In this document: positions 1 to 64,000 of the stretch, piece after piece
Position numbering within the stretch: the stretch's first letter is position 1
How the letters are laid out: each line of letters opens with the position of its first letter
Assembly: GCA_963724955.1 (NCBI GenBank)
Contig: CAVRWQ010000011.1
Location: forward strand, 314,357 to 378,356
DNA from: an uncultured Acidobacteriota bacterium
GTDB lineage: Bacteria > Acidobacteriota > Vicinamibacteria > Vicinamibacterales > SCN-69-37
DNA: 64,000 nucleotides
Reading direction: 5' to 3'
Made by a program: the position numbers and the translations under genes
Notes under the pieces: generated by a model
What the model saw: only the letters and a program-made list of their open reading frames with translations
Database searches by the model: none
What the model was told of the DNA's origin: nothing

Positions 1-437
1 CCGGTTGCGCCTGCCAGCCAGACGGCGCCCGGCTGGACGCGCCGGGCCGGCCCGCGCGGGCCGTCGACGGTGAACGCGGCCGGATGGCCATCGGCCATCT
101 CCCGCCTCAGTCGCGCGAGCGCGCGCGCGCCGCCGCGTGACGTCGAGCCGCGTGCCGCGCGGTACCCGAACCGGCGCATCAGGCGCGCCACCCACTCGCC
201 ATCGAAGTTCTCACTGGTCATCGCGACGATGCCCCGATCGCGAAAGTACAGCGTCGCGGCGAATATCCGTCCGTGCCAGAGCGCGAGGATCGGCTGCCGG
301 CCCTCGCGCACAACGCCGGCGAGATGTTGCGTCCCGTCCTCGCGCCAGTGATACGTCGCGCCCAGCGCCTCGACGAGCGGCATCCCGAGCGCCCCAATCG
401 CCGCGGCCTGAAACCGCTTGGTCCGCGAAAGGGTCAC
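1..437 (-). CDS. DUF374-type lysophospholipid acyltransferase family protein (3' end lies beyond window)
   Basis: Own translation of the minus strand from GTG at 437: VTLSRTKRFQAAAIGALGMPLVEALGATYHWREDGTQHLAGVVREGRQPILALWHGRIFAATLYFRDRGIVAMTSENFDGEWVARLMRRFGYRAARGSTSRGGARALARLRREMADGHPAAFTVDGPRGP... The WHGR / S.DGE / RGS.SRGG / DGPRGP pattern matches DUF374 as I recall it. The GTG overlaps the ETF-QO stop (ATGTGA). Absent from the ORF track because there is no stop inside the window. Confidence 0.6.
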   Translation of the reverse strand, partial: MTLSRTKRFQAAAIGALGMPLVEALGATYHWREDGTQHLAGVVREGRQPILALWHGRIFAATLYFRDRGIVAMTSENFDGEWVARLMRRFGYRAARGSTSRGGARALARLRREMADGHPAAFTVDGPRGPARRVQPGAVWLAGAT

Positions 438-2101
438 ATGCCTTCGTACTGGGGGCCTTCGCCGCCTTCAGGCGGCACCCAGTCGATGATCTGGTACGGG
501 TCCATGATGTCGCACGTCTTGCAGTGCACGCAGTTCGACGCGTTGATGTGCAGCTTCTTCCCGCCGCTGCCGTCGTCCACCATCTCATAAACCGCAGCCG
601 GGCAGAACCGCGTGCACGGGTTGCCGTACTCGACACGGCAGCGCGTCCGGCAGATGTCGGTGTCGTGGACGATCAGGTGCGACGGCTGATCCTCGGTGTG
701 TCGCGTGCCCGAGTAGTGCACGTTCGTCAGTCGATCGAACGTCAGGCGGCGATCGATCTTCACCGGCGTGGCCGGCGCGTCGATCGGCGGCGGTTGGCCG
801 TTGTAGTACTGCGCGAGCGTCCGCATCCGTTCGTGGCCGGCGTGCGACGGCATCGGATCGGAGACCCACCAGCCTCGAGTGGCGAGCGCCACCCCGGCGT
901 ACAGCAGGCCCGCGGGCAAGCCGTGCGAGAAGGCCTGGTGCACGTTGCGAACCGGATACAACTCGCGGCGCACAGCACTCCCGTCGATCAGTTGCTGGTA
1001 GCGCTCGAGCTTCGCCGCTGACACGTCGCCGGCACGCACGGCTTCGAACGCAGCTTCCGCCGCGAGCATGCCGGTGCGCATGGCCAGGTGAATGCCCTTG
1101 AGGCGCATCGAGTTCATGAACCCGCCCGCGTCGCCCGCGATGAGCGCGCCGCTCATGTGCACGCGCGGCGCCGTGTGCCATCCACCCTCCGGAAGCGCCT
1201 TCGCGCCGTATCGCACGAGCTTGCCGTCTTTCAGCAGGTCCGACACGAACGGATGCAGCTTGAAGCGCTGATACGTGAGGTGCGGATCGAACATCGGGTC
1301 GCGATAGTCGAGACCCGCGACGAACCCGACCGAGACCAGGCCATCCGGCATCGCGTAGATGAAGGCGCCGCCGAACTCCTCGAAGCGCAGCGGATAGCCC
1401 ATCGTGTGCATGACGGTACCGGCAGCCAGGCGATCCTTCGGCAGTTCCCACAGTTCTTTGATCCCAAGGGCGTACGTCTGCGGGAGGCGTCCTTCGTCCA
1501 GCTTCAGCGTCCGCACGAGCGTCTTCGTCAGATTGCCGCGCACGCCGTCGCAGAAGATCGTCACCTTCGCGCGCACGTCAACCCCCGGCTCGAAGTTCGA
1601 CTTGCGTTGCCCGTGCTTGTCGACGCCGCGATCGCCGGTCCTCACCCCGACGACGGTCGAGCCGTCGAAGAGCACTTCGGAGGCGCCAAACCCGCTGAAG
1701 ATGTCGACACCGGCGGCCTCAACCTTCCCGGCGAGCCACTTCACGAAGCGGTTGATGGAGATGATGTAGTTGCCGTGATTCTTGAGCGGCGGCGGCGTGA
1801 TCGGAAACCGGAACTTCGCGGTGCGGGTCAGGAAGTACACGAAATCGTGGTGAACCGTCGCAGCGAGCGGCGCGCCCTGCGTCTCGAAATCCGGAATCAG
1901 ATCGCGGAGCGCCGACGGGTCGAGGACGGCGCCGGACAGCTCGTGCGCGGCCGGGTCGCGCGCTTTCTCGAGCACGGCGATCGCCAGAGGGTCGCCGCCG
2001 CGCGCCTGCTGCAACTGGGCGAGTCGGAGGGCTGCGGACATGCCTGCCGGGCCTCCGCCTACGATCAGGATGTCCAGATCGAGCGTCTCGCGTTCAGTCA
2101 C
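434..2101 (-). CDS. electron-transfer flavoprotein:ubiquinone oxidoreductase (ETF-QO)
   Basis: Intact 555-aa ORF. N-terminal FAD fold ILIVGGGPAGMSAAL. C-terminal ferredoxin-like NCVHCKTCDIMDP and the WVPPEGGEGPQYEGM tail typical of ETF-QO. Confidence 0.9.
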   Translation of the reverse strand: MTERETLDLDILIVGGGPAGMSAALRLAQLQQARGGDPLAIAVLEKARDPAAHELSGAVLDPSALRDLIPDFETQGAPLAATVHHDFVYFLTRTAKFRFPITPPPLKNHGNYIISINRFVKWLAGKVEAAGVDIFSGFGASEVLFDGSTVVGVRTGDRGVDKHGQRKSNFEPGVDVRAKVTIFCDGVRGNLTKTLVRTLKLDEGRLPQTYALGIKELWELPKDRLAAGTVMHTMGYPLRFEEFGGAFIYAMPDGLVSVGFVAGLDYRDPMFDPHLTYQRFKLHPFVSDLLKDGKLVRYGAKALPEGGWHTAPRVHMSGALIAGDAGGFMNSMRLKGIHLAMRTGMLAAEAAFEAVRAGDVSAAKLERYQQLIDGSAVRRELYPVRNVHQAFSHGLPAGLLYAGVALATRGWWVSDPMPSHAGHERMRTLAQYYNGQPPPIDAPATPVKIDRRLTFDRLTNVHYSGTRHTEDQPSHLIVHDTDICRTRCRVEYGNPCTRFCPAAVYEMVDDGSGGKKLHINASNCVHCKTCDIMDPYQIIDWVPPEGGEGPQYEGM

Positions 2102-2125
2102 TACGGAACATCATATCTCCGACGA

Positions 2126-3079
2126 TCAGCCGCCGAAGTACCCGCGCTTTGCGCGAACGGTGTACCGCTTTTCGGTCAGCCGCGTCAGCTTGACCGCGAC
2201 GTCGTGCCAGCCGTACCGCGGCACGCCGGAGAGCGTGTAGCGCAGGACATAGCTCTGGCGAAAATCTTCGAACACGCGCTTGAATCCATCGACAGCGTCG
2301 TCGAACTCGCCGGGCAGATGCAGGTCCCCGCCAGTCTCTTCTGCGGCCGTGCGGAGCGCTTTCGCCGTCGGCGGCGGCGAGCCTGGATACCCCGCCAGCA
2401 CGATGTGCAGGACGGACTCGGCCCGGGTCGCGACGGCAGAGACCGTGGCCGCATCCACGACGCTCGCGGTATCCACGCCGTCCGTGAACGCCACGACCAG
2501 GCGTCGCCGCCCATGCGTGGGCGGCTGGACCAGCGCCAGCAGCAGCGCATCGTGGAGCGACGTCGTGTTTCCCGCCGAGATGCGGCTGTCTTTCAGCGCT
2601 TCGCCGCCCACGCGGTAGGGCACGACTTCGACGATGTCCGTCGCGAACGTGATGAGCCGGGCCCGATCCTTCTCCCGCAGCATCGCCACGATCTGTTGCG
2701 CCCTCGCTCTGAACCGATCGACGACCGAGATGGTGCTGGGACTGACGTCGAGGATCAGCGTGAGGTCGACCGGAACCTCTTCGATGACGATCGCGTCGAT
2801 CGATTGCCGGACACCGTTGTCGAGCAACTCGAAGTCGGCAGCCGTCAGCCCCTTGACCGGCGTCTTGCCGGCCCGTACCGCGACATCCACTTCGACGACG
2901 TCGGTCGCGGCGCGGAAGACCTGGGGCGCGGCGCCGGGCGTCGCGGCCCAGACAGCCAGTACAACAAGCAAAAGGACGGGTCTCGACTTGTGGAAAACTC
3001 CAGCAACTCCAAAGGGGACGGGTCTCCCCCTGTGGAAAAGTCCCGCAACTCTGACAACTGGGTTGCAGGACTTTTCCAC
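2126..3079 (-). CDS. secreted VWA-domain protein (Acidobacterial VWFA-related, TIGR03436-like), paralog 1
   Basis: ORF 2126..3175. Colinear with the 9034..9918 paralog (KGL.A.DFEL.DNGVRQ, MIDAS-like DVSPS, FTDG, YTVRAKRGY tail). Hydrophobic signal RPVLLLVVLAVWAATPGAAP. The start is uncertain: the only in-frame GTG is at 3079 (aagggga upstream), and a TTG near 2974 is also possible. Confidence 0.75.
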   Translation of the reverse strand: MEKSCNPVVRVAGLFHRGRPVPFGVAGVFHKSRPVLLLVVLAVWAATPGAAPQVFRAATDVVEVDVAVRAGKTPVKGLTAADFELLDNGVRQSIDAIVIEEVPVDLTLILDVSPSTISVVDRFRARAQQIVAMLREKDRARLITFATDIVEVVPYRVGGEALKDSRISAGNTTSLHDALLLALVQPPTHGRRRLVVAFTDGVDTASVVDAATVSAVATRAESVLHIVLAGYPGSPPPTAKALRTAAEETGGDLHLPGEFDDAVDGFKRVFEDFRQSYVLRYTLSGVPRYGWHDVAVKLTRLTEKRYTVRAKRGYFGG

Positions 3080-3097
3080 AGGCGGAGACCCGTCCCC
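2971..3097. repeat. three copies of a ~30-nt unit (two direct, one inverted) at the junction of the TPR-like and VWA genes
   Basis: aaaggacgggtctcgacttgtggaaaactcc (2971-3001), ggggacgggtctccccctgtggaaaagtcc (3014-3043) and the inverted ggacttttccacaggcggagacccgtcccc (3068-3097). The last two form a 30-bp stem with 1 mismatch and a 24-nt loop, ending 3 nt from the upstream stop codon. Confidence 0.8.
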
Positions 3098-3099
3098 TT

Positions 3100-4353
3100 T
3101 CACTTCAGTTCCGCCCTCAACTGCGCGATGAACAGCGGATAGAGCCGGTAATCGCCCAGCTTGTAGGTGCGCCACGGATCGAGCGGCGCCGTCTCGCCGT
3201 TGAAGAACAGTTGCACAATCGCGATCGCCTCGTCCTGGTGTCCTTCGGTGAACAGGCGCGCGGCGAGGAGCGACGTCGCCGATTGCGCGCGTGGGACGAT
3301 GTCGAGCGCGGCGCGATAGGCCGCGATCGCCTCAGCCACGCGGCCCTGCCGATCGCGAATCACGCCGGTGAGCAGATACGCCATATAGGCGAGATGCGGG
3401 TCGCGCGTCGACTCGATGACGTCCTGGAGATGGCCGAGCGCGTCCTCACGGTCCGCCAACCGGAACGCGATGTGGGCCAGCCGCAGATGCGCCTCGGCCG
3501 AGACCGAGTCGTGGCGCGTCAAGTCGGCGTACCGGGTTCGAAGCGCTCGCACTTCCGGAATGCCCGCGAGATAGAGCTCGGCGAGGCGCGCGTTCCACGA
3601 TCCCACACGCTGCGACCCATTCTCGCCCATGACCCGGCCCGCCTTCACGCGATCGATGTAGTCGGTGTCGATCTCGCCGGGCAGCAGGCTCGTGCGTTGA
3701 TTGGCATCGCGACCGTGCCCGCCGACGACCGAGTTCTGGTTGTCGAGCGAGATCGCGGCGGCCATGGCGAAGCGCGGTTCCGATGGAAAACGCGCCAGGG
3801 CATGGCCGATGTGCCCGAGCATCGGTTCCTGCTGGAACGGATCGCGGCTCAGTCGCGGCGCCTGCCCCTTCGGCGCCGTTCGCCCGGTCAGCAGGTGCCA
3901 ATCGTCCGCGCCGGAGATGGTGGCGACCGCCGCCAAATGCCACAGCCGCTCGGCGGCCTCGGGAACAGGATTGGCGCGGAGCTGAATGCATCCCCAGGTA
4001 ATCAGCCGGCTGCCCCAGGCCCAGTTCGTCGGACCGCCGCCCACCCACTTGCTGGCGACCTCGAGCGCAAACGTCGCGGCGACGAGGCGACGCCGGCCGA
4101 TGCCCGACCGATCGGCCTCGATCCACCGGCGCGCCTGATCCTCGAACGCACGCACCGACCGATCGACGCCGGGCCGCTGTGCAAACGTCGCCGCGGCACC
4201 GATGTTGCCGAGCGCATATTGGTCGAGGAGCGCCAGGACGTTGAGCGGTGGCTGAGATGGGGATGGGTTTGTCTGGGCCCTGCCGGTGGCCACAACGCAA
4301 GCCACCAGGGCACAGCCCAGGGCCAGACGTATGGTCGAGTGGGTCCGAAACAT
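3100..4353 (-). CDS. secreted TPR-like repeat protein, paralog 1 (function unknown)
   Basis: Intact 417-aa ORF. Signal peptide MFRTHSTIRLALGCALVACVVATGRAQ. The C-terminal ~130 aa are helical-repeat-like (AIAAYRAALDIVPRAQSATSLLAARLF) and colinear with ORF 9915..11111. Confidence 0.7.
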   Translation of the reverse strand: MFRTHSTIRLALGCALVACVVATGRAQTNPSPSQPPLNVLALLDQYALGNIGAAATFAQRPGVDRSVRAFEDQARRWIEADRSGIGRRRLVAATFALEVASKWVGGGPTNWAWGSRLITWGCIQLRANPVPEAAERLWHLAAVATISGADDWHLLTGRTAPKGQAPRLSRDPFQQEPMLGHIGHALARFPSEPRFAMAAAISLDNQNSVVGGHGRDANQRTSLLPGEIDTDYIDRVKAGRVMGENGSQRVGSWNARLAELYLAGIPEVRALRTRYADLTRHDSVSAEAHLRLAHIAFRLADREDALGHLQDVIESTRDPHLAYMAYLLTGVIRDRQGRVAEAIAAYRAALDIVPRAQSATSLLAARLFTEGHQDEAIAIVQLFFNGETAPLDPWRTYKLGDYRLYPLFIAQLRAELK

Positions 4354-4482
4354 CGGCCGTCCTGCTAGTAAAGGCGTGATTATGCCACCTCAGCTAGAAC
4401 GCTCTGTAAGAAATCCGTGGGTTTTCGCTAGGATTGAAAGACTCCGCGAAGCCCGCGACGATCAGGAGCGGCGCTGAGCGAC

Positions 4483-4579
4483 GCGAGCGGGGGGGCCCCG
4501 CGTATGAAAAGTTGACCGCCGAAGGGCGAGCGTAGCGAGCCCGTGAGGCGCTGCGAGCGGGGGTGGGGCCCCCGCGAGC
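4483..4579. repeat. GC-rich hairpin repeats in the divergent intergenic region upstream of lhr
   Basis: gcgagcgggggggccccgcg (4483-4502) and gcgagcgggggtggggcccccgcgagc (4553-4579). The second recurs inverted at 11196-11221, differing by one C. Confidence 0.6.
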
Positions 4580-4588
4580 CACTAAAAA

Positions 4589-7500
4589 ATGTCACTCGAC
4601 TGGGCCCATCCTATCGTCCGGCAGTGGTTTCTGGGGCGGTTCGGCTCTCCGACCGAGCCGCAGCTCGCGGGATGGCCGCACATCCTCGCGAACCATGACA
4701 CGCTGATTTCTGCGCCCACCGGGTCGGGCAAGACGCTGGCGGCATTTCTTGCGTGCCTGGACCGTCTGGTCCGGCAGGCGGTGGACGGGACGCTCGAAGA
4801 CCGCACTGACGTCCTCTACATCTCGCCGCTCAAAGCGCTCGGCAACGACATCCAGAAGAACCTCGACGGCCCGCTCGCGGACATCGTCGCGCTGGCGCGT
4901 GAGCACGGGCACACCCTGCCCGAGATCCGCACGGCCGTCCGGACAGGCGACACGTTGATGCCGGCGCGGCAGGCCATGCTGAAGCGGCCGCCGCACATTC
5001 TCGTCACGACTCCGGAATCGCTGTTCATCCTGCTCACGGCCGAACGGAGCCGCGAGATGCTCCGCAGCGTTCGGACCGTCATCGTCGACGAAATCCACGC
5101 GGTCGCCGACGACAAGCGCGGATCGCATCTCGCGCTGTCGCTCGAGCGGCTCGATGCGCTGACAGGCCGGCGCGTGCCACGCATCGGCCTGTCGGCGACG
5201 CAAAAGCCGATCGAGCTCGTCGGGCAGTTTCTGTCGGGGTCCGGCCGGCCGGCGCCGACGATCGTGCAGATCAGCACCCGGCGCGCGTTCGACCTGGCGG
5301 TCGAGGTGCCCAGGAGCGAGCTGGGTCCGATCGCCACGCACGAGCTGTGGGGTGAGGTGTACGATCGGCTCGTCGAGCTCAGCAGCCAGCATCGATCGAC
5401 CCTGGTGTTCGTCAACACGCGACGGTTGACCGAGCGCGTCGCGCACAACCTGGCCGAGCGCCTGGGACACGAGCTGGTCGCCGCGCATCATGGCAGCCTC
5501 TCGCGCCGGACGCGGCTGCTCGCAGAACAGCGGCTCAAGAACGGCGAGCTGCGGATTCTCGTCGCGACGGCCTCGCTCGAGCTGGGCATCGACATCGGCC
5601 ATGTCGATCTGGTCTGCCAGATCGGGTCACCTCGTTCCATTGCGGGCGCCGTGCAGCGCATCGGTCGCGCCGGGCACTGGCGAGGCGCGGTGCCCAAAGG
5701 CCGCCTGTTCGCGACGTCGCGGGACGAGCTGGTCGAGTGTGCTGCGCTCGTGCTCGCGATGCGCAACGGCGAGCTGGATCGGCTCATCGTGCCCGACGCG
5801 CCGCTCGATATCCTCGCCCAGCAGATCGTCGCGACCTGCGCCGCGGACGAGTGGGGCGAGGACGACCTCTACACGCTCGTCCGGCGCGCCTGGCCGTACC
5901 GCGATCTCTCGCGCGCCGATTTCGACGCGATCGTCGAGATGCTCTCGGAGGGCATTGCCGCGCGCCGCGGCCGGTACGGCGCGTACCTGCATCGCGATCG
6001 GGTGAACGGCCGGCTGCGCAGCCGGCGCGGTGGCCGCCTTGCGGCGATCACCGGCGGCGGCGCCATCCCGGACACGGCCCTCTATTCCGTCGTCGTCGAG
6101 CCGGAAGGCACGGTGGTCGGCACGGTTGACGAAGACTTCGCGGTCGAGAGCACGGCGGGCGACATCATGCTGCTCGGCAACGCGTCGTGGCGGATTCGCC
6201 GCGTCGGGTCGGGACGTGTGATCGTCGAGGACGCGCACGGCGCGGCGCCGACGATCCCGTTCTGGCGCGGTGAGGCGCCGGCCCGGACCGTCGAGCTGTC
6301 GGAACACGTCGCCGACGTGCGATCGCGAGTCAGCGCGCTTGCGCCTGAGGCCAGACCTGGCGACGCGAACGAGAAGAAGCCGACGGCCGAAGCGGCCGTC
6401 GCGTGGCTCGAGACGCACTGCGGTCTCGATCGCGCCGGCGCGGAACAGGCCGTCGAGTACATCGTGGCGGGGCGCACCGTCCTCGGCGACGTCCCAACGA
6501 GAACGACCGTCATCGCCGAGCGCTTCTTCGACGAAGCCGGCGGGATGCAGCTCGTGATTCACGCGCCCTTCGGCGGCCGAATCAACAAGGCGTGGGGACT
6601 GGCGCTGCGCAAACGATTCTGCCGCTCGTTCAACTTCGAGCTGCAGGCGGCGGCGACCGACGATGGCATCAACATCTCACTCGCAGAACAGCACAGCTTT
6701 CCGCTCGCAGACGTGTTTCGATTCCTGAGTCCCGTCACGGTGCAGGAGGTGCTGGAGCAAGCCGTGCTGCCCTCGCCGATCTTCGGCACGCGCTGGCGTT
6801 GGGACGCCAGCCGGTCGCTCGCCCTTCAGCGATTCAGGAACGGCCGGCGCGTGCCCATTCAGATTCAGCGGATGCAGTCGGACGACCTGCTCGCGTCGGT
6901 TTTCCCCGACGCGGCCGCGTGCCAGGAGAACATCGAAGGCGACATCAAGATTCCCGACCATCCACTGATTCGGGAAGTGATGAAGGACGTCCTCACCGAG
7001 GCGATGGACATCGACGGGTTGAAGGACGTGCTCGCGCAGCTTGGCGACGGGCGCGTTCGCGCCGTGGCCGTCGATACGCCGGTGCCGTCGCAGTTCTCGC
7101 ACGAGATCCTGAACGCGAACCCGTTCGCGTATCTGGACGACGCGCCGCTCGAGGAACGGCGCGCGCGGGCGGTCGAGATGCGGCGCGTGCTGCCCGCGTC
7201 GGTGCTCGAGGAAGTCGGGCGGCTGGATCCGGAAGCGATCGCCGAGGTCACGGCCGAGGCGTGGCCCGACGTGCGCGACGCCGACGAGCTGCAGGACGCG
7301 CTGCAGACGTTGATCGCGCTGCCCGAGCCGATGGGCGCTGCCTGGACCGCATGGTTCGACGAGCTGGTCGCCGAGCGCCGCGCGGCACGCGCGATCGCCG
7401 GCGGGCGCACGTTCTGGGTGTCGGCCGAGCGTGGCAAGACGTTCCGGCCGCTCTTCCCCGCGGCGACGTTCGAGACGGTGCTGCCGGACGTGCAACCCGC

Positions 7501-8933
7501 GACGCCCGAGCGTCACGACGCGATGTCAGCGCTCGTGCACGGCTGGATGTCGCACTCCGGGCCGATCACCGCGCAGGAACTCGGAGAGCGTCTTGGGCTC
7601 GACACGTCAGACATCGACGAGGCGTTGCTTCGGCTCGAAGCGAGCGGCACCGTCCTTCGCGGGCGTTTCAGGACCACGCCCGAAGCAGCGAAAGCCGCGC
7701 CGGTCGGCGCGGCTCGCGACGCGCGGGCACGCGTCCGCAAGCGAGCGAGCCGGGAGTCCGAGGGGCGAAGCCCCTCGGAGAGAAGTTGAATGGTGCGAGC
7801 GGCGCCTGCTCGCCAGAATTCACCGGCTCACGCTGGGCCGGCTGCGGCGCGAGATCGAACCCGTCACCGCCTCGACGTTCATGCGGTGGCTGTTCTCGTG
7901 GCAGCACCTCGCACCCGGCACGCAGACATTCGCGGATCGCGGCACGCTCGCCGTGCTCGAGCAGTTGCAGGGCTTCGAGGCGCCGGCCAACGCCTGGGAG
8001 CCGTGGCTGCTCGCGCGGCGCATCGCGCAGTACGACCCGAAGGTGCTCGACCAGCTCTGTCTCGCCGGCGCGGTGGGGTGGGGCCGGCTGTCGCCGCATC
8101 CGGCGGTCCTCGGCGCGGCGGCTGCGACGTCGCCCACGTTGACCGACGGCTCGCGGCCTCGCCGCGTCGTGCCGACCAGCGTCGCGCCGATCACGTTCTT
8201 CATCCGCGATGCGTCTGACTGGATGATGGCGCGGCACGACATCGACGAGACCGCCGGCATTCCCGGACTCAGCCGCCACGGACGGGACGTCCTCTCGTTC
8301 CTGCGGCGCGCAGGCGCGTCGTTCTTCCCCGACATCGTGCGCGGCATCCGCCTCCTCAAGTCCGAGGTCGAGACCGGCCTCTGGGAACTCGTCGCGGCCG
8401 GTCTCGTCACGGCCGACGGCTTCGACAACCTGCGGGCGCTCATCGATCCGCGCCGCCGCAGCGGACACGGCTCGGGCAAGACGTCGCGCCCGCGTCACAG
8501 CACCGGACGCTGGGCGCTGCTCTACGCGAGCGAGCCGCCCGATCGCGCCGTCGCGATCGAAGCGACGTGCTGGATGCTGCTCCGGCGTTACGGCGTCGTG
8601 TTCCGCGAGCTGCTCGCGCGCGAGACGATTCTTCCAGCCTGGCGCGAAGTGCTGATCGCCTTCCGCCGGCTCGAAGATCGCGGCGAGATTCGTGGCGGAC
8701 GCTTCGTGAACGGATTCATCGGCGAGCAGTTCGCGCTGCCGGTCGCCGTCGAATCGCTTCGAGCCCTGCGCCATGTCGCGCCCTCGGGCGAGACGATCAC
8801 GGTCTCTGCTTCAGATCCGTTGAATCTCGTCGGCGTGATCGTGCCGGGCGAGCGCGTGCCGGCGATCTCCGGCCGGCTCGTGACGTTCCGAGACGGCGCG
8901 CCAGTCGAGACAAAGACTCACCATGAAGAATGA
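4589..8933 (+). CDS. lhr: Lhr-type DEAD/DEAH-box ATP-dependent helicase, reading frame interrupted near 7673-7781
   Basis: ORF 4589..7789 carries the helicase motifs (APTGSGKT, DEIH, SAT, HHGSLS, QRIGRAGH) and the Lhr-specific middle region. ORF 7431..8933 continues in the +1 frame from EVEWCERRLLARIHRLTLGRLRREIEPV to the C-terminus. Joined length is ~1450 aa, typical for Lhr. Confidence 0.85.
7757..7779. other. perfect 9-bp stem / 5-nt loop hairpin inside the lhr frame-break segment
   Basis: tccgagggg-cgaag-cccctcgga, read directly. It lies at the 3' end of the 109-nt non-homologous segment. Confidence 0.7.
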
Positions 8934-9011
8934 AGACATGAAGAAGATTGGCTAAGTTCGCTCGGTCAGAAAGAAGCCTAGAAGTTCTTCATGTTTCTCC
9001 ATGGTTCAGTC
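8915..9011. repeat. palindromic ~100-bp intergenic repeat, copy A ('HHEE element', MITE/REP-like)
   Basis: Left arm gactcaccatgaagaatgaagacatgaagaa, right arm ttcttcatgtttctccatggttcagtc. The left arm encodes the last lhr codons cac cat gaa gaa tga. Confidence 0.75.
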
Positions 9012-9033
9012 TTTTCGACAAGTGATTTTGGTA

Positions 9034-9918
9034 TTACTGAATTCCCGAATATCCCTGCCTTGCGCGGACCGTGTAGTCGCCGGGCTTCGTGATCTTGACG
9101 GCGATCTCGTGGAACCCGCCCGCGGGGACGCCCGTGGGCGCGTAGTAGAGCGTGTAGCTGTGGCGGAACGCGTCGAGCGTCGATCGGAAGGATGAGACGA
9201 CGCCGCGGTTTTCGCCGGTGGGCGGGTGCAGCACGCCGCCGGTGCGGGCGGCGGCTGTGGCGAGCGCGTCGAAGGCCGGGTTGGGCCACTCGTTGGGCGC
9301 CCCGCTCACGCGGACCAGCACGATGTTGAGGATCGCGTCGGTGCGGCCCGCCAACTCGGGAATCGCACCGTAGCTCATCACGCTCGCGTTGTCGTATCCG
9401 TCCGTGAACACGAACACGAGATGCCGGCGATCCGGCCGGCTCGCGCGCGCGAGCGCGAAGGTGAGCGCGTCGACGAGCGACGTCATGTCGCCGGTCGTGA
9501 TCCGATCGACCGGCAAGCTGCGCGAGGATGGCTGCATCGGAATGGCCTGCCGGACCTCGGTGTCGAACGTGAGGAGCCGCACCTGCTCGTCGGGCCGCAG
9601 CATCCCGGCGATTTCCTTCACGTCGGAACGGAATCGATCGAGGCTGCCGATGACGCTGCCGCTCGTGTCCACGACGAGGGTGACGTCCACGGCGAACGTC
9701 GCCGGCGAGACCGCGACGATCTGCTGTCGGACGCCGTTGTCGTAGAGCTCGAAATCGGCGAGGCCGAGGCCCTTCACGAATTCCTTGCCTCGAAGGACGG
9801 ACACGGGCACCGGCACCGAGTCGCTCACGGCGCGGAACGTCGGCCGCTGCGCGTCCTGCGCGGCGAGTCCTGCGCCGGCGAGCGCCATCAGCAGCACGTT
9901 CAGGACGCGCGCCCTCAT
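9034..9918 (-). CDS. secreted VWA-domain protein (TIGR03436-like), paralog 2
   Basis: Intact 294-aa ORF. Signal MRARVLNVLLMALAGAGLAAQ, MIDAS DTSGS, FTDGYDN, C-terminal YTVRARQGY. Its ATG overlaps the upstream stop (ATGA, 9915-9918). Confidence 0.8.
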   Translation of the reverse strand: MRARVLNVLLMALAGAGLAAQDAQRPTFRAVSDSVPVPVSVLRGKEFVKGLGLADFELYDNGVRQQIVAVSPATFAVDVTLVVDTSGSVIGSLDRFRSDVKEIAGMLRPDEQVRLLTFDTEVRQAIPMQPSSRSLPVDRITTGDMTSLVDALTFALARASRPDRRHLVFVFTDGYDNASVMSYGAIPELAGRTDAILNIVLVRVSGAPNEWPNPAFDALATAAARTGGVLHPPTGENRGVVSSFRSTLDAFRHSYTLYYAPTGVPAGGFHEIAVKITKPGDYTVRARQGYSGIQ

Positions 9919-11111
9919 TTGAAGGCCTCGCGCAGCCGGGCAATCAAGCCCCGGTAGGAGCGATAGTCGCCGAGCCGATAGCTTCGCCAGGGATCGTCGA
10001 GAGCCGCAGGTCCCGACATGAACTCCGTCGCCACCGCTTCCGCGTCCGAGAGCCTGTGATGCATGAACAGTGCTGACGTCAACAGCGTCGCCGCCGATCG
10101 CGCACGTGGAATGGCGTCCAGCGCCGCGCGATAGGCCGCCGCCGCCGCATCGACGCGGCCCTCCCGCGCGTGCGACCAGCCGTCATAGAGATGCGCGAGG
10201 TACTTCACGAACGGATCGGACGAGGAGGCGGCGATGCGGAAGTGATCGCGCGCGCGATCCGGCACGCCAAGTCGCAGCCGGCAGTAGCCGGCGCGCAGGT
10301 GCGCCTCGGCGCCGACCCGCTCGTCTGACAGCAAAGCGTCGAAGGCGGCCGCGGCGCGTTCGAGCGACGCGGTGCGTTCGGAGGCTGGTTCCGCCGTCGC
10401 CGGGTCGATCATCTCGGAGGCGATCTGATCGAACGTCACGGGTCCGCTCGCCCGGCGCGACAGCGGCGAGGGCCGCGGCGTCGAGGCGTCGAATTCGATG
10501 CCGACCGCTTCTGCCAGCTTGACGTAGGAATCGTCAGGAAATCGTGCGCGCGCTTCCGCGAGATAACCGGGCGACGCGACAGGCGCCGCAGAGCGGGCGC
10601 GCGGCGCCGTGGTCCTGGGCGCAGGAGGCGCGGCAGGAGCCAGGAACGACCACGCCTCGGAGCCTTCGGCCAGCGCAATCGACGCGCGCAACCAGACGGA
10701 CTCCCACGACGGCAGCGACGTCCGCGCGACGTCACGCGCCCACTCGATGAGTGCGGGGGACAGACCCGGCCGTGACGCGGTGTACTCGAGCGCCATCGTC
10801 GCCGCTGCCAGCCGTCTTCGCGGCGCGGCTTCCGGGCCCGTCGCGAGAATCCAGTCCTCCGCTTGCCTGACGTTGAATCCGCCAAGCAAAGAGAGCCTCG
10901 CAATCGCTTCTTCGTACTGCCCGATGACGTAGCGCTCGAGCGCTTCGCCGGTCGCGGAACGCTGGCGCGGCAGGCGTCCCGGACGCTGCGACGGCGGCGG
11001 CTGCTGCGGACTACCTGGCGGCGGCGTCGACGGCGGCCGGACCGGTGGCGTCGGCGGCAGTTGCGACGTCGCGATGAGAATGACGAAGGTACAGGCGAGC
11101 AATACGCGCAT
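9915..11111 (-). CDS. secreted TPR-like repeat protein, paralog 2 (function unknown)
   Basis: Intact 398-aa ORF with an N-terminal signal and a Pro-rich linker. C-terminus AAAAYRAALDAIPRARSAATLLTSALF...DPWRSYRLGDYRSYRGLIARLREAFK is colinear with 3100..4353. Confidence 0.7.
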   Translation of the reverse strand: MRVLLACTFVILIATSQLPPTPPVRPPSTPPPGSPQQPPPSQRPGRLPRQRSATGEALERYVIGQYEEAIARLSLLGGFNVRQAEDWILATGPEAAPRRRLAAATMALEYTASRPGLSPALIEWARDVARTSLPSWESVWLRASIALAEGSEAWSFLAPAAPPAPRTTAPRARSAAPVASPGYLAEARARFPDDSYVKLAEAVGIEFDASTPRPSPLSRRASGPVTFDQIASEMIDPATAEPASERTASLERAAAAFDALLSDERVGAEAHLRAGYCRLRLGVPDRARDHFRIAASSSDPFVKYLAHLYDGWSHAREGRVDAAAAAYRAALDAIPRARSAATLLTSALFMHHRLSDAEAVATEFMSGPAALDDPWRSYRLGDYRSYRGLIARLREAFK

Positions 11112-11195
11112 CAGTGAGCGATCGCGGCAGGAGCGGGCGAAGCGATCTTATGACAGTTACCGCCCGCAGGCGAGCGGACGTCCTCTTCCTCAGTT

Positions 11196-11221
11196 GCTCG
11201 CGGGGCCCCACCCCCGCTCGC
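11196..11221. repeat. inverted copy of the GC-rich 27-mer seen at 4553-4579
   Basis: gctcgcggggccccacccccgctcgc is the reverse complement of gcgagcgggggtggggcccc(c)gcgagc. Confidence 0.6.
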
Positions 11222-11251
11222 GCGCCCGCGACGGGCGGTCCACTTACTACT

Positions 11252-11755
11252 TTAGGCCGGTCTTTTGAGCAGCATCGGTTCTTCACGCAGTTCCTTCGCG
11301 AGCCGGCCCTGCTGGTAGCGCCAGAAGTCGAAACGAGCGGACATGGCCCGCATCATGCGCACGCGGTTCTGGTCGTGCGAGAGCTGCGCCGCCTGCTCGT
11401 AGAAACCCGCGCCGATTGCGGCGTACCAGTTCACGTTGTGGCGCCGCTTGAGCTGGCTGCCGAAAAAGCCGGTGAGCAGGAGACACTGTGAGGCTGCCGC
11501 TTCCATGAGCTCGGGATCCGCATGCTGGCTGCGGTCGAGCACGAAGACCTCCAGCACGGTGAAGAGATTGACCGGACAGCCGGGGAAATGAGTCGTCGAC
11601 GCGGTGGAGGTCGTCGCGTAGTGCGCGAGCACACTCGCGTTGTAGAGCAACTCCCCCGTGGGCGGCCCATCGTCGTCGCTCACGTCTTTCAGGCGCTCGA
11701 AGAAGAACCGCAGCGCCTGCGCGTTCGTGACAGCCAGCAGCTGACGAGGATCCAT
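11252..11755 (-). CDS. hypothetical protein (167 aa), no family recognised
   Basis: Intact ORF with coding-like composition (MDPRQLLAVTNAQALRFFFERLKDVSDDDGPP...). No motif I can name. Confidence 0.45.
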   Translation of the reverse strand: MDPRQLLAVTNAQALRFFFERLKDVSDDDGPPTGELLYNASVLAHYATTSTASTTHFPGCPVNLFTVLEVFVLDRSQHADPELMEAAASQCLLLTGFFGSQLKRRHNVNWYAAIGAGFYEQAAQLSHDQNRVRMMRAMSARFDFWRYQQGRLAKELREEPMLLKRPA

Positions 11756-12313
11756 GACTCCTGTCTCTTCTTAATCGGCGTAAAACGACGCCTTCTGTAG
11801 TGATCTACGACGGGACCCGGTCAAATGGTTTCGACCAGACCTGCGGCCGCCGTTGGCACGAGAGTTGTAGCTGCAGGCAGGTTGGGGTCAACCAAATCAC
11901 ACGAATGTGGACCTACTAGTTTTGGGCGGCGGCTCCATTTCGCTCGGGAGACAGTAGGTTACGTTGCCCGGATGCGTCACGTGGCGCATCGCACTCGGCG
12001 CAGGTTCCCGACGCCAGCACTCCCAACCGGCCCCAGGTCCGGCCGGCGCATACTTCGGGCGCCTTCACGCTCTCGGCAAGGCCCTCCAACACTTTGTCCG
12101 GACAGAGTCGCGATCAGCAGAGAATTCTCTTGACAGGTTTTCAGGCGGGGATCGTTTTCGTGCCGATCTATCCGCTCGCATTGGCTGTGGCCGCCCTCTG
12201 CTGTCACGCTGAGCGCACGTCGCCAGCGAAATCGGGCGGCTGGCAAATCACGCGCCGATCGGCCGCGTCGTCGCCGCGGAGAGGGTCGGAAAAACGCATG
12301 CTATACCGAGAGA

Positions 12314-13342
12314 ATGACGACCACCTCCATTGCACAGCTCACCGATCAGGAACTTCTCGCCGCAACGACTCACGCCGTCGCCAACGAGCGTCGCACGACG
12401 GCGGAATTGCTCGCGCTGCTCGCCGAACTAGATATGCGCAAGCTGTACCTCGGCGCAGGCTACTCGTCACTGTTCACTTACTGCACCCAGATGCTGTATT
12501 TGTCGGAACCAGCCGCGTACAGTCGCATCACGGCGGCGCGTGTGGCACGCCGGTTTCCGCTTCTGCTGACGCAGATCGCCGACGGGGACATCACGCTCAC
12601 CACTGTCAGCCTCCTGGCTTCGCATCTCACGGATGAGAACCATGAAGGGCTGCTGGACGCCGCTCGGCACAAGAGCAAGCGTGAGGTCGAGCGGCTGATC
12701 GCCTCGTTACAGCCGCAGCCTGAGATTCCGTCGAGTGTCCGAAGGCTGACCGGCCCGGTCCCACCGGAGGTGCTTCTTGCTCCACATGTCGAGATGCCGC
12801 CAGAGCCGGCGCCTGCCCAGAGCACTGGCGAGACGCCACGGCTCGTGCCGTCACGGCCGAGCCGGCCGGTGGTTGCACCCATCGCGCCCGAACGCTACCT
12901 GATGAGAGTCACTATCAGCGGCGACACGTATCGAAAGCTGGAACGCGCCCGCGATCTCCTACGGCATGTGATCCCGAATGGCGATCCCGCCGCCATCGTC
13001 GATCGCGCGCTCACTCTGCTCGTCGAGCGACTCGACAAGCGCCGGACCGGCAGGACAACGCGACCACGAGTGCGACCGCAATTCGCAGCCGCCTCGCAGC
13101 GATCACGACGCCTGCCGGCGTCTCTGCGCCGCGCGGTCTGGTCTCGAGATGGAGGCCGATGCGCCTTCGTTGGCGCGCAGGGACGTTGTCAGGAAATGGG
13201 ATTCCTGGAGTTCCATCACGTCCGGCCATTTGCCGCAGGTGGGGAAACCACAGTCGAGAACCTCGAGCTGCGCTGCCGGGCGCACAATCAACATGAAGCC
13301 GAGCTTTACTTCGGGGGGGAACTCAGCGGCAGTCCATCGTAG
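12314..13342 (+). CDS. HNH endonuclease with DUF222-like N-terminal domain
   Basis: Intact 342-aa ORF. C-terminal HNH core RRAVWSRDGGRCAF...CQEMGFLEFHHVRPFAAGGETTVENLELRCRAHNQHEA. The helical N-terminal region (ELLALLAELDMRKLYLGAGYSSLFTYC) is as in DUF222/HNH proteins. Confidence 0.85.
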   Translation: MTTTSIAQLTDQELLAATTHAVANERRTTAELLALLAELDMRKLYLGAGYSSLFTYCTQMLYLSEPAAYSRITAARVARRFPLLLTQIADGDITLTTVSLLASHLTDENHEGLLDAARHKSKREVERLIASLQPQPEIPSSVRRLTGPVPPEVLLAPHVEMPPEPAPAQSTGETPRLVPSRPSRPVVAPIAPERYLMRVTISGDTYRKLERARDLLRHVIPNGDPAAIVDRALTLLVERLDKRRTGRTTRPRVRPQFAAASQRSRRLPASLRRAVWSRDGGRCAFVGAQGRCQEMGFLEFHHVRPFAAGGETTVENLELRCRAHNQHEAELYFGGELSGSPS

Positions 13343-13344
13343 AG

Positions 13345-13393
13345 AGACACTGACCCTCGAGCGCTCTTCACACCAAGGACTTCAAGCGCCTTT
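13345..13393. repeat. possible degenerate half-copy of the HHEE element
   Basis: The reverse complement aaaggcgcttgaagtccttggtgtgaagagcgct resembles the copy B left arm atgaagtctgaaggcgtgaagcgct. Weak match. Confidence 0.3.
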
Positions 13394-14353
13394 CTAGCCC
13401 TTGAGCGCCGCGATCATCGCCGGCACGATCTCGAACAGATCGCCGGCGATCCCGTAGTCGGCAATTTCGAAGATCGGCGCCTCGGCATCCTTGTTGATCG
13501 CGACGATCGTCCGCGCGCCTTTCATGCCGACGACGTGCTGGATGGCGCCGGAGATGCCGAGCGCGAGGTACAGCTTCGGCGCGACGGTCTGGCCGGAGCT
13601 GCCGACCTGGCGCTCCATCGGCAGCCAGCCGGCGTCGCAGATGGGACGGGAGGCCGCCAGCTCGGCGCCGAGCGCTTCGGCCAGCTGCTTGGCGAGCGCG
13701 ATGTGCTCCTGGCCCTTGATGCCGCGGCCGACGGAGACGATGCGATCGGCCTGCGAGAGATCGACGGCCTGCTTCGCTTCACGGAACGGCGCTTCGGGCT
13801 TCTGGCGAATCTGCGCAGGATCGACGGTCGCGGCGACGTTGCGCACGGGCGCGCCGCTGCGCCCTTCTTCACGGCGTCGGCGCGGAACGCGCCAATCTGA
13901 AACGTCACCAGATGCGGCGCGGCGCCTTCGAGCACGACGTCCGCGTTGACCTTGCCCTGGAACATCTGCCGGACGAACACCGGTGCGCCGCCGCCGGTCT
14001 TGACGCCGATGCAGTCGGTCACGAGCGCGCGATCGAGCCGCGCGGCGAGCTTCGGCGCGAAGTCGCGCGTCTGGTAGGTGTGCGGGAAGATGACGAGCGA
14101 CGGCGACTCGGCGGCGATGAGCGCCGCCAGCGCCTGCACGAATCCGTCCGGCGTGTAGACCGCGAGCGCGTCGTGCTCGAGCGCGATGACCTCGGCGACG
14201 TCGGCTGCCGCCAGCTCGGCCGCCGCCGGCGCGACGCCGGCGCCCGGCAGCACGACCTTCACCGGGCCGCCGATCTGCTGCGCGGCCGCGATCGCCTCCC
14301 ACGACGCGCGGTTGAGCGTGCCGTCTCGTCTGTTCGGCGACGACGAGAATCAT
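13394..14353 (-). CDS. etfA: electron transfer flavoprotein alpha subunit (2 frame changes in this assembly)
   Basis: The pieces MILVVAEQ.., VKVVLPGAGVAPAAAELAAADVAEVIALEHDALAVYTPDGF...FRADAVKKG, and VDLSQADRIVSVGRGIKG...KLYLALGISGAIQHVVGMKGARTIVAINKDAEAPIFEIADYGIAGDLFEIVPAMIAALKG lie in two frames. Breaks are near 14325 (one extra base) and 13860. Confidence 0.85.
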   Translation of the reverse strand: MILVVAEQTRRHAQPRVVGGDRGRAADRRPGEGRAAGRRRRAGGGRAGGSRRRRGHRARARRARGLHAGRIRAGAGGAHRRRVAVARHLPAHLPDARLRAEARRAARSRARDRLHRRQDRRRRTGVRPADVPGQGQRGRRARRRRAASGDVSDWRVPRRRREEGRSGAPVRNVAATVDPAQIRQKPEAPFREAKQAVDLSQADRIVSVGRGIKGQEHIALAKQLAEALGAELAASRPICDAGWLPMERQVGSSGQTVAPKLYLALGISGAIQHVVGMKGARTIVAINKDAEAPIFEIADYGIAGDLFEIVPAMIAALKG

Positions 14354-15118
14354 CAGATCACCCTCGCGTCTTCGCGCAGCACGCGCACGAGTTCCTTCGC
14401 CGCCTCCGCCGGCGAGCCGCCGATCATGCGCGTCTGCTTCGATTTCTCCGGCAGGTAGACCGCGACGATCCGCTGCGCGCAGCGGACGCCGGCGGCGGGC
14501 GGGCACCGCGCGAATCTCCTTCTTCTTCGCGGCCATGATGCCCTTGAGCGTCGCGTAGCGAAGCTGGTTGATGCCGCTCTGAATCGTGAGCACCGCCGGC
14601 AGCGGCATCGCGATCCACTGGAACCAGCCGCCTTCGAGCTCGCGCTTCACGCGCAACTGCGAGACCTCGACCTGCACTTCCATGATGATGGTCGAGTGGG
14701 CCATGCCGAGCTGTCTCGGCCAGCACGACGCCGACCTGCGCGAAGCCCTGGTCGTCGGACTGGAGACCCGTCAGCACCAGATCCACGCTGCTCGTCCTTG
14801 AGCGCCGCGGCGAGCGCGTCGGCGGCGGCGAACGCGTCGGCCGTCGCGAAGTGGTCGCCCTGCACGTGAATGGCGCGATCGGCGCCGCGGGCGAGCGCCT
14901 CGCGCAGCACCTGCGTCGACGCGCGCCGGGCCGGCCGAGACGACGACGACTTCCCCGCCGTGCTTCTCGCGCAGCCGCAGCGCCTCTTCGAGCGCGTAGG
15001 CGTCCGGCTCGTTCAGCTCCCAGCTCGCGTCCTGGTCGCGCACCCAGGTCTTCGCGTCGTTGACGCGCACCTGCCATTCGCGCGTGACGACTTGTTTGAT
15101 ACAGACGGCGATTTTCAT
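14353..15118 (-). CDS. etfB: electron transfer flavoprotein beta subunit (several frame changes)
   Basis: MKIAVCIKQVVTREWQVRVNDAKTWVRDQDASWELNEPDAYALEEALRLREKHGGEVVVVSAGP, then LREALARGADRAIHVQGDHF, LVLTGLQSDDQGFAQVG, STIIMEVQVEVSQLRVKRELEGGWFQWIAMPLPAVLTIQSGINQLRYATLKGIMAAKKKEIR and ..AKELVRVLREDARVI*, spread over three frames. The stop overlaps the etfA ATG. Confidence 0.85.
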
Positions 15119-15163
15119 AAAGGCAACTGCACAGTTTCGACGTTCGATTTTCGACGTTCGAAG

Positions 15164-16408
15164 TTACTCATATTCCTTCAGCAGCAGCGTCCCGTTGGTG
15201 CCGCCGAAGCCGAACGAGTTCGAGAGCGCGTAGTCGAATCTTCATCGGGCGCTTCGCGTTGGCGGCGTAGTCGAGATCGCAGGCCGGATCGGGATCGTCG
15301 AGATTGATCGTCGGCGGCGCGACCTGATGGCGCACCGCGAGCGCCGTGATGCCCGCTTCGAGCCCGCCGGCGGCGCCGAGCAGATGCCCGGTCATCGACT
15401 TCGTCGACGACATCACCAGCTTCTGCGCGTGCTCGCCGAACGTCGTCTTGACGGCCAGCGTCTCGGTCGGATCGTTGATCGGCGTCGACGTGCCGTGCGC
15501 GTTGATGTAGTCGATCTCGTCGGGCCGCACGCCGGCCTTGCGCAGCGCCATCCGCATCGATCGGACGGCGCCGTTGCGCGTCCTCGGGCTGCGCGGTCAG
15601 GTGAAAGGCGTCGCCGGACAGGCCGTAGCCGACGATCTCCGCGTAGATCGTGCGCGCCGCGCGCCTTCGCGATCTCGAGCTCCTCGAGAATCACGATGCC
15701 GGCGCCTTCGCCGATGACGAAGCCGTCGCGGTCCTTGTCGAACGGCCGGCTGGCGCGCGCCGGCTCGTCGTTGCGCGTGGACAGCGCGCGCATCGCGGCA
15801 AACCCGCCGACGCCCATCGGCGTGATCGACGCCTCCGATCCGCCGGCAATCATCACGTCGGCGTCGTCGCGCCGGATGATCTCGAACGCCTCGCCGATCG
15901 AGTGCGCCGACGCCGTGCACGCGGTGCACGTCGCGAGATTCGGGCCGCGGGCGCCGAAGCGAATCGACACCTGGCCGGCCGCGAGGTTGATGATGGACGC
16001 GGGAATGAAGAACGGGGAGATGCGGCGCGGCCCGCCGTTGAGCAGCTCGATGTGCTCGCGCTCGATCGTCGAGAACCCGCCGATGCCCGACGCGATGAAG
16101 ACGCCGACGCGGTCGGCGATCTCCGGCGTGACCTTCAGCTCCGCATCGTCCACCGCGAACTGCGACGCCGCGAGCGCGTACTGGATGAAGACGTCCATCT
16201 TCTTGACGTCCTTCTTCTCGACGTACTGCAGGGGATCGAAGCCCTTGACCTCGCCGGCGATGCGCGCCGCAAACGCGCGCGGCATCGAAGTGCGTGATCG
16301 GGCCGATGCCGCTCCGGCCGGCGCAGCAGCGCCGTCCCAGTTGGCCTCCGTGCCGATGCCGACCGACGACAGCAGGCCGACGCCGGTGACGACTACTCGC
16401 CTGTTCAA
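15164..16408 (-). CDS. fabF: 3-oxoacyl-ACP synthase II (multiple frame changes)
   Basis: [21 protein letters not shown]..., active-site region [21 protein letters not shown], ...[27 protein letters not shown]...[15 protein letters not shown]. The true C-terminus [18 protein letters not shown] is recovered by removing one base near 15235. Confidence 0.85.
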
Positions 16409-16662
16409 CGCGTCGCTCCGCTTACTTCTTCTTGGCGTGGCGCCTCGATGTACTCGATGGCTTCCTTCACGCGCGTGATCTTCTCGGCGTCCTCGTCGGG
16501 AATCTCGATGCCGAATTCCTCTTCGAAGGCCATGACGAGTTCGACCGTGTCGAGCGAGTCGGCGCCGAGGTCGTCGACGAACGACGCATCCGGCGTCACT
16601 TCGTCTTCATCGACGCCCAACTGCTCGACGATGATCTTCTTGACCTGGTCCGCAACCGCCAT
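16405..16662 (-). CDS. acpP: acyl carrier protein
   Basis: [62 protein letters not shown] with the DSLD phosphopantetheine site. The 7-aa tail is probably an artefact: deleting one C in gcgccacgcc gives ..EAHAKKK-TAA at 16422. Confidence 0.92.
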
Positions 16663-16687
16663 TCAGTCCTCCTGCGTGAATTCAGTT

Positions 16688-16714
16688 GGCGGCCCACAAC
16701 CCGGGCCGCCCTAC
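16688..16714 (-). repeat. REP-like element 1 (GTAG head + 8-bp GC stem), directly on the fabG stop
   Basis: Minus strand GTAG-GGCGGCCC-GGGTTGT-GGGCCGCC. The TAG within GTAG is the fabG stop codon. Confidence 0.7.
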
Positions 16715-17458
16715 AAGTACATCCCGCCGTTGACGGCGAGCACGTGCCCCGTAATATACGCTGCCTCGTCCGAGGCGAGGAACACGACGGCCGCGGCGAC
16801 GTCTTCGGGCGTGCCGAGGCGCTTCAGCGGAATCTTCGCCGCCCACTCCTCCTGGGCGCCGCCGGCAATCGCCCGCGTCATGTCCGTGTCGATCAGCCCG
16901 GGCGCGACCGCGTTGACCGTGATGTTGCGCGACGCGACCTCGAGCGCCAGCGCCTTCGTGAAGCCAATCAGCCCGGCCTTCGACGCCGCGTAGTTCGCCT
17001 GTCCGGCGTTGCCCGACTGGCCGACGACGGACGTGATGTTGATGATGCGGCCCGCGCGCTGCTTGATCATCGGCTTGAGCACGGCCTGCACGCACGGTGA
17101 ACGCCGCCGTCAGATTCGTCTGAATGCACCGCGTCCCAGTCGTCGCGCTTCATGCGCAGCATCAGCTGGTCGCGCGTGATGCCGGCGTTGTTCACGAGGA
17201 TGTCGATCCGGCCGTGACGCTCGAGCGATCGCGGCCACGGTCCGCGTCGATCGGCGCCGGCATCGGTGACGTCGAGCGCGACGGCCTCCGCCCGTCCGCC
17301 GCGCGCCGCGAATCTCGTCGACCGTCGCTCGCGCGTTCTCGCCGCGCGCCGCCGCCACCACCGTCGCGCCCGCCGCGGCCAGCGCCAGCGCGATCGCCCG
17401 GCCGATGCCGCGCGACGCGCCCGTGACCAGGGCCACACGGCCCGTCCAGGCTCCTCAT
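16711..17458 (-). CDS. fabG: 3-oxoacyl-ACP reductase (frame changes)
   Basis: [32 protein letters not shown] (recovered after removing one C near 17440), [29 protein letters not shown], and an intact C-terminal 126 aa with [32 protein letters not shown]...[12 protein letters not shown]. Confidence 0.85.
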
Positions 17459-18560
17459 CGCAACCTGCCTACTTCAGCACACGGCACGCGCGCACGCAAC
17501 TTGCTGCAGATCAAGAGCTCACCATGAGTCTGCACCCTCATGGCGAGCCTTCGACAACGCAGCGCCTCGGCCAGCCGCTCGGTCATCCGCTGCTCGGCGA
17601 GCCGCGCGGCCATCGCGATGCCGTTCTCGACCGCCTGGGCCGACGATCGCCCGTGGCCGACGAGCGCGAGGCCGTTGACGCCGAGCAGCGGCGCGCCGCC
17701 GGATTCCGCGTAGTCCACGCGCTGCTTGAACCGCGCGAACGCGCGGCGCGTGAGCAGCGCGCCGATCTGCGACGACCAGCTCGGCGCCCAGTTCCTCGCG
17801 CAGCATCTCCTGCGCCAGCCTCGACGAGCCCCTCGCCGACCTTCAGCGCGATGTTGCCCGTGAACCCGTCGCAGACGATGACGTCGGCGCGGCCGCGTGA
17901 AGAACTCGCGCGCCTCGAGGTTGCCGATGAAGTCGATCGGCGCGCGTCCGAGCAGCGCGTGCGCCTCGCGAATGAGGTCGTTGCCCTTGCCGGCTTCCTC
18001 GCCGATCGACAGCAGCCCGACCTTGGGGCGCTCGACGTCCGAGCGACACGCGCGCGTACGCCGCGCCCATGACGCCGAACTGGCACGAGATGCTCGGCGC
18101 GGCACTCGAGATTCGCGCCGGCGTCGAGCAGGATCGCGGCGCCCGCGCGCGTCGGCACGGTCACGGCCAGCGCCGGACGATCGACGCCCGGCAGCATGCC
18201 GAACGCCGCGTGCGCGGCAGAGAACGTCGCGCCGGTGTGCCCCGCGCTGAAGAGCGCCGCCGGCCTCGCCGCGCGCCACGAGATCGGCCGCGACGCGAAC
18301 CGACGACGCGCGGCTTGCGCCGGAGCGCCGCGAGCGGCGACTCGTCCATCGCCACCACGTCGGGCGCGTCGACGATCGTGAGCGCGCAGGCCGGCGCGCG
18401 CCGCCCTGCTGTCGCCATCTCGGCGCGAATGCAGCGCCGGCGGGCCCGACGAGCGTGACGCCGGCGATGCCGCGCGCGCGCCGCCTGCATCGCGCCGGCG
18501 ACGACCGCGCCGGGCGCCAGGTCGCCGCCCATCGCGTCAACGGCGACATGGTGATGGCAT
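17455..18560 (-). CDS. plsX: phosphate acyltransferase PlsX (frame changes; both ends approximate)
   Basis: [23 protein letters not shown], ...[103 protein letters not shown], found across three frames. An alternative stop lies at 17519. Confidence 0.8.
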
Positions 18561-18600
18561 GGGCAATGAGGCAATGCACGCGCTACGAGCGTCAGCTCGC

Positions 18601-18786
18601 TCAGTCTTCTCCTGACCGGCTCTGCACCTGCCGGCCGCGGTAGTAGCCGCAGTTCGGGCAGACCATGTGCGGCAGCTTCAGCTCGTGGCACTGCGGGCAC
18701 TCGCTCATGCCGATCGGCTTCAGCGCGTCGTGCGTCCGGCGCTTGGCCGTGCGCGTCTTGGAGTGTCGTCGTTTGGGATTCGGCAT
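18601..18786 (-). CDS. rpmF: 50S ribosomal protein L32
   Basis: MPNPKRRHSKTRTAKRRTHDALKPIGMSECPQCHELKLPHMVCPNCGYY. Intact. Confidence 0.95.
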   Translation of the reverse strand: MPNPKRRHSKTRTAKRRTHDALKPIGMSECPQCHELKLPHMVCPNCGYYRGRQVQSRSGED

Positions 18787-18789
18787 CGA

Positions 18790-19353
18790 TCTGGTCCGTC
18801 GTCATTCGTCAGCAGCTTCTTCAGCGGCTCCATGCCGCGGGATCGACCCACTCGGCCTGGCACGCGCAGCGTCTCGCGGTTGCGGTTCACGCCGCACACC
18901 GGACACAAGCCCCTGGCAGTCCGGCGCGGCAGAGCGGCTTCATCGGCAGCGCGAGATAGAACTGCTCGCGCATCACCTCGCCGAGGTCGATCGCGTCGTC
19001 CTTGTAGAACGACGACGCCGAGGTCGTCCTCGCGCACTTCGACCTCGTCGTCTTCGTCGCCTGCCGGCGCGGCGTCGGCCGTCGCCGGCAGAAACAGCAC
19101 GTCGAACTTCGCGTCGACCGGGCACGGCGAACGGCTCGAGGCACCGGCTGCAGTCGCACTCGAGCGTCGGCACCCACCTGCCCGACGAGCCGCACCTTCT
19201 GCGCGTCCTTGCGGACGTCCGCCGTCAGCTCGCACCGGCGCCGGCGAGCCGGAATTCCTCGCCTCGCCAGCGACGAACGCCGGCCGGCTCGTACCGTCCG
19301 ATCGAGCTGATCGAGCGGCTCGCCCCGGAAACCCGCGTGAGATCGAGCAACAT
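18790..19353 (-). CDS. DUF177/YceD-family protein (frame changes; 3' end approximate)
   Basis: MLLDLTRV.. start at 19353. [28 protein letters not shown] followed by a C..C/C.C region, in the usual position upstream of rpmF. Confidence 0.65.
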
Positions 19354-19418
19354 AGCAGCCTCTGGCCGGGCCCACTCCGGCCAACCCGAAACGGATGCAA
19401 TCTTAGCATCGGAGCCGG

Positions 19419-20459
19419 CTAGACGCTCCAGGAGCGCGGCACGAACAGCTCCTCGAACAGCGAGACGGCGTAGCGGTCGGTCATGCCGGCCAGAAAGTCG
19501 CGGGCGGCCGCGTCCAGGCCCTCCGCGTTCGATGGTCGACGCGATCGAGGTACTGCTCCGGGCCGCTCGCGCAGCTTCTCCCAGAGCCCGCCGAGGATGC
19601 CGGTGGCCTTCTCGAACTCGGCCGTCGCGCGCGGGTTCTCGTAGACGGCCTCGAACAGAAAGCTGCGCAGGGCGAGCGTCGCGCCGAGAATCTCGTCGCT
19701 CATCCGGACTTCGGAGAGGCCGCCTTCGAGCGTCTGCGTGGACGACGTCGGTCACCATCGTGTTGATCCGCTGCGAGGATGTCGGCCCGAGCACGTCGAC
19801 CGCGTCGGCCGGCAGCGCCCCCTCGTCCAGAATGCCCGCCCGCACCGCGTCGTCGATGTCGTGGTTGACGTAGGCGACGATGTCGGCGACGCGCGCGATC
19901 TGGCCTTCGACCGTGCTCGCACGATGCTCGGGCGGCGCGCCGACCGGCAGGCCGTGCTTGCCCTTCGAGTGCCGCGCGATGCCGTCGCGCACCTCCCACG
20001 TGAGATTCAGCCCCTGCCGGCCGTTCTCGAGCACGTCGACGATGCGCAGGCTCTGCTCGTAGTGGCTGAAGCCGCCCGGCACGAGCTCGTCGATGACGCG
20101 CTCGCCGGCATGACCGAACGGCGGATGGCCGAGGTCGTGACCGAGCGCGATCGCTTCGGTCAGTTCCTCGTGCAGGCGCAGGACCTTCGCGATGCTGCGC
20201 GCGATCTGCGACACCTCGAGCGTGTGCGTCAGCCGCGTGCGGTAGTGATCGCCGGTCGGCGCGAAGAAGACCTGCGTCTTGTGCTTCAGCCGCCGAAACG
20301 CCTTCGAGTGAATGATGCGATCGCGGTCGCGCTGAAAGACCGGCCGGATGGGATCGTCGGCTCGGGACGGAGGCGGCCCCGGCTCGCGGCGCTTTTGGCC
20401 GCCTCGGGCGCCAGGAACTCGATGCTCGCGGGCTTCGAGTTGTTCGCGAATCGATGACA
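19419..20459 (-). CDS. dGTPase-like HD-domain triphosphohydrolase (frame changes near the 3' third)
   Basis: [53 protein letters not shown]...[16 protein letters not shown]...[14 protein letters not shown]. The C-terminal piece [24 protein letters not shown]... (19419..19703) is in another frame. Confidence 0.85.
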
Positions 20460-20474
20460 TGAACAGGCGCCAGT

Positions 20475-21662
20475 CTATCGCAGGACTTCCGGCAGGAAGC
20501 TCGCGCCGTGCTCGAGCGGCTCGACGCCGAAGACCTCGGCGAGCGTCTGGCCGAGATCGGCGAACGTCGGCCGCGTGCCGAGATCGATGCCCGCGCGCAC
20601 GGACGCCCCGGCCAGCAGGACCGGCACGTGCTCGCGCGAGTGATCGGTCGACGGCGTCGTCGGATCGTTGCCGTGATCGGCCGTGACGACGAGCAGGTCG
20701 CTCCCGGCTCAGCGCCGGCAGGAGCGCGGCCAGCCGCGCGTCGAAGCGCTCGAGGTTCGCCGCGTAGCCCGGCGACGTCGTTGCGATGCCCGTAGACTGC
20801 GTGTCGAAGTCCACGAGGTTCGCGAACGATGAGACCCCGGCCGGGCCGCGAGACCTCGGTCGTCGAATCAGCATCCATGCCGTGATCGTCGGACGTCGTG
20901 TGAACCGCGCGCGTCAGACCCCGGCCCGCGAACAGATCCTCGATCTTGCCGATGCCGAACGACCGCGGTGCCCGGCGATCCTTCAGCCGATCGAGCAGCG
21001 TGGCGCCAGCGGCTCGAGCGCAAAGTCGCGACGATTCGCCGTTCGCGCGAAGCGCCCAGGCTCGCCGACGAACGGCCGCGCGATCACCCGGCCGACGCCC
21101 ATGCCCGCGCCCGACCAGATCGAAGGCGACGTCGCACAAGCCGGTACAGCTCGTCGATCGGAACGATCTGACTCGTGCGCGGCGATCTGGAACACGCGAG
21201 TCGGCCGAGGTGTAGACGATCGGCGCGCCGGTTCGCACGTGCTCGGCGCCCAGGGTCGTCGATGATGGCGGTGCCGGAGGCGACGACATTGCCGATCGTC
21301 CGGCGTCCGATGCGGCGCTCGAACTCGCGGATCAACGTCAGGCGGAAAACCGCTCTGGAAACGTCGGAAACGGCCGTTCGAGGACGACGCCCATCATTTC
21401 CCAGTGCCCGGTGACCGAGTCTTTGCCCGCCGACGTCTCCGCCATCCGCCCGAATGCGCCGATCGGCGACGCCGTCTCGCCCCCGATGTCCACGACGCGA
21501 CGCGAGGCCGAGCGACCGCAGCGTCGGCACGCGCAGCGGCACCGCCCGCGCGATATTGCCGACCGTGTTGCTGCCCTCGTCGCCGTAGGCCGCGGCATCG
21601 GGGAGCTCGCCCACGCCGACGGAGTCCATGACGATGAGAATGACGCGGGTGATGGCGTTCAC
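20475..21662 (-). CDS. deoB: phosphopentomutase (multiple frame changes)
   Basis: GTG at 21662, then [37 protein letters not shown]. Hand-translated C-terminus [38 protein letters not shown]. Confidence 0.8.
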
Positions 21663-22595
21663 GTCGTGAGAAATCCCTCGACGAGCGCGCGGGCCTCCGC
21701 CTGAATCGCCGGTGTCTCCCCCGCCCCGTGCGAGCCAGCGTACGTCAGCTTCTTTACGAAACCAGATCAACTGCCGTCGCGCGTAGCGCATGTTCTCGCG
21801 CACGATGAGATCGCGCGTCGCGTCCTCGTCACGGGCACCGGCGAGCAGCTCGATGACCTGCCGATAGACGAGCCCGCTGAATGCATGCGCGGATGCCGGC
21901 ACGCCCGCGGCGAGCAGTCGCTCGACTTCGTCGACGACTCCCCGCTCGATCTGCTGATCGACACGCCGGGCGACGCGCGGCCGCAGATCCTCGCGCGGCA
22001 GGTTGAGGCCGATGCGGCAGCACGCCGTAGCCCGGCGATCGGCCGACGCCGTGGCGTCGAAGTGCGACGTCAGCGGCGACCCGGTGAGCAGGTAGACCTC
22101 GAGCGCCCGCACGAGGCGCTTCCGATCGCGCGGCTGGATACGAAGCGCGGACTCCGGATCGACGCGCGAGAGCCAGCGGTGCAGCGATTCGACGCCGCGC
22201 CGGGCGGCGACGCGATCCAGACGATCGCGCAGCGGCTCGTCGCGCGCGGGACCGGGAAACAGGCCGCGCACGAGCGCCCGGTAGTAGAACCCGGTGCCGC
22301 CGGCGAGCACGGGCAGACGGCCTCGGGCCGTGATCTCGCGGACGGCCGTTCCCGCGTCGTGGCCAAAGCGTGCGGCGGTATAGGTCTCGGTCGGTTCGGC
22401 AACGTCGATCAGGTGATGCGGCACGCCGCCTCGCTCCTCGAGCGGCGGCTTGTCCGTGCCGATGTCGATGCCGCGATAGACGGCGGTCGAATCGCACGAG
22501 ACGATCTCTCCGTCGAACGCGCGGGCGATCGCGACGGCCAGCGCACTCTTGCCGGTCGCCGTCGGTCCGACGACGGCTATGAGTCGCCGCGTCAC
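21659..22595 (-). CDS. miaA: tRNA dimethylallyltransferase (one frame change near the 3' end)
   Basis: [24 protein letters not shown]...[19 protein letters not shown]...HHLIDV. Removing one G from the G-run near 21718 gives ..[23 protein letters not shown], overlapping the deoB GTG (GTGA). Confidence 0.88.
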
Positions 22596-22617
22596 GAGCC
22601 CGTCTCAGTCACAAAAA

Positions 22618-22720
22618 CCTCACATGAAGTCTGAAGGCGTGAAGCGCTTTTGGGGAAGGACCGCTTGTCAGAAAGCTCTTCCCCCAACAAGCCCTTCACG
22701 TCTTCACCCTTCATGGTGAG
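22618..22720. repeat. palindromic HHEE element, copy B
   Basis: cctcacatgaagtctgaaggcgtgaagcgcttttgggg ... cccccaacaagcccttcacgtcttcacccttcatggtgag. The arms are reverse-complementary. Located between the TonB-like stop and the miaA start. Confidence 0.75.
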
Positions 22721-22737
22721 TTTTTTCCGGCTCTTGG

Positions 22738-23625
22738 TTATTCGAGGCCTTCGTTGTAGTGGAACGTGACGGTGAAGAACACGCGGTCGGTGGGATACTC
22801 GGCCGGCAGCGCGACGGTGGGATTCGACATCTTGAGCGCGTTGAAGGCCGCCGTGTTGAACGAGTCGACGCCCGACGGCTGCACGACGCGGATGTCGAGA
22901 ATGGTGCCGTCCTTGAGGACGTAGAACTGGATGACGACGCGTCCCTTGAGCATCCAGGCGGCTTGCGGCACGAACCAGTTGCGCTTCACCTGGGCGACGA
23001 AGCGGCGCAGCCACGGTCCGAACTCGACGCCCTTCGAGTCGAACTGGATGTCCGCGTCCAGATCGGTCTGGCCGCCGCGCTGGTTGTTGAAGTTCTCGTC
23101 CTGCAGATAGCGCTGCAGATTGCGAAGCGACGAGCCGAGGCTGCCGCTCGCGGGCGTGGGAGCCGGCGGAGTCGGAAGCGGGATCGCCGTCGCGTTGGCG
23201 CCTGGCGGCGGCGTCTCGCGCGCGGCGGTCATGGCCGGCGGTTGCGGCGTCTCCGGGCCCGCGGCCTTCTCCTCGCGCGCGCCTTCGGTCTTCTCCGGCG
23301 AGTTGCCGCGCGAGAGCGGCAGCGGGTTCACCGCGTCGGGCGCGCGTTCGCGCGTCGCGCTGCGGCGATCGGCGTCCGAGTGCTCCGCCTGGATACGCGG
23401 CTGCTGCACCCGATCGACGAGCGGCGTCATCTGCACGTACCGGACCGGCTCGTTCGCGGGCACGATCGGCCGTGGCTCGCTCGACGGGAACGCCCGCGGC
23501 AGGATCAGCACGGCGATCACGAGCAGCGCGTGCACGATGATCGACAGCAGTACGCCTTCCCGTCGCGAAATTGGCGACGGGACGCGGGGTGTGTCGGGCC
23601 GATAGTCTTCGAAATCGAGGTACAT
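22738..23625 (-). CDS. TonB-family energy transducer (C-terminal TonB domain)
   Basis: Intact 295-aa ORF. One TM segment (GVLLSIIVHALLVIAVLILP), a Pro-rich linker, and a C-terminal domain ..FGPWLRRFVAQVKRNWFVP...GRVVIQFYVLKDGTILDIRVVQPSGVDSFNTAAFNALK. Confidence 0.75.
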   Translation of the reverse strand: MYLDFEDYRPDTPRVPSPISRREGVLLSIIVHALLVIAVLILPRAFPSSEPRPIVPANEPVRYVQMTPLVDRVQQPRIQAEHSDADRRSATRERAPDAVNPLPLSRGNSPEKTEGAREEKAAGPETPQPPAMTAARETPPPGANATAIPLPTPPAPTPASGSLGSSLRNLQRYLQDENFNNQRGGQTDLDADIQFDSKGVEFGPWLRRFVAQVKRNWFVPQAAWMLKGRVVIQFYVLKDGTILDIRVVQPSGVDSFNTAAFNALKMSNPTVALPAEYPTDRVFFTVTFHYNEGLE

Positions 23626-23694
23626 ACGACGCCGTCTTTGCAGTATACGACGCCGGTGAGACCAGGCTGGCTGGAGGGCGTCTTATAATGCCGC

Positions 23695-24852
23695 GTGCCT
23701 GAGTCCACGGCGCCCGAGACCGAGGCACCACGGCGTCGGGTGAGTTGGCGCGTCAGGATCGTCGTCCTGCTCCTGCTTCTGGCGATCGCCGGAGGCGGCT
23801 TCTACGTCACCGAGCTCATCCTGCAGGCGTCGTTCGCCACATCGCTGTTTCAGGAGACGCGACGGCGCCCGCCGCACCCGTTCCTGCAGGTGCTGCCCGG
23901 CGGACAGGTCGAGCACGTCAACGCCCACGGCTTCCGCGGCGATCCCATCGAGCTCGCGAAGCCCGCGGGCACGTTTCGCATCTTCACCATCGGCGGATCG
24001 ACGACGCTGGGCGTGTCGAATCCGTACGCCGAGAGCTATCCCTCTCTCCTGCAGACGCTCCTGCGCGAGCGTCATCCGGACATCCCGATCGAGGTCCAGA
24101 ACGCCGGATCGGCCTGGTACACGAGCGCCCACGACCTCGTCGCGTACGACCTGAAAGTGCGCCGGTTCAATCCGGATCTCGTCATCTACTTCGAGGCGAT
24201 CAACGACCTGACGCGCAGCTTCTCGCCGCCGTGGCTGGCGCGCGGCGAGTTCAAGCCCGACTACTCGCACTACCTCGGTCCGTATACGCGCCTGACCGGA
24301 CCGGACGTGCAGTTCCTGTTCACGCCGTCGTCGTGGCTGACGATGAACGTCGTGCGGCGGCTGTTCCGGGGTGACCCGGACCCGTTCGGCCACCGCGATC
24401 CCGAGAACGTCGCGAAGATGGCCGCGCGAATGCGTGCGGTCGACAACCCCGCGTTCAAGAGCCTGCCTCACTTCCGCGACTACTCGGACGCGCTGGTGCA
24501 GGCCGTTCAGCGCAACGGCCAGAGAATCATCGTCGCGTCGCAGCCGTCGCTGTATCGCGCAGACAACACGCCCGAGGAGCGGCGCCTGCTGTACTTCGCG
24601 CCGCTCATGTGCGCCGACGGCGAGACGTATCCGTCACATGCGGCCATGATGCGCGGCATGCGGTTCTACAACGATGCGCTGCGCGACCTGGCCGCCGCAC
24701 GAGGCGCGACCTTCGTCGACTTCGAGGCGGCGGTCCCCAGGACCGCCGAGCACTTTTCAGACGACGTACACCTGCGCCGGACGGGCAATGCGATCCTGGC
24801 CAAGGTGGCGGCGGACGCGATCGATCAGATGGGGATCCTGACGAAGCGGTAG
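23695..24852 (+). CDS. SGNH/GDSL-type hydrolase with N-terminal membrane anchor
   Basis: Intact 385-aa ORF. TM segment VRIVVLLLLLAIAGGGFYV, block I FRIFTIGGSTTLG, and C-terminal FSDDVHLRRTGN (the D-x-x-H catalytic block). Confidence 0.7.
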   Translation: MPESTAPETEAPRRRVSWRVRIVVLLLLLAIAGGGFYVTELILQASFATSLFQETRRRPPHPFLQVLPGGQVEHVNAHGFRGDPIELAKPAGTFRIFTIGGSTTLGVSNPYAESYPSLLQTLLRERHPDIPIEVQNAGSAWYTSAHDLVAYDLKVRRFNPDLVIYFEAINDLTRSFSPPWLARGEFKPDYSHYLGPYTRLTGPDVQFLFTPSSWLTMNVVRRLFRGDPDPFGHRDPENVAKMAARMRAVDNPAFKSLPHFRDYSDALVQAVQRNGQRIIVASQPSLYRADNTPEERRLLYFAPLMCADGETYPSHAAMMRGMRFYNDALRDLAAARGATFVDFEAAVPRTAEHFSDDVHLRRTGNAILAKVAADAIDQMGILTKR

Positions 24853-25001
24853 ACGGTGAATCGCCGACCGCGGAAAGAGCTTGCTGGCGAGCTGAACCAC
24901 GGCGGTGCCGCTGACCCTCGACCGCACTGGACTAAGCCGCGGCGCACTGACTATCGACCGAGGGGGCCCCGCGGGTGCCAGACAGAAGAGCAGAGCCTTC
25001 A

Positions 25002-25468
25002 TTAGAGTTTGTCGAGCGCCTTCTTCATGGCCGCTTTGATCGGCTCGGTCGGGTTGCCGCTCCGTCGGAGCTCAATGGGAGAGGAACGCAGTTCCCCTGA
25101 TGACGTGCAGCTCTGCGTGCTTGTCGTCATACCAGCAGGCCACTTCACCCAGGCCGGCGAGGTCATCCGTGGCCTTCTGCGCGCAGATCCCCTTGGTACA
25201 TAGCTACTGAGCTCGCCGGCAAACGGGTCAGGGTCAACTGGATCTTGTGAATGCCGGACCCGGTGTACTCGCAACTCGTCACAGTAGCGCCTGCCCCGCC
25301 CGACATAGGGCCAATCGACTTGGGCCCCGTAGCGGCTTCGCCCAGTGCCGCCGCCGCGTCCTCCTTGCTCAAGAGCGAACAGGCGTCGCCCTGCGCATGC
25401 GACCTCGCGGCGGAAGTGACCAGGGTTGCGACGATGACGATCGCGGCCCAACGGAAGGATCGTGACAT
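25002..25468 (-). CDS. small secreted hypothetical protein (one frame change)
   Basis: Signal MSRSFRWAAIVIVATLVTSAARSHAQG, then ..TSCEYTGSGIHKIQLTLTRLPASSVAMY. The C-terminal ...IELRRSGNPTEPIKAAMKKALDKL is in a second frame. Confidence 0.5.
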
Positions 25469-25573
25469 TGTGCCTCCTCGTGAACTATCGCCGATGGGGC
25501 TGGTGTTGGTGGCGGCCAAAGTGGACAGCGGCGTTCAATCCATGGCTCAGTCTTTGTCGACAAACGTTGCTGG

Positions 25574-25600
25574 CGCGGCCCACAGCCCGGACCGCGCTAC
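25574..25600 (-). repeat. REP-like element 2 (GTAG head + hairpin) on the ubiE stop
   Basis: Minus strand GTAG-CGCGGTCC-GGGCTGT-GGGCCGCG. It has the same 7-nt loop length and architecture as 16688-16714, and its TAG is the ubiE stop. Confidence 0.6.
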
Positions 25601-26316
25601 GACTTGCGCGCCAGATACAGATACACGATCCCGAGCGTGAGCGACTGGTACTCCACGCGCGTGAAGCCCGCCTGGCGGACGACGTCGGCGAAGGCCTCCG
25701 GGGTCGGGAACTTCTCGACCGAGGCCGGCAGGTAGGAATAGGCGTCGCCGTGTTTCGACACGGCGCGGCCCACTCGCGGCAGCACGTGCTTGAAGTACGC
25801 GCGATAGAGGGCCCCGATCCCGGGGACCCTCGGAAATCCAAACTCGAGAATCGCGAGGCGCCCGCCCGGTCTCAGCACGCGCGCGAACTCGCGACACGCC
25901 GCGTCAGGATCGACGACGTTGCGAATGCCGAAGCCAATCGTGACGGCATCAGCGCTGCCGTCGCCGAGCGGCAGGCGCGTCGCGTCGCCGCGCACCAGCC
26001 GGACGCGACCTCGCCAGGTCCGCGCGGACGACCTTCACGCGCGCGTGCTTCAGCATCTCGCCGGCGAAATCGAGGCCAATCACGTCGCGCGCCCGGCCGC
26101 CGGTCGCCGTCACCGCTTCAATCGCGAGATCGGCCGTGCCCGTGCAGACGTCCACGACGCGCTCCGTGCCGGTGAGCGCCAGCGACCGAACCGCGCGCCG
26201 CCGCCACCGGCGATCGAGGCCGGCGCTGAGCAGATGGTTGAGGGTGTCGTAGCGCCGCGCGATGTCGTCGAACATGCCGCGATTCGCGCAGGCGCTTTGT
26301 CGGTGGAAACCGTCAC
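25597..26316 (-). CDS. ubiE: demethylmenaquinone/ubiquinone C-methyltransferase (frame changes)
   Basis: GMFDDIARRYDTLNHLLSAGLDRRWRRRAV, VVDVCTGTADLAI (SAM motif), LVRGDATRLPLGDGSADAVTIGFGIRNVVD...VLRPGGRLAILEF...AYSYLPASVEKFPTPEAF. A GTG start at 26316 overlaps the ubiX stop (GTGA). Confidence 0.8.
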
Positions 26317-26938
26317 TCACCCTTCCACGGGGCAAACAGCTTCTGGTCGAACCCGAGCGCGTTGAGGATCTTGCCGGCGATGAACGACGCCAGGTCGTCG
26401 ATCGTCTTCGGCTGCTGATAGAACGCCGGCATCGCCGGCAGGATCATCGCGCCGGCCTCGGCGCAGGCGACCATGTTGCGCAGCTCGGGCAGGCTCATGG
26501 GCGTCTCGCGCGGCACCATCACGAGCCGCCGCCGCTCTTTCAGCATGACGTCGGCGGCGCGCTCGATGAGACTTCGCGACAGCCCGTGCGCGACGGCCGC
26601 GAGCGTCTTCATCGAGCAGGGCACGATGACCATCGCGTCGGCCCGGTGACTGCCGCTCGCGAGCGTGGCACCCATGTCGCGGTTGCTGTGCATCACGAAC
26701 GAGCCCTTGCGAATGCCGTCGCCGTACCGGCCCGCGACGAGCTCGGCCAGCCGATCCGATCTTCGCCTCCGGCCCGAGCTCGTCCATGAGCAGCCGGCGC
26801 GCCGTAGTCGCTGAAGATGATCTCGAGGTGACAGCCGAGCTCGAGCAGCGCGGCGATCGTCCGCACCGCGTAGATCGCGCCGCTCGCGCCGGTGACCCCG
26901 ACGGCGATCGTCCGTCGTGCCTGGGTGTCCGGCGTCAT
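26313..26938 (-). CDS. ubiX: flavin prenyltransferase UbiX family (frame change)
   Basis: RTIAVGVTGASGAIYAVRTIAALLELG and ...MVIVPCSMKTLAAVAHGLSRSLIERAADVMLKERRRLVMVPRETP...AGAMILPAMPAFY. Confidence 0.85.
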
Positions 26939-27796
26939 GCGCTCATCCCCAGTAGACCGCGGCCGCGGTCGTCGCCAGATACAGGATGCCCACCCAGCCG
27001 TTCACGTCGAACGCGCGCTTGACCTGCGAGAGATCGTCCTCGCGGACGAGCGACTGCTCCCAGATGAGCAGCACGCCGACCGGCGAGCACGCCGATGACG
27101 TAGATGCCGTTCAGCCCGGCGTACCCGCCGACCATCGCGAGCGCGAGAATCGTCACGACGTGGAGCGCGCGCGAGATCGTGAGCGCGCGGCGGATGCCGA
27201 ACCGCACCGGAATCGACTTCAGGCCTTCCCGCCGATCGAACTCCAGGTCCTGGCAGGCGTAGAGCACGTCGAACCCTGCGACCCAGGTGCCGATTGCGAG
27301 CCCCAGCCACACGGGCTCGGCCGTCGCCGGTCCGCCGGCCGCGATCCAGCCGCCAACGGGCGCCACCGCCATCGCGAGCCCGAGATAGGCCTGGGTGTAG
27401 GACGTCACGCGCTTGGCCAGCGAGTACCAGAACACGATGCCGAGCGCAACAGGCGAGAGCGCCAGGCACAGCTCCCCAAGCTGCGCGCTCGAGACGACGA
27501 AGACCACCGACGCGACGAGGACGAACATGCGGGCTTCCGCGGACGCTCATGCGCCCCGCCGGCAACTCGCGGCTCGCGGTGCGCGGGTTGCGCGCGTCGA
27601 ACCCCGCGTCCACCAGCCGGTTGAACCCCATCGCCGCGCTGCGCGCCGCGACCATGCAGAGCGCGATCCACACCAGCCGAATCCACTCGAAGTCCACACG
27701 CCGCGAGGCCAGCAACGCGCCAACCAGCGCAAACGGCAGCGCGAACACCGAGTGGCTGAAGCGGACGAACGAGGCGTAGGTGCGAAGGCGTGCCAA
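26935..27796 (-). CDS. ubiA: UbiA-family aromatic prenyltransferase (MqnP-like; frame changes)
   Basis: FSHSVFALPFALVGALLA, GFNRLVDAGFDARNPRTASRELPAGR, WYSLAKRVT, DVLYACQDLEFDRREGLKSIPVRFG. Its stop overlaps the ubiX ATG (ATGA). Confidence 0.8.
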
Positions 27797-27816
27797 TCAT
27801 CTGAAGAGGGCGCCAG

Positions 27817-29051
27817 TCACTGCAGGTGACGAACCGACGAGGCTGGCACGCCGCTGACCAGGTATTCTTCCACATCGGTCACGCCGGGCGGGACGGTCGA
27901 CGGCGATGAGCGCGGCGCGCTTGCCCGGGCGTAATCGTCCCGAAATCGGCGTCGAGCCCGAGGGCGCGGGCGCCCTGCCGGGTGGCGCTGTCGAGGAGCG
28001 ACGCCGCCGAGACATCGGGCGCGATGCGCCGCAACTCCTCGAGCTCGTCGAACAGATTGAGCGTGGGAACGGAGGCGAGGCTGTCGGTGCCAATCGCCAC
28101 GGGCACCCGCGCCGCGTAGAAATGCGAGAGGCGCGGCAGCCCGGCGCCGACCCATTCGTTGCTGCGCGGACACGTCACGACCATCGCGCCCGCCGCCGCC
28201 AGCCGCGCCAGGGCGTCGTCGGTCAACTGCACGGCATGCACAGCCAGCAGACCGGGACGAAGGTAGCCCAGACGCCGCATGTACTCGACCGGGTCGGTCT
28301 CCGGCGCGACCCATGCCGGCGCCCACACGCCCAGGTGCTCGAGCAGCTCGCGAAACGGCCCGCGGCCCGTGCGAAGAAACTCGATCTCCTGCGGCGACTC
28401 GCCAAGATGGACGGAAAGCGGCGCGGAGCGCGTGTGACGCGACGATCTCGGAGAACAGGGCGGGTGACGTCGAATACGGCGCGTGGGCGACGACGCTGTA
28501 CGCAGGTACCGGGTTCCGGGTTCCGGGTCCGGTCGGCGGCCCCGCCGCGCGGTCGATGCGGGCCCAGGCTTCGCGGACGAGCGCGCGTGGATCGGCGACG
28601 TTGAAGCCCAGCAGCTCGTGAAAGATCGACGCCGCCGAGGCCGGCTCGCGCCAGGGCGGGCGCGGATGTCAGCGTGTTGGAAATGTCGCCGACGAGGACG
28701 GTGCCGGTGGCGCGCATCTCGCGCGGCCGCGGCGTCCAGGGCGCTCTGTCGCGCGGCCTCGCCGGAGGGAGGCATGGCGCTGCGCTGACTGAGGAGGCTG
28801 CGAATCCAGTCGACCATCGAGCCGGCGGGCGGCACGCGGCCGGCCAGCCAGCTCAGCTCGAGGTGGGTGTGGGCGTTGACGAGCCCGGGCAGGACCGCGA
28901 CGTCGCCCAGGTCCTGCGCGGCCGACGGCGGACGGCCCTGGCCGACCTCGGCGATGCGATCGCCCGCCACGTCGATCCAGCCGCCCTCGATCAGGGGCCG
29001 ATCGATCGGGAGCACCCAGCGGGCGCGAATTGTCGTGGTGCCTGTGAGCAC
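27817..29051 (-). CDS. amidohydrolase-superfamily deaminase (aminodeoxyfutalosine-deaminase-like; frame changes)
   Basis: ARWVLPIDRPLIEGGWIDVAGDRIAEVG...VLPGLVNAHTHLELS (HxH metal site), SVHLGESPQEIEFL, VHAVQLTDDAL, AIGTDSLAS. The context within mqn genes supports the deaminase role. Confidence 0.65.
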
Positions 29052-29058
29052 GGGCGTT

Positions 29059-30262
29059 TCAGTCCGACGACGTCTCCGTCTGACGCACCTTCCGGCCCGC
29101 GGCGCTGCGCGCTTCGTAGCCGCGCAGATCGTCGGCCTCGCCTGCCTGCGCCGTCGGCGCGCGCGACGGCGAGCTCGAGCATGCGCGGCACGATTCGCGC
29201 TCGCGGAAGATCGGATCGCCGAGAATCTCGTAGTGCATGTTGCGGCGTTTCGGCGCGAAGCCGGCATTCTCGATGTTGCGGACGACTTCGAACTCGTCCA
29301 TGCAGTACTCGGCGCCGGCCGCGCGCACGACGTTCTCCTCGATCATGATGCTGCCCATGTCGTTCGCGCCGTAGCCGAGGCTGAGCTGGCCGACCTTGCC
29401 GCCCTGCGTGACCCAGGACGACTGCAGGTTGTCGAAGTTGTCGAGCACGAGCCGCGCGATCGCCAGCGTGCGCAGGTAGTCGACGCCAGTCGCTTCGATG
29501 CCGCCGAGCTCGGTGTGCTGCGGCTGGTAGCTCCAGGCGATGAACGCCGTGAAGCCGCCCGTCTCGTCCTGGAGATCGCGCAACCGGAAGAGATGCTCGA
29601 GCCGCTCCTCGTCGGTTTCCACCGTGCCGTACATCATCGTGGCCGTCGTCCGCAGCCCGGCGCGATGCGCAAGGCGCATGACGTCCAGCCACTCGTCGGC
29701 GGTCGCCTTGTTGTAGCAGTTGAGGATCTTGCGAACGCGATCGACGAGCATCTCGGCGCCGCCGCCGGGAATGCTGTCGAGGCCGGCGGCAATGAGCCGA
29801 TCGATCACCGTCCGGCACCGGCAACTGCGAGAGCCGCGAGATGTGGATGACCTCCGGCGGCGACAGCGCGTGCAGCCGGAACGCCGGATAGCGCTGCTTG
29901 ACGCTGCGGAACAGATCCTCGTACCACTCGAGCGGGATGTCGGGGTTGTGACCGCCCTGCAGCAGCAACTGCACGCCGCCAAGCCGAATCGTCTCGTCGA
30001 TCTTCCTGTAGATCTCGTCGAAGCCGAGCGTGTAGCCCTCGCTCGATCCGACGGGCCGGTAGAACGCGCAGAACTTGCAGCGCGCGACGCAGACGTTCGT
30101 GTAGTTGACGTTGCGGTCGATGATGTAGGTGACGACGCCGTCCGGGTGCTTTCGCCGGCGGACCTCGTCCGCCATGCGGCCCAGCAGCGCCGTCGGCGCG
30201 TTGCGATAGAGATCGAGCGCGGCGGCCGGCGTGAGGCGAGGGGACAGGACATCGGGAGTCAT
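29059..30262 (-). CDS. mqnC: radical-SAM menaquinone biosynthesis enzyme, MqnC-type (cyclic dehypoxanthinyl futalosine synthase; MqnE not excluded); one frame change near 29810
   Basis: VTYIIDRNVNYTNVCVARCKFCAFYR (CX3CX2C), GGVQLLLQGGHNPD, MMYGTVET, FIAWSYQP, GANDMGSIMIEENV. Confidence 0.75.
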
Positions 30263-30704
30263 TTCCGCGTTTGTTCCTGGGCGGACAGGACTCCCGGAGT
30301 CTTTGTTTTCTCAAACGGCACGATGTGCTCCCACTCGCTCGCGTCCGAGCGCGCGACAACGGCGACGACGGGCTCGGTGTCGCTGAGGTTGAAGACCTCG
30401 TGCGGGACGCCCGGCTCGATGAAAATGAAGTCGCCCGCTTCATTCTCGACCGCGAGCTCGAGATTGGCGCCGTACTCGTGGCGCACGCGACCCGCGAGGA
30501 TGTAGAGCATCACTTCGAAGCCGACGTGGATGTGGGCCGCGGCGACTCCGCCTGGCGGAATCGTGGCGACGTTCATCGAGAGCTGCGTGGCGTTGACGTT
30601 GTTCGCCGAGAGCCCCGTCTTGTAGCGGATGCCGTTCCACGCGCGCGCGGCCCCGCCGCCGCGGAGGACGGCGATGCCGTCGTGCGCTTCGATGTCGTGC
30701 GTCA
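30259..30704 (-). CDS. cupin-domain protein
   Basis: 148 aa. Cupin motifs PPGGVAAAHIHVGFEVMLYILAGRV and GDFIFIEPGVPHEVFN. Its stop overlaps the mqnC ATG (ATGA at 30259-30262). Confidence 0.7.
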
Positions 30705-30737
30705 TATCTGCTCCCGCGGCCAGAGAAGCCCGCTGCG

Positions 30738-31244
30738 CTACGATCCCCTCTCCCGATAGAACGCGATCATGTCCGTGCTCTTCGGCGGCGCGACGCCCAG
30801 CTGTCGGAGCATCGTCGTCACCTGCCCGCGATGGTACGACCCGTGATTGACGACGTGCTGGAGCATCTGCCAGAGAATCGAGCGGCCGGGCTGGCCGTTC
30901 ATGAGGCGATAGTCGATACACCGTCGCGATGGTCGTCGTCGTCGAGGCCGCCGACAAATCGCCGAATCTGACCCTCGAGCTCCGCGCCACGCGGTCCGCA
31001 GCGACGGCCACGTCCGGATAGTCCTCGAAGTTCAGCGGCGCCGTCGGCGAGATGCCCTGCCAGCGCGAATACCAGACCCACTCGGCCGAGTAGGTGTGCG
31101 CCAGCGTGTCGCGCACGGACTTGAAGCTGTTACCCAGGTCGCGCGTGTACTGCTCCGGCGTGAGCGACCGTGACGGCGTCCAGCATCGCGGTCGCGCGCC
31201 CAGTAGTTGAAATCGAGCAGCCGGAGCAGGTCCTGATGGTTCAT
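30738..31244 (-). CDS. DinB-family protein (frame changes)
   Basis: MNHQDLLRLLDFNYWARDR at the start. Hand-translated end ..ILWQMLQHVVNHGSYHRGQVTTMLRQLGVAPPKSTDMIAFYRERGS*. Its ATG overlaps the mqnA stop (ATGA). Confidence 0.65.
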
Positions 31245-32066
31245 GCCGGAATCCTGGCGGCCGGCTCCTCGAAGAACGCGATCGGTGGCACGCCGCCGAC
31301 GAGCTCCAGCGCGGCGGCCTCCCGGTAGTACGCCGAGAGTCCCTCGAGCGCGCGCGCGTCCAGACGAAACCTCAGATTGTCGCGCAGGTAGCGCCGCGCC
31401 ATCGTGATCCTTTCGGGCCGATCTCCGCAATAGGCGTCGGCAATCTGATCGCTCCGGGCGCACGCCGGCCTCGGCCGCCTGCTGAAGCCGCGCCACGACA
31501 GCCGCACTGACGGCGCCGGGCCGGCCGGCCCAGAACGCCCAGACGAACGGCAGGCCCGTCATCTCGCGTCCACGCGGCGCCGAGATCGATCTTCTCGGCG
31601 CCCATGCGCGCGCTGGTCCACGAACAGCGCCGGATCGCCGATGAGCAGCGCCGCGTCGGCTGCCGCCAGCATCGCCGCGAGATCCGGCGCGTGCGGAACG
31701 AACGCCGGGGCGATGCCGAAGCGGCGCGCGCAGAGAATCCGCGTCAGCACCGCCGACGTCCGCGACGACGTGTCGAGCGCGATCGATCGCACGTCGCGGA
31801 TCGGCCTGCGCGTGAACAGCGCGACCGACGCCACCGGCCCGTCCGATCCGATGCAGACGCCGGGCACGATGCGATCGCCGGGCCGATCGAGATAGCGTGA
31901 TCGACGGCACCATGCCGAGATCGATCGCGCCCTCCGCGAGCAGCTCGGCGCACACCGACGGCACGTCGAACCGCAGGCTGACGTCGCCGGGACAGCGCTC
32001 GAGGCCGTACACGAGCGGCCGCACGTTGAGGTAGTCGACCGCGCCGAGCCGGACCGGCCGCGTCAT
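31241..32066 (-). CDS. mqnA: chorismate dehydratase MqnA (frame changes)
   Basis: [23 protein letters not shown]...LRFDVPSVCAELLAEGAIDLGMVPS, LPFVWAFWAGRPG, and C-terminal ..YYREAAALELVGGVPPIAFFEE. Confidence 0.8.
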
Positions 32067-32989
32067 GCCGCGGACGCTCGTAGCGGCCGTCGCGCTCGAC
32101 CGGCGTCGGCGAACGCTGCGCGAATCTGGCGCTCGATGTCCTCGCGCGGCGCGCGGCGATGGCCCGAGGCCGCAGCGTGTCGACCGCGGCGACGCCGTCG
32201 ATGTCGTCGGCGCCGTAGGCGATCGCCACCTGCGCGAGCTTCGGCCCGTAGAGCGGCCAGTCCACCTGAATCAGCGGGATCGTCCCGCACATCGACGCGC
32301 GCCACCGCAATCGTCCGCACGTCGTCGTACCCGGTCGACGGCGCGTCGGGCGGATCCAGGCGCGGCAGCGGCGCAAACGCGCGCAGCACGCCGGTCTCCG
32401 CGCTGCAGCGTCGACGGCGCGCTCGATGAGGTCGAGCGCGAGCATCGAGTGCCGCGCGATCGACCGTCGCCCGCCAGACGCCGAGGCCGCCGTGGCGCGA
32501 CGGCGCGCACGACTTCGATCGCGTTCTCGGTGTCGCCGAGCCGGTCGAGCGGCGACTTCGGCGACCGCCTCGAGCCCGTCGGCGCGCAGCACTGCGCGAC
32601 AGCTCCGCCAGCGCCAGATGATCGCTGCCGACCAGCTCGAAGCAGATCGGCCAGCGAGAAGCCGGTGAGCGGCCGCTCGCCGGCGAGCGCGCGGCGCTCG
32701 CGCACGCGCGCCCGCGCTTCGTCGACCGAATCCGGCGGCGCCCATGAGGCGCACCTCGCCGGCCTCGCCAGGCTCGACCGGCGCGGCCGTGCCAGCGACG
32801 ATCGCAGCACGCGGCCGTACGTCACGCGATCGCCCGATCGCGCCTTGCGCGCGAGCTCGCCGAGCATGCCGACGCTGACGAGGTCGGGCGAGGCCAGCAG
32901 CGCTGCCGGCCTCGGCGCGCGTCAGCGACGTCGCCGGCCGCGACACGCGCTTCGAGATCGTCGCATGAAGACGTCGCGCAACGCGATCC
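32063..32989 (-). CDS. MqnC/MqnE-like protein without a detectable CX3CX2C cluster (frame changes)
   Basis: GTG at 32989 is preceded by aaggag. [27 protein letters not shown], then no Cys triad in any frame. The C-terminal part [43 protein letters not shown] parallels VDYLRTLAIARLVLDNFDNLQSSWVTQGGKVGQLSLGYGANDMGS of the 29059..30262 product. Confidence 0.5.
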
Positions 32990-34442
32990 ACGGCTCTCCT
33001 TGATCTTCTCCCAGATCGCGGCGGCCTTCTGCGGCGGCCGCGTCGGTCATCACGAGCCGCTTCGGGCACTCGCGCGTGACGCCCTCGACGGCCACTTGCG
33101 CGTCGCGTCGATGCCCATCTTGCCGCCGAACGCCGGCATGATCGCGGCGTCGTCGAGGTCGTCCACCGGCCCTGTCGCGATCTCGATGTCGCGCGACGGA
33201 TCGACGTGCGTGCCGGCGATCCAGGCGACCTCGGCCTCGTTCTGCACGTCCACGTCCTTGTCCACGACGACGATGCACTTGGAGAACATCAGCTGGCCGA
33301 GGCCCCAGAACGCGCTCATGATCTTGCGCGCGTGGCCCGGATAGCGCTTGTCGATCGAGACGAGCACGAGGTTGTGAAAGATGCCGGCCGCCGGAAAGTG
33401 CATGTCCACGATCTCCGGCAGCGTCTTGCGGATGAGCGGCAGGAAGATCCGCTCGCTCGCCTTGCCGAGGTAGTAGTCCTCCATCGGCGGAATGCCGACG
33501 ACCGTCGTCACGTAGACCGGATTCTTGCGCATCGTCAGGCAGGTGCAGGTGGAACACCGGGAAGTCGTCGGCGAGCGAGTAGAGGCCGGTGTGATCGCCG
33601 AACGGGCCCTCGCGGCGCCGCTCGCCCGGCTCGACGTAGCCCTCGAGGACGATCTGCGCGCTGCGCCGGCACCTCGAGATCGACGGTCCGGCACTTGACG
33701 AGCTCGACGCGGCGCTTGCCGAGGACGCCGGCGAGCATCAGCTCGTCGAGCCCTTCGGGCATCGGCGCGGTCGCCGCAGTAGGTGCAGCACGGGATCGGC
33801 GCCGAGCGCGACGGCGACTTCGAGCCGCTTGCCCAGCCGCTCGGCGACGCGATGATGCTGCGCGCCGCCCTTGTGCCGCTGCCAGTGCATGCCGGTCGTG
33901 CGGCGGTCGTAGACCTGCATGCGGTACGTGCCGATGTTGCGCATGCCGGTTTCGGGATCGCGCGTGATGACGAGCGGCAGCGTGATGAACGGCCCGCCGT
34001 CTTCCGGCCAGGTCTTGAGCATCGGCAGCTCGTCGAGGCCGCCGTCGGTCTTGACGACTTCCTGGCACGGCGCGTCCTTGACGGTCTTCGGCATCAGATC
34101 GGTCAGCCGGCTCACGAGCGGCATCATCTTCAGCGCGTCCATGAAGCCGCGCGGCTGCGGCGGCGTCGTGAGCTCCTCGATCTCCTCCGCGAGATCGTCG
34201 AGCTTCTCGACGCCGAGCGCCAGGCAGATGCGCGACATCGATCCGAAGAGGTTCGCGGCGACCGGCATGTCGAACCCGGTCGGCCTCTCGAACAGCAGTC
34301 CCGGCCCGCCGCCCGGCGACTTGCAGACGCGATCGATGACCGCGGCCATCTCGAGGTCGGGGCTGACGGCTCGCTGATGCGCGCGAGATCCTTGCGGCGC
34401 TCGAGCTCGGCGATGAACGCGTGAGATGTCGGTGAACGTCAT
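32990..34442 (-). CDS. ubiD: UbiD-family decarboxylase (menaquinone-type; frame changes; 3' end approximate)
   Basis: MTFTDIS.., [139 protein letters not shown]. Confidence 0.8.
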
Positions 34443-35407
34443 CAGCTCGCCCCTGCCTCGATCGCCTCGGCGACCCGCGTCGCGAGCGCCAGCGCGCGCC
34501 GGCCGTCGGCGCCGGTGACGCGCGGCGGCCGGCCGGTCGCGGATCGCGCTCGACGAAATCCTCGAGCTCGCGCCTGAGCGGCTCTTCACGCGGCACCTCG
34601 ACTGCGCCCGCCCTCGATCGCCGGCCGCTCGCCCGGCCGCCGGCGCAGCCGCCAGACTTCGAGCTCCTGCGCGGCGTAGTCCACCGACACGTACATGTCC
34701 GGCTGAAAGAACCGCACCTTGCGCACCTTGTCGCGGCTGATGCGGCTCGCGGTGATGTTCGCGATGCAGCCCGACGCGAACTTCACCCGCGCGTTGGCGA
34801 TGTCGATCTTCGGCGTCAGCACCGGCACGCCGATCGCGTCGACGGTCACGACCTCGCGTCCCGATCGACGGCCAGAATGATATCGAGATCGTGAATCATC
34901 ACGTCGAAGATGACGTCGATGTCGAGGCTGCGCTCGGGAAAGCCGCTGAGCCGGTGCACTTCGATGAAGCGCGGCGTCCGCAGCGACCGGCAGCGCCGCC
35001 GCGATCGGCGGGATTGAAGCGCTCGGTGTGCCCGACGGCCAGCATCGCGCCGTGGCGGCTGGCCAGCGCGATGCAGCTCGTCGGCCTCCGCGAGCGACGC
35101 GGCCATCGGCTTTTCGACGAGCACGTGCGACGCCGCGCTCGAGGAACGGCCGCGCGACCGCCAGATGGCTCGCGGTCGGCACGGCGACGACGACGGCGTC
35201 GACCGTGCCGAGCAGCGCGCGGTCGTCCGTCAGCGCCTCGCCGCGGTGCCGGCCACGGCCGCGTGCGCGCGTTCTTCGACCAGGTCAACCGCCGCCGACG
35301 AGCTCGACGCCCGGCATCGCTGCCGAGCAAGCCGCGCATGGTGCCGGCCGAGATGGCCGACGCCGATGACGCCGATCGCGGAGTGGCGCGCGAGCAGCGT
35401 CGCTCAT
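34443..35407 (-). CDS. Gfo/Idh/MocA-family oxidoreductase (frame changes)
   Basis: [13 protein letters not shown]-type N-terminus after correction, [79 protein letters not shown], and C-terminal [12 protein letters not shown]. Confidence 0.7.
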
Positions 35408-35413
35408 CGCCGT

Positions 35414-36236
35414 CTAGCGCCGCCCGACGACGACGATGCCGGCGTCGTCGGCCGCGCGGACGAAGCGCGTCGCCGTCGAGGATCAGCGTCCGCCCGGCGT
35501 CGATCGACAGCGCGTCGGCGCCCGCCGCCCGCATCGCGGCGATCGTCGCGACGCCGACGACCGGCACGTCGAACCGCATGTCCTGCGACGGCTTGGCGAC
35601 CTTGACGACGCGCGCACCGGCGCCCGCCAGGCTGCCCGCGCGCGCGATCGCCTCGTCGGTGCCTTCCATCGCCTCGACGGCGACGACGGCGCGGTCCTTC
35701 ACGACGATCGTCTGGCCGATGTCGAGACCGGCGATCGCATCGGCGACGCGGTAGCCGAACTCGAAGTCCGCGCGCATCGCGTCGGTCGGCGGCGCGCGCG
35801 TCAGCACACCGGGCCTGGCCAGCAGATCCGCGAGCAGCGCCGTCGAATCCATCAGCGTGATGCCCTGCCTTCCAGCACGTCGGCCACCGCGGCGATCAGC
35901 GCGTCGGTGTTCTTCGCCTTCAGCCGCGCCAGCACCGACAGCAGCGTCAGGTCCGGCATCACGCCGCCGAAGAGCTTGACGTGCTTGACCTGGCCGGCCA
36001 TCACGGCCTGCGGCTCACGCCGCGCCCTTGAAGCGTCTTGATGCACTTGCCGAGCTGGCCGAGCTGGATCCACGTGAACGTCGTGCCGCCCAGCTCCGCG
36101 CGCGAGCGCCTTCGAGCTCGGGCGACGGCCTCGCCTTCGATCGCGACGACCGACGACGTCGTGGCCGAGCTGGCGCGCCGCGCGCAGCACGAGAAACGGA
36201 AACGTGCCGTTGCCGGCGATCAGGCCGATCGGCCAC
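35414..36236 (-). CDS. lpxI: UDP-2,3-diacylglucosamine diphosphatase LpxI (DUF1009; frame changes)
   Basis: [86 protein letters not shown]...[19 protein letters not shown]. Confidence 0.75.
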
Positions 36237-36243
36237 GGCGCGC

Positions 36244-37060
36244 CTACTCCACGTCGACCAGATCGTCCACGCGCTTGCGACGGCCGGCGCAGGATGACGC
36301 CGCGCTTGGCCGAGGTGATGAAGTTGCACGAGGTAGGTCACCTCCGGCGCGGCGAGCGTGCGGATCGCGCTCGATCAGCTCGAGCGCGCGGCTGGTGTTG
36401 TGCTGGACGCAGCTGCCGGTAGGCGCGGCGCAGCTTGCCGATCAGCTCCTGGCTGAATCCGCGGCGCGCCAGGCCGATCGCAGTTGACGCCGTAGATCCG
36501 CGCGCGGTTGCCGACGGTCTTGGCAAACGGCAGCGCGTCGCGCGTGACGACGGTGTAGCCGCCGATGAACGCGTGCTGGCCGACGCGGCAGAACTGGTGC
36601 ACGCCCGAGTAGGCGCTGATCGTCGCGAAGTCCTCGACCGTCACGTGACCGCCGAGCGTCGCGGCGTTGCCGAAGATCGTGTGGCTGCCGACGTGGCAGT
36701 CGTGCGCGACGTGCGCGTAGGCCATGAACAGGTTGTGATCGCCGATGCGTCGTCACGCCGCCGCCGCCGGCCGTGCCGCGGTGAATCGTGACGAACTCGC
36801 GGAAGACGTTGTGCTGGCCGATGACGAGCCGCGTCGGCTCGCCCCTGATACTTCAGGTCCTGCGGCGCGAGGCCGATCGACGCGAACGGCGCAGATCTCG
36901 CGTGTGATCGCCGATCTCGGTCCAGCCGTCGACGACGCTCGACGCGCCGATGCGGCAGTTGCGGCCGATCGCGACGTGCGGCCCGATCGTCGCGTACGGG
37001 CCGATGATCGTGCCCTCGCCGATCCGTCGCGTCGGGATGGACGATCGCCGTCTCGATGGA
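36244..37060 (-). CDS. lpxA: acyl-ACP:UDP-GlcNAc O-acyltransferase (frame changes; 5' boundary with fabZ unresolved)
   Basis: [38 protein letters not shown] (after removing one base near 37028), [68 protein letters not shown]. Confidence 0.8.
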
Positions 37061-37534
37061 TCGAGCGGCGCGCCGTCGTCGCGGCGCCGTGCGCGTCCGC
37101 GCGGCTCGATCACGATGACGAGCTCGGCTTCGGCGACGACCTGGCCGTCGACCGACGCGACCGCCGCCGCGCGCACGATCCGGCCGCGCCGCCGGCCCAT
37201 CGTGACCTCGAGCTCGAGCCGATCGCCCGGCACGACCTGGCGGCGGAACTTCGCGTTGTCGACGCCGCGCAGCCACGCGCACCGATCCGGCGGCCCGCCG
37301 CTGCCGAAGAGCAGCAGCGTCGCCACCTGCGTGAGCGATTCGATCATGAGCACGCCCGGCATGAGCGGCGTGCCCGGGAAAGTGGCCCTGGAAGAACTCT
37401 TCGTTGACCGTGACGTTCTTGACCGCGACGATGCGGCGGCCGGGCTCGTGATGGGTGACCGCGTCGACGAGCACCGACGGATAGCGGTACGACAGGCGCT
37501 CGAGGACGGGCAGGATGTTGCATCGGCGGTACAC
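37061..37534 (-). CDS. fabZ: 3-hydroxyacyl-ACP dehydratase FabZ (frame changes; 3' boundary unresolved)
   Basis: [59 protein letters not shown]...[20 protein letters not shown]. Confidence 0.8.
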
Positions 37535-37610
37535 AATGAACGGACCGCGCGTCCGGCGGCCGGGCGTGCCGATGCGACGCCCGGCCGAGTCTCGGCCGCG
37601 TGACGCGACG

Positions 37611-38285
37611 TTACTTGCCGTCGCGTCGAGACGCTTGACGACTTCGGCCGACAGGTCGAGGCCCGGCGTGCGCCGCGGCGATCGTTCGAGCCGTCACCGA
37701 GCTGCGAAGACGATCCACAGCCCCTTCTCCTTGCGGATGGCTTCGACGATCGGCAGCACCTTGTCCTGGAAGCTCGTCGAGCAGCTCGCTGCTGCAGCTG
37801 CTCGACCTGGACCTGCGCGTCCTGCTGCATGAACTGCGCTTCGCGGCGTCAGCCGATCGAGCTCGCTTGCTCCATGCCGCTGCATCGACGGTCGTCGAGC
37901 GACCGACGCCTGCTGCGTCTTCATCTTCTCCTGCAGCGCCTGGATCTCCTTGTTCTTGCGCCGCGAGCTGCGCCGCTCAGCTTGTCGTTGAGCGCCTTCA
38001 TCTGGTCGCTGCCCGGCTTGCCGAGCTTCGACTCGTGCACGACGCGCTGCAGGTCGACGAACGCGACCTTGGCGTCCGGCAGGAAACGGCACCGGGGTCG
38101 CCGGCGCTTGGGCGTCGGCGTGGCCGGCTTGTCCTGCGCGCCGGTCGCCGGGCGGCGGTGTCGTCGCCGGCGGCGGCGTAGGCTTGGCAGGGGGCGGAGT
38201 CTGGGTCGGCGGCGGCGTCTGCGCCAGGCGCATTCCCGGCGACCAACAGCGCTCCCAGCGCTAGCGTCATCGTCATACGTCTCAT
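37611..38285 (-). CDS. OmpH/Skp-family periplasmic chaperone (frame changes)
   Basis: Signal [22 protein letters not shown], a Pro-rich segment, coiled-coil-like K/E/Q-rich fragments ([16 protein letters not shown]), ...[22 protein letters not shown]. In the usual position between bamA and fabZ/lpxA. Confidence 0.6.
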
Positions 38286-38546
38286 GTGGGTCAACACCTT
38301 AGGCAGCGAAAGATACCGTAGACAGCGGCTCAGGGCAAACGGCACCGAGACCTCGTGTCCTAAGACGCGGGCGTAGCCGGTCCGGCCGCTCTGCTGCGAC
38401 AAACCCGCAGGCACGGGCATCATGAGTCTACCAGAGCCCGGCCCCGAGCCTGTCAGGCGGCCGGATCCGGCCCGGTCGAGCGGCGCGCGGCAGCCGGTGC
38501 CTGCGGCGCCCGACTATTTGGTTCGACTCGTCGTCAAGGAGAATGC

Positions 38547-38970
38547 ATGCGTAGAGTGTTCCGTCCCGTTCTCGCGGCCGTCGCCATCGCGCTCGGCGCC
38601 GCCGCCTGCGATTCCGGCAGCCCGACCGCCCCGCCACCCCACGCCGCCCGCGCCGACCGTCACCGAGACGTTCAGCGGCACGATCGCGGTCAACGGCGCC
38701 ATGACCTTCACGTTCTCGACGCCTCGCGGCAGGTCCCCTGGCCGCCCACGCTCAAGGCGATCACCCCCGACGCCACGATTTCCGTCGGCTTCAGCGTCGG
38801 CACGTTGGAACGGCACGACCTGTCAGGTCACGCTGGCGAACGACACCGCGCTCCAGGGCACGACCATCCTCGGCAACATCAACGGCGCCGGCATCTTCTG
38901 CGCGCGCATCTACGACGCCGGCAAGCTCGTCGAGGCGACGTCGTTCGAGTTCACAGTCACCCACCCATAG
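38547..38970 (+). CDS. small lipoprotein, function unknown (frame changes)
   Basis: Strong SD aaggagaatgcATG. Lipobox-like MRRVFRPVLAAVAIALGAAAC. The mature part TVTETFSGTIAVNGAMTFTFST...WNGTTCQVTLANDTALQGTTILGNINGAGIFCARIYDAGKLVEATSFEFTVTHP is in a second frame. Confidence 0.55.
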
Positions 38971-39139
38971 AGCCAGGGGAGCTCCCGGACTCCTCGAGTG
39001 CGGTGAAGTACTGGGTGAAAAGCACGGAAGTACTGGTGTGAGGGCACTACGAGACGACCTGGCGCCGCTTTCCACGACGCTCCGTACCTGACGTGCCTTT
39101 CAGACGTCTCGTGCTTCTCCTGAAGTCCTCTGCGCTGCT

Positions 39140-41826
39140 CTAGAACGTCGTGCCGACCGCGAAGCGGAAGGTGAACTTCGGCGTCGGCTGCAGGTTGTTG
39201 TTGAGCACGCCGCGGCGCGACGGGTTGTAGGCGGCGATCAGGCGGAACGGCACGTTCAGCACCGGCATGAAGAAGCGCACTTCGACGCCGGTCGACGTCT
39301 TGAACGCGGGCGTCTTGCCGACGACGCGTGTATCTCGGACTCGGATCGATGCCGATCGGCGTGAGCAGGACGGCGTCGTGAACGGATCGGTGAGGAGCGG
39401 CGGTATCGCCGGCGACGAGCTGGCGTGATCGGATCGTTCCAGCGCGAAGCTCTGGCCGATGTCCTGGACCTGGCCGGCGTCGTAGAAGCCGAGGACGCGC
39501 ACGGGCCCGCCGATGTTGATGTAGAACTCGGCGTTGAACAGCAGCGTCTTGTTGCCGCCGGTGACGACGCTCTGGTTCACGGATCGCGCGGGCCGATGCT
39601 GCGGATGTCGAAGCCGCGCACGCTGTACTCGCCGCCGAGGAAGAACTTCTCGAAGATCGGCAGCGTCCGTGGTCCCGCCGTACGGGCCGGATGTACTGCC
39701 CCTCGGCGCGGATGCCGAACGACATGCGCGGCGTCGAGCGGCATGTACCAGATGCCTTCCAGCGCGCGACTGCAGGTACTGCGTGTTGCCGCCAAGACCC
39801 GCGATGTCGAGCGCGGCCGTGTAGCGCGTGCCGCTCGTCGGGAAGATCGGCTGGTTGACCGTGTTGAAGACGACGCTCGGCGAGATCTTGCTGACCGTGC
39901 GGCGGCCGCCCGTAGTCGAGCAGCAGCGACTCGCGCAGGATACGGGCTCTGCCGCAGCACCACCGGGTCGAGATAGCGCCGGGTTGATGTCGTAGACCTG
40001 GATCTGCTCGTAGCTGTAGCCCATGAACAGCCGCGTGTAGTCGGCGAGCGGGAAGCCGAACACGACGTTGCTGCCCGTCGCGTCCTGCGTGTACTGGAGT
40101 CGGGTAGATGTACTGGCGGCGTGAACACGTCGACGCCGACCGTGATCGGCCGGTCGAACAGGTACGGCTCGCTGAACGAGACCTGGTACTGCCGGGCCTG
40201 CGAGCCCTTCTGCAGCGAGACGCCGAGCGTCTCGCCGCGGCCGAGGAAGTTCGACGTCTGGAACGACAGCTGGCCGAAGAACCCGTCGAACTGCGACACG
40301 CCGGCGCCGAACGAGATCTGATTGCGGTTCTGCTCCTCGAACTTCAGCTTGATGTCGACCTTGTCGTCCATGCCCGGCGTCGGCGCGACGTCGATCTCGC
40401 CTTCCTTGCCCTCGAGCGGCTTGAAGTAGCCGAGCTGGTTCAGGCGGCGGACGCTCTCCTTGAGCGCCTCGCGTGTTGAAGACGCCGCCCTCGAGCACGC
40501 GCATCTCGCGGCGGATGACGCTGTCGTGCGTCGTCGTGTTGCCGGGGAAGGTGATGCGGTTGACGAAGAACTGCTTGCCTTCGACCATCTTCACCGTGAC
40601 GTCGACGATGGGCGGCGGCGGCTCGGGCCCGAGCGGCTTGCCGGTCTCGGGATCGATGCCGCGCGGCACGGATGTCGACGTCGGGCGCCCACTGCCAGAA
40701 GCCGACGGTGCCGTAGATCTCCTTCGCCTTCTCGATGCCCTTGCGGATCTTCTTCGTCGTTGTAGAACTCGCCTTCCTGCATCTTGAAGAGCGCGCGCAG
40801 GACCTCGGTCCGGACCGCCGTGTTGTCGGCGATCTCGAACGTGCCGATCCGGTAGCGCAGCCCCTCGTCGACCGGGATGCGCAGCCGGATCCAGCGCGTC
40901 TTGCCGTCCTTCGAGTCCTCGACGGTCTCGATCTGCGGCTGCCCGACTGCGCGCGCGCACGTAGCCCTTGTTCTGGTAGAACTCGCTGACATCAGGTCGG
41001 CGTCGTCGGCGAACTTCGCTTCCTGGTACGTGCCGCTGCCGGTGATGAACGACAGCCAGTTCTTCGGCTTGTTCTCCTTCATCTGGCCGCGCAGCTTGCC
41101 GTCGCTGAACGCCTGGTTGCCGTCGAAGACGACCTCGCGAATCTTGAACTTCGGGCCCCTGGTCGATCGTGAACGTCAGGTGCACGAGCTTCGGGCCGGC
41201 CGGCAGGTCGGTCGTCGACGTCTCGATCTTCGCGTCGTTGTAGCCCTTCTCGGCATAGAGCTCGCGGATGACGCCCTTGACCGGCGGATCGTCGCCTCGT
41301 CGACGAACGCGTCGAGCCGGAGCTCGATGCTGTTCTCGCTTCAGCGCTGTCCTCGATCTTCGAGATCTCGACCTTCAGTCTTGGTCCCGACCGCCGGGAC
41401 GTAGTCGACGACCTTGACGCGCGAGCGCTCCTCGATGTGGAAGATGACGTGCTTGCCCATGACGCCGTTGTCGTACGGCTCGTCGATGACCTCGATCCAG
41501 AGGTTGTCGAGGAAGTTGGTGCGCCAGAGGTTCCAGAAGTCGGCCTGGACGGCGTCTTCGTCGTACGGCGCCCACTTGTTCTGACTCGGCCAGCGAGGGC
41601 GCGGTCTTGATGTAGATAGCTGGTACGTCTGCTGCTCGACGATCGTCTCGTTCACGGGATGCGCGACTGAGCTCGATGCACCGGACCAGCACGGGCGAGC
41701 TCGGCGGGCGGCAGCTTCGCGGGCGGCCGGGCACGGCGCCACCTGGGCGTCGGCAGGCGCCGGCCAGCCAAGGGCAGCCAGCACGACGACCGCGGCAAAG
41801 ATACGCGGAAGACTTGGAAAACGCAT
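39140..41826 (-). CDS. bamA: outer membrane protein assembly factor BamA (many frame changes)
   Basis: Signal MRFPSLPRIFAAVVVLAALGWPAPADA. POTRA fragments (VNRITFPGNTTTHDSVIRREMRVLEGGVFN). Barrel fragments (GGNKTLLFNAEFYINIGGPVRVLGFYDAGQV; GVEVRFFMPVLNVPFRLIAAYNP) ending ..FRFAVGTTF*. Confidence 0.85.
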
Positions 41827-41857
41827 CTCGTCAGCTTCCACTTTACCCTGAATAGGG

Positions 41858-41914
41858 GGCGGCCCACGATTGGCGGCTCAAAGTTCGAGCCGCTCTACGT
41901 ACGAGCCGCCCTAC
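41858..41914 (-). repeat. composite REP-like element (two GTAG heads, tandem 16-nt duplication) between clpC and bamA
   Basis: Plus strand ggcggccc-acgat-tggcggctc-aaagttc-gagccgct-ctac-gta-cgagccgcc-ctac. It shares ggcggccc and the gccgccctac tail with the other copies. Confidence 0.6.
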
Positions 41915-41920
41915 GTGGTC

Positions 41921-44368
41921 TTAGACGGTGACTGCCAGCCGACGGCCGTCCTCGTCCTGCCCGGCCGCGCGCCAGGCCAGGGTGCCGTGGTCCAGGTAGA
42001 TCTCGATGACGCCCGTCCGCAACTGCCCGCGGATGAGCTCTTCGGAGAGCGGGATCCTCGATGTAGCGCTGGATGGCCCGGCGCAGCGGCCGCGCGCCGT
42101 AGGACCGGTCGCGGCAGGTCGCGTCGATGATCCAGTCGACCACCTCGGGCAGCACCTCGAGCTGCAGCTGCCGATCGGCCAGGTGCTGGTTCAGGTTGTC
42201 GATGAGCAGCGCGCGTGATCCGCCGCAGGTCGTCGTCCGACAGCGGGTCGAAGACGATGATCTCGTCGATGCGGTTGATGAACTCGGGGTTGAAGGTCTT
42301 CTTGACCTCGCCGAGCACCATGTCGGTGACCGACTTCTGGATCTCGCGCGCGTCGGGCGTCTGGAAGCCCATCGACGCCTTCTTCTGGATGAAGCGCGCG
42401 CCGATGTTCGACGTCATGATGAGGATCGTGTTCTTGAAGTTGACCCGGTTGCCGAGGCCGTCGGTCAGGTGGCCGTCCTCGAAGACCTGCAGCAGGATGT
42501 TGAACAGATCGGGATGCGCCTTCTCGATCTCGTCGAGCAGCACGACCGAGTACGGGTTGCGCTTGATCTTCTCGGTGAGCTGGCCGCCCTCTTCGTGGCC
42601 CGACGTAGCCGGGAGGCGAGCCGATGAGCTTCGAGACCGAGTGCTTCTCCATGTACTCGGACATGTCGAAGCGGATGAGCGCGTGGTCGCTGCCGAAGAG
42701 GAAGTTCGCGAGCGCGCGCGCGAGCTCGGTCTTGCCGACGCCGGTCGGCCCGAGGAAGATGAAGCTGCCGACCGGCCGCGTCGGGTTCTTGAGCCCGGCG
42801 CGCGACCGGCGGATCGCGCGCGACAGCGCGGAGATCGCCTTCTCCTGGCTGATGACGCGCCGGTGCAGCTCCTCTTCCATCCGGAGGAGCTTGTTGCCCT
42901 CGTCCTCGTTGACCGAGGTCAGCGGCACGCCGGTCCACTTGGAGACGACTTCGTCGATCTCGTGCTTGCCGATGGCGATGCGCGTGGAGCCCGACTTCAC
43001 GTCGATCCGCTCGCGGACCATCAACTGGTCGCGCGACTGCGACGGCATCTCCTGGTCGCGATAGAGCCAGGCCTTGTCGCCAGCCCGCTCGGACGCGGGA
43101 TCCAGCTGCTCGACGGCGACGCGGATGCTGCGGCCGACTTCGCCCATCTCGGCGTTCAGCTCGGCCTCGCGCAGCTTGGCGCGCGCGCCGGCCTCGTCGA
43201 TGAGGTCGATCGCCTTGTCGGGCAGGAACCGATCGGTGATGTAGCGGCTCGACTGATACACCGCCGCCTCGATCGCCTCGTTCGTGTATTCGACGTGGTG
43301 GAACGACTCGTACCGGTCCTTGACGCCCATCAGGACCTGCACGGTCTCCTTCTCGGTCGGCGGATCGACCTTGATGGCCTGGAACCGGCGCTCGAGCGAG
43401 CGGTCCTTCTCGATGTACTTGCGATACTCGGCCGGCGTCGTCGCGCCGATGCAGCGGATCTCGCCGCGCGAGAGCGCCGGCTTGAGGATGTTGGCGGCGT
43501 CGAGCGAGCCTTCGGCCGACCCGGCGCCCACGAGCGTGTGCAGCTCGTCGATGAACACGATGATGTTCGGGTTCTCGGTGAGCTCCTTCATGATCGCCTT
43601 GAGGCGCTCTTCGAACTGGCCGCGGTACTTCGTGCCCGCGACGATCAGCGAGATGTCCAGCGCCAGGATGCGCTTGTCGGCCAGGAAGTGCGGCACGTCG
43701 CCGCAGACGATCTTCTGCGCGAGGCCTTCGACGATCGCCGTCTTGCCGACGCCAGGCTCGCCGATGAGCACGGCGTTGTTCTTCGTGCGGCGGCACAGGA
43801 CCTGCTGCACGCGCTCGACTTCGATCCCGCGGCCGACGAGCGGGTCGAGCTGATTCTTCATCGCCGCGTCCGTCAGGTCGCGGCTGAACTCGGCGAGCAG
43901 CGGCGTCTCCTTCGGACGCGCCGGCGCGGTCTTCTCGTTGAGCAGCTGCACGATGTCTTCGCGCACGCTCGCGAGGCGCATGCCCTTCTCGTACAGGATC
44001 GACGCGGCGACCGACCGCTCCTCGCGCAGAATGCCGAGCAGCAGGTGCTCGGTGCCGATGTAGGTGTGCAGCAGCCGATCGGCTTCTTCCGCCGCGAACG
44101 GCAGCACGCGCTTGGTCTCGCCGCTGAATGGAATCTCGACCGACGTCGAGACCTTCTCGCGGAAGACCGTGCGGCCTTCGATCTCCTTGCGGATGCTGTC
44201 GAGGGAAAGGTGCGATCGCGCAAAAATCCGGCTGGTGAGGCCCTTGCCTTCGCGAATCAGTCCGAGCAGCAGATGCTCGGTTTCGATAGAGGTACTGCCG
44301 AGCTGCGTCGCTTCATAGCGCGCGAAGAACAGCACGCGACGCGCTCGTTCCGTGTAGCGTTCAAACAT
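41921..44368 (-). CDS. clpC: ATP-dependent Clp protease ATP-binding subunit ClpC/ClpA-type AAA+ (frame changes only in the last ~650 nt)
   Basis: [40 protein letters not shown] (Clp_N repeats), Walker [30 protein letters not shown], second Walker [62 protein letters not shown]. Confidence 0.88.
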
Positions 44369-44413
44369 CCAGGGGTCCGGGGAGAATGGCGCACATCGGC
44401 GATCCCTACTTTC

Positions 44414-44462
44414 ATTATATACGGCATGGGCGCGAATAACTTTGGCGACCGAATTGGTCGCC
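44414..44462 (-). promoter_or_regulatory. possible terminator hairpin after the kinase gene plus a TATAAT box upstream of clpC
   Basis: Minus strand GGCGACC-aattc-GGTCGCC (44462-44444), then aaagttattcgcgcccatgccgta-TATAAT (44419-44414), ~45 nt before the clpC ATG. No good -35 element. Confidence 0.25.
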
Positions 44463-44471
44463 GGCGCGCCG

Positions 44472-47120
44472 TCACGTGGTCGGCATGAGGATCTGTGCAA
44501 TCCTGGTCAGCAAATCGTCGGCCGAAAACGGTTTCTGAAGGAAGTGCCCGGCCTTCGGCAGCGTACCATGCTGTGCCAGCACGCCGTCCGCGTAGCCCGA
44601 GATGTACAGGACCGGCACGCCGGGACAGACCATCTCGAACGCGCGTGCCAGCTCCGGACCGGTGCCGCCTGGCATGACGACGTCGGTGATGACGAGGTGA
44701 ATCGGCTCATTGTGCTCGCGCGCGCGCGCGAGGGCGGCTGTCTGATGCTCGGCGGCAATCACGCGGTACCCGTGCCGCTCGAGGACTTGAGCCAGAAACA
44801 CTCGTACCGCCTCGTCGTCCTCGACGAGGAGCAGTGTCTCTTTGCCGCGCGGTAGGTCAGATGCACCAGGCCGCTTCCCGGCAATCGCCTCGGCGCGCAT
44901 TCGCGCCTCTGGAAAGTACAGGCGGAAAGTGGCGCCCTGACCCGGCTCGCTCGCGACCGTCACGATGCCGTCCATCTGCTTGACAATGCCGTACACGGTG
45001 GCCAGCCCCAGGCCGGTGCCCCGCCCCACCTCTTTCGTCGTGAAGAAGGGCTCGAAGATCCGGGCCTTGGTCGCCTCGTCCATGCCCACGCCGCTGTCGC
45101 TGACTTCGAGCAGGACGAACTGACCGGCCGCGCCGTCCGGGCTGACTTCCTTCGCGCCGAGCCACACCATGGCCGTCCTGATCGACAGCCGGCCGCCCTT
45201 GGTCATGGCGTCGCGCGCGTTGACGGCCAGGTTGAGGACGATCTGCTCAATCTGCCCCCGGTCGCCGAGGATCGCCGCGACGTCCGGGTCCAGCGCGCTG
45301 AGGATCTCGATGTGCTCGCCAATCACCCGGCGGAGCATCGGCACGAGGTCCCCAATCAGGCGGGAGAGGTGAATCGCCGTCGGCTGCAGCATCTGGCGCC
45401 GGCTGAACGCGAGCAGTTGACGTGTGAGACCCGCCGCGCGCTCAGCCGCTTTCTGGATTTCGACGACCTGCAGCCGCCGCGGGTCGCGTCCGCCGAAGTC
45501 CTGCGCCAGCCAGTCGGCATAGCCGAGAATCGCGGTGAGCAGGTTGTTGAAGTCGTGCGCGATGCCGCCGGCGAGCTGGCCGATGGCCTCCATCTTCTGG
45601 CTCTGACGCAGGCGATCCTCGAGGTCCCGCCGTTCCGTCACGTCGCGCGTGACGGCGACGAAGCCGTCGAGATCGTCGACGTCGCTCTGAAGCCGGCGAA
45701 TGACCGTCGCGCCGACGAACTTCTCGCCGTCGCGCTTGCGGCAGGGACCGTCCCGCTCGGCGTGACCATGCTGCCGCGCGTCGGCGAGCAGCCCCAGCCA
45801 GGCCTCCTCGGTGAGGTTGTAGAGCGCCGCGGCCGGCTGGTCCAGCATCTCGGCCGCGCGGTAGCCGAAGACGTGCTCGGCGCCGGGCTGCCACGACACC
45901 ACGCGGCCGCGATGATCGATCACGAACATCGCGTAGTCTGTGATGCTGTCGAGCATGAGGCCGACGCGCGACTCGACTTCGCGCAGACGCCGGTCGGCCG
46001 CCTTGCGCTCGCGCTCGCGACGCTCGGTCACCAGATGCGCGTGGTCGAGTGACATGGCGGCGTACCGGCCGAGCTGCCCGAGCAGTTGCAGGTCGTCTTC
46101 GGGAAAGAGCGAGCCGCGCCGTTGCACGACAAGGACGACGCCCCACGTGTGCGCCTCGGTCGTGATCGGCGCGACGAGCACCTGCGTGCCGAACGCCGCG
46201 AGCCTCGCGCCGAGATCGCGATCGCAGTCGTTCGTCGAGCCCGTGACCGGCTGCCGGCTCTCGCACGCGCGCGCGACGAGCGCGGCGGCCGGCGCGAGCC
46301 TGAGGCCGCGCAGCGCCGGCGACGTCGTGGCGGTCACGACGAGGTCCTCGCCGGCTCGCGCGCTGCGCAGAGCGACCAGGCTGACGGCGTTGCCGACACT
46401 GCTCGCCGACGCCTGATTCAAGTCGTCGGCCGCGCTCGCACCCCGATCCTCGGCGTCACGCTCCGCCGTGCGGCTGAGGTACTTCGCCTGCTCGGCGCGC
46501 TGCCAGGCCGAGCGCAGGCGCCGTGGCGTGCTGAAGGCGAGGAAGTAGCACGCCAGGGCGGTCGCGGCGAGCAGCTGGTTCACCAGCCCGCCGACGCGGC
46601 CCATCGCCGCCGACCAGGGCCCAAGCGTGCTGAGCGTGTACGTGGCGGCGAAGAGCCACGTGCCGCCGGCCGCAAACACGAGGCGTTTGGCGGTCACGCC
46701 GGAGGTCCGCCCCGCTTCGCGCGTGAACGCGACCGCGGTGTACGTCTCGAGCGCGGCGCAGAGCGCCGAGACCACCGACGTCCAGATGAACACCCGGTTC
46801 GACGGCGCGTTCAGCGTCGCGACGAGACTGGCGGCGACGAGCGCGAGCGCGCCGTGCAGGAGCGGCGACGGCACGTCGCGAAAGTGACGCACGAGACGAA
46901 GCAGCAGATACGGCTGCGCCGCGAAGAGCGCCACGCGGGCGGCCTCGAGGACGCCAGCACGGCTCGGAATCACGCGCACGATCGCGAGTGACGCGACGAG
47001 AAACAGGATGTCGAGCCGGTGCGTCTCCCGACGCCGCCAGACGGCGTTGAGGGCACTCAGTGCCGTCAGGACAATGAGCGCGGCACCCGCGTAGGACGCG
47101 AACGCGATGATCCCAGCCAT
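44472..47120 (-). CDS. hybrid sensor histidine kinase/response regulator (multi-TM sensor, GAF, PAS, HisKA, HATPase, REC)
   Basis: Intact 882-aa ORF. ~6 N-terminal hydrophobic helices. PAS region (YAMFVIDHRGRVVSWQPGAEHVFGY), H-box GGIAHDFNNLLTAILGY, G-boxes DSGVGMD / GRGTGLGLATVYGIV, receiver LLLVEDDEAVR...LVITDVVMPG. Confidence 0.9.
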   Translation of the reverse strand: MAGIIAFASYAGAALIVLTALSALNAVWRRRETHRLDILFLVASLAIVRVIPSRAGVLEAARVALFAAQPYLLLRLVRHFRDVPSPLLHGALALVAASLVATLNAPSNRVFIWTSVVSALCAALETYTAVAFTREAGRTSGVTAKRLVFAAGGTWLFAATYTLSTLGPWSAAMGRVGGLVNQLLAATALACYFLAFSTPRRLRSAWQRAEQAKYLSRTAERDAEDRGASAADDLNQASASSVGNAVSLVALRSARAGEDLVVTATTSPALRGLRLAPAAALVARACESRQPVTGSTNDCDRDLGARLAAFGTQVLVAPITTEAHTWGVVLVVQRRGSLFPEDDLQLLGQLGRYAAMSLDHAHLVTERRERERKAADRRLREVESRVGLMLDSITDYAMFVIDHRGRVVSWQPGAEHVFGYRAAEMLDQPAAALYNLTEEAWLGLLADARQHGHAERDGPCRKRDGEKFVGATVIRRLQSDVDDLDGFVAVTRDVTERRDLEDRLRQSQKMEAIGQLAGGIAHDFNNLLTAILGYADWLAQDFGGRDPRRLQVVEIQKAAERAAGLTRQLLAFSRRQMLQPTAIHLSRLIGDLVPMLRRVIGEHIEILSALDPDVAAILGDRGQIEQIVLNLAVNARDAMTKGGRLSIRTAMVWLGAKEVSPDGAAGQFVLLEVSDSGVGMDEATKARIFEPFFTTKEVGRGTGLGLATVYGIVKQMDGIVTVASEPGQGATFRLYFPEARMRAEAIAGKRPGASDLPRGKETLLLVEDDEAVRVFLAQVLERHGYRVIAAEHQTAALARAREHNEPIHLVITDVVMPGGTGPELARAFEMVCPGVPVLYISGYADGVLAQHGTLPKAGHFLQKPFSADDLLTRIAQILMPTT

Positions 47121-47155
47121 CTATCCGATCAGTCGGCTCCGTCGTTCAGTGAGAA

Positions 47156-47686
47156 TCAGCGGTCGGGCGACAACGATAGCACGGCGCGAACGAGCGCTTC
47201 TTCCGCTTCCAGAGACGGCGCCCCCGTGTGTACGTGCCGCACCTCGCCGCGCCGGTTGACGACGACGACGGCCGGAACGATCGCCACGCGGAGCCGCCTG
47301 AGGTCGAGCAGCGTCACCGCGCCGTCGGCGAGGCCGATCGCGCGCGCGTAGGCACGATCCGCTTCGGGATCGTCCCGCCCCGCAATCATCGCCACGCCCA
47401 GTCCCGGCGTCTCGCCCAGGCGCGCCACGAGCCTTCTGATCATCGGCTGCTCGCGCTGGCACACGCCGCACCGGCTCTGCGCGAAGATGAAGAGCGTGTG
47501 CGGCGCGCCCGCGTACAGCGACTCAGGCACGTCGATGCGGTCACCCACGGCGTAGCCGGCGCTGGCAGGCGCCGCGAGCCCCAGCCGCGCCCGGACGAAC
47601 GGGTACGCGAAGGTGGCCAGCGTCACGACGACGCAGAGGACGATGCCGGCCGACGCGATCCGGCGAACGAGATCGTCTCGGATCAT
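47156..47686 (-). CDS. membrane-anchored thioredoxin-fold thiol:disulfide oxidoreductase (TlpA/ResA-like)
   Basis: Intact 176-aa ORF. N-terminal TM segment IASAGIVLCVVVTLATFAY, redox motif FAQSRCGVCQ, and fold-typical VPAVVVVNRRGEV. Confidence 0.7.
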   Translation of the reverse strand: MIRDDLVRRIASAGIVLCVVVTLATFAYPFVRARLGLAAPASAGYAVGDRIDVPESLYAGAPHTLFIFAQSRCGVCQREQPMIRRLVARLGETPGLGVAMIAGRDDPEADRAYARAIGLADGAVTLLDLRRLRVAIVPAVVVVNRRGEVRHVHTGAPSLEAEEALVRAVLSLSPDR

Positions 47687-47701
47687 GCACGCGTCTCGCG
47701 T

Positions 47702-48409
47702 CTAGCCGGCCATCCCGGCCCAGCAGAGGCCGTCACATGTCTCCGACCAGAGCCATCCGCACATCGGCCAGTCGTTGTCGACGGTGCAGCCGGTGTTGGC
47801 GCGGCAGTAGGTGCCCATGCCGTCGCACCCCCAGCCGGTCGCGCAGTCGCAGTTCTCCGCGCGCGCGAAGGCGACGACGAGGCCCCGCACCCAGTTGGCC
47901 AGGCGCTGCCCGATCGGCTCGGCGCTCGCGAACGTCCCGTCGCGCGGTCCAAGACGATAGAGCACGTGCTCGGCCTCGTCGCGTCCGATGAGCGACGCGA
48001 GCTTGCTCCCAACCTCCGCGACCTGCGCGCGATCGGCAGACGACGGCTGACTCAGCAACTCAGGTGTCACGAGATCCCTGGCGTCGTTGAGCACCGACAC
48101 GATGGCCGGGTGCAGGCCGGGATGCGAATCAATGTAGTCGTTGATGTGCCGGCGCCACACGACGACCCGCGCCTCTGGGGGGAGCGCGCGCATGATCGCC
48201 TTTCGATAGACGACCGGATACGCCTGGATCTGCGCGGCGGCCGCATCGAGGTGTCCCGGCGTCAAATCCCCCACCCACTGACGCGCCGCGTCCTGGGGAT
48301 CCGGCACTGAGATGGCGTTCAGCAGAAACGTTTCAAGTGGCAGCGTCAGCGCGACGGCCACGAGGCACACGACGACACGTCTTCGGGTTCTTGCAGTCAA
48401 CAGACACAC
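47702..48409 (-). CDS. fulvocin-C-related Cys-rich bacteriocin-like precursor
   Basis: Intact 235-aa ORF. Signal/anchor RRRVVVCLVAVALTLPL, a helical pro-region (VVVWRRHINDYIDSHPGLHPAIVSVLNDARDLVTPELL), and a C-terminal 51 aa with 8 Cys: ENCDCATGWGCDGMGTYCRANTGCTVDNDWPMCGWLWSETCDGLCWAGMAG. Confidence 0.6.
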   Translation of the reverse strand: MCLLTARTRRRVVVCLVAVALTLPLETFLLNAISVPDPQDAARQWVGDLTPGHLDAAAAQIQAYPVVYRKAIMRALPPEARVVVWRRHINDYIDSHPGLHPAIVSVLNDARDLVTPELLSQPSSADRAQVAEVGSKLASLIGRDEAEHVLYRLGPRDGTFASAEPIGQRLANWVRGLVVAFARAENCDCATGWGCDGMGTYCRANTGCTVDNDWPMCGWLWSETCDGLCWAGMAG

Positions 48410-48596
48410 TCCTTCGAGGTCGGCATGCGGCAGGGACGATGCTGGCGGGCTGGCACACCGGGGGGAGCCTCGGCGGCACTGTAGTGGCGCGAATGCAGAG
48501 AGTCAATAACGCCCGCGTCATTTCGTGGTGGGATTTCGGTTGGTCCGGGCACCGGCGCGCGCGAGTGTCGCTTATGACCCATAGAGTCATATCGAG

Positions 48597-49271
48597 TTAA
48601 ATCCCCGTGAGTTGCCCGTGTTCGAGGCGCAGGGTGCGGTCGCAGGAGGCCGCCAGCACGGGATTGTGCGTGACAATGACCGACGTGAGGCCGTGCTCGG
48701 CATGCATCTCCCGAAGCAGGCGCTGGAGATCGGCGGCCGTGGCCTCGTCGAGATTGCCCGTCGGCTCGTCGGCGAGGAGCAGGCTGGGTTGTACGACCAG
48801 GGCCCGTGCCACCGCGACGCGCTGCTGCTCGCCGCCCGAGAGCGCCCCCGGCCGGTGCGTCGCACGGCCGGCGAGCCCGACGCGCGTCAACAGCTTCTCG
48901 GCACGCGCCTGGCGCTCGGAAGACGGCCGATTGGCGATGCGGAGCGGCATCTCGATGTTCTCGAGCGCCGTGAATTCGGGCAGGAGGTGATGAAACTGGA
49001 ACACGAAGCCCACGTGCCGGTTGCGGAACGCGACCCGCGCCTCGTCGTCCATCCGATCGATGACCGCGTCGCCGATACGGACCGTGCCGCCGTCGAACAG
49101 ATCCAGCCCGCCGAGAACGTGCAGGAGCGTGCTCTTGCCCACGCCCGACGCGCCGACGATCGCGACCATCTCGCCGCGTTCGACCTGGAGGTCGAGCGCA
49201 TGAAGCACTTCGAGCCGCCCGGACACGGCAGTGTAGGACTTGACGAGGCCACTCACTTCGATGAACGCCAT
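48597..49271 (-). CDS. lolD: ABC transporter ATP-binding protein, LolD/MacB-type
   Basis: Intact 224 aa. Walker A GASGVGKSTLL, signature LSGGEQQRVAVARAL, Walker B LLLADEPTGNLD. Confidence 0.8.
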   Translation of the reverse strand: MAFIEVSGLVKSYTAVSGRLEVLHALDLQVERGEMVAIVGASGVGKSTLLHVLGGLDLFDGGTVRIGDAVIDRMDDEARVAFRNRHVGFVFQFHHLLPEFTALENIEMPLRIANRPSSERQARAEKLLTRVGLAGRATHRPGALSGGEQQRVAVARALVVQPSLLLADEPTGNLDEATAADLQRLLREMHAEHGLTSVIVTHNPVLAASCDRTLRLEHGQLTGI

Positions 49272-49273
49272 CG

Positions 49274-50500
49274 CTACTGGTTCCGGAGGGCCTCGGCCGG
49301 ATCGAGCCGGCCGGCCTGGCGCGATGGATAGATCGTGGCCAGCAGGCAGACGGCCATGACGGCCACGACGACGGTCACCACATCGAAAAACTGCACTTTG
49401 AACGGAATCCAGGCGATCTGATACACGTCCGAACCCAGCTCGAACAGCCGGTACCGGTCGGCGATGACACTGAGCGTCACGCCGAGGATCGTTCCGGCCG
49501 CGGTCCCGACCAGGCCGATCGTGACGCCCTGCAGCACGAAGATCCGGCGGATGGCCCGCGCGGGGGCGCCCATCGTGCGAAGAATCGCGATGTCGCGGCT
49601 CTTCTCCATGACGAGCAGCACGAGCGAGGCCACGATGTTAAAGGCCGCGACCATCACGATGAGGCCAATCGCGAGCGAGATCGCGACTTTCTCGAGCCAC
49701 AGCGCCGAATAGAGCGGCGCGTTGAGCTCCGTCCAGTCGTCCACCTGATATTGCAGACCAAGACGTTCCTGAAGGTCGTTGCGAATCCGCGGCGCGGCTT
49801 CGACATCATGCAGCTTGAGCTGGATGAGGTCAGGGCCCTCCTTGCCCAGCATCTCGCGCGCGGTCTGCAGCGAGACGAACGCCTGGGTCGCGTCGGTCTG
49901 GTAAAAGCCGAACTTCGCGATCCCCACGACCTGGAGCGGCCGCTGTTTCGGCGACGCCGTGCCGGGTCCGACGACCAGGCGCGCCGTGATCAGATAGACG
50001 ATGTCGCCGACCGACGCGCGGAGGTTGCGCGCCAGATCGAATCCAAGGACGACGCCGTCTTTCGCGTCCTCGGGTCGATTGACGAGCGCCTCGAGCGACC
50101 CGCTCTGCATCGCCTCGCGAATATCGGTGACGGCCGGTTCGTAGGCAGGATCGATGCCCTTCACTTCGACGAACGACTGATCGGCCGTCGTGGACTCGAG
50201 CATCCCCTTGCCGACGACAGCCGGCGCGGCGCCCGCCACGCCGGGCACCTTCAGCTTCTCCAGCTCCGGCTCGAGGTCTCCGACGTAGCCGCCGGTCTTG
50301 TACACGTAGACGTGCGCGGTGGCGCCGACGATGCGGTCGCGCAGCTCGCCCTGCACGCCGGTCATCAGCGCGAGCGCGATGATCACCGCCATCACGCCCA
50401 CGCCGACTCCCACGATCGACACGAGGGAAATCAGCGAGATGGACGCCTGCCGGCGGCGGGCCGTCAGATACCGGCGGGCGATGAACCACTCAAATGACAT
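49274..50500 (-). CDS. lipoprotein-releasing system permease (LolC/E family, FtsX/MacB-type)
   Basis: Intact 408 aa. MSFEWFIARRYLTARRRQASISLISLVSIVGVGVGVMAVIIALALMTG, a large periplasmic loop, and a C-terminal FtsX region (AILRTMGAPARAIRRIFVLQG). Confidence 0.8.
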   Translation of the reverse strand: MSFEWFIARRYLTARRRQASISLISLVSIVGVGVGVMAVIIALALMTGVQGELRDRIVGATAHVYVYKTGGYVGDLEPELEKLKVPGVAGAAPAVVGKGMLESTTADQSFVEVKGIDPAYEPAVTDIREAMQSGSLEALVNRPEDAKDGVVLGFDLARNLRASVGDIVYLITARLVVGPGTASPKQRPLQVVGIAKFGFYQTDATQAFVSLQTAREMLGKEGPDLIQLKLHDVEAAPRIRNDLQERLGLQYQVDDWTELNAPLYSALWLEKVAISLAIGLIVMVAAFNIVASLVLLVMEKSRDIAILRTMGAPARAIRRIFVLQGVTIGLVGTAAGTILGVTLSVIADRYRLFELGSDVYQIAWIPFKVQFFDVVTVVVAVMAVCLLATIYPSRQAGRLDPAEALRNQ

Positions 50501-50527
50501 GGGCAGCCGGCGATTGCCTGTTCACAA

Positions 50528-50632
50528 AGTTCACCATGAAGGCTGAAGACGTGAAGAGGTCTTTGGAAAGATCGCTTGTCGAAAGAGCCTTTCGATCAAA
50601 GGCTTCACCTCTTCATTCTTCATGGTGAAGCT
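50528..50632. repeat. palindromic HHEE element, copy C
   Basis: Left arm agttcaccatgaaggctgaagacgtgaagaggtctttggaaagatcg, right arm cgatcaaaggcttcacctcttcattcttcatggtgaagct. The right arm encodes the last lysS codons (cac cat gaa gaa tga on the minus strand). Confidence 0.8.
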
Positions 50633-52151
50633 CTGTTTGGGAAGGCTTGGGGGCCTTGTGGGGCCGCATGAGCGGGAACAGGATGACGTCGCGAATGGAG
50701 GGGCTGTTGGTGAGCAGCATCACGAGCCGGTCGATGCCGATGCCCTCGCCGCCGGTGGGCGGCAGGCCGTACTCGAGCGCGCGAATGTAGTCCTCGTCCA
50801 TCTGGTGCGCCTCGACGTTGCCGGCGGCGCGCTCGGCAATCTGCGCCTCGAAGCGGCGCCGCTGCTCGTCCGGATCGTTCAGCTCGCTGAAGCCGTTGGC
50901 GAGCTCGAACCCGCCGGCGTACAGCTCGAAGCGCTCGACCGTGTCGGGGTCGTCCGGCCGCTGTTTGGACAGCGGCGAGACCTCGGTCGGAAAGTCATAC
51001 ACGAAGGTCGGCTGAACGAGCCGATCCTCCCACAGCGCCTCGAACACGTCCGTCGCAATGCGCCCGGCGCCATCTGACGCGGCAACGTCGAGGCCAAGCG
51101 CGCTCGCGACCGCCGCCGCCTGCGCGCGATCGCGGAGCATGGCCTCGGTCACGTCCCGGCCGAGCCGCCCGCTCGCTGCCTCCGCCGCAGCCGCCCGCAG
51201 CGACAGCCGCCGGAACGGCGGCGCGAACGACAGCACGTGCTCGCCGAACGGGGCGTCGAGGCTGCCGAGCACGTCGCGCGCGATGTCCGTCAGCATGTCC
51301 TCGGTGAGCCGCATGAGGTGCTGGTAGTCCACGTAGGCCTCGTAGAACTCGAGCATCGTGAATTCGGGGTTGTGCTGGGTCGAGATGCCCTCATTCCTGA
51401 AGTTACGATTGATCTCGTAGACTCGTTCGAACCCGCCGACCGTCAGCCGCTTGAGATACAACTCCGGCGCGATCCGGAGGAACAGATCGATGTCGAGCGC
51501 GTTGTGGTGCGTGACGAACGGCCGCGCCAGCGCACCGCCGGCAATCGGCTGCATCATCGGCGTCTCGACTTCGAGAAACCCGCGCGCCTCGAGAAACCGC
51601 CGGATGCCGGCGATCACTCTCGCGCGCGTCTCGAACACCCGGCGCGACTCCGGGTTGACCACGAGATCGAGATAGCGCTGACGGTAGCGCGTCTCGACGT
51701 CGGTGAGGCCGTGCCACTTCTCCGGCATCGGCAGCAGACACTTGACGAGAAAATGCAGCCGCGACGCCCAGACGGTCAGCTCGTTCGTCTTCGTCCTGAA
51801 CAACCGGCCTTCGACGCCGATGTGGTCGCCAAAGTCGAGCAGCTTGAAGACCTGAAAATCCAGGACGGGCAGCGCGTCCTCCCGGACGTAGACCTGCACG
51901 CGACGGAGCCCGTCGGACAGCACCAGGAAGTTCGCCTTGCCGAACGTCCGCACGCCGACGATCCGTCCCGCGAGACGCACGTGCGGCCGCTCCGCTTCGA
52001 GCGCCTCACCCGTCCTGGCGCCGTGCGCCTCGACGGCTGCCCCGATCGTCGCGGTCCGATCGAAACGGCTGGGATATCCCGCCACACCCAGGCGCCCGAG
52101 CTCCTCGAGCTTCGCCCGGCGTTGCGCTGCCTGTTCGACTTCGTTGGACAT
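50613..52151 (-). CDS. lysS: lysine--tRNA ligase (class II)
   Basis: Intact 512 aa. OB-fold N-domain and class II motifs ([37 protein letters not shown]). Confidence 0.95.
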
Positions 52152-52170
52152 GCTTTACTTGATCCTTGTC

Positions 52171-52218
52171 GGCGCTTGGCTCTTGGCGCTTGGCTCCTGG
52201 CGCTTGGCTCTCGGCGCG
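52171..52218. repeat. tandem 14-nt repeat (3.4 copies) in the nusB-lysS spacer
   Basis: ggcgcttggctctt / ggcgcttggctcct / ggcgcttggctctc / ggcgcg, read directly. Confidence 0.8.
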
Positions 52219-52248
52219 TCAGGCGCGAGTTTTTCGAGCGCCGAGCGC

Positions 52249-52677
52249 CTAGAGCCGAGAGCCCTCCAGTGTCTTCTTCACCGCATCGAGCACGCCATTC
52301 ACGAACCTGACGGAGTCGTCGGTGCCGAACGTCCGCGCGAGCTCGATGGCTTCGTTCAACACGACTGGCGCCGGCGTGTCGGGCTGGTGCAGCAGCTCCC
52401 AGATCGCCAGGCGCAGAATCAATCGATCGATCACCGCGAGCCGCTCGAGGCGCCAGTTCGCGGAATGCTGCTCGACGAGGCGATCGACCTCCGGCAAAGA
52501 CGCGATCGTCCCCCGGACCAGCGCGTCGGCAAACGCGCGCACCTCGTCGGAGTCCCCGGCGCGGTGCTCACGAAAGAACGTCTCGAGCGCCTCCCCGGGC
52601 TCGGCGCGACCCACCTCCCAGAAATAGAGGATCTGAATCGCCGCTTCGCGCGCCCGATGCCGGACCGGGATCGTCAT
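52249..52677 (-). CDS. nusB: transcription antitermination factor NusB
   Basis: Intact 142 aa. RHRAREAAIQILYFWEV...WRLERLAVIDRLILRLAIWELL...VVLNEAIELARTFG...FVNGVLD. Confidence 0.92.
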   Translation of the reverse strand: MTIPVRHRAREAAIQILYFWEVGRAEPGEALETFFREHRAGDSDEVRAFADALVRGTIASLPEVDRLVEQHSANWRLERLAVIDRLILRLAIWELLHQPDTPAPVVLNEAIELARTFGTDDSVRFVNGVLDAVKKTLEGSRL

Positions 52678-53120
52678 GGCTTCAACCGGGCATACAGGCG
52701 CGCCATCTCGAGCGCGGCGATCGCCGCCTCACGGCCCTTGTTCGCGGGGCCCTCGCCGGCTCTCGCCACGGCCTCCTCGGCCGTGTTCGTCGTGAGGACA
52801 CCGAACGCGATCGGCACGCCGGTGTCCTGCGCGGCGCGCATGATGCCGTACGACGCGGCCTGGGCGATGTAGTCGAAGTGCGGCGTCTCGCCGCGGATCA
52901 GGCACCCCAGGCACACGACCGCCGCCCAGTCTCCCGAGCGCGCCAGTTGCGAGGCCGCCTGGGGCAGCTCGTAGGCGCCCGGCACGGCAAACGTCTCGAC
53001 CTCTCGGCCCTCGAGCCCGGCTTCACCGAGGGCGGCGCGCGCGCCCTGCTCGAGCCGCTCGGTGATGAAGGCGTGATAGGTCGAAACGACTAGCGCGATT
53101 CGCACGGTCGCACGTTGCAC
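52674..53120 (-). CDS. ribH: 6,7-dimethyl-8-ribityllumazine synthase
   Basis: Intact 148 aa. VPGAYELPQAA...VVCLGCLIRGETPHFDYIAQAASYGIM...VPIAFGVLTT. Its stop overlaps the nusB start. Confidence 0.92.
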   Translation of the reverse strand: MQRATVRIALVVSTYHAFITERLEQGARAALGEAGLEGREVETFAVPGAYELPQAASQLARSGDWAAVVCLGCLIRGETPHFDYIAQAASYGIMRAAQDTGVPIAFGVLTTNTAEEAVARAGEGPANKGREAAIAALEMARLYARLKP

Positions 53121-53137
53121 TGGTCAGGAGGCACGTG

Positions 53138-53920
53138 TCACTTGCCTTTGAAGTCGGCCTTGCGCTTCTCGAGAAACGCGCGCGTGCCCTCGCGCATGTC
53201 CTCGGTCGTCGCCAGCAGGCCGAACAGCGTGGCCTCGTAGTCCTGGGCGTCCTCGAAGGACATGTCCAGCCCGGCGGCCACCGCGTCCAGCGTGTATCGC
53301 ACGGCGATCGGCGCCTTCGCGGCCAGCGCGTGCGCGAGCTTCTTCGTCTCTTCCATGAGCTCCGCCGCCGGCACGACGCGGTTCACGAGACCGATGCGCC
53401 AGGCTTCGTCCGCCGGGATCTGATGACCGGACAGCAGCAGCTCGAGCGCGCGGCCGCGTCCGACGAGTCGCGGCAGGCGCTGCGACCCCGCATAGCCCGG
53501 AATCAGGCCGAGATTGATCTCCGGCTGTCCGAACTTCGCCGTCTCAGACGCGAACCGGATCGTGCAGGCCATGGCCAGCTCACACCCGCCGCCCAGCGCA
53601 AACCCGTTGACCGCGGCAATGACCGGCTTCCCCAGCCGCTCGATCCGGTCGAACAGCCGCTGCCCCCGCCGCGCGTGTTCTCGTCCAGCCACCGGCGACT
53701 GCACGGCAAGCTCGTTGATGTCCGCACCCGCGACAAACGATCGGTCGCCGGCGCCAGTGAGCACGAGACATCGCACCGACTCATCGGAGGCGGCCTCGTC
53801 GATCGCGTGCGCCAGCTCATCGAGCATCGCGGCGTTGAGCGCGTTCAGCACCTTCGGACGATTGAGCTGAATCACGAGCACGCCGCCCTCGCGCTCGACG
53901 AGGATGTTCTCGTAGGGCAT
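53138..53920 (-). CDS. enoyl-CoA hydratase/isomerase family protein
   Basis: MPYENILVEREGGVLVIQLNRPKVLNALN...LTGAGDRSFVAGADI...AAVNGFALGGGCELAMACTIRFA...FGQPEINLGLIPGYAGSQRL. ATG at 53920 lies within ORF 53138..54049. Confidence 0.88.
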   Translation of the reverse strand: MPYENILVEREGGVLVIQLNRPKVLNALNAAMLDELAHAIDEAASDESVRCLVLTGAGDRSFVAGADINELAVQSPVAGREHARRGQRLFDRIERLGKPVIAAVNGFALGGGCELAMACTIRFASETAKFGQPEINLGLIPGYAGSQRLPRLVGRGRALELLLSGHQIPADEAWRIGLVNRVVPAAELMEETKKLAHALAAKAPIAVRYTLDAVAAGLDMSFEDAQDYEATLFGLLATTEDMREGTRAFLEKRKADFKGK

Positions 53921-53955
53921 ATCCGGTTGATTATACGTCGCGGTCCGCCAAGAGC

Positions 53956-54002
53956 ATTCACCACGAAGACACGAAGGCCACGAAGAGTTCTTGGGAAGAG
54001 CC
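53956..54002. repeat. half-copy (left arm only) of the HHEE element
   Basis: ttcaccacgaagacacgaaggccacgaagagttcttgggaagagcc compared with ttcaccatgaaggctgaagacgtgaagaggtctttggaaag. Confidence 0.5.
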
Positions 54003-54401
54003 TCAGGCTTTTGGACGAGCGCGGCGGCGCCACAGGCGGGCGATCGCAAAGACCATCAGCGATCCGGCGATGGCGCCGAGCGCGTCCGCGATCCAGTCGT
54101 CCACCGTCGCCGATCGACCCGTCACGAAGCGCTGATGGAACTCGTCGCTGGCGCCGTAGAGCACGGCGATGACGATCGCGATCACCGCCGCCCGCGGCCG
54201 GACGCCACGCCAGGTCGCCGACGCGAGTGCCCGCACGAGCAGAATGGCCAGCAGCGCATAGCCGATGAAGTGGCCCTGGTGGTCGGTGAATCCCCCGGGC
54301 ACTTCCTTGAGGTTCTCCTGGCCCGAGAAGATGAAAATGGCGATCATCTGGGCGAGCGGCGGGCCCCAGACCCAGACGAAGCGAAGCAGGCCGGACGTCA
54401 C
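54003..54401 (-). CDS. VanZ-family membrane protein
   Basis: 132 aa, GTG start. AIFIFSGQ...HFIGYALLAILL...LYGASDEFHQRFVTGRSATVDDWIADALGA. Confidence 0.7.
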   Translation of the reverse strand: MTSGLLRFVWVWGPPLAQMIAIFIFSGQENLKEVPGGFTDHQGHFIGYALLAILLVRALASATWRGVRPRAAVIAIVIAVLYGASDEFHQRFVTGRSATVDDWIADALGAIAGSLMVFAIARLWRRRARPKA

Positions 54402-54402
54402 C

Positions 54403-54576
54403 TCAGCCGTAGAGGACGTACATCACCCAGCCGAGGCCGTACGCCCCGACTACGAGCGCGGTGAAGATGCGGCCGGCCAGCCGCCATTGATCGCGCGGCG
54501 ATTCGCGCAGGAGCGCGCCGAACACCGCGGAGACGCAGGCGGCGAACAGGATCATCACGCCGAGATGCGTGGTCAT
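54403..54576 (-). CDS. 57-aa two-helix membrane protein (below ORF-track cutoff)
   Basis: Own translation: MTTHLGVMILFAACVSAVFGALLRESPRDQWRLAGRIFTALVVGAYGLGWVMYVLYG*. Its ATG overlaps the upstream stop (ATGA), and its stop lies 1 nt before the vanZ GTG. Confidence 0.45.
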   Translation of the reverse strand: MTTHLGVMILFAACVSAVFGALLRESPRDQWRLAGRIFTALVVGAYGLGWVMYVLYG

Positions 54577-54938
54577 GCGGACTTGCGTCCCCGGGCGAAG
54601 TCGACGGCGTCCAGCACGATGAGCGAATTCAGCAGGCCGGCCACGATGAGGAAGGTGTTGCCGTATTCATAAGTCACCGCGACGACGTCGCCGCGTCCCT
54701 GGCCCATCACCGCCGCAAGCAAGCGCGGGAGCGCGAGCACCCACTCGGCGGCCGCCGCGAGCACGACGAGCGGCTCGTTCCACTGGAAGGGAAAGAGCCG
54801 GCCGCCGAACGCGAGCCCCAGCACGAACATCGCGATCAGCACGATGAAGAAGATCACGCTCTTGCGGAGCTGACCGACGAGAAAATGTCCGGCGCCGGGG
54901 ATGAGCCAGGCGACGACTGCGACCGTCGCGGGATTCAT
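54573..54938 (-). CDS. small integral membrane protein (121 aa), family not recognised
   Basis: MNPATVAVVAWLIPGAGHFLVGQLRKSVIFFIVLIAMFVLGLAFGG... 3-4 hydrophobic helices. Its ATG overlaps the upstream stop (ATGA). Confidence 0.55.
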   Translation of the reverse strand: MNPATVAVVAWLIPGAGHFLVGQLRKSVIFFIVLIAMFVLGLAFGGRLFPFQWNEPLVVLAAAAEWVLALPRLLAAVMGQGRGDVVAVTYEYGNTFLIVAGLLNSLIVLDAVDFARGRKSA

Positions 54939-55390
54939 GGCCGAAGAGTGTACTCCATCGTCCGAACCGGCCCGGCCGCGACCCGCACGATGACGTACGC
55001 GATGAGCGCGCCCAGCGGGATGGCAGCCACGGCGCGCAGGCCGCTCGTCACGTGCGCGACGCCGGTCCACTCGAGCAGGACGGTCGCGATCGTCGGCACG
55101 CTCGCGAGCGCGAGCGCCCCCAGACCTCGTGACGGACGCCGGCGCCCCAGCGACACGCCGGCGAGCGCCCCGAGCGGCGCTCCGAGATAGAGGCCGGCGC
55201 AACGGCCGCACACCGGCCACTGCACACCGGCGGTGTGGAACGAACGCTCCGGCCGTTGATGACAGATGCGCGACGCCGCGACGTACACGACGCCCGTCCA
55301 CCCCGACAATCCGTGCGCCGCGCGGTCCCAGAGCGCCCCACCGAGCAGAACCGGCCAGGCGATCGACGCGGCGACCAGCAGCTTCACCAT
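54935..55390 (-). CDS. DUF2085-like membrane protein
   Basis: MVKLLVAASIAWPVLLGG... with RICHQRPERSFHTAGVQWPVCGRCAGLYLG (the CH..PERSF ... PVC.RC.G motif). Confidence 0.6.
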   Translation of the reverse strand: MVKLLVAASIAWPVLLGGALWDRAAHGLSGWTGVVYVAASRICHQRPERSFHTAGVQWPVCGRCAGLYLGAPLGALAGVSLGRRRPSRGLGALALASVPTIATVLLEWTGVAHVTSGLRAVAAIPLGALIAYVIVRVAAGPVRTMEYTLRP

Positions 55391-56088
55391 CCGGCGACCC
55401 CGCGGAGAATTCGCGCCCAGGCCGGCGCCAGCGCCCACTTGAGCGCGAGATCCAGGACGAGCAGCGCGGCGCCCACCTGAAGAGGCGGCCGATGATCCCG
55501 GAGCGAGAACGGCACGCCCCGGAGACGGGAGAGCAGCGGACCGGAAAGGATCACGCCGATGATCACGAAGCCGATGACCCGCACGACCGCCCACGGGTGC
55601 CAGCCCAGCACGGCCGAGGCGATCGGGTTGGCGCTCCGCGCCGTCATCGCGCCGACGTACTCACCCATCTGATTGATGAGGACCGCGCCCATCGGCATCG
55701 ACGCGAGGCCGGCAGTCGCGAGGGAGGCCGCGCTGAAGACGGCCGCGTACGTGAGATGGCGCGGCACGAAGACCGACGGCATACTCTCGGGGCCGCGGCC
55801 GCTCCGCACCCACTGGATCATCTCATCGCGATATGCGGATCGGAGAAAGAGGTCGCGGCCGTCCGCACGCCGCGACCAGCCCGACGCCGCCATGGCGGTC
55901 GACATCACCCCCATCGTCAAGGCCCAGACGAGCATGACGGCCACCGCTCGCCGTGTCTCGCCGCGCCTGAGCGCGCCGGCCATCAACCACCAGGGCACGG
56001 CGGCATTCAGCATCGGCACGAGCGCCGGCACGCCAATCAGCCAGCCGACGGCATACGAAGCGACGGTACTGACGATGACAACTACCAT
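55384..56088 (-). CDS. integral membrane protein (234 aa), function unknown
   Basis: Intact ORF with ~6 hydrophobic helices. Its stop overlaps the next start (ATGGTGA). Confidence 0.55.
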   Translation of the reverse strand: MVVVIVSTVASYAVGWLIGVPALVPMLNAAVPWWLMAGALRRGETRRAVAVMLVWALTMGVMSTAMAASGWSRRADGRDLFLRSAYRDEMIQWVRSGRGPESMPSVFVPRHLTYAAVFSAASLATAGLASMPMGAVLINQMGEYVGAMTARSANPIASAVLGWHPWAVVRVIGFVIIGVILSGPLLSRLRGVPFSLRDHRPPLQVGAALLVLDLALKWALAPAWARILRGVAGW

Positions 56089-56222
56089 GCTGATGCTTGC
56101 ATTTGGGATTTGCGATTTTGCGATTTGCGATTTAGAGCATCATGAAAGGCCGTAAATCCAAAAATCTCTCAATCTCTCAAGCTCTAAATCTCTAAATTTC
56201 TAAATTTCTAAATCGCAAAATC
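56089..56222. repeat. AT-rich (~35% GC) intergenic region of inverted arrays of 7-8-nt units
   Basis: Left array atttggg|atttgcg|attttgcg|atttgcg|atttagag. Right array aaatcca|aaaatctc|tcaatctc|tcaagctc|taaatctc|taaatttc|taaatttc|taaatcgc|aaaatctc. The right array is the reverse complement of the left-type units. Confidence 0.8.
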
Positions 56223-57167
56223 TCAAATGTTGAGCTTTCCAAAGTGTTGCTCGTACCGCTCCCTGAACTCCGCGAGCGTGTACGCGTGGCTCTGACCGCC
56301 GAGGTGCTCGAGGGCGTAGGTCGCGGCGACGCTGCCGAGTTTCGCGCAGTCGCCGAGCGGCGCGCCGGCGGCGAGGCCCTTCAGGAACCCGCCGCGGTAG
56401 GCGTCACCGACGCCCGTTGGATCGGCAATGCGATGTGGAGTGACCGCCGGGACGTTGACGCGCTCGCCGGGCTGGAGCACGGTCGACCCGTGCTCGCCGC
56501 GCGTGACGACGAGCACGGCCGCGCGTTCGAGGATGTCGGCTTCCCCGAGACCCGTTTTCTCGCGGATCAGCTCGAGCTCGTAGTCGTTGCAGATGACGAC
56601 GAACGCGCCGCGCAGTCCGTTGGCGAGCTCGTCGCCCGACATGCGCGCGCACTGCTGGCCGGGATCGAAGACGTACCGGATGCCCATCGTCCGGCACTCT
56701 TCCGCGTACTGCGTCATGGCGGCGGGATCGTTGGGCGAGATGATGACGAGATCGACCGGGCCGATCGTCCGGAACGACAGCTCGCTCGCGTGGGCCATCG
56801 CCCCCGTATAGAACGACGCAATCTGGTTGTTGGCCTGGTCGGTGCTGCAGAAAAACGACGCCGTGAACTTGTCGGGGACTTCCTTCACGAGCGAAGTGTC
56901 CACGCCGGCCGCCTCGAGCCAGCGCCGGTACTCCGGAAAGTCCTGCCCCGCCGTCGCCATGAGGAGCGGCCGCTCGCCGAGCAGCGCCAGCGTGTACGCG
57001 ATGTTCGGCGCGCACCCGCCGCGCCGCTTGTCCATCGTGTCCACGAGAAAGCTCAGGCTCACCCGCGAGAAGTGCTCCGGCAGGAAATGCTCGGTGAACT
57101 TCCCGGGAAACGACATCAGGTAGTCGAACGCGATCGAACCGGTGACGACAATGCGCATGGAGGCCAA
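56223..57167 (-). CDS. PfkB-family carbohydrate/nucleoside kinase
   Basis: Intact 314 aa. MRIVVTGSIAFDYLM...GGCAPNIAYTLALLG...DPTGVGDAYRGGFLKGLAAG (the PfkB DPTGAGD-type motif). Confidence 0.8.
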   Translation of the reverse strand: MASMRIVVTGSIAFDYLMSFPGKFTEHFLPEHFSRVSLSFLVDTMDKRRGGCAPNIAYTLALLGERPLLMATAGQDFPEYRRWLEAAGVDTSLVKEVPDKFTASFFCSTDQANNQIASFYTGAMAHASELSFRTIGPVDLVIISPNDPAAMTQYAEECRTMGIRYVFDPGQQCARMSGDELANGLRGAFVVICNDYELELIREKTGLGEADILERAAVLVVTRGEHGSTVLQPGERVNVPAVTPHRIADPTGVGDAYRGGFLKGLAAGAPLGDCAKLGSVAATYALEHLGGQSHAYTLAEFRERYEQHFGKLNI

Positions 57168-57173
57168 CTGTTC

Positions 57174-58034
57174 CTACAGATACTTCTGAATGATGGGCTT
57201 GAGCTTCTCTTTCGTCGCCGCCGGAACGGCATCGGGACGCGTGATGATGGCCGACTGCAGCGCGCGAGCGCATTCACACGAGCGCTCGATCGGCAGCGCT
57301 TCGACGGCATTGGCAATGACCTGCTGCGCCGTTCGCGCGTTCTGGGTCAGGTTCGCGACGATCATGTCGACCGTGACCGAGTCGTGGCCGGGGTGCCAGC
57401 AGTCGTAGTCGGTGACCAGCGCAATCGTCACGTAGCAGATCTCGGCTTCGCGCGCGAGCTTGGCCTCCTGCAGGTTGGTCATGCCGATGACGTCGTACCC
57501 GGCGGCCCGATACGCATTCGACTCGGCCACCGTCGAGAACTGCGGGCCCTCCATGCAGACGTAGGTGCCGCCCTGGTGCACCGTCGCGCCGGCGCGCGTC
57601 GCGGCCGCATACGCCACCTCGCTCAGCGGCCCGCAGAACGGGTGCGCAAAGCCGACGTGCGCGACGAGGCCGTCGCCGAAGAACGTGCTGACTCGTCCGC
57701 GCGTGCGGTCGAAGAACTGGCCGGGGATGACGAGGTCGAGCGGTTTGTAATCTTCACGAAGACTGCCCACAGCGCTCGCCGAGAGGAGCCACTCGACGCC
57801 GAGGAGCTTGAAGCCGTAGATGTTCGCGCGAAAGTTCAGCTCGGAGGGCAACAGCCGGTGGCCGTGCCCGTGGCGCGCGAGGAACGCGACGCGGCGGCCG
57901 CGCAGCGTCGCCAGCACGTACGGGCCGGAGGGATCCCCAAAGGGCGTCGAAATGACGTGTTCCGTGCGATCTGAAAGCTCCGCCATGTCGTACAGGCCGG
58001 AACCGCCGATGATGCCGATGGATGCAGAAGACAT
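57174..58034 (-). CDS. mtnP: S-methyl-5'-thioadenosine phosphorylase
   Basis: Intact 286 aa. [12 protein letters not shown]...[30 protein letters not shown]...[19 protein letters not shown]...[20 protein letters not shown]. Confidence 0.9.
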
Positions 58035-58099
58035 AGGAATCGGTGCTGGGTGCGGCGTGCTGGGTGCAGAGTGCGGTGGGTGCGGGGGTGCGTGCGACG

Positions 58100-58936
58100 C
58101 TAAATCCGCACCGGATCCACGACTTTGCGGCCGTTACGCTCGCGGATGATGCCGGCCGCTATGGCCGGATCGTGCTCGAAGAAGATAACGTACTCGCCGT
58201 CGATCGCCTCGCGAAGAAAGCGCTTCTTGTACGTCAGCGTGTCCATCGGGTACAGGTCGTAGCCCATGATCCACGGCTCATCGACGTGCGCGGTCGTCGG
58301 CATCAGGTCAGCGACGAAGACCGCTGTCTGGCCTCCGGAGACGATCTTGATCAGGTGGTGATGCATCGTGTGTCCGCCGGTGCGCCACGTGCTGATGCCC
58401 GGCAGCACGTCGCCGTCGTGCTCGATGAACCGGATCACGCCGGCCTCCTCGAGCGGCACGAAGTTCTCGGCGAGATAGCTGGCGCGATTGCGCTCGTGGG
58501 GGTGCGTGGCGTCCTCCCACTCGGCGCGGCGCACGAAGTGCGTCGCATTCGGGAACCGCGGCACAGGCCGCCCGTCGCGCATCACGGTGCAGCCGCCGAC
58601 ATGATCGAAATGCAGGTGCGACGTGATCACGGTGTCGATGTCGGCCGCGGTGAGCCCCGCGGCGGCCAGCGCATGGTCCAGGTGCTCGCGCCGATCGATC
58701 GCGTAGATGTCCGTCTCCTTCGCGCTCATCTTGTCGCCGATGCCGGCGTCGATGAGCACCGTGCGATCGCCCGTGCGCACGAGCAGGGGCCGCAGGCCGA
58801 GCGTGATGCGGTTGCGCTCGTCGGCGGGCGCCCGCCGTTCCCACAATGGCTTGGGCACGACGCCGAACATCGCGCCGCCATCGAGACGGAACGTGCCGTC
58901 GGACAACGGCGTGAGCTCGAAGTCACCCAGCTGCAT
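58100..58936 (-). CDS. MBL-fold metallo-hydrolase
   Basis: [29 protein letters not shown]...[13 protein letters not shown]...GGHTMHH. ATG at 58936 lies within ORF 58100..59332. Confidence 0.8.
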
Positions 58937-59342
58937 CGGGAGCCAGCTCCTTGAGCTCGATGAGCAGCCCGTGCGTGCTGGACGGGTGCAGAAACGCGAT
59001 GCGGGATCCGTGCGCGCCGGGCCGGGGCCGCTCGTCGATGAGCCGCACGTGCTTCGCCACGAGCGCCGCCAGCGCCGCGTCGATGTCCTCGACGACGAGA
59101 CAGACGTGATGCAGCCCGGCGCCGCGCTGCGCGAGAAACTTCGCGACCGGCGAATCCGGCTCGAGCGCCTCGACCAGCTCGATCGTCGTCCCGCCGGTCT
59201 CGACGAAGCGCACGCGATGCCGGCCAACGTCCTCCGGCTCGCCGGTCGCGAGATCGAACAGATCCCGGAAGAGCGCGACCAGCGGCTGCGGATCCGCGAC
59301 GGCCACGCCGACGTGGTCGATTCGCCCGGCACCTCTCGTCAT
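58923..59342 (-). CDS. mce: methylmalonyl-CoA epimerase (VOC/glyoxalase fold)
   Basis: MTRGAGRIDHVGVAVADPQPLVALFRDLF...TTIELVEALEPDSPVAKFLAQRGAGLHHVCLVVEDIDAALA...IAFLHPSSTHGLLIELKE. In this sequence it reads in-frame with the meaB 3' part. Confidence 0.75.
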   Translation of the reverse strand: MTRGAGRIDHVGVAVADPQPLVALFRDLFDLATGEPEDVGRHRVRFVETGGTTIELVEALEPDSPVAKFLAQRGAGLHHVCLVVEDIDAALAALVAKHVRLIDERPRPGAHGSRIAFLHPSSTHGLLIELKELAPDAAG

Positions 59343-60285
59343 GATCGACCGCGCAGCGCCGTACGGATCGATTTCCCGGTTGGCGATGCGATCGAGCAGG
59401 CGCTCGAACTCGCCGGGCGCCAGGATGTCCTCCTCCACGTGACGGACGTACCGCCTGCCGAGGATCTCGCGCAGCCGCCACTCGGCTCGCGCGCGCCGGC
59501 GGCTCCCGAGGGCCTGTTCGGTCGCGGCGCGGAAGCGGCCGATCATCGCGACCAGCTCCGGCAATCCCGCGCCGGTCGTCGCTGTCGTGCGGAGCACGGG
59601 CGGCCGCCAGCGTCCCGTCGGGTCACTGCTCGAGCGTGAGCATCGCCTCGATGGACGCGGCCGTCCGGTCCGCGCCCTCCCGGTCCGCTTTGTTCACGAC
59701 GAAAATGTCGGCGATCTCCATGATCCCGGCCTTGAGCGCCTGCACTTCGTCGCCGGCGCCGGGCACCATCGTGACGATCGAGACATCGGCCGTGCGGACG
59801 ATGTCCACTTCGTCCTGACCGACGCCGACGGTCTCGATGATCACGATGTCGAAGCCGGCGGCGTCGAGCACCATCGCGGCGTCCGCGGAGGTCCGGGCGA
59901 GGCCGCCGAGATGGCCGCGGGTCGCCATGCTCCGGATGAAGACGCCGGCGTCCTCGGCATGCGATTGCATGCGCACGCGATCGCCGAGGATCGCGCCGCC
60001 GCTGAACGGACTGGTGGGATCGACAGCCAGCACGCCGACCGAGGCGCCGGTCTTCCGAAACTCCGCGATCAACCGGTCCACGAGCGTGCTCTTGCCGGCG
60101 CCCGGCGGCCCCGTCACGCCGACCAGGTAGGCCCGGCCGGTGCGCGGATAGAGGCGGCCGACCAGCTCGGCGCCTTCCGCCGATTCGTTTTCGATGAACG
60201 AGATCGCCCGCGCGATGGCGCGTGGATCGCGCGCGAGCACGCGCTCTGCCAGCGAAGCGAGGGCCTGGGGCACCGGCGGGCTCAC
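59343..60285 (-). CDS. meaB: methylmalonyl-CoA mutase-associated GTPase MeaB (one frame change near 59625)
   Basis: VGVTGPPGAGKSTLVDRL, VLAVDPTSPFSGGAILGDRVRM, IIETVGVGQDE, VVNKADR. After the frame change: WRPPVLRTTATTGAGLPELVAMI... Confidence 0.8.
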
Positions 60286-61427
60286 CGTCCGAGCAGGTGC
60301 CGCGCGATCACCAGCCGCTGGATCTCGCTCGTGCCCTCGCCGATCGTGCAGAGCTTCACGTCGCGGAAGTACTTCTCGGCCGGGTAGTCCTTCACGAAGC
60401 CGTACCCGCCGTGAATCTGGACGCTCTCCTCGGCGGCGCGCACGGCGATTTCGCTCGAGTAGAGCTTCGCAATAGACGACTCAGCCGACGTCCGCTCGAT
60501 GCGCTGATCGCGCATCCAGGCCGCGCGGTACGTCAGGAGGCGCGCGGCGTCGATGCGCGTGTACATGTCCGCGAGCTTCCAGCGAATGGCCTGGAAGTTC
60601 GCAATCGGCTGACCGAACTGGCGGCGTTGGAGCGCATGCCGGCGCGCGGCTTCGTAGGCCCCCTGCGCGAGACCGACGGCGAGCGCCGCGATGCCGATGC
60701 GCCCGGCGTCCAGCACCTGCATCGCCCCGACGAAGCCTTCACCTTCGGCGCCGACCATCGCGTCGGCGTCCACGCGGCAATCCTGGAGCAGCACCTCGCT
60801 CGTGTCGCTGGCGCGCATGCCGAGCTTGTCTTCCTTCTTGCCCGCCGAGAGACCGGGCGTGCCGCGCGTGACCACGAACGCCGAAATCCCCCGGCGCGAT
60901 TGCGTCCGATCGGTCACGGCCATCACGACCAGCGTCGCGGCACTGGTGCCGTGCGTGATGAACTGCTTGGAGCCGTTCAGCACCCACCCGCGCCCGTCGC
61001 GTACGGCGGTCGTGCGCATGGCGCCGGCGTCGCTTCCGGCATTCGCTTCGGTGAGCGCCCAGCCGCCGAGCGCGGCGCCGCTCGAGAGCGGCGGGAGGAA
61101 CGTCCGCTTCTGCGCTTCGCTGCCGAACATGGCGAGATGCGCCACGCACAGCCCGTTGTGCGCGGCCACCGACAGCGCGATCGACGGATCGACGCGGGCG
61201 AGCTCTTCGATGCAGATGCAGTACTCGAGCGCGGACAGACCCGCGCCGCCGTACTCCTCAGAGAGCTGGATACCGGTCAACCCGAGCGAGGCCAGCCTGG
61301 ACACCAGGCTCGACGGGAACTTCTGCGCCTCGTCCCACTCCATGACATGGGGGCCAATCTCGGTCTCGGCAAACTCCCGAACGCTGCGGCGCAGCAGCTC
61401 GTGTTCGCCCGTCGGGCGCAGATCCAT
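60282..61427 (-). CDS. acyl-CoA dehydrogenase
   Basis: Intact 381 aa. GGWALTEANAGSDAGAMRTTA...GSKQFITHG...YPAEKYFRDVKLCTIGEGTSEIQRLVIARHLL. Confidence 0.9.
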   Translation of the reverse strand: MDLRPTGEHELLRRSVREFAETEIGPHVMEWDEAQKFPSSLVSRLASLGLTGIQLSEEYGGAGLSALEYCICIEELARVDPSIALSVAAHNGLCVAHLAMFGSEAQKRTFLPPLSSGAALGGWALTEANAGSDAGAMRTTAVRDGRGWVLNGSKQFITHGTSAATLVVMAVTDRTQSRRGISAFVVTRGTPGLSAGKKEDKLGMRASDTSEVLLQDCRVDADAMVGAEGEGFVGAMQVLDAGRIGIAALAVGLAQGAYEAARRHALQRRQFGQPIANFQAIRWKLADMYTRIDAARLLTYRAAWMRDQRIERTSAESSIAKLYSSEIAVRAAEESVQIHGGYGFVKDYPAEKYFRDVKLCTIGEGTSEIQRLVIARHLLGR

Positions 61428-61481
61428 CAGGGGAAAATATCACGCGGCGAGTTGGCGGGCCCAAGCCCGGCCCGCCCTGCG

Positions 61482-61961
61482 CTAAAACGCGAGGTTCACG
61501 CCGGCATAGAAGCGCTGGGGCGTCTTGTAGAGCGGACTGCCCCGAAGCGAATACACGCGGTAGTCGACCCTCAGCCGGAGCGGACCTGCCAGGGTGATCT
61601 TGACCCCGCCGCCGATATTCGTGCCGAAGCTCGTCGCGGTGTCGCCGAGGATATGCTCCCGGTAATAGCCGCCGCCCACGGTCCCGTACAACTGCACGCC
61701 GGACGTCGGTGTCAGCAGCAGTGCGTTGAACATCCCGGTCGTGAGCCCCGGTGCGGCCTTGAGCTCGTCCTCGCGCACCGTGCTGTAGTCGAACTCGAAG
61801 CCGACGATCAGCAGGTTGATGCCGAGCGCGAACCCCCTCGCCGGCCGGTTCTCGGGCGTCGGAGAAAACCCGACGAAGAACGTCAGGTCGGCCGAGGCGC
61901 GCGAGGGCACGCCGACCAGCGCCGTCAGCGCGAGCAGCGAGACGATGAGCAGGCGTTTCAT
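61482..61961 (-). CDS. small outer-membrane beta-barrel protein (OmpA-like 8-strand type)
   Basis: Signal MKRLLIVSLLALTALVGVPSRASA, alternating beta pattern, and the terminal ...RFYAGVNLAF aromatic residue. Confidence 0.7.
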   Translation of the reverse strand: MKRLLIVSLLALTALVGVPSRASADLTFFVGFSPTPENRPARGFALGINLLIVGFEFDYSTVREDELKAAPGLTTGMFNALLLTPTSGVQLYGTVGGGYYREHILGDTATSFGTNIGGGVKITLAGPLRLRVDYRVYSLRGSPLYKTPQRFYAGVNLAF

Positions 61962-62002
61962 GTTCCTCCTATCGGTCCGTCTGCCCGCGGACTGCACGTT
62001 TT

Positions 62003-62029
62003 GGCGGCCCGAAACCCGGGCCGCCCTAC
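62003..62029 (-). repeat. REP-like element 3 (GTAG head + 8-bp GC stem)
   Basis: Minus strand GTAG-GGCGGCCC-GGGTTTC-GGGCCGCC-AA. 27 of 29 nt are identical to the copy at 16688-16714. Confidence 0.7.
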
Positions 62030-62080
62030 GAGTAGGGGCGCGGCGCGCGGCTGGTGTATGCGCGGAGCGCCGCCGGCGCC

Positions 62081-62551
62081 CTACCTCAACTTCCCGAGCC
62101 CCATTCGCTCGACGCGGATGATGGACGCCTTGAGACGGTCGTAGAGGGCCTGCGCTTCGGTGGGGAGGCCTTCGCCCAGGAGCCGCACGGGATCGTAGTC
62201 GGCGCCCGGCACGGCGAGGTCGAACAGGAAGAGATAGATCGTGGAGTCGCGCGCGACTTCGGCGGACTTGAAGATGCGCCAGCCGGCCGCCTGTTGCTTC
62301 CGGACCGGATCAGGCGTGGTCTCGAGCACGTGGGCGACGCGCGAGACGACGGCCTCGAAGTCGGCCGTGCGGTCCGGCCGCACGTAGAAGAAGAGCAGGC
62401 CCGCGCCACCGGGGAACGTGTAGGCCTGCCCGGCCGCAGGCGCCGCGGCCGCGCCCGAGGGCGCCCCCTGGGCGGGCCTCATCAATTCGGCCGCCGGACG
62501 GACGGGCAGGAGCAGAGAACATGCGAGCGACGCGGAGAGAACACGCTGCAT
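62081..62551 (-). CDS. small secreted protein, paralog P1 of a tandem triplet (unknown function)
   Basis: Intact 156 aa with a signal-like N-terminus. Shares ..FF.V.P....DFEA...., W+IFK, Y..L.D, YDPV+LL.EGLP....LYD+LK with P2 and P3. Confidence 0.6.
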   Translation of the reverse strand: MQRVLSASLACSLLLPVRPAAELMRPAQGAPSGAAAAPAAGQAYTFPGGAGLLFFYVRPDRTADFEAVVSRVAHVLETTPDPVRKQQAAGWRIFKSAEVARDSTIYLFLFDLAVPGADYDPVRLLGEGLPTEAQALYDRLKASIIRVERMGLGKLR

Positions 62552-62574
62552 GGAGCATCTCCAGAAACGCGAAC

Positions 62575-62604
62575 GGGACGCCGGCGCATCTGCGCCGGCG
62601 TCCC
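62575..62604 (-). terminator. strong GC hairpin between paralogs P2 and P1 (intercistronic terminator/attenuator candidate)
   Basis: gggacgccggcgca-tc-tgcgccggcgtccc, a perfect 14-nt inverted repeat. On the minus strand it is followed by guucgcguuucugg and then GGAG..AUG of P1. Confidence 0.4.
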
Positions 62605-62641
62605 GGGAACGAGGTCTGCTGACCCGCGGGCGAACGCGCGC

Positions 62642-63151
62642 CTAGTGCGCGGGCGCCGGGTCGCCCATGATCTTGATCACGGACTTGCTGATCCCTTTGA
62701 TGTTCGGCCCGACCTTCTTGTAGATCTCCTGCACCTGGTCCGGGGGCAGTCCCTCCGCCAGGATCTTGAACAGGTCGTAGCTCACGCCCTTGGCGACCGG
62801 ATCGAGAATCCAGATGTAGGTGAGGATGCCGTTGGTCGCCGCTTCGAGTTTGACGAAGAGCTTCCAGCTGGCGGCCTGTGCCTTGCGCTCGGGCTTGTCA
62901 CTCTTGGACAGGACTTCCTTGACCTTGCCCATGAAGGCCTCGAAGTCCGCGGCGGCAGGCTCAGCGACCTGGAAGAACATCGTCACGGAGTCAACGTTGA
63001 ACGTCAGACCGTCATCGCCGGCCGGAGCCTGAGCGGCTTGCCCCGATGGCTTTGCTGCGCCTACGGTTGTGGAGACAGAAAATGCGCACGCGAGCGCTGC
63101 CATCATCAACGCACGCCGGCGCCACGCCGGCTTCGATCCCGACCACGTCAT
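62642..63151 (-). CDS. small secreted protein, paralog P2
   Basis: Intact 169 aa with signal ALMMAALACAFSVSTTVGAA. LTFNVDSVTMFFQVAEPAAADFEAFMGKVKEVL...AASWKLFVK...YIWILDPVAKGVSYDLFKILAEGLPPDQVQEIYKKV. Confidence 0.6.
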   Translation of the reverse strand: MTWSGSKPAWRRRALMMAALACAFSVSTTVGAAKPSGQAAQAPAGDDGLTFNVDSVTMFFQVAEPAAADFEAFMGKVKEVLSKSDKPERKAQAASWKLFVKLEAATNGILTYIWILDPVAKGVSYDLFKILAEGLPPDQVQEIYKKVGPNIKGISKSVIKIMGDPAPAH

Positions 63152-63218
63152 GCCTTACCTCCCGGCCCGGGGGGCCACGGTGCCGTCACTAAACTTAACC
63201 GAGTAAAGGCCGATCCCC

Positions 63219-63779
63219 TCAGAGCCCGACCTTCGCGAGCGGCCAGAACTGAATGTTCTGCACCGAATCCTTCAGCTTGTTGTAGATCGCGTCCGCTTCT
63301 TCGCGTGTGACTACGGTCGCGCCCATAAGCGTATCGTAGACGATCTTCACCGGGTTATAGCTGTGCGTCTTGGACGGCGTGTCGATCTGGATGATGTAGA
63401 GCACCACCGGCGGCGGCTGTCCTCCCTGCGCGCCAAGATCGACCTTGTACAGCTTCTGCAAACTGTCGGCAAACGCCTTGACGTCCGGTTTGTCCGCGAT
63501 CTTGGCCAGCCCGGCCCGAATCGCGTTCCAGGCGGATTCGAATTCCGCCGTCTTGTCGGGCTTGACCTGATTCATGAGCATTATGGGCGTGTCGAGGTTG
63601 AACTTGAGCTGATCGACTTCCTGCTGCGGTGCGGCAGGCGGGGGCTGTTGCTGCGCGGGGGGCGGCGTCTGCGCCTGGGCGGCGACGCCCTGGCTCGACG
63701 CGACGGCGACGAGCGCCGCGAATCCCACCCGAATCAACGCGCGCCGACGCGACGCTGCCAGTACACTTGCCCGCTTCAT
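63219..63779 (-). CDS. small secreted protein, paralog P3
   Basis: Intact 186 aa with signal ALIRVGFAALVAVASSQGVAAQA and a Q/P-rich linker. LKFNLDTPIMLMNQVKPDKTAEFESAWNAIRAGL...LYKVDL...YIIQIDTPSKTHSYNPVKIVYDTL...ADAIYNKLKDSV. Confidence 0.6.
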   Translation of the reverse strand: MKRASVLAASRRRALIRVGFAALVAVASSQGVAAQAQTPPPAQQQPPPAAPQQEVDQLKFNLDTPIMLMNQVKPDKTAEFESAWNAIRAGLAKIADKPDVKAFADSLQKLYKVDLGAQGGQPPPVVLYIIQIDTPSKTHSYNPVKIVYDTLMGATVVTREEADAIYNKLKDSVQNIQFWPLAKVGL

Positions 63780-63812
63780 TGAGTGTCTCCCTGCCCCTTT
63801 GCGGGGCGTTGC

Positions 63813-63832
63813 GGCCGCCCGAAGTGGCCTAC
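63813..63832 (-). repeat. possible degenerate REP-like hairpin downstream of the hemW-like gene
   Basis: Minus strand GTAGGCCAC-TTCGG-GCGGCC (stem with a G-U pair). It is adjacent to a second small hairpin gcccc-gcaaa-ggggc (63793-63807). Confidence 0.3.
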
Positions 63833-63861
63833 TTTAGCGTACTACTGTCAACGTCCCGCGG

Positions 63862-64000
63862 TCATACGAATGTCGTTAGGATTTCATTAGCCACAAGCAT
63901 TCCGGGCCGCGTCAGGCCGAACCCCTCGTCGGTGCGCCACAGCAACCCATCGGCCACGTAGGGAGTGAGTGCCGTTCCGTAGCGAACCCAGGGATCGACA
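63862..64000 (-). CDS. C-terminal fragment of a HemN/HemW-like radical-SAM protein (5' part beyond window)
   Basis: Own translation: ..VDPWVRYGTALTPYVADGLLWRTDEGFGLTRPGMLVANEILTTFV*. This resembles the HemW/HemN C-terminal domain. Short, so tentative. Confidence 0.4.
   Translation of the reverse strand, partial: VDPWVRYGTALTPYVADGLLWRTDEGFGLTRPGMLVANEILTTFV

Follow-up and report, generated by a model that had tools for sequence, protein, structure and literature searches.

A dispersed palindromic repeat family at gene boundaries in a Vicinamibacterales genome

RESULTS

Palindromic repeats at the gene boundaries of the window

The window, that is, the whole 64,000-nucleotide stretch of DNA analyzed here, contains three full copies of a palindromic repeat (c1, c2, and c3), a single-arm copy (c4), and a probable internally deleted copy, termed the mini copy (Table 1). 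An earlier note, made from the sequence alone, had reported the full copies and the left-arm-only copy, and we found all of them at the positions given there. Every copy lies at a gene boundary, as had also been proposed. About 50 ORFs of the window were scanned with Pfam, and no transposase domain was detected, in agreement with the earlier note; the same scan revealed neither an integrase domain nor a RAYT/TIRYT gene.

Table 1. Repeat copies and other word-built hairpins (the strand of a copy is the orientation of its conserved loop; bit scores are from the covariance model, run with filters off for the full copies; coordinates refer to the window unless L279 is named)
Feature	Position	Strand	Scores, folding, or words	Context
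c1, full copy	8903..9027	+	89.1 bits; z -4.2 and -5.3	Between the convergent 3' ends of an Lhr helicase ORF (plus; Pfam WH3/WH4_Lhr) and a VWA-like gene (minus; Pfam VWA)
c2, full copy	22606..22733	+	114.6 bits; 43-nt arms; z -7.1 and -6.4	From the stop of a TonB-C gene (22738, minus; Pfam TonB_2) to the GTG start of miaA (22595, minus; Pfam IPPT)
c3, full copy	50516..50646	+	116.7 bits; -56 and -57.8 kcal/mol, z -5.5 and -7.0 (two strands)	From the lysS stop (minus) to the start of a LolE/MacB-type permease gene (minus, ATG at 50500)
c3 arms	50530-50556 / 50603-50629		89% complementary	Within c3
lysS end	50613..50627	-	Last codons and stop (…LHHEE*)	Inside the right arm of c3
c4, single-arm copy	53947..54003	+	nhmmer arm profile, E = 8e-8	From the VanZ stop (54003-54005, minus) to the start of the enoyl-CoA hydratase (ECH) gene (53920, minus)
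Mini copy (probable)	17504..17564		19 bits, E = 0.0016	Directly after the PlsX domain
Word hairpin	15135-15161		TTCGAYK	
Word hairpin	52152-52248		GGCGCTT/GGCTCTT	
Word hairpin	56089-56222		TTTGCGAT and AAATCTCT	
Word hairpin	58035-58099		GGTGCNG	
Word hairpin, L279	4891-5028		CTTCGAA	
Word hairpin, L279	5968-6076		GTGCTNG	
Word hairpin, L279	9904-10000		CGAGTGC	

An imperfect palindrome of ~100-130 bp placed directly after ORFs is reminiscent of the attC recombination sites at the 3' ends of integron gene cassettes. We give this identity next to no credence, since the flanking genes are housekeeping genes with conserved synteny (lysS, miaA, nusB, ribH, lolE, and Lhr) rather than cassettes, a context that contradicts it. 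The window encodes no integrase, and the RYYYAAC/GTTRRRY boxes are absent from the ends of the copies when the sequence is read by eye.

Detection of the family

The arm core common to the copies is TCACC-ATGAAG-nn-TGAAG-nnn-TGAAG, in which three words ending in TGAAG are spaced 7 and 8 nt apart. A degenerate arm pattern, CAYGAAGNNNGAAGRCRTGAAG, matched five times in the window versus 0.12 ± 0.33 matches expected, and none of 100 shuffled sequences reached five. An nhmmer arm profile returned exactly seven arms in the window (E values from 1e-12 to 1e-6), six of them from the three full copies and the seventh at c4, with all remaining hits no better than E = 1.8. The covariance model recovered the three full copies (Table 1), and a copy in L018, a ~90% relative whose sequence was outside the model, scored E = 2e-22. 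A half-copy at 13345-13393, described as weak in the earlier note, was missed by both the arm profile and the unfiltered covariance model, and we do not count it.

Pairwise identity among the copies is only 58-72%. Their GC content, 0.42-0.52 versus 0.68 for the window, bears out the initial impression that they are richer in A/T than their flanks. The consensus had not been recognized at first sight, and no Rfam family explains the similarity at the gathering threshold: Rfam 15 gave zero matches in the window, in L018, and in two other carriers (L012 and L066, see below), while permissive E values yielded just generic eukaryotic miRNA-precursor hairpins, far under threshold. In the literature searched, we found no account of repeats like these from Acidobacteria or Vicinamibacteria. 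The family is confirmed as a genuine dispersed palindromic repeat, and this hairpin repeat of ~125-131 bp is apparently undescribed so far.

Anatomy and folding of the repeat

Each full copy consists of two inverted ~60-nt units around a short asymmetric loop. In order, a unit comprises a flank rich in A on its outer side (…CTTGTC-A-AAGAGC), the TCACC head, a tandem run of three words of 7-8 nt that each end in TGAAG, and the segment TTTGGGG-AAGAGC. The loop region, CGCTTGTCrGAAAG, is conserved and runs in the same plus-strand direction in all three full copies; since it is asymmetric, the element has an orientation. Homology therefore extends beyond the words, as the copies have in common the head, the flank, TTTGG..AAGAGC, and the oriented loop CGCTTGTC.GAAAG.

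The arms are 77-89% complementary over 27-43 nt, extending to the outer flanks. The earlier note had ended the copies too early and had placed a 17-26-nt center between the arms. Outward, complementarity continues for some 15-20 nt, through pairing of the left A-rich flank with the right T-rich flank, and inward it continues through TTTGGGG-AAGAGC, so that the units measure ~125-131 nt. On both strands, each copy forms a single long, imperfect hairpin, and the folding energies of the two strands are equal. Hairpin z-scores range from -4.2 to -7.1 in the window copies and from -3.7 to -9.4 in the related copies.

In an alignment of five copies, 87.9% of the cells pair. Two-sided changes affect 9 of 36 pairs, whereas 500 shuffles averaged 4.0 ± 1.5 such pairs, none of them reaching 9, and slid controls gave 1-5; this is a comparison of five sequences in which relatedness can exceed the shuffle control without any structure. 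On this thin basis of five related sequences, the result suggests that the hairpin is maintained. In a weak test of compensatory change, the central segment showed a within-copy arm identity of 0.53-0.67 versus a between-copy mean of 0.48. Full copies number six in all. Since the copies of L012 and L066 were found by a left-arm search pattern, which sets their left arms and leaves their right arms and centers free, part of their left-arm conservation reflects ascertainment.

Three of the window copies depart from this architecture. The right arm of c1 is short of one word. In c4, the words read CACGAAG instead of CATGAAG, and the partner arm is absent. The segment at 17504-17564 is a probable internally deleted copy, with weaker support than the others: the outer ends of the element appear to be joined around a 9-nt loop, with the words and the center gone. 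Its head, CAAGAGCTCACCATGA, matches the left end of the copy in L018 at 16 of 16 positions, and its tail carries CTTGTC..GCT..CCATGA, the matching terminus. The PlsX ORF reads through this mini copy, and the Pfam FA_synthesis match stops at residue 334 of its 374 residues.

Copies supply the ends of upstream genes

On either strand, two of the three frames of each arm contain TGA; an upstream gene that enters a copy therefore terminates within the repeat and acquires a short new tail. This is the case for lysS, whose end lies within the right arm of c3 (Table 1), so that the element supplies its stop codon. The resulting lysS tail has 16 residues, whereas most of the 119 homologues compared end 0-5 residues past LMRP(R). 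Likewise, the Lhr ORF ends THHEE* inside c1, and the VanZ gene of L018 ends SSP* inside its copy. We also considered lysS homologues ending in …RHHE* or …PHHD* as carriers of the element and rejected them: lysS and lolE are 5 and 3 nt apart there, and the element is absent.

The third frame of the arm opens with ATG AAG, raising the question of whether the repeat is a small protein gene, in which the ATG of CACC-ATG-AAG would begin an ORF of ~30 amino acids that ends at the TGA of the opposite arm. Indeed, ORFs of 30-31 codons and of the form MKxE[DE]VK…S.L[HQ].SW* occur in c3 (both strands) and in c2 (plus strand). However, the copies agree neither in ORF length nor in frame: lengths are 4, 7, 9, 10, 16, 25, 30, 30, 40, 44, and >58 codons, and the c1, L018, L012, and L066 copies contain early stops or frame changes. 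Moreover, no Shine-Dalgarno-like sequence precedes the candidate ORF, no database protein has even three 5-residue words in common with the element peptides, and the ATG…TGA symmetry is an automatic result of the palindrome. We therefore rejected the small-protein reading as extremely improbable.

Occupied and empty sites in relatives

Homologues of lysS and miaA assign the window to Vicinamibacterales (Acidobacteriota) or its close vicinity. We compared syntenic DNA from relatives whose lysS genes are 77-90% identical to that of the window, a divergence at which exact junctions are blurred. In eight relatives (L018, L019, L140, L141, L142, L277, L278, and L279), lysS and lolE overlap or lie 3-38 nt apart, versus a spacer of 112 nt in the window, which holds c3. 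The TonB-miaA spacer is 5 nt long in L263, L264, and the P0125 contig versus 142 nt in the window, where it holds c2. At the third site, the VanZ-ECH spacer is 9-10 nt long in L140, L142, and L279, in which VanZ ends …CGCGACGTATAA within a conserved block; the site is occupied in the window by the single-arm c4 and in L018 by a full copy (799-912). Thus, three occupied sites are empty in relatives, the insertion polymorphism that the earlier note had named as a check. Comparison of these sequences shows that, in the lineage of the window genome, copies have been inserted at gene boundaries, parting gene pairs that abut or overlap in the relatives.

The VanZ site is informative about the event itself. 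In both the window and L018, VanZ has gained a new end, and its ancestral end, CGCGACGTATAA, is still present downstream of the insert, the terminus and the block CCGCGACGTATAATCAGCCGG.TATG having been displaced together. This arrangement is the signature of an insertion into the VanZ 3' end that took place in the common ancestor of the window genome and L018. Since L018 and L019 are without c3, this copy is younger than the split between the window genome and L018. A target-site duplication was sought at the copy flanks, and no clear one was found. Flanking direct repeats are only 4-5 nt long (GACAA, ACAAG, and CTGTT) and inconsistent between copies, with about one per copy expected by chance, and none was seen for c2 or for the L012 copy.

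Several genes of the window appear split or fused: UbiD, ClpB, and Lhr are each in two ORFs, partial domain matches occur elsewhere, and miaA encodes 503 amino acids versus ~308 in homologues. This suggests indel errors of a long-read assembly, so that single-base differences in the copies may be errors; CTCACATGAAG in the left arm of c2, one C short, is a possible example. The family itself is not an artifact, because L018 and L019 are independent short-read assemblies.

Distribution outside the window

The distribution of the family is patchy. The window holds three full copies, one half copy, and one mini copy in 64 kb, and L018 holds one copy, at the VanZ site, in 5.7 kb. About 85 kb from six other relatives contained no copy. 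In a seventh, L279 (12.8 kb), we found just a divergent variant of ~195 nt, which occupies a different junction and has four TGAAG words in each arm. A scan of a genome collection with ACCATGAAGNNTGAAGNNNTGAAG gave 17 loci, among which L012, an Acidobacteriota metagenome-assembled genome with 59% G+C, was the only true relative; besides a full copy, it has shorter two-word hairpins clustered at 2190-2310. The same pattern was applied to metagenomes, and among the matches listed, the sole useful one was L066, a contig with 47% G+C that carries a ~150-nt version. The dominant metagenome matches, ATGAAGCGTGAAGACGTGAAG, proved to be unrelated gut (Faecalibacterium/phage-like) coding sequence and were discarded. 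Three scans of viral contigs and a plasmid blastn search found no family member; one viral contig, L268, carries a (GGGTTGAAG)7 hairpin whose relation to the family is uncertain. Among the copies examined, there was no near-identical pair and no autonomous partner, and since they are just 58-72% identical, nothing points to recent transposition.

A lineage rich in word-built hairpins

Many further hairpins, with arms composed of 7-8-nt words in tandem, occur in the spacers of the window and its relatives (Table 1). The array between NusB and lysS has 7 words in the window, 12 in L018, and 9 in L019; because L018 and L019 encode an identical lysS protein, the arrays differ by slippage. The family has similar traits. 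Tandem Repeats Finder reported the arms of c1 and c4 as three-copy arrays of a 7-8-nt unit, the number of words per arm differs among family members (2, 3, or 4), and between c4 and its L018 orthologue all three words differ in concert (CACGAAG versus CATGAAG). Heptamer repeats are over-represented in bacterial intergenic DNA, are sometimes inverted, and vary among close relatives (PMC4692102; PMC4679880).

These observations raise the alternative that the repeats are local simple-sequence hairpins, whose arms grew in place by slippage of 7-8-nt words and whose likeness to one another reflects convergence or gene conversion. In its favor are the abundance of spacer hairpins built from other tandem heptamers, the changing size of the NusB-lysS array, and the variable word number and concerted word change within the family. 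Against it, the words sit in a conserved frame: ~60 nt of nonrepetitive sequence per arm, together with the asymmetric loop, are common to unlinked loci and to different genomes. Furthermore, the inserts are whole ~130-nt units, lying where relatives have a junction of 0-10 nt, and the unit is already at five loci in the window. We consider a purely local origin very unlikely.

The tandem heptamer repeats described elsewhere, namely, the cyanobacterial STRR, the Xanthomonas GGGAATC repeat, and the TAACTGA repeat of Beggiatoaceae and cyanobacteria, resemble the family in being built from 7-8-nt words confined to spacers. They sometimes form inverted arrays able to adopt stem-loops, and at one and the same spacer, close relatives differ in the number and sequence of the words (PMC4692102; PMC4679880). 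The window family differs from them in its fixed architecture of head, three words, center, and oriented loop, and its recurrence in different genomes and at unlinked loci makes it a dispersed element and not a local microsatellite. Nevertheless, the loss of a word in c1, the range of two, three, or four words, and the concerted change in c4 fit local processes that operated once the copies were in place. No transposition is needed for word number or for concerted word change, because the surrounding genome is rich in slipping word-built hairpins. The family is thus best seen against this background and not as an isolated MITE.

A possible role for the hairpin in transcript processing

Another possibility is that the repeat is a hairpin with a host role (a bidirectional terminator, an RNase III/E site, or an mRNA stabilizer) that is under selection and has spread because it is useful, a proposal that overlaps with that of a mobile element. 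The location of every copy at a gene end, in the case of c1 between convergent genes, agrees with such a role, as does the survival of pairing through some double changes. A-rich and T-rich runs flank the hairpin, so that in c1 and c2 either strand would present a hairpin followed by a U-rich stretch. Moreover, the window shows no enrichment of canonical intrinsic terminators (8 versus 9.2 expected, and 6 versus 8.7), which makes another terminating device possible.

The repeat itself is not a canonical intrinsic terminator: its stems are long, 42-52% GC, and mismatched, in contrast to a short G+C-rich stem with an immediate U-tract. Accordingly, a terminator scan found nothing at any copy, and U-runs of 4-6 nt lie next to c1 and c2 only. 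More generally, A/U-rich stems with internal mismatches, together with U-tracts that are weak or absent in c3 and L018, argue against a host role. So does the orientation of the loop relative to transcription, which varies between copies (the copy in L018 faces the other way from c2 and c3). The folding energy is equal on both strands, which indicates no single transcribed strand, and most relatives are without any element at the matching junctions. On balance, we regard selection for a host function as unlikely to be the explanation.

In mycobacteria, TRIT is a dispersed terminator-like hairpin repeat. The pneumococcal SPRITE, listed among the repeats in PMC3184786, and TRIT resemble the window family in that a conserved hairpin recurs after many genes and also lies between genes that converge. 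The hairpin described here differs from both in being much longer, A/U-rich, and mismatched, with weak or absent U-tracts.

DISCUSSION

The repeat family described here is probably an old, non-autonomous palindromic element, formerly or still mobile and similar in kind to MITEs and REPINs, with ERIC, Correia, and REPIN sequences as its analogues. The earlier note had spoken of MITE/REP-like behavior. The dispersed palindromic family and the behavior of inserted DNA, with three sites empty in relatives, uphold this description, whereas strict membership among MITEs or REPs is not supported on defining points. The element belongs to a familiar class of small noncoding mobile DNA and is not a new kind of system.

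The MITE class is defined, with examples, in PMC3184786. Consistent with it, the family consists of noncoding units of 125-131 nt with terminal inverted repeats, at five loci in 64 kb and additionally in L018, L012, and L066, with both empty and filled sites. The MITEs ERIC, Correia (CREE), and RUP are likewise noncoding, ~100-160 bp long, and endowed with long inverted arms that form one hairpin; they lie at gene ends in transcription units, are polymorphic for presence or absence, and have decayed and internally deleted derivatives. Differences include the TA target duplication of ERIC and Correia, where the window family is without a clear one, and the architecture, since the arms described here are built of three tandem 7-8-nt words and the whole unit is palindromic, not the termini alone. 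In addition, the family has no sequence similarity to these MITEs, and no cognate insertion sequence or transposase is known for it.

Parallels with REP-derived elements are also apparent. A REP unit is an imperfect palindrome of 20-60 nt, commonly with a GTAG or CGTC head (PMC3733652; PMC3116915). A single arm of the window family (TCACCATGAAGnnTGAAGnnnTGAAG…) is not self-complementary and lacks a GTAG/CGTC head, which argues against identity with a REP unit. In a REPIN, two inverted units and a spacer form a hairpin in single-stranded DNA or mRNA, as they do here (PMC3116915). REPINs have singlets as decayed remnants, reminiscent of c4, a singlet at a site where L018 has a doublet. Deletion derivatives and clusters (as in L012 at 2190-2310), the persistence of old diverged copies, and the lack of an evident target duplication are further points of resemblance (PMC3116915). 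Unlike the units of a REPIN, however, the ~60-nt unit of the window family is not itself a short imperfect palindrome.

How the element spreads may be considered in this light. A trans-acting enzyme encoded elsewhere in the genome would be responsible, and a single-strand route that recognizes the hairpin (HUH/RAYT-like) seems favored over a DDE transposase. We lean toward this REPIN-like route because the whole unit is palindromic with some compensatory change, because singlets and deletion derivatives occur as in REPINs (PMC3116915), and because no target duplication is evident. Acidobacteria encode a distinct group of RAYT-like transposases, TIRYT, with their own repeats (PMC3733652). The GGGGWSAS motif of the TIRYT-associated repeats (PMC3733652) was compared by eye with the TTTGGGGAAG center and did not fit.

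Copies have entered gene boundaries, where they separate formerly abutting genes and give the upstream genes their stop codons. Inserted copies have then decayed: c4 has lost an arm, c1 a word, and the probable mini copy (17504-17564) its interior. Once in place, the element would be cotranscribed with its neighbors, and the resulting imperfect RNA hairpin of ~50 bp may act as a terminator, a processing site, or a stability element, thereby uncoupling the flanking genes.

A broader and more speculative proposal concerns the word-built hairpins as a whole. One unrecognized process might build, copy, and homogenize word-repeat hairpins at the gene boundaries of Vicinamibacterales, this family included, along with those based on GGCGCTT/GGCTCTT, GGTGCNG, CTTCGAA, TTTGCGAT, and CGAGTGC. 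It could take the form of hairpin-templated copying without a classical transposase, or of a word-specific nucleic-acid-binding system that punctuates operons. We consider such a common process quite unlikely; if it existed, orthologous spacers would be reoccupied by different word families over short evolutionary distances.

In kind, then, the family is a small palindromic repeat like many already described, and its unusual features are the arms made of tandem words and the abundance of word-built hairpins in the lineage that harbors it. The element rewrites the C termini of the essential genes lysS, Lhr, VanZ, and PlsX. The split pairs lysS-lolE, TonB-miaA, and VanZ-ECH, which overlap in relatives, are relevant to annotators and to operon predictions. 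Vicinamibacterales are abundant in soil and seldom cultured, and to our knowledge, almost nothing is known of their noncoding DNA. A repeat family with documented filled and empty sites provides a marker for strain typing and a handle on the dynamics of Vicinamibacterales genomes, and its tie to tandem-word hairpins could prompt the study of how heptamer repeats originate and affect expression.

Word arrays and repeats in the window

Besides the palindromic repeat family, the window carries arrays of other tandem 7-8-nt words in its spacers, as well as further repeats (table below). The arms of the hairpin between NusB and lysS consist of tandem heptamers (GGCGCTT/GGCTCTT, with the complement CCAAGAG/CCAAGCG), and its long array is 7 words long in the window, 12 in the ~90% relative L018 and 9 in the syntenic locus L019. 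Since L018 and L019 encode identical lysS proteins, this array is a heptamer VNTR within one population. The array at 56089-56222, between PfkB and the adjoining gene, is an A/T-rich inverted repeat. The palindrome with 39-nt arms is unrelated to the family, and the G+C-rich stem-loops form a second, REP-like repeat family in the window.

At the junction of VanZ with the enoyl-CoA hydratase (ECH) gene, a short block is kept in five genomes. Because its TATAAT ends 8-9 nt upstream of the ECH ATG, the block suggests a putative promoter of a leaderless mRNA, which would overlap the ancestral VanZ stop codon.

Many genes of the window appear to be fused, or split by frameshifts. Two ORFs each represent UbiD, ClpB and Lhr, ETF-alpha and KAS give partial matches only, and miaA reaches 503 aa, compared with ~308 aa in homologues; these anomalies are consistent with indel errors in a long-read assembly.

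Repeats and associated features in the window and in other loci
Locus	Position	Feature	Remarks
Window	2974-3100	Palindrome, 39-nt arms, AAAGGGGACGGGTCTCCCCCTGTGGAAAAGTCCCGCAAC	Arms 95% complementary; third copy, partial and in direct orientation, 2974-3007
Window	16686-16719, 25572-25605, 61452-61485, 62001-62034	Short stem-loop TTGGCGGCCCgaaaCCCGGGCCGCCCTAC, four copies	All at gene ends
Window	15135-15161	TTCGAYK x4	Spacer array, tandem words
Window	56089-56222	TTTGCGAT words facing AAATCTCT words	Spacer array, tandem 7-8-nt words
Window	58035-58099	GGTGCNG x8	Spacer array, tandem words
Window; L018; L019	52152-52248; 2604-2731; 88-187	Heptamer-armed hairpin	NusB→lysS spacer
Window; L018; L140, L142, L279	53921-53945 (minus strand); ~932-957; 	Block CGCGACGTATAATCAGCCGG(A/T)TATG	VanZ→ECH junction
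Window	4589-8933, 13394-14704, 15413-16408, 21084-22595, 33050-34589, 41911-44500	Split or fused ORFs	Apparent
L279	4891-5028, 5968-6076, 9904-10000, 2950-2995	Word-hairpins	CTTCGAA, GTGCTNG/CNAGCAC, CGAGTGC, TGACGTGTC
L279	2991-3186	Hairpin, ~195 nt	Between MeaB/glyoxalase and metallo-beta-lactamase genes
L012	2190-2310	Short-hairpin cluster, two words per arm (GAAACCGTGAAGCAATGAAG … CTTCACTGCTTCACGGTGAA)	Tandem and inverted order
L268	5423-5552	Word-hairpin	IMGVR_UViG_3300037424_002025 (IMG/VR), 62% GC

Word-hairpins in other genomes

A further match of the arm pattern, in L001, L008, L010, L014, L016 and most of L020-L139 and L143-L262, is unrelated to the family: it lies at the 5' end of a gut (Faecalibacterium/phage-like) gene that is conserved and begins with ATGAAGCGTGAAGACGTGAAGAA. 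This coding match predominated among the matches listed in the metagenome and viral scans. The L268 contig, classed as viral, holds a word-hairpin made of TGAAG words, in which seven copies of (GGGTTGAAG) lead into an inverted CTTCA-word arm; (GCCAGA)n precedes it. The hairpin cluster of the Acidobacteriota locus L012 resembles REP/BIME-like clusters. Repetitive C-terminal tails (for example, …DRSIDRSIDRSIDPQ, …QSNDQSSDQ and …GQSIDGSVDR) are carried by the lysS homologues P0005, P0024, P0039, P0062, P0080, P0089 and P0093; in these other lineages, the reading frame seems to run on into different repeat or palindrome elements located 3' of lysS.

In the relative L279 (lysS 84% identical), word-hairpins analogous to those of the window are built from other words, and some of their spacers are syntenic with window spacers holding arrays of different words. 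The ~195-nt hairpin, annotated at source as a 67-aa gene, has four (A/G)TGAAG words in each arm and scores 33 bits with the family covariance model; it is a divergent relative of the palindromic repeat family.

Follow-up and report, generated by a model that had tools for sequence, protein, structure and literature searches.

The three genes considered here (P3, P2 and P1 in the order of transcription) lie towards the end of the window, that is, the whole 64,000-nucleotide stretch of DNA that was analysed, which derives from an uncultured soil acidobacterium. They are situated between the 3′ end of a HemW-like gene and the gene for a small outer-membrane β-barrel protein (OMP), with several short intergenic elements among them (Table 1), and the three minus-strand open reading frames of 186, 169 and 156 amino acids were found where a first-pass annotation of the sequence had placed them. 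The translation of the HemW-like gene terminates in GMLVANEILTTFV, matching the C-terminal end of the HemN_C genes located ahead of the family gene at loci L001, L003 and L085. An SD sequence stands before the ATG of each of P1–P3, and the OMP start was set at the SD-preceded ATG at 61961, which gives 159 amino acids (the modal length of its homologues) rather than the 171-amino-acid open frame that starts with GTG.

Table 1. Features of the P1–P3 locus in window coordinates.
Feature	Position	Strand	Remarks
3′ end of radical-SAM/HemN_C (HemW-like) gene	63862..64000	-	upstream; runs off the window
Conserved -10-like promoter motif GTACGCTAAAGTA	63830..63842	-	20 nt past the hemW stop, ~50 nt before the P3 ATG
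P3, 186 aa	63219..63779	-	export signal, Pro/Gln-rich linker, divergent family domain without R89/Q92/W96
P2, 169 aa	62642..63151	-	best-conserved, main-type copy; RRR-containing export signal; ferredoxin-like core ~50-160
Intercistronic terminator/attenuator-like hairpin	62560..62605	-	perfect 14-15 bp stem (62574-62605), U-rich tail, then P1 SD and ATG
P1, 156 aa	62081..62551	-	third paralog; all family consensus residues; Sec-type signal without RR
REP-like palindromic element between P1 and OMP	62001..62030	.	not in L085
Small outer-membrane β-barrel protein (OMP_b-brl/Opa-like), 159 aa	61482..61961	-	signal peptide, C-terminal Phe
REP-like palindromic element	61452..61481	.	abuts OMP stop; 24 nt before ACAD ATG; not in L085

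BLASTP relates the three proteins significantly (P2/P1, E = 3e-19; P3/P2, 5e-9; P3/P1, 7e-8), in agreement with the colinear core that the first-pass annotation had described; the motifs listed for that core are present, except that W(K/R)(L/I)F is missing from P3. P1, P2 and P3 form three orthologous clades whose gene order is conserved, and dN/dS against a 93%-identical relative (L085) is 0.29 for P3, 0.106 for P2 and 0.19 for P1, compared with 0.17 for the flanking OMP gene and 0.07 for the flanking ACAD gene. The duplication is old and maintained, as had been supposed, and the three genes are real, anciently diverged paralogs under purifying selection. Comparative data already refute the possibility that they are chance open frames in GC-rich DNA (the region has a GC content of 62–72% and numerous overlapping open reading frames on both strands), a reading that is vanishingly improbable given dN/dS values of 0.11–0.29, hundreds of homologues sharing conserved motifs, confident predicted folds and an SD before each ATG. 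A triplet is not the norm for the family, a single copy being present in 62 of 87 loci.

All three N-termini combine a charged n-region with a hydrophobic h-region, as predicted for export signals and as had been noted before, and are followed by a flexible linker rich in Pro, Ala and Gln; on the basis of this signal and linker, the family proteins are expected to be extracytoplasmic. Arginine motifs occur in the signals of P2 (WRRRALM) and P3 (SRRRALI) and not in that of P1; the P3 orthologue of L085 has SCRCALI, and RR followed by hydrophobic residues was seen in 18 of 58 members. A lipoprotein reading was rejected, as the 'LAC' of P2 and P1 does not match a lipobox and contains a Cys that lacks conservation, and the surface localization that had been entertained alongside a periplasmic one found no support.

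Homologue searches returned sets of 79 and 725 hits, every one of them 'hypothetical' and without Pfam domains, and at E ≤ 1e-3 the family comprises 1,005 representatives of clusters at 50% identity. Sources with organism names, and the loci themselves, belong to the Vicinamibacteria/Acidobacteriota, save for a few bins with odd labels. No significant match to P1–P3 was obtained from Pfam, NCBIfam, PHROGs or PADLOC, a weak PsbQ match being discarded because it spans only the signal and linker region; hmmscan against Pfam-A at E ≤ 1 returned no ABM (PF03992), Dabb (PF07876), NIPSNAP (PF07978), Cld or DyP model, profile searches of the PDB with 3 and with 22 family sequences gave no match, and the literature that was searched contained no account of the family or of caspase architectures carrying its domain. 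Across 151 domains the most conserved positions are Y125 (100%), F70 (95%), Y112 (94%), E71 (93%), Q92 (88%), W96 (87%) and R89 (80%), and neither a His nor a Cys is conserved (each mature protein of P1–P3 has one non-conserved His).

The AlphaFold2 model of P2 has a core pLDDT above 90 and a β-α-α-β-β-α-α-β topology (strands 56–63, 96–106, 109–116 and 151–158; helices 64–83, 87–94, 127–134 and 137–150), and its Foldseek matches are ABM and dimeric ferredoxin-like proteins (probability 0.9–1.0) and NIPSNAP proteins. A ferredoxin-like β-α-β-β-α-β domain of about 110 amino acids is predicted with high confidence for P1–P3. The earlier statement that the core could not be assigned to a family holds at the level of sequence and for described families, whereas the fold superfamily can be named (dimeric α/β barrel, from Foldseek on the predicted structure); P1–P3 constitute an undescribed family within a known superfamily.

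Some members contain two copies of the domain (25 among the best 150 of the 1,005 cluster representatives), and the model of one of these, P0080, packs as a pseudo-dimer with a pLDDT of 86 and a pTM of 0.82 despite a disordered linker. Its structural matches include the tandem α/β barrels 3mcs and 2pgc (E = 1.5e-7, TM ~0.6), SOR, HemQ/Cld and DyP, and its likeness to dimeric α/β-barrel proteins comes with 6–14% identity; to any enzyme, identity is 6–15% and TM-scores are 0.4–0.6. The two halves (D1 and D2) are sister clades, which rules out the idea, considered as a Rosetta-stone test, that the fusions join a P2-like to a P1-like domain. Given this origin by internal duplication and the packed prediction, the working unit is probably a dimer in which two domains form a dimeric α/β barrel. 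The fusion history supports homodimers, and it gives nothing for heterodimers among P1, P2 and P3.

With ABM-like dimeric α/β barrels, including tandem versions such as 3mcs and 2pgc, the family shares the β-α-β-β-α-β topology and, in the two-domain model, sheet-to-sheet packing into a barrel, but there is no detectable sequence relationship in Pfam, NCBIfam or PDB profiles, the motifs (F-E / P-x-R-x-x-Q-A-x-x-W / Y / D-P / Y-D) form a set of their own, an extra short helix follows each long helix, and the export signal and linker contrast with the typically cytoplasmic ABM proteins. NIPSNAP and Dabb (stress-responsive A/B-barrel) proteins have the same fold class and small size, although without a Pfam match and with marginal values for the single-domain model (E = 6e-3 to 2e-2; TM 0.4–0.5). 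The two-domain α/β-barrel arrangement is also that of HemQ, chlorite dismutase and DyP (EfeB), from which the family differs in lacking a conserved His ligand, in having domains half the size and in superposing poorly (TM 0.3–0.45, r.m.s.d. 8–13 Å).

Beyond the free proteins, the domain occurs in unusual architectures. In secreted fusions, a signal peptide and a Peptidase_C14 domain precede two copies of the domain, with TonB_C added once; in another protein, encoded next to MlaF/MlaD genes, TIR, a transmembrane helix and a linker precede two copies that are predicted to lie outside the membrane; and the domain is also joined to Ltp lipoprotein repeats. All seven caspase or TIR fusions examined have exactly two copies, which likewise favours a dimeric working unit. 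At L089, four tandem secreted caspase paralogs differ in their C-terminal slot, which holds PDZ_2, an unknown module, OmpH(Skp), or two copies of the domain plus TonB_C; the folds and sequences of these modules are unrelated to those of the family; the likeness is positional and any shared function is by analogy only. PADLOC models of TIR-like and caspase proteins match the corresponding parts of the fusions, and none matches P1–P3 or P0080. Family members of intermediate length proved to contain only low-complexity linkers or to be chimeric open reading frame calls.

The neighbouring OMP falls 1.4 bits short of the PF13505 cutoff (27.3 against 28.7 bits) and gave no match in a sequence search of the PDB; its 1,329 homologues of 158–159 amino acids include many (60–96% identical) that carry PF13505 in precomputed annotation. 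Like OMP_b-brl and Opa-like eight-stranded proteins, it has a signal peptide, a terminal Phe and alternating hydrophobic strands, although its mature length of ~135 amino acids is very short. The gene adjoins the family gene or genes in 75 of 84 fetched loci and is convergent with them in all 75, hence the two are separately transcribed in most genomes, and the co-directional array with the OMP cannot be regarded as a general unit. The co-directional arrangement arose through a one-gene inversion in the lineage of the window and L085, and through a second, independent one-gene inversion in L087/L088. The pair is embedded in an extended housekeeping block of conserved gene order (dnaK ... hemW ... 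ACAD-meaB ... mtaP), and a separate subfamily occupies unrelated loci without the OMP, in variable and uninformative contexts.

The intergenic sequences suggest how the genes may be expressed. P2 and P1 are separated by an inverted repeat that is perfect, as claimed (arms 62574–62588 and 62591–62605), and that folds far better than shuffled sequences (z = −3.75; 0 of 200). It is conserved in five loci (the window, L085, L003, L005 and L006), with 4 of 13 pairs compensatory and T-rich tails reading TTCGCGTTTCT, ATTGTCTTTTCT, TTTGCTTTTC, TCTTTTCTC and CTTTTGTCAT, and most loci with several copies have an analogous hairpin 3′ of the main one. With its GC-rich stem-loop and U-rich tract, the element has the form of an intrinsic (Rho-independent) terminator; as far as sequence can tell, it is a conserved terminator- or attenuator-like element, which agrees with the internal attenuator that had been proposed. 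A scan for Escherichia coli-type promoters and terminators returned 0 sites, the consensus being uninformative in a GC-rich genome and this hairpin being missed because its tail has fewer than five T in eight; Rfam gave nothing near threshold on the locus. Of 85 loci, 44 have the motif GTACGnTA(A/G)AGTA upstream of the first family gene (background, 0.012). An alignment of ten loci shows this motif to be invariant, the window contains it once, and we infer that it probably acts as a promoter. The locus also offers a clean comparative case of a conserved intercistronic terminator-like hairpin and of repeated single-gene inversions.

Combining these observations, we favour, with modest confidence, a reading in which P1–P3 are exported ferredoxin-like paralogs that dimerize as a periplasmic binding or sensing module, tied to the OMP and expressed from a promoter-like start of their own. 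The periplasmic dimer would bind or sense an envelope ligand or partner, a role suggested by the architectures (with which the earlier idea of a periplasmic binding set is consistent) together with the conserved constellation of F70, E71, R89, Q92, W96, Y112 and Y125. Gene order suggests that this role may be functionally linked to the adjacent, equally conserved OMP, although their adjacency could reflect slow rearrangement rather than function, because the pair lies within a syntenic housekeeping block. Transcription would begin at the dedicated promoter-like motif after hemW, the terminator-like hairpin past P2 would keep P1 less abundant than the other two, and P3, which lacks three of the consensus residues that P1 retains in full, may be a degenerate partner. 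Given the class-wide conservation at one fixed locus, the family probably serves a core envelope function.

A catalytic role has to be weighed because enzymes (ABM monooxygenases, anthrone oxidase-like proteins, PenE, SOR, HemQ/Cld and DyP) predominate among the nearest structural matches. P1–P3 could be periplasmic enzymes or cofactor handlers of the ABM, IsdG, HemQ or DyP type, with a cleft that binds and transforms a tetrapyrrole or an aromatic compound and with the conserved Glu, Tyr and Arg as catalytic residues or axial ligands. The invariant Tyr and near-invariant Glu, Arg and Gln would fit, and so would the position of the family gene, always after the heme-chaperone-like hemW. The RR signals of the P2 clade, with their long n-region, are reminiscent of Tat substrates such as DyP/EfeB, which is periplasmic. 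We nevertheless consider this unlikely: the low identity to any enzyme, the modest TM-scores, the empty Pfam searches and the missing conserved His or Cys speak against it, the RR motif is confined to a minority of members and lost in the P3 of L085, and adjacency to hemW belongs to a general syntenic block, the family possessing a promoter-like motif of its own. Moreover, the domain is appended C-terminally to proteases and forms the external portion of a TM-TIR protein, and the slot that it shares with PDZ, OmpH and TonB_C typifies recognition domains. Somewhat less probable still is that P1–P3 are dedicated chaperones, or assembly or tethering factors, for the 159-amino-acid OMP or for OMPs generally, binding unfolded barrels or their C-terminal signature in a Skp- or PDZ-like manner. 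The frequent adjacency of an equally class-conserved OMP, the two inversions that made OMP and family gene co-directional neighbours, and the replacement of OmpH(Skp) and PDZ_2 by the domain in paralogous secreted caspases, where it is combined with TonB_C, are all in its favour. Known OMP chaperones, however, have other folds (the helical 'jellyfish' of Skp; SurA and BamE differ too), a subclade of the family is found at loci that lack the OMP, and separate, convergent transcription prevails; the proposal is also a special case of the binding module that we prefer and offers no independent model.

The TIR and caspase-like fusions that match PADLOC models, together with the tandem array of divergent secreted paralogs, might instead suggest immunity proteins or sensors of a conflict system, with the array reflecting diversifying selection. 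This is very improbable, given that the family itself has no PADLOC match, that its members belong to the core genes of the whole class and occupy a fixed housekeeping locus, that selection is purifying rather than diversifying, and that no toxin, effector or mobile-element genes were found near P1–P3. A bolder extension of the binding and sensing module, which we offer as speculation and hold to be doubtful, is that the domain is the periplasmic signal-recognition module of an as yet unrecognised envelope-surveillance network in acidobacteria: free P1–P3 dimers, together with the OMP, would capture an envelope ligand (for example, a small hydrophobic molecule or stretches of OMP left exposed), and fused pseudo-dimers would link such recognition to caspase-like proteolysis in the periplasm or, through the inner membrane, to a TIR effector in the cytoplasm. 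If true, this would represent a bacterial example of an extracellular sensor that feeds directly into TIR and caspase outputs.

Vicinamibacteria are an abundant class of soil acidobacteria known mostly from metagenome-assembled genomes. Defining the family gives a name and a fold to approximately 1,000 clusters of 'hypothetical proteins' (at the 50% identity level) and adds an exported branch to the dimeric α/β-barrel superfamily, in which its closest matches are mostly enzymes. The family also marks secreted caspase-like proteases whose recognition modules can be swapped, as well as a TIR protein that bears a sensor-like domain on the outside, architectures that provide testable entry points to acidobacterial envelope biology.

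The hairpin between P1 and the OMP gene, described earlier as REP-like, is present and is one of three copies of a palindrome in the 64 kb (16686–16712, 61452–61478 and 62001–62027), where 0 would be expected by chance. All three lie 3′ of minus-strand genes, and the copy at 61452 is 83% identical to that at 62001. A part for these elements in the inversion of the OMP gene was rejected because L085 shares the inversion without having them; missing from the orthologous sites of this close relative, they are recent insertions.

The gene for a small outer-membrane beta-barrel protein (OMP) and the genes for three neighbouring paralogs of an exported-protein family (P3, P2 and P1) all lie co-directionally on the minus strand of the window, each with a Shine–Dalgarno sequence ahead of its ATG. 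A 171-aa ORF starting at GTG was rejected as the OMP gene in favour of the Shine–Dalgarno-preceded ATG at 61961, which gives the modal length of the homologues. The N termini of P1–P3, as well as that of the OMP, combine a positively charged n-region with a hydrophobic h-region, in agreement with the signal-like character noted in the first-pass annotation, and the proposed paralogy is confirmed by pairwise BLASTP (P2/P1, 3e-19; P3/P2, 5e-9; P3/P1, 7e-8; identity 25–34%). The core motifs listed there were recovered from P1–P3, except that W(K/R)(L/I)F is missing from P3. The same four genes are carried by the 93%-identical relative L085, against which dN/dS is 0.29 for P3, 0.106 for P2, 0.19 for P1 and 0.17 for the OMP gene (0.07 for the adjacent acyl-CoA dehydrogenase gene, ACAD). 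These values indicate purifying selection; the four are real genes, and the earlier worry that they might be spurious high-GC ORFs is ruled out.

Features of the P1–P3/OMP locus and related elements (window coordinates)
Feature	Position	Strand	Detail
P3	63219–63779	minus	186 aa
P2	62642–63151	minus	169 aa
P1	62081–62551	minus	156 aa
OMP	ATG at 61961	minus	159 aa
Motif GTACGnTA(A/G)AGTA	63830–63842		sole copy in window
P2–P1 hairpin, arms	62574–62588 and 62591–62605		
REP-like copy	16686–16712		just 3' of a minus-strand gene
REP-like copy	61452–61478		just 3' of a minus-strand gene
REP-like copy	62001–62027		just 3' of a minus-strand gene

Searches with P1–P3 gave no significant match in Pfam, NCBIfam, PHROGs or PADLOC and none among PDB sequences (profiles included), so that the statement that the core could not be assigned to any family holds at the sequence level; literature searches likewise found no description of the family. 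Homologue matches (79 with P2 as query, 725 with a two-domain member) were all 'hypothetical' and devoid of Pfam domains, and a profile of the ~110-aa core (that is, the family domain) recovered, from clusters at 50% identity, 1005 representatives at E<=1e-3 and 644 at the stricter E<=1e-10. Among species-representative genomes, a scan detected 126 relatives; almost all carry the label Acidobacteriota, Vicinamibacteria or Vicinamibacterales, and a few bins are oddly labelled. The source of the window is accordingly most likely an uncultured bacterium of the class Vicinamibacteria.

An AlphaFold2 model of P2 (61-sequence alignment) has pLDDT above 90 across residues ~50–160, a disordered signal and linker, and a predicted strand-helix-helix-strand-strand-helix-helix-strand (that is, ferredoxin-like) topology, for which Foldseek against the PDB returned generic matches only (ABM monooxygenases, 'dimeric ferredoxin-like proteins', NIPSNAP and S6; E 7e-4 or weaker, identity 6–15%). 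For P0080, a natural two-domain member modelled with 36 homologues (pLDDT 86), a pTM of 0.82 despite a disordered inter-domain linker confidently predicts that both domains pack together; the P0080 model resembles tandem alpha/beta-barrel proteins, 3mcs and 2pgc among them (E 1.5e-7 to 3e-7, TM about 0.6) and, more weakly, sulfur oxygenase reductase, HemQ/chlorite dismutase and DyP. Given the fold matches of both models and no sequence-family match, the family is predicted to belong to the dimeric alpha/beta-barrel superfamily, outside its described sequence families. ABM, Dabb and NIPSNAP are alike at the fold level, but P1–P3 do not qualify as members of any of these three families, and the His ligand of heme-binding alpha/beta-barrel relatives is lacking here. 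The core thus maps to a known fold superfamily but to no described family. We consider it very probable that P1–P3 are genuine exported proteins with an alpha/beta-barrel fold and make up a new family; its motif set is its own, and it is conserved class-wide at one locus, next to a small OMP.

Copy number varies among 87 loci (one copy in 62, two in 18 and three in 7), and some lineages carry four family domains in the order single, single, double. P3, P2 and P1 fall into three orthologous clades with gene order kept, common to the window, L085, L003/L004 and L005 and partly to L006, L086 and L002; the duplication is therefore old, as had been supposed, and the triplication is confined to one sub-lineage. 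In fused two-domain proteins the two halves are sister clades, so the fusion arose via internal duplication, which argues that the basic working unit would be a homodimer; this history provides no evidence for P2–P1 heterodimers.

Two family domains occur in 25 of the 150 best representatives, seven of them long fusions. Five join a signal peptide and a Peptidase_C14 (caspase-like) domain to two family domains, one (P0118) also ending in TonB_C, and two join an N-terminal TIR domain, one transmembrane helix and an Ala/Pro-rich linker to two family domains. In the TIR fusions, this domain order, with basic residues just before the single hydrophobic helix, would place the family domains outside the cytoplasm; a TIR fusion gene adjoins MlaF/MlaD-type genes. 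One further member is fused with Ltp lipoprotein repeats. On a 313-kb contig (L089, JGI 3300085309, 1–7956), four tandem secreted Peptidase_C14 paralogs carry as C-terminal modules PDZ_2, an unidentified module, OmpH (Skp-like), and two family domains with TonB_C, which resembles a set of periplasmic proteases whose recognition domains can be exchanged; no published account of caspase-like architectures with the family domain turned up in literature searches. Across 151 domain instances from all architectures, conservation is 100% for Y125, 95% for F70, 94% for Y112, 93% for E71, 88% for Q92, 87% for W96 and 80% for R89; P2 and P1 retain all seven, and P3 is without R89, Q92 and W96.

On the basis of these architectures and conserved residues, we suggest that the family domain may work outside the cytoplasm as a modular recognition unit (for binding or sensing), in dimeric or pseudo-dimeric form; a further novelty would then be its paired use on secreted caspase-like proteases and on a transmembrane TIR protein. 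That P1–P3 and their kin are binding or sensing modules rather than enzymes, and work with the OMP, seems to us from context an evenly poised proposition. The finding is solid, useful for annotation and indicative of unusual envelope architectures; the mechanism proposed is putative, and current understanding is not overturned. Next to the OMP gene in L087, g207 (5711–6334) has an N-terminal module, DTL(I/V)L(R/K)DG..(I/V).G.LI, that in P0107 is fused to the family domain; the remainder of g207 weakly resembles PA-IL lectin (21.2 bits, below cutoff).

The OMP is length-invariant and class-wide (1329 homologues, many with PF13505; JGI name 'opacity protein-like surface antigen'). Of 84 fetched loci, 75 have a homologue 10–200 bp past the final family gene, in every case on the opposite strand, so the co-directional array-plus-OMP arrangement described earlier is no general unit; the window and L085 are exceptions. 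There, as comparison of window 61482–61997 with L001–L084, L085 and L086 showed, the inverted segment comprises the OMP gene and about 35 nt directly upstream of it. In L087/L088 a two-domain family gene is inverted instead and now follows the OMP gene co-directionally at a distance of 36 nt; the two events are independent, and single-gene inversions recur at the locus. Upstream and downstream, a long housekeeping block is kept across the class (dnaK-dnaJ-merR/hspR-IstB-like AAA-hemW, then, after the family and OMP genes, ACAD-meaB-glyoxalase/epimerase-MBL-MTA phosphorylase (mtaP)-pfkB; window 57174–61427 together with upstream loci), and a separate subfamily occupies unrelated loci without the OMP. 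Because the adjacency falls inside this block and that subfamily does without the OMP, gene order is only suggestive of a functional link. Within the block, a single product is called for meaB plus a glyoxalase domain in L003, and for the glyoxalase plus MBL domains in L087.

The P1–OMP hairpin, rightly called REP-like, is one of three copies of a palindromic element (TTGGCGGSCC-N5-7-GGSCCGCCCT) in the window, with 0 expected by chance. Two copies, 83% identical, flank the OMP gene; the one at 16686–16712 separates an SDR/FabG-like gene (ending ...VNGGMYL and stop) from an ACP-like gene. As both OMP-flanking copies are absent from L085, they are recent insertions, and we rejected them as the cause of the OMP inversion, which L085 shares without them.

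The inverted repeat between P2 and P1, previously read as an internal attenuator, folds far better than shuffles (z=-3.75) and is kept at the corresponding P2–P1 junction of L085, L003, L005 and L006, with compensatory double changes in 4 of 13 pairs and, at each locus, a T-rich tail followed by the P1 Shine–Dalgarno sequence and ATG. Most multi-copy loci have a 10–20 bp hairpin after the main copy, and stems of 11 bp or more occur in 32 of 65 single-copy loci versus 1.6% of control windows. The conserved stem, its tail and the comparable hairpins elsewhere support a putative terminator or attenuator, through which P1 would be expressed less strongly than P3 and P2. In L030, L040–L043, L048, L056, L065 and others, a conserved 11–15 bp palindrome (GAAGCGGTGCGCTGG...CAGCGCACCGCTTC), absent from the window's co-directional OMP gene, lies 30–50 nt past the family-gene stop, within the 3' end of the convergent OMP coding sequence; there it encodes ..GALYSPAHRF.. 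and may be a terminator embedded in the gene.

Between the stop codon of hemW (a radical-SAM/HemN_C gene) and the first family gene, the 13-nt motif GTACGnTA(A/G)AGTA is found in 44 of 85 loci (background 0.012); invariant in a ten-locus alignment and 25–55 nt upstream of the Shine–Dalgarno sequence and ATG, it may be a -10-like promoter element of the family's own. The window, L085, L086 and L003 all keep the sequence 'GTGATATTTTCCCCTG(G)ATG' immediately ahead of the ACAD start (61428–61447, minus; ATG at 61427); its -10-like box, only 7–10 nt from the start codon, suggests an ACAD mRNA with its own promoter that would be leaderless or have a very short leader.
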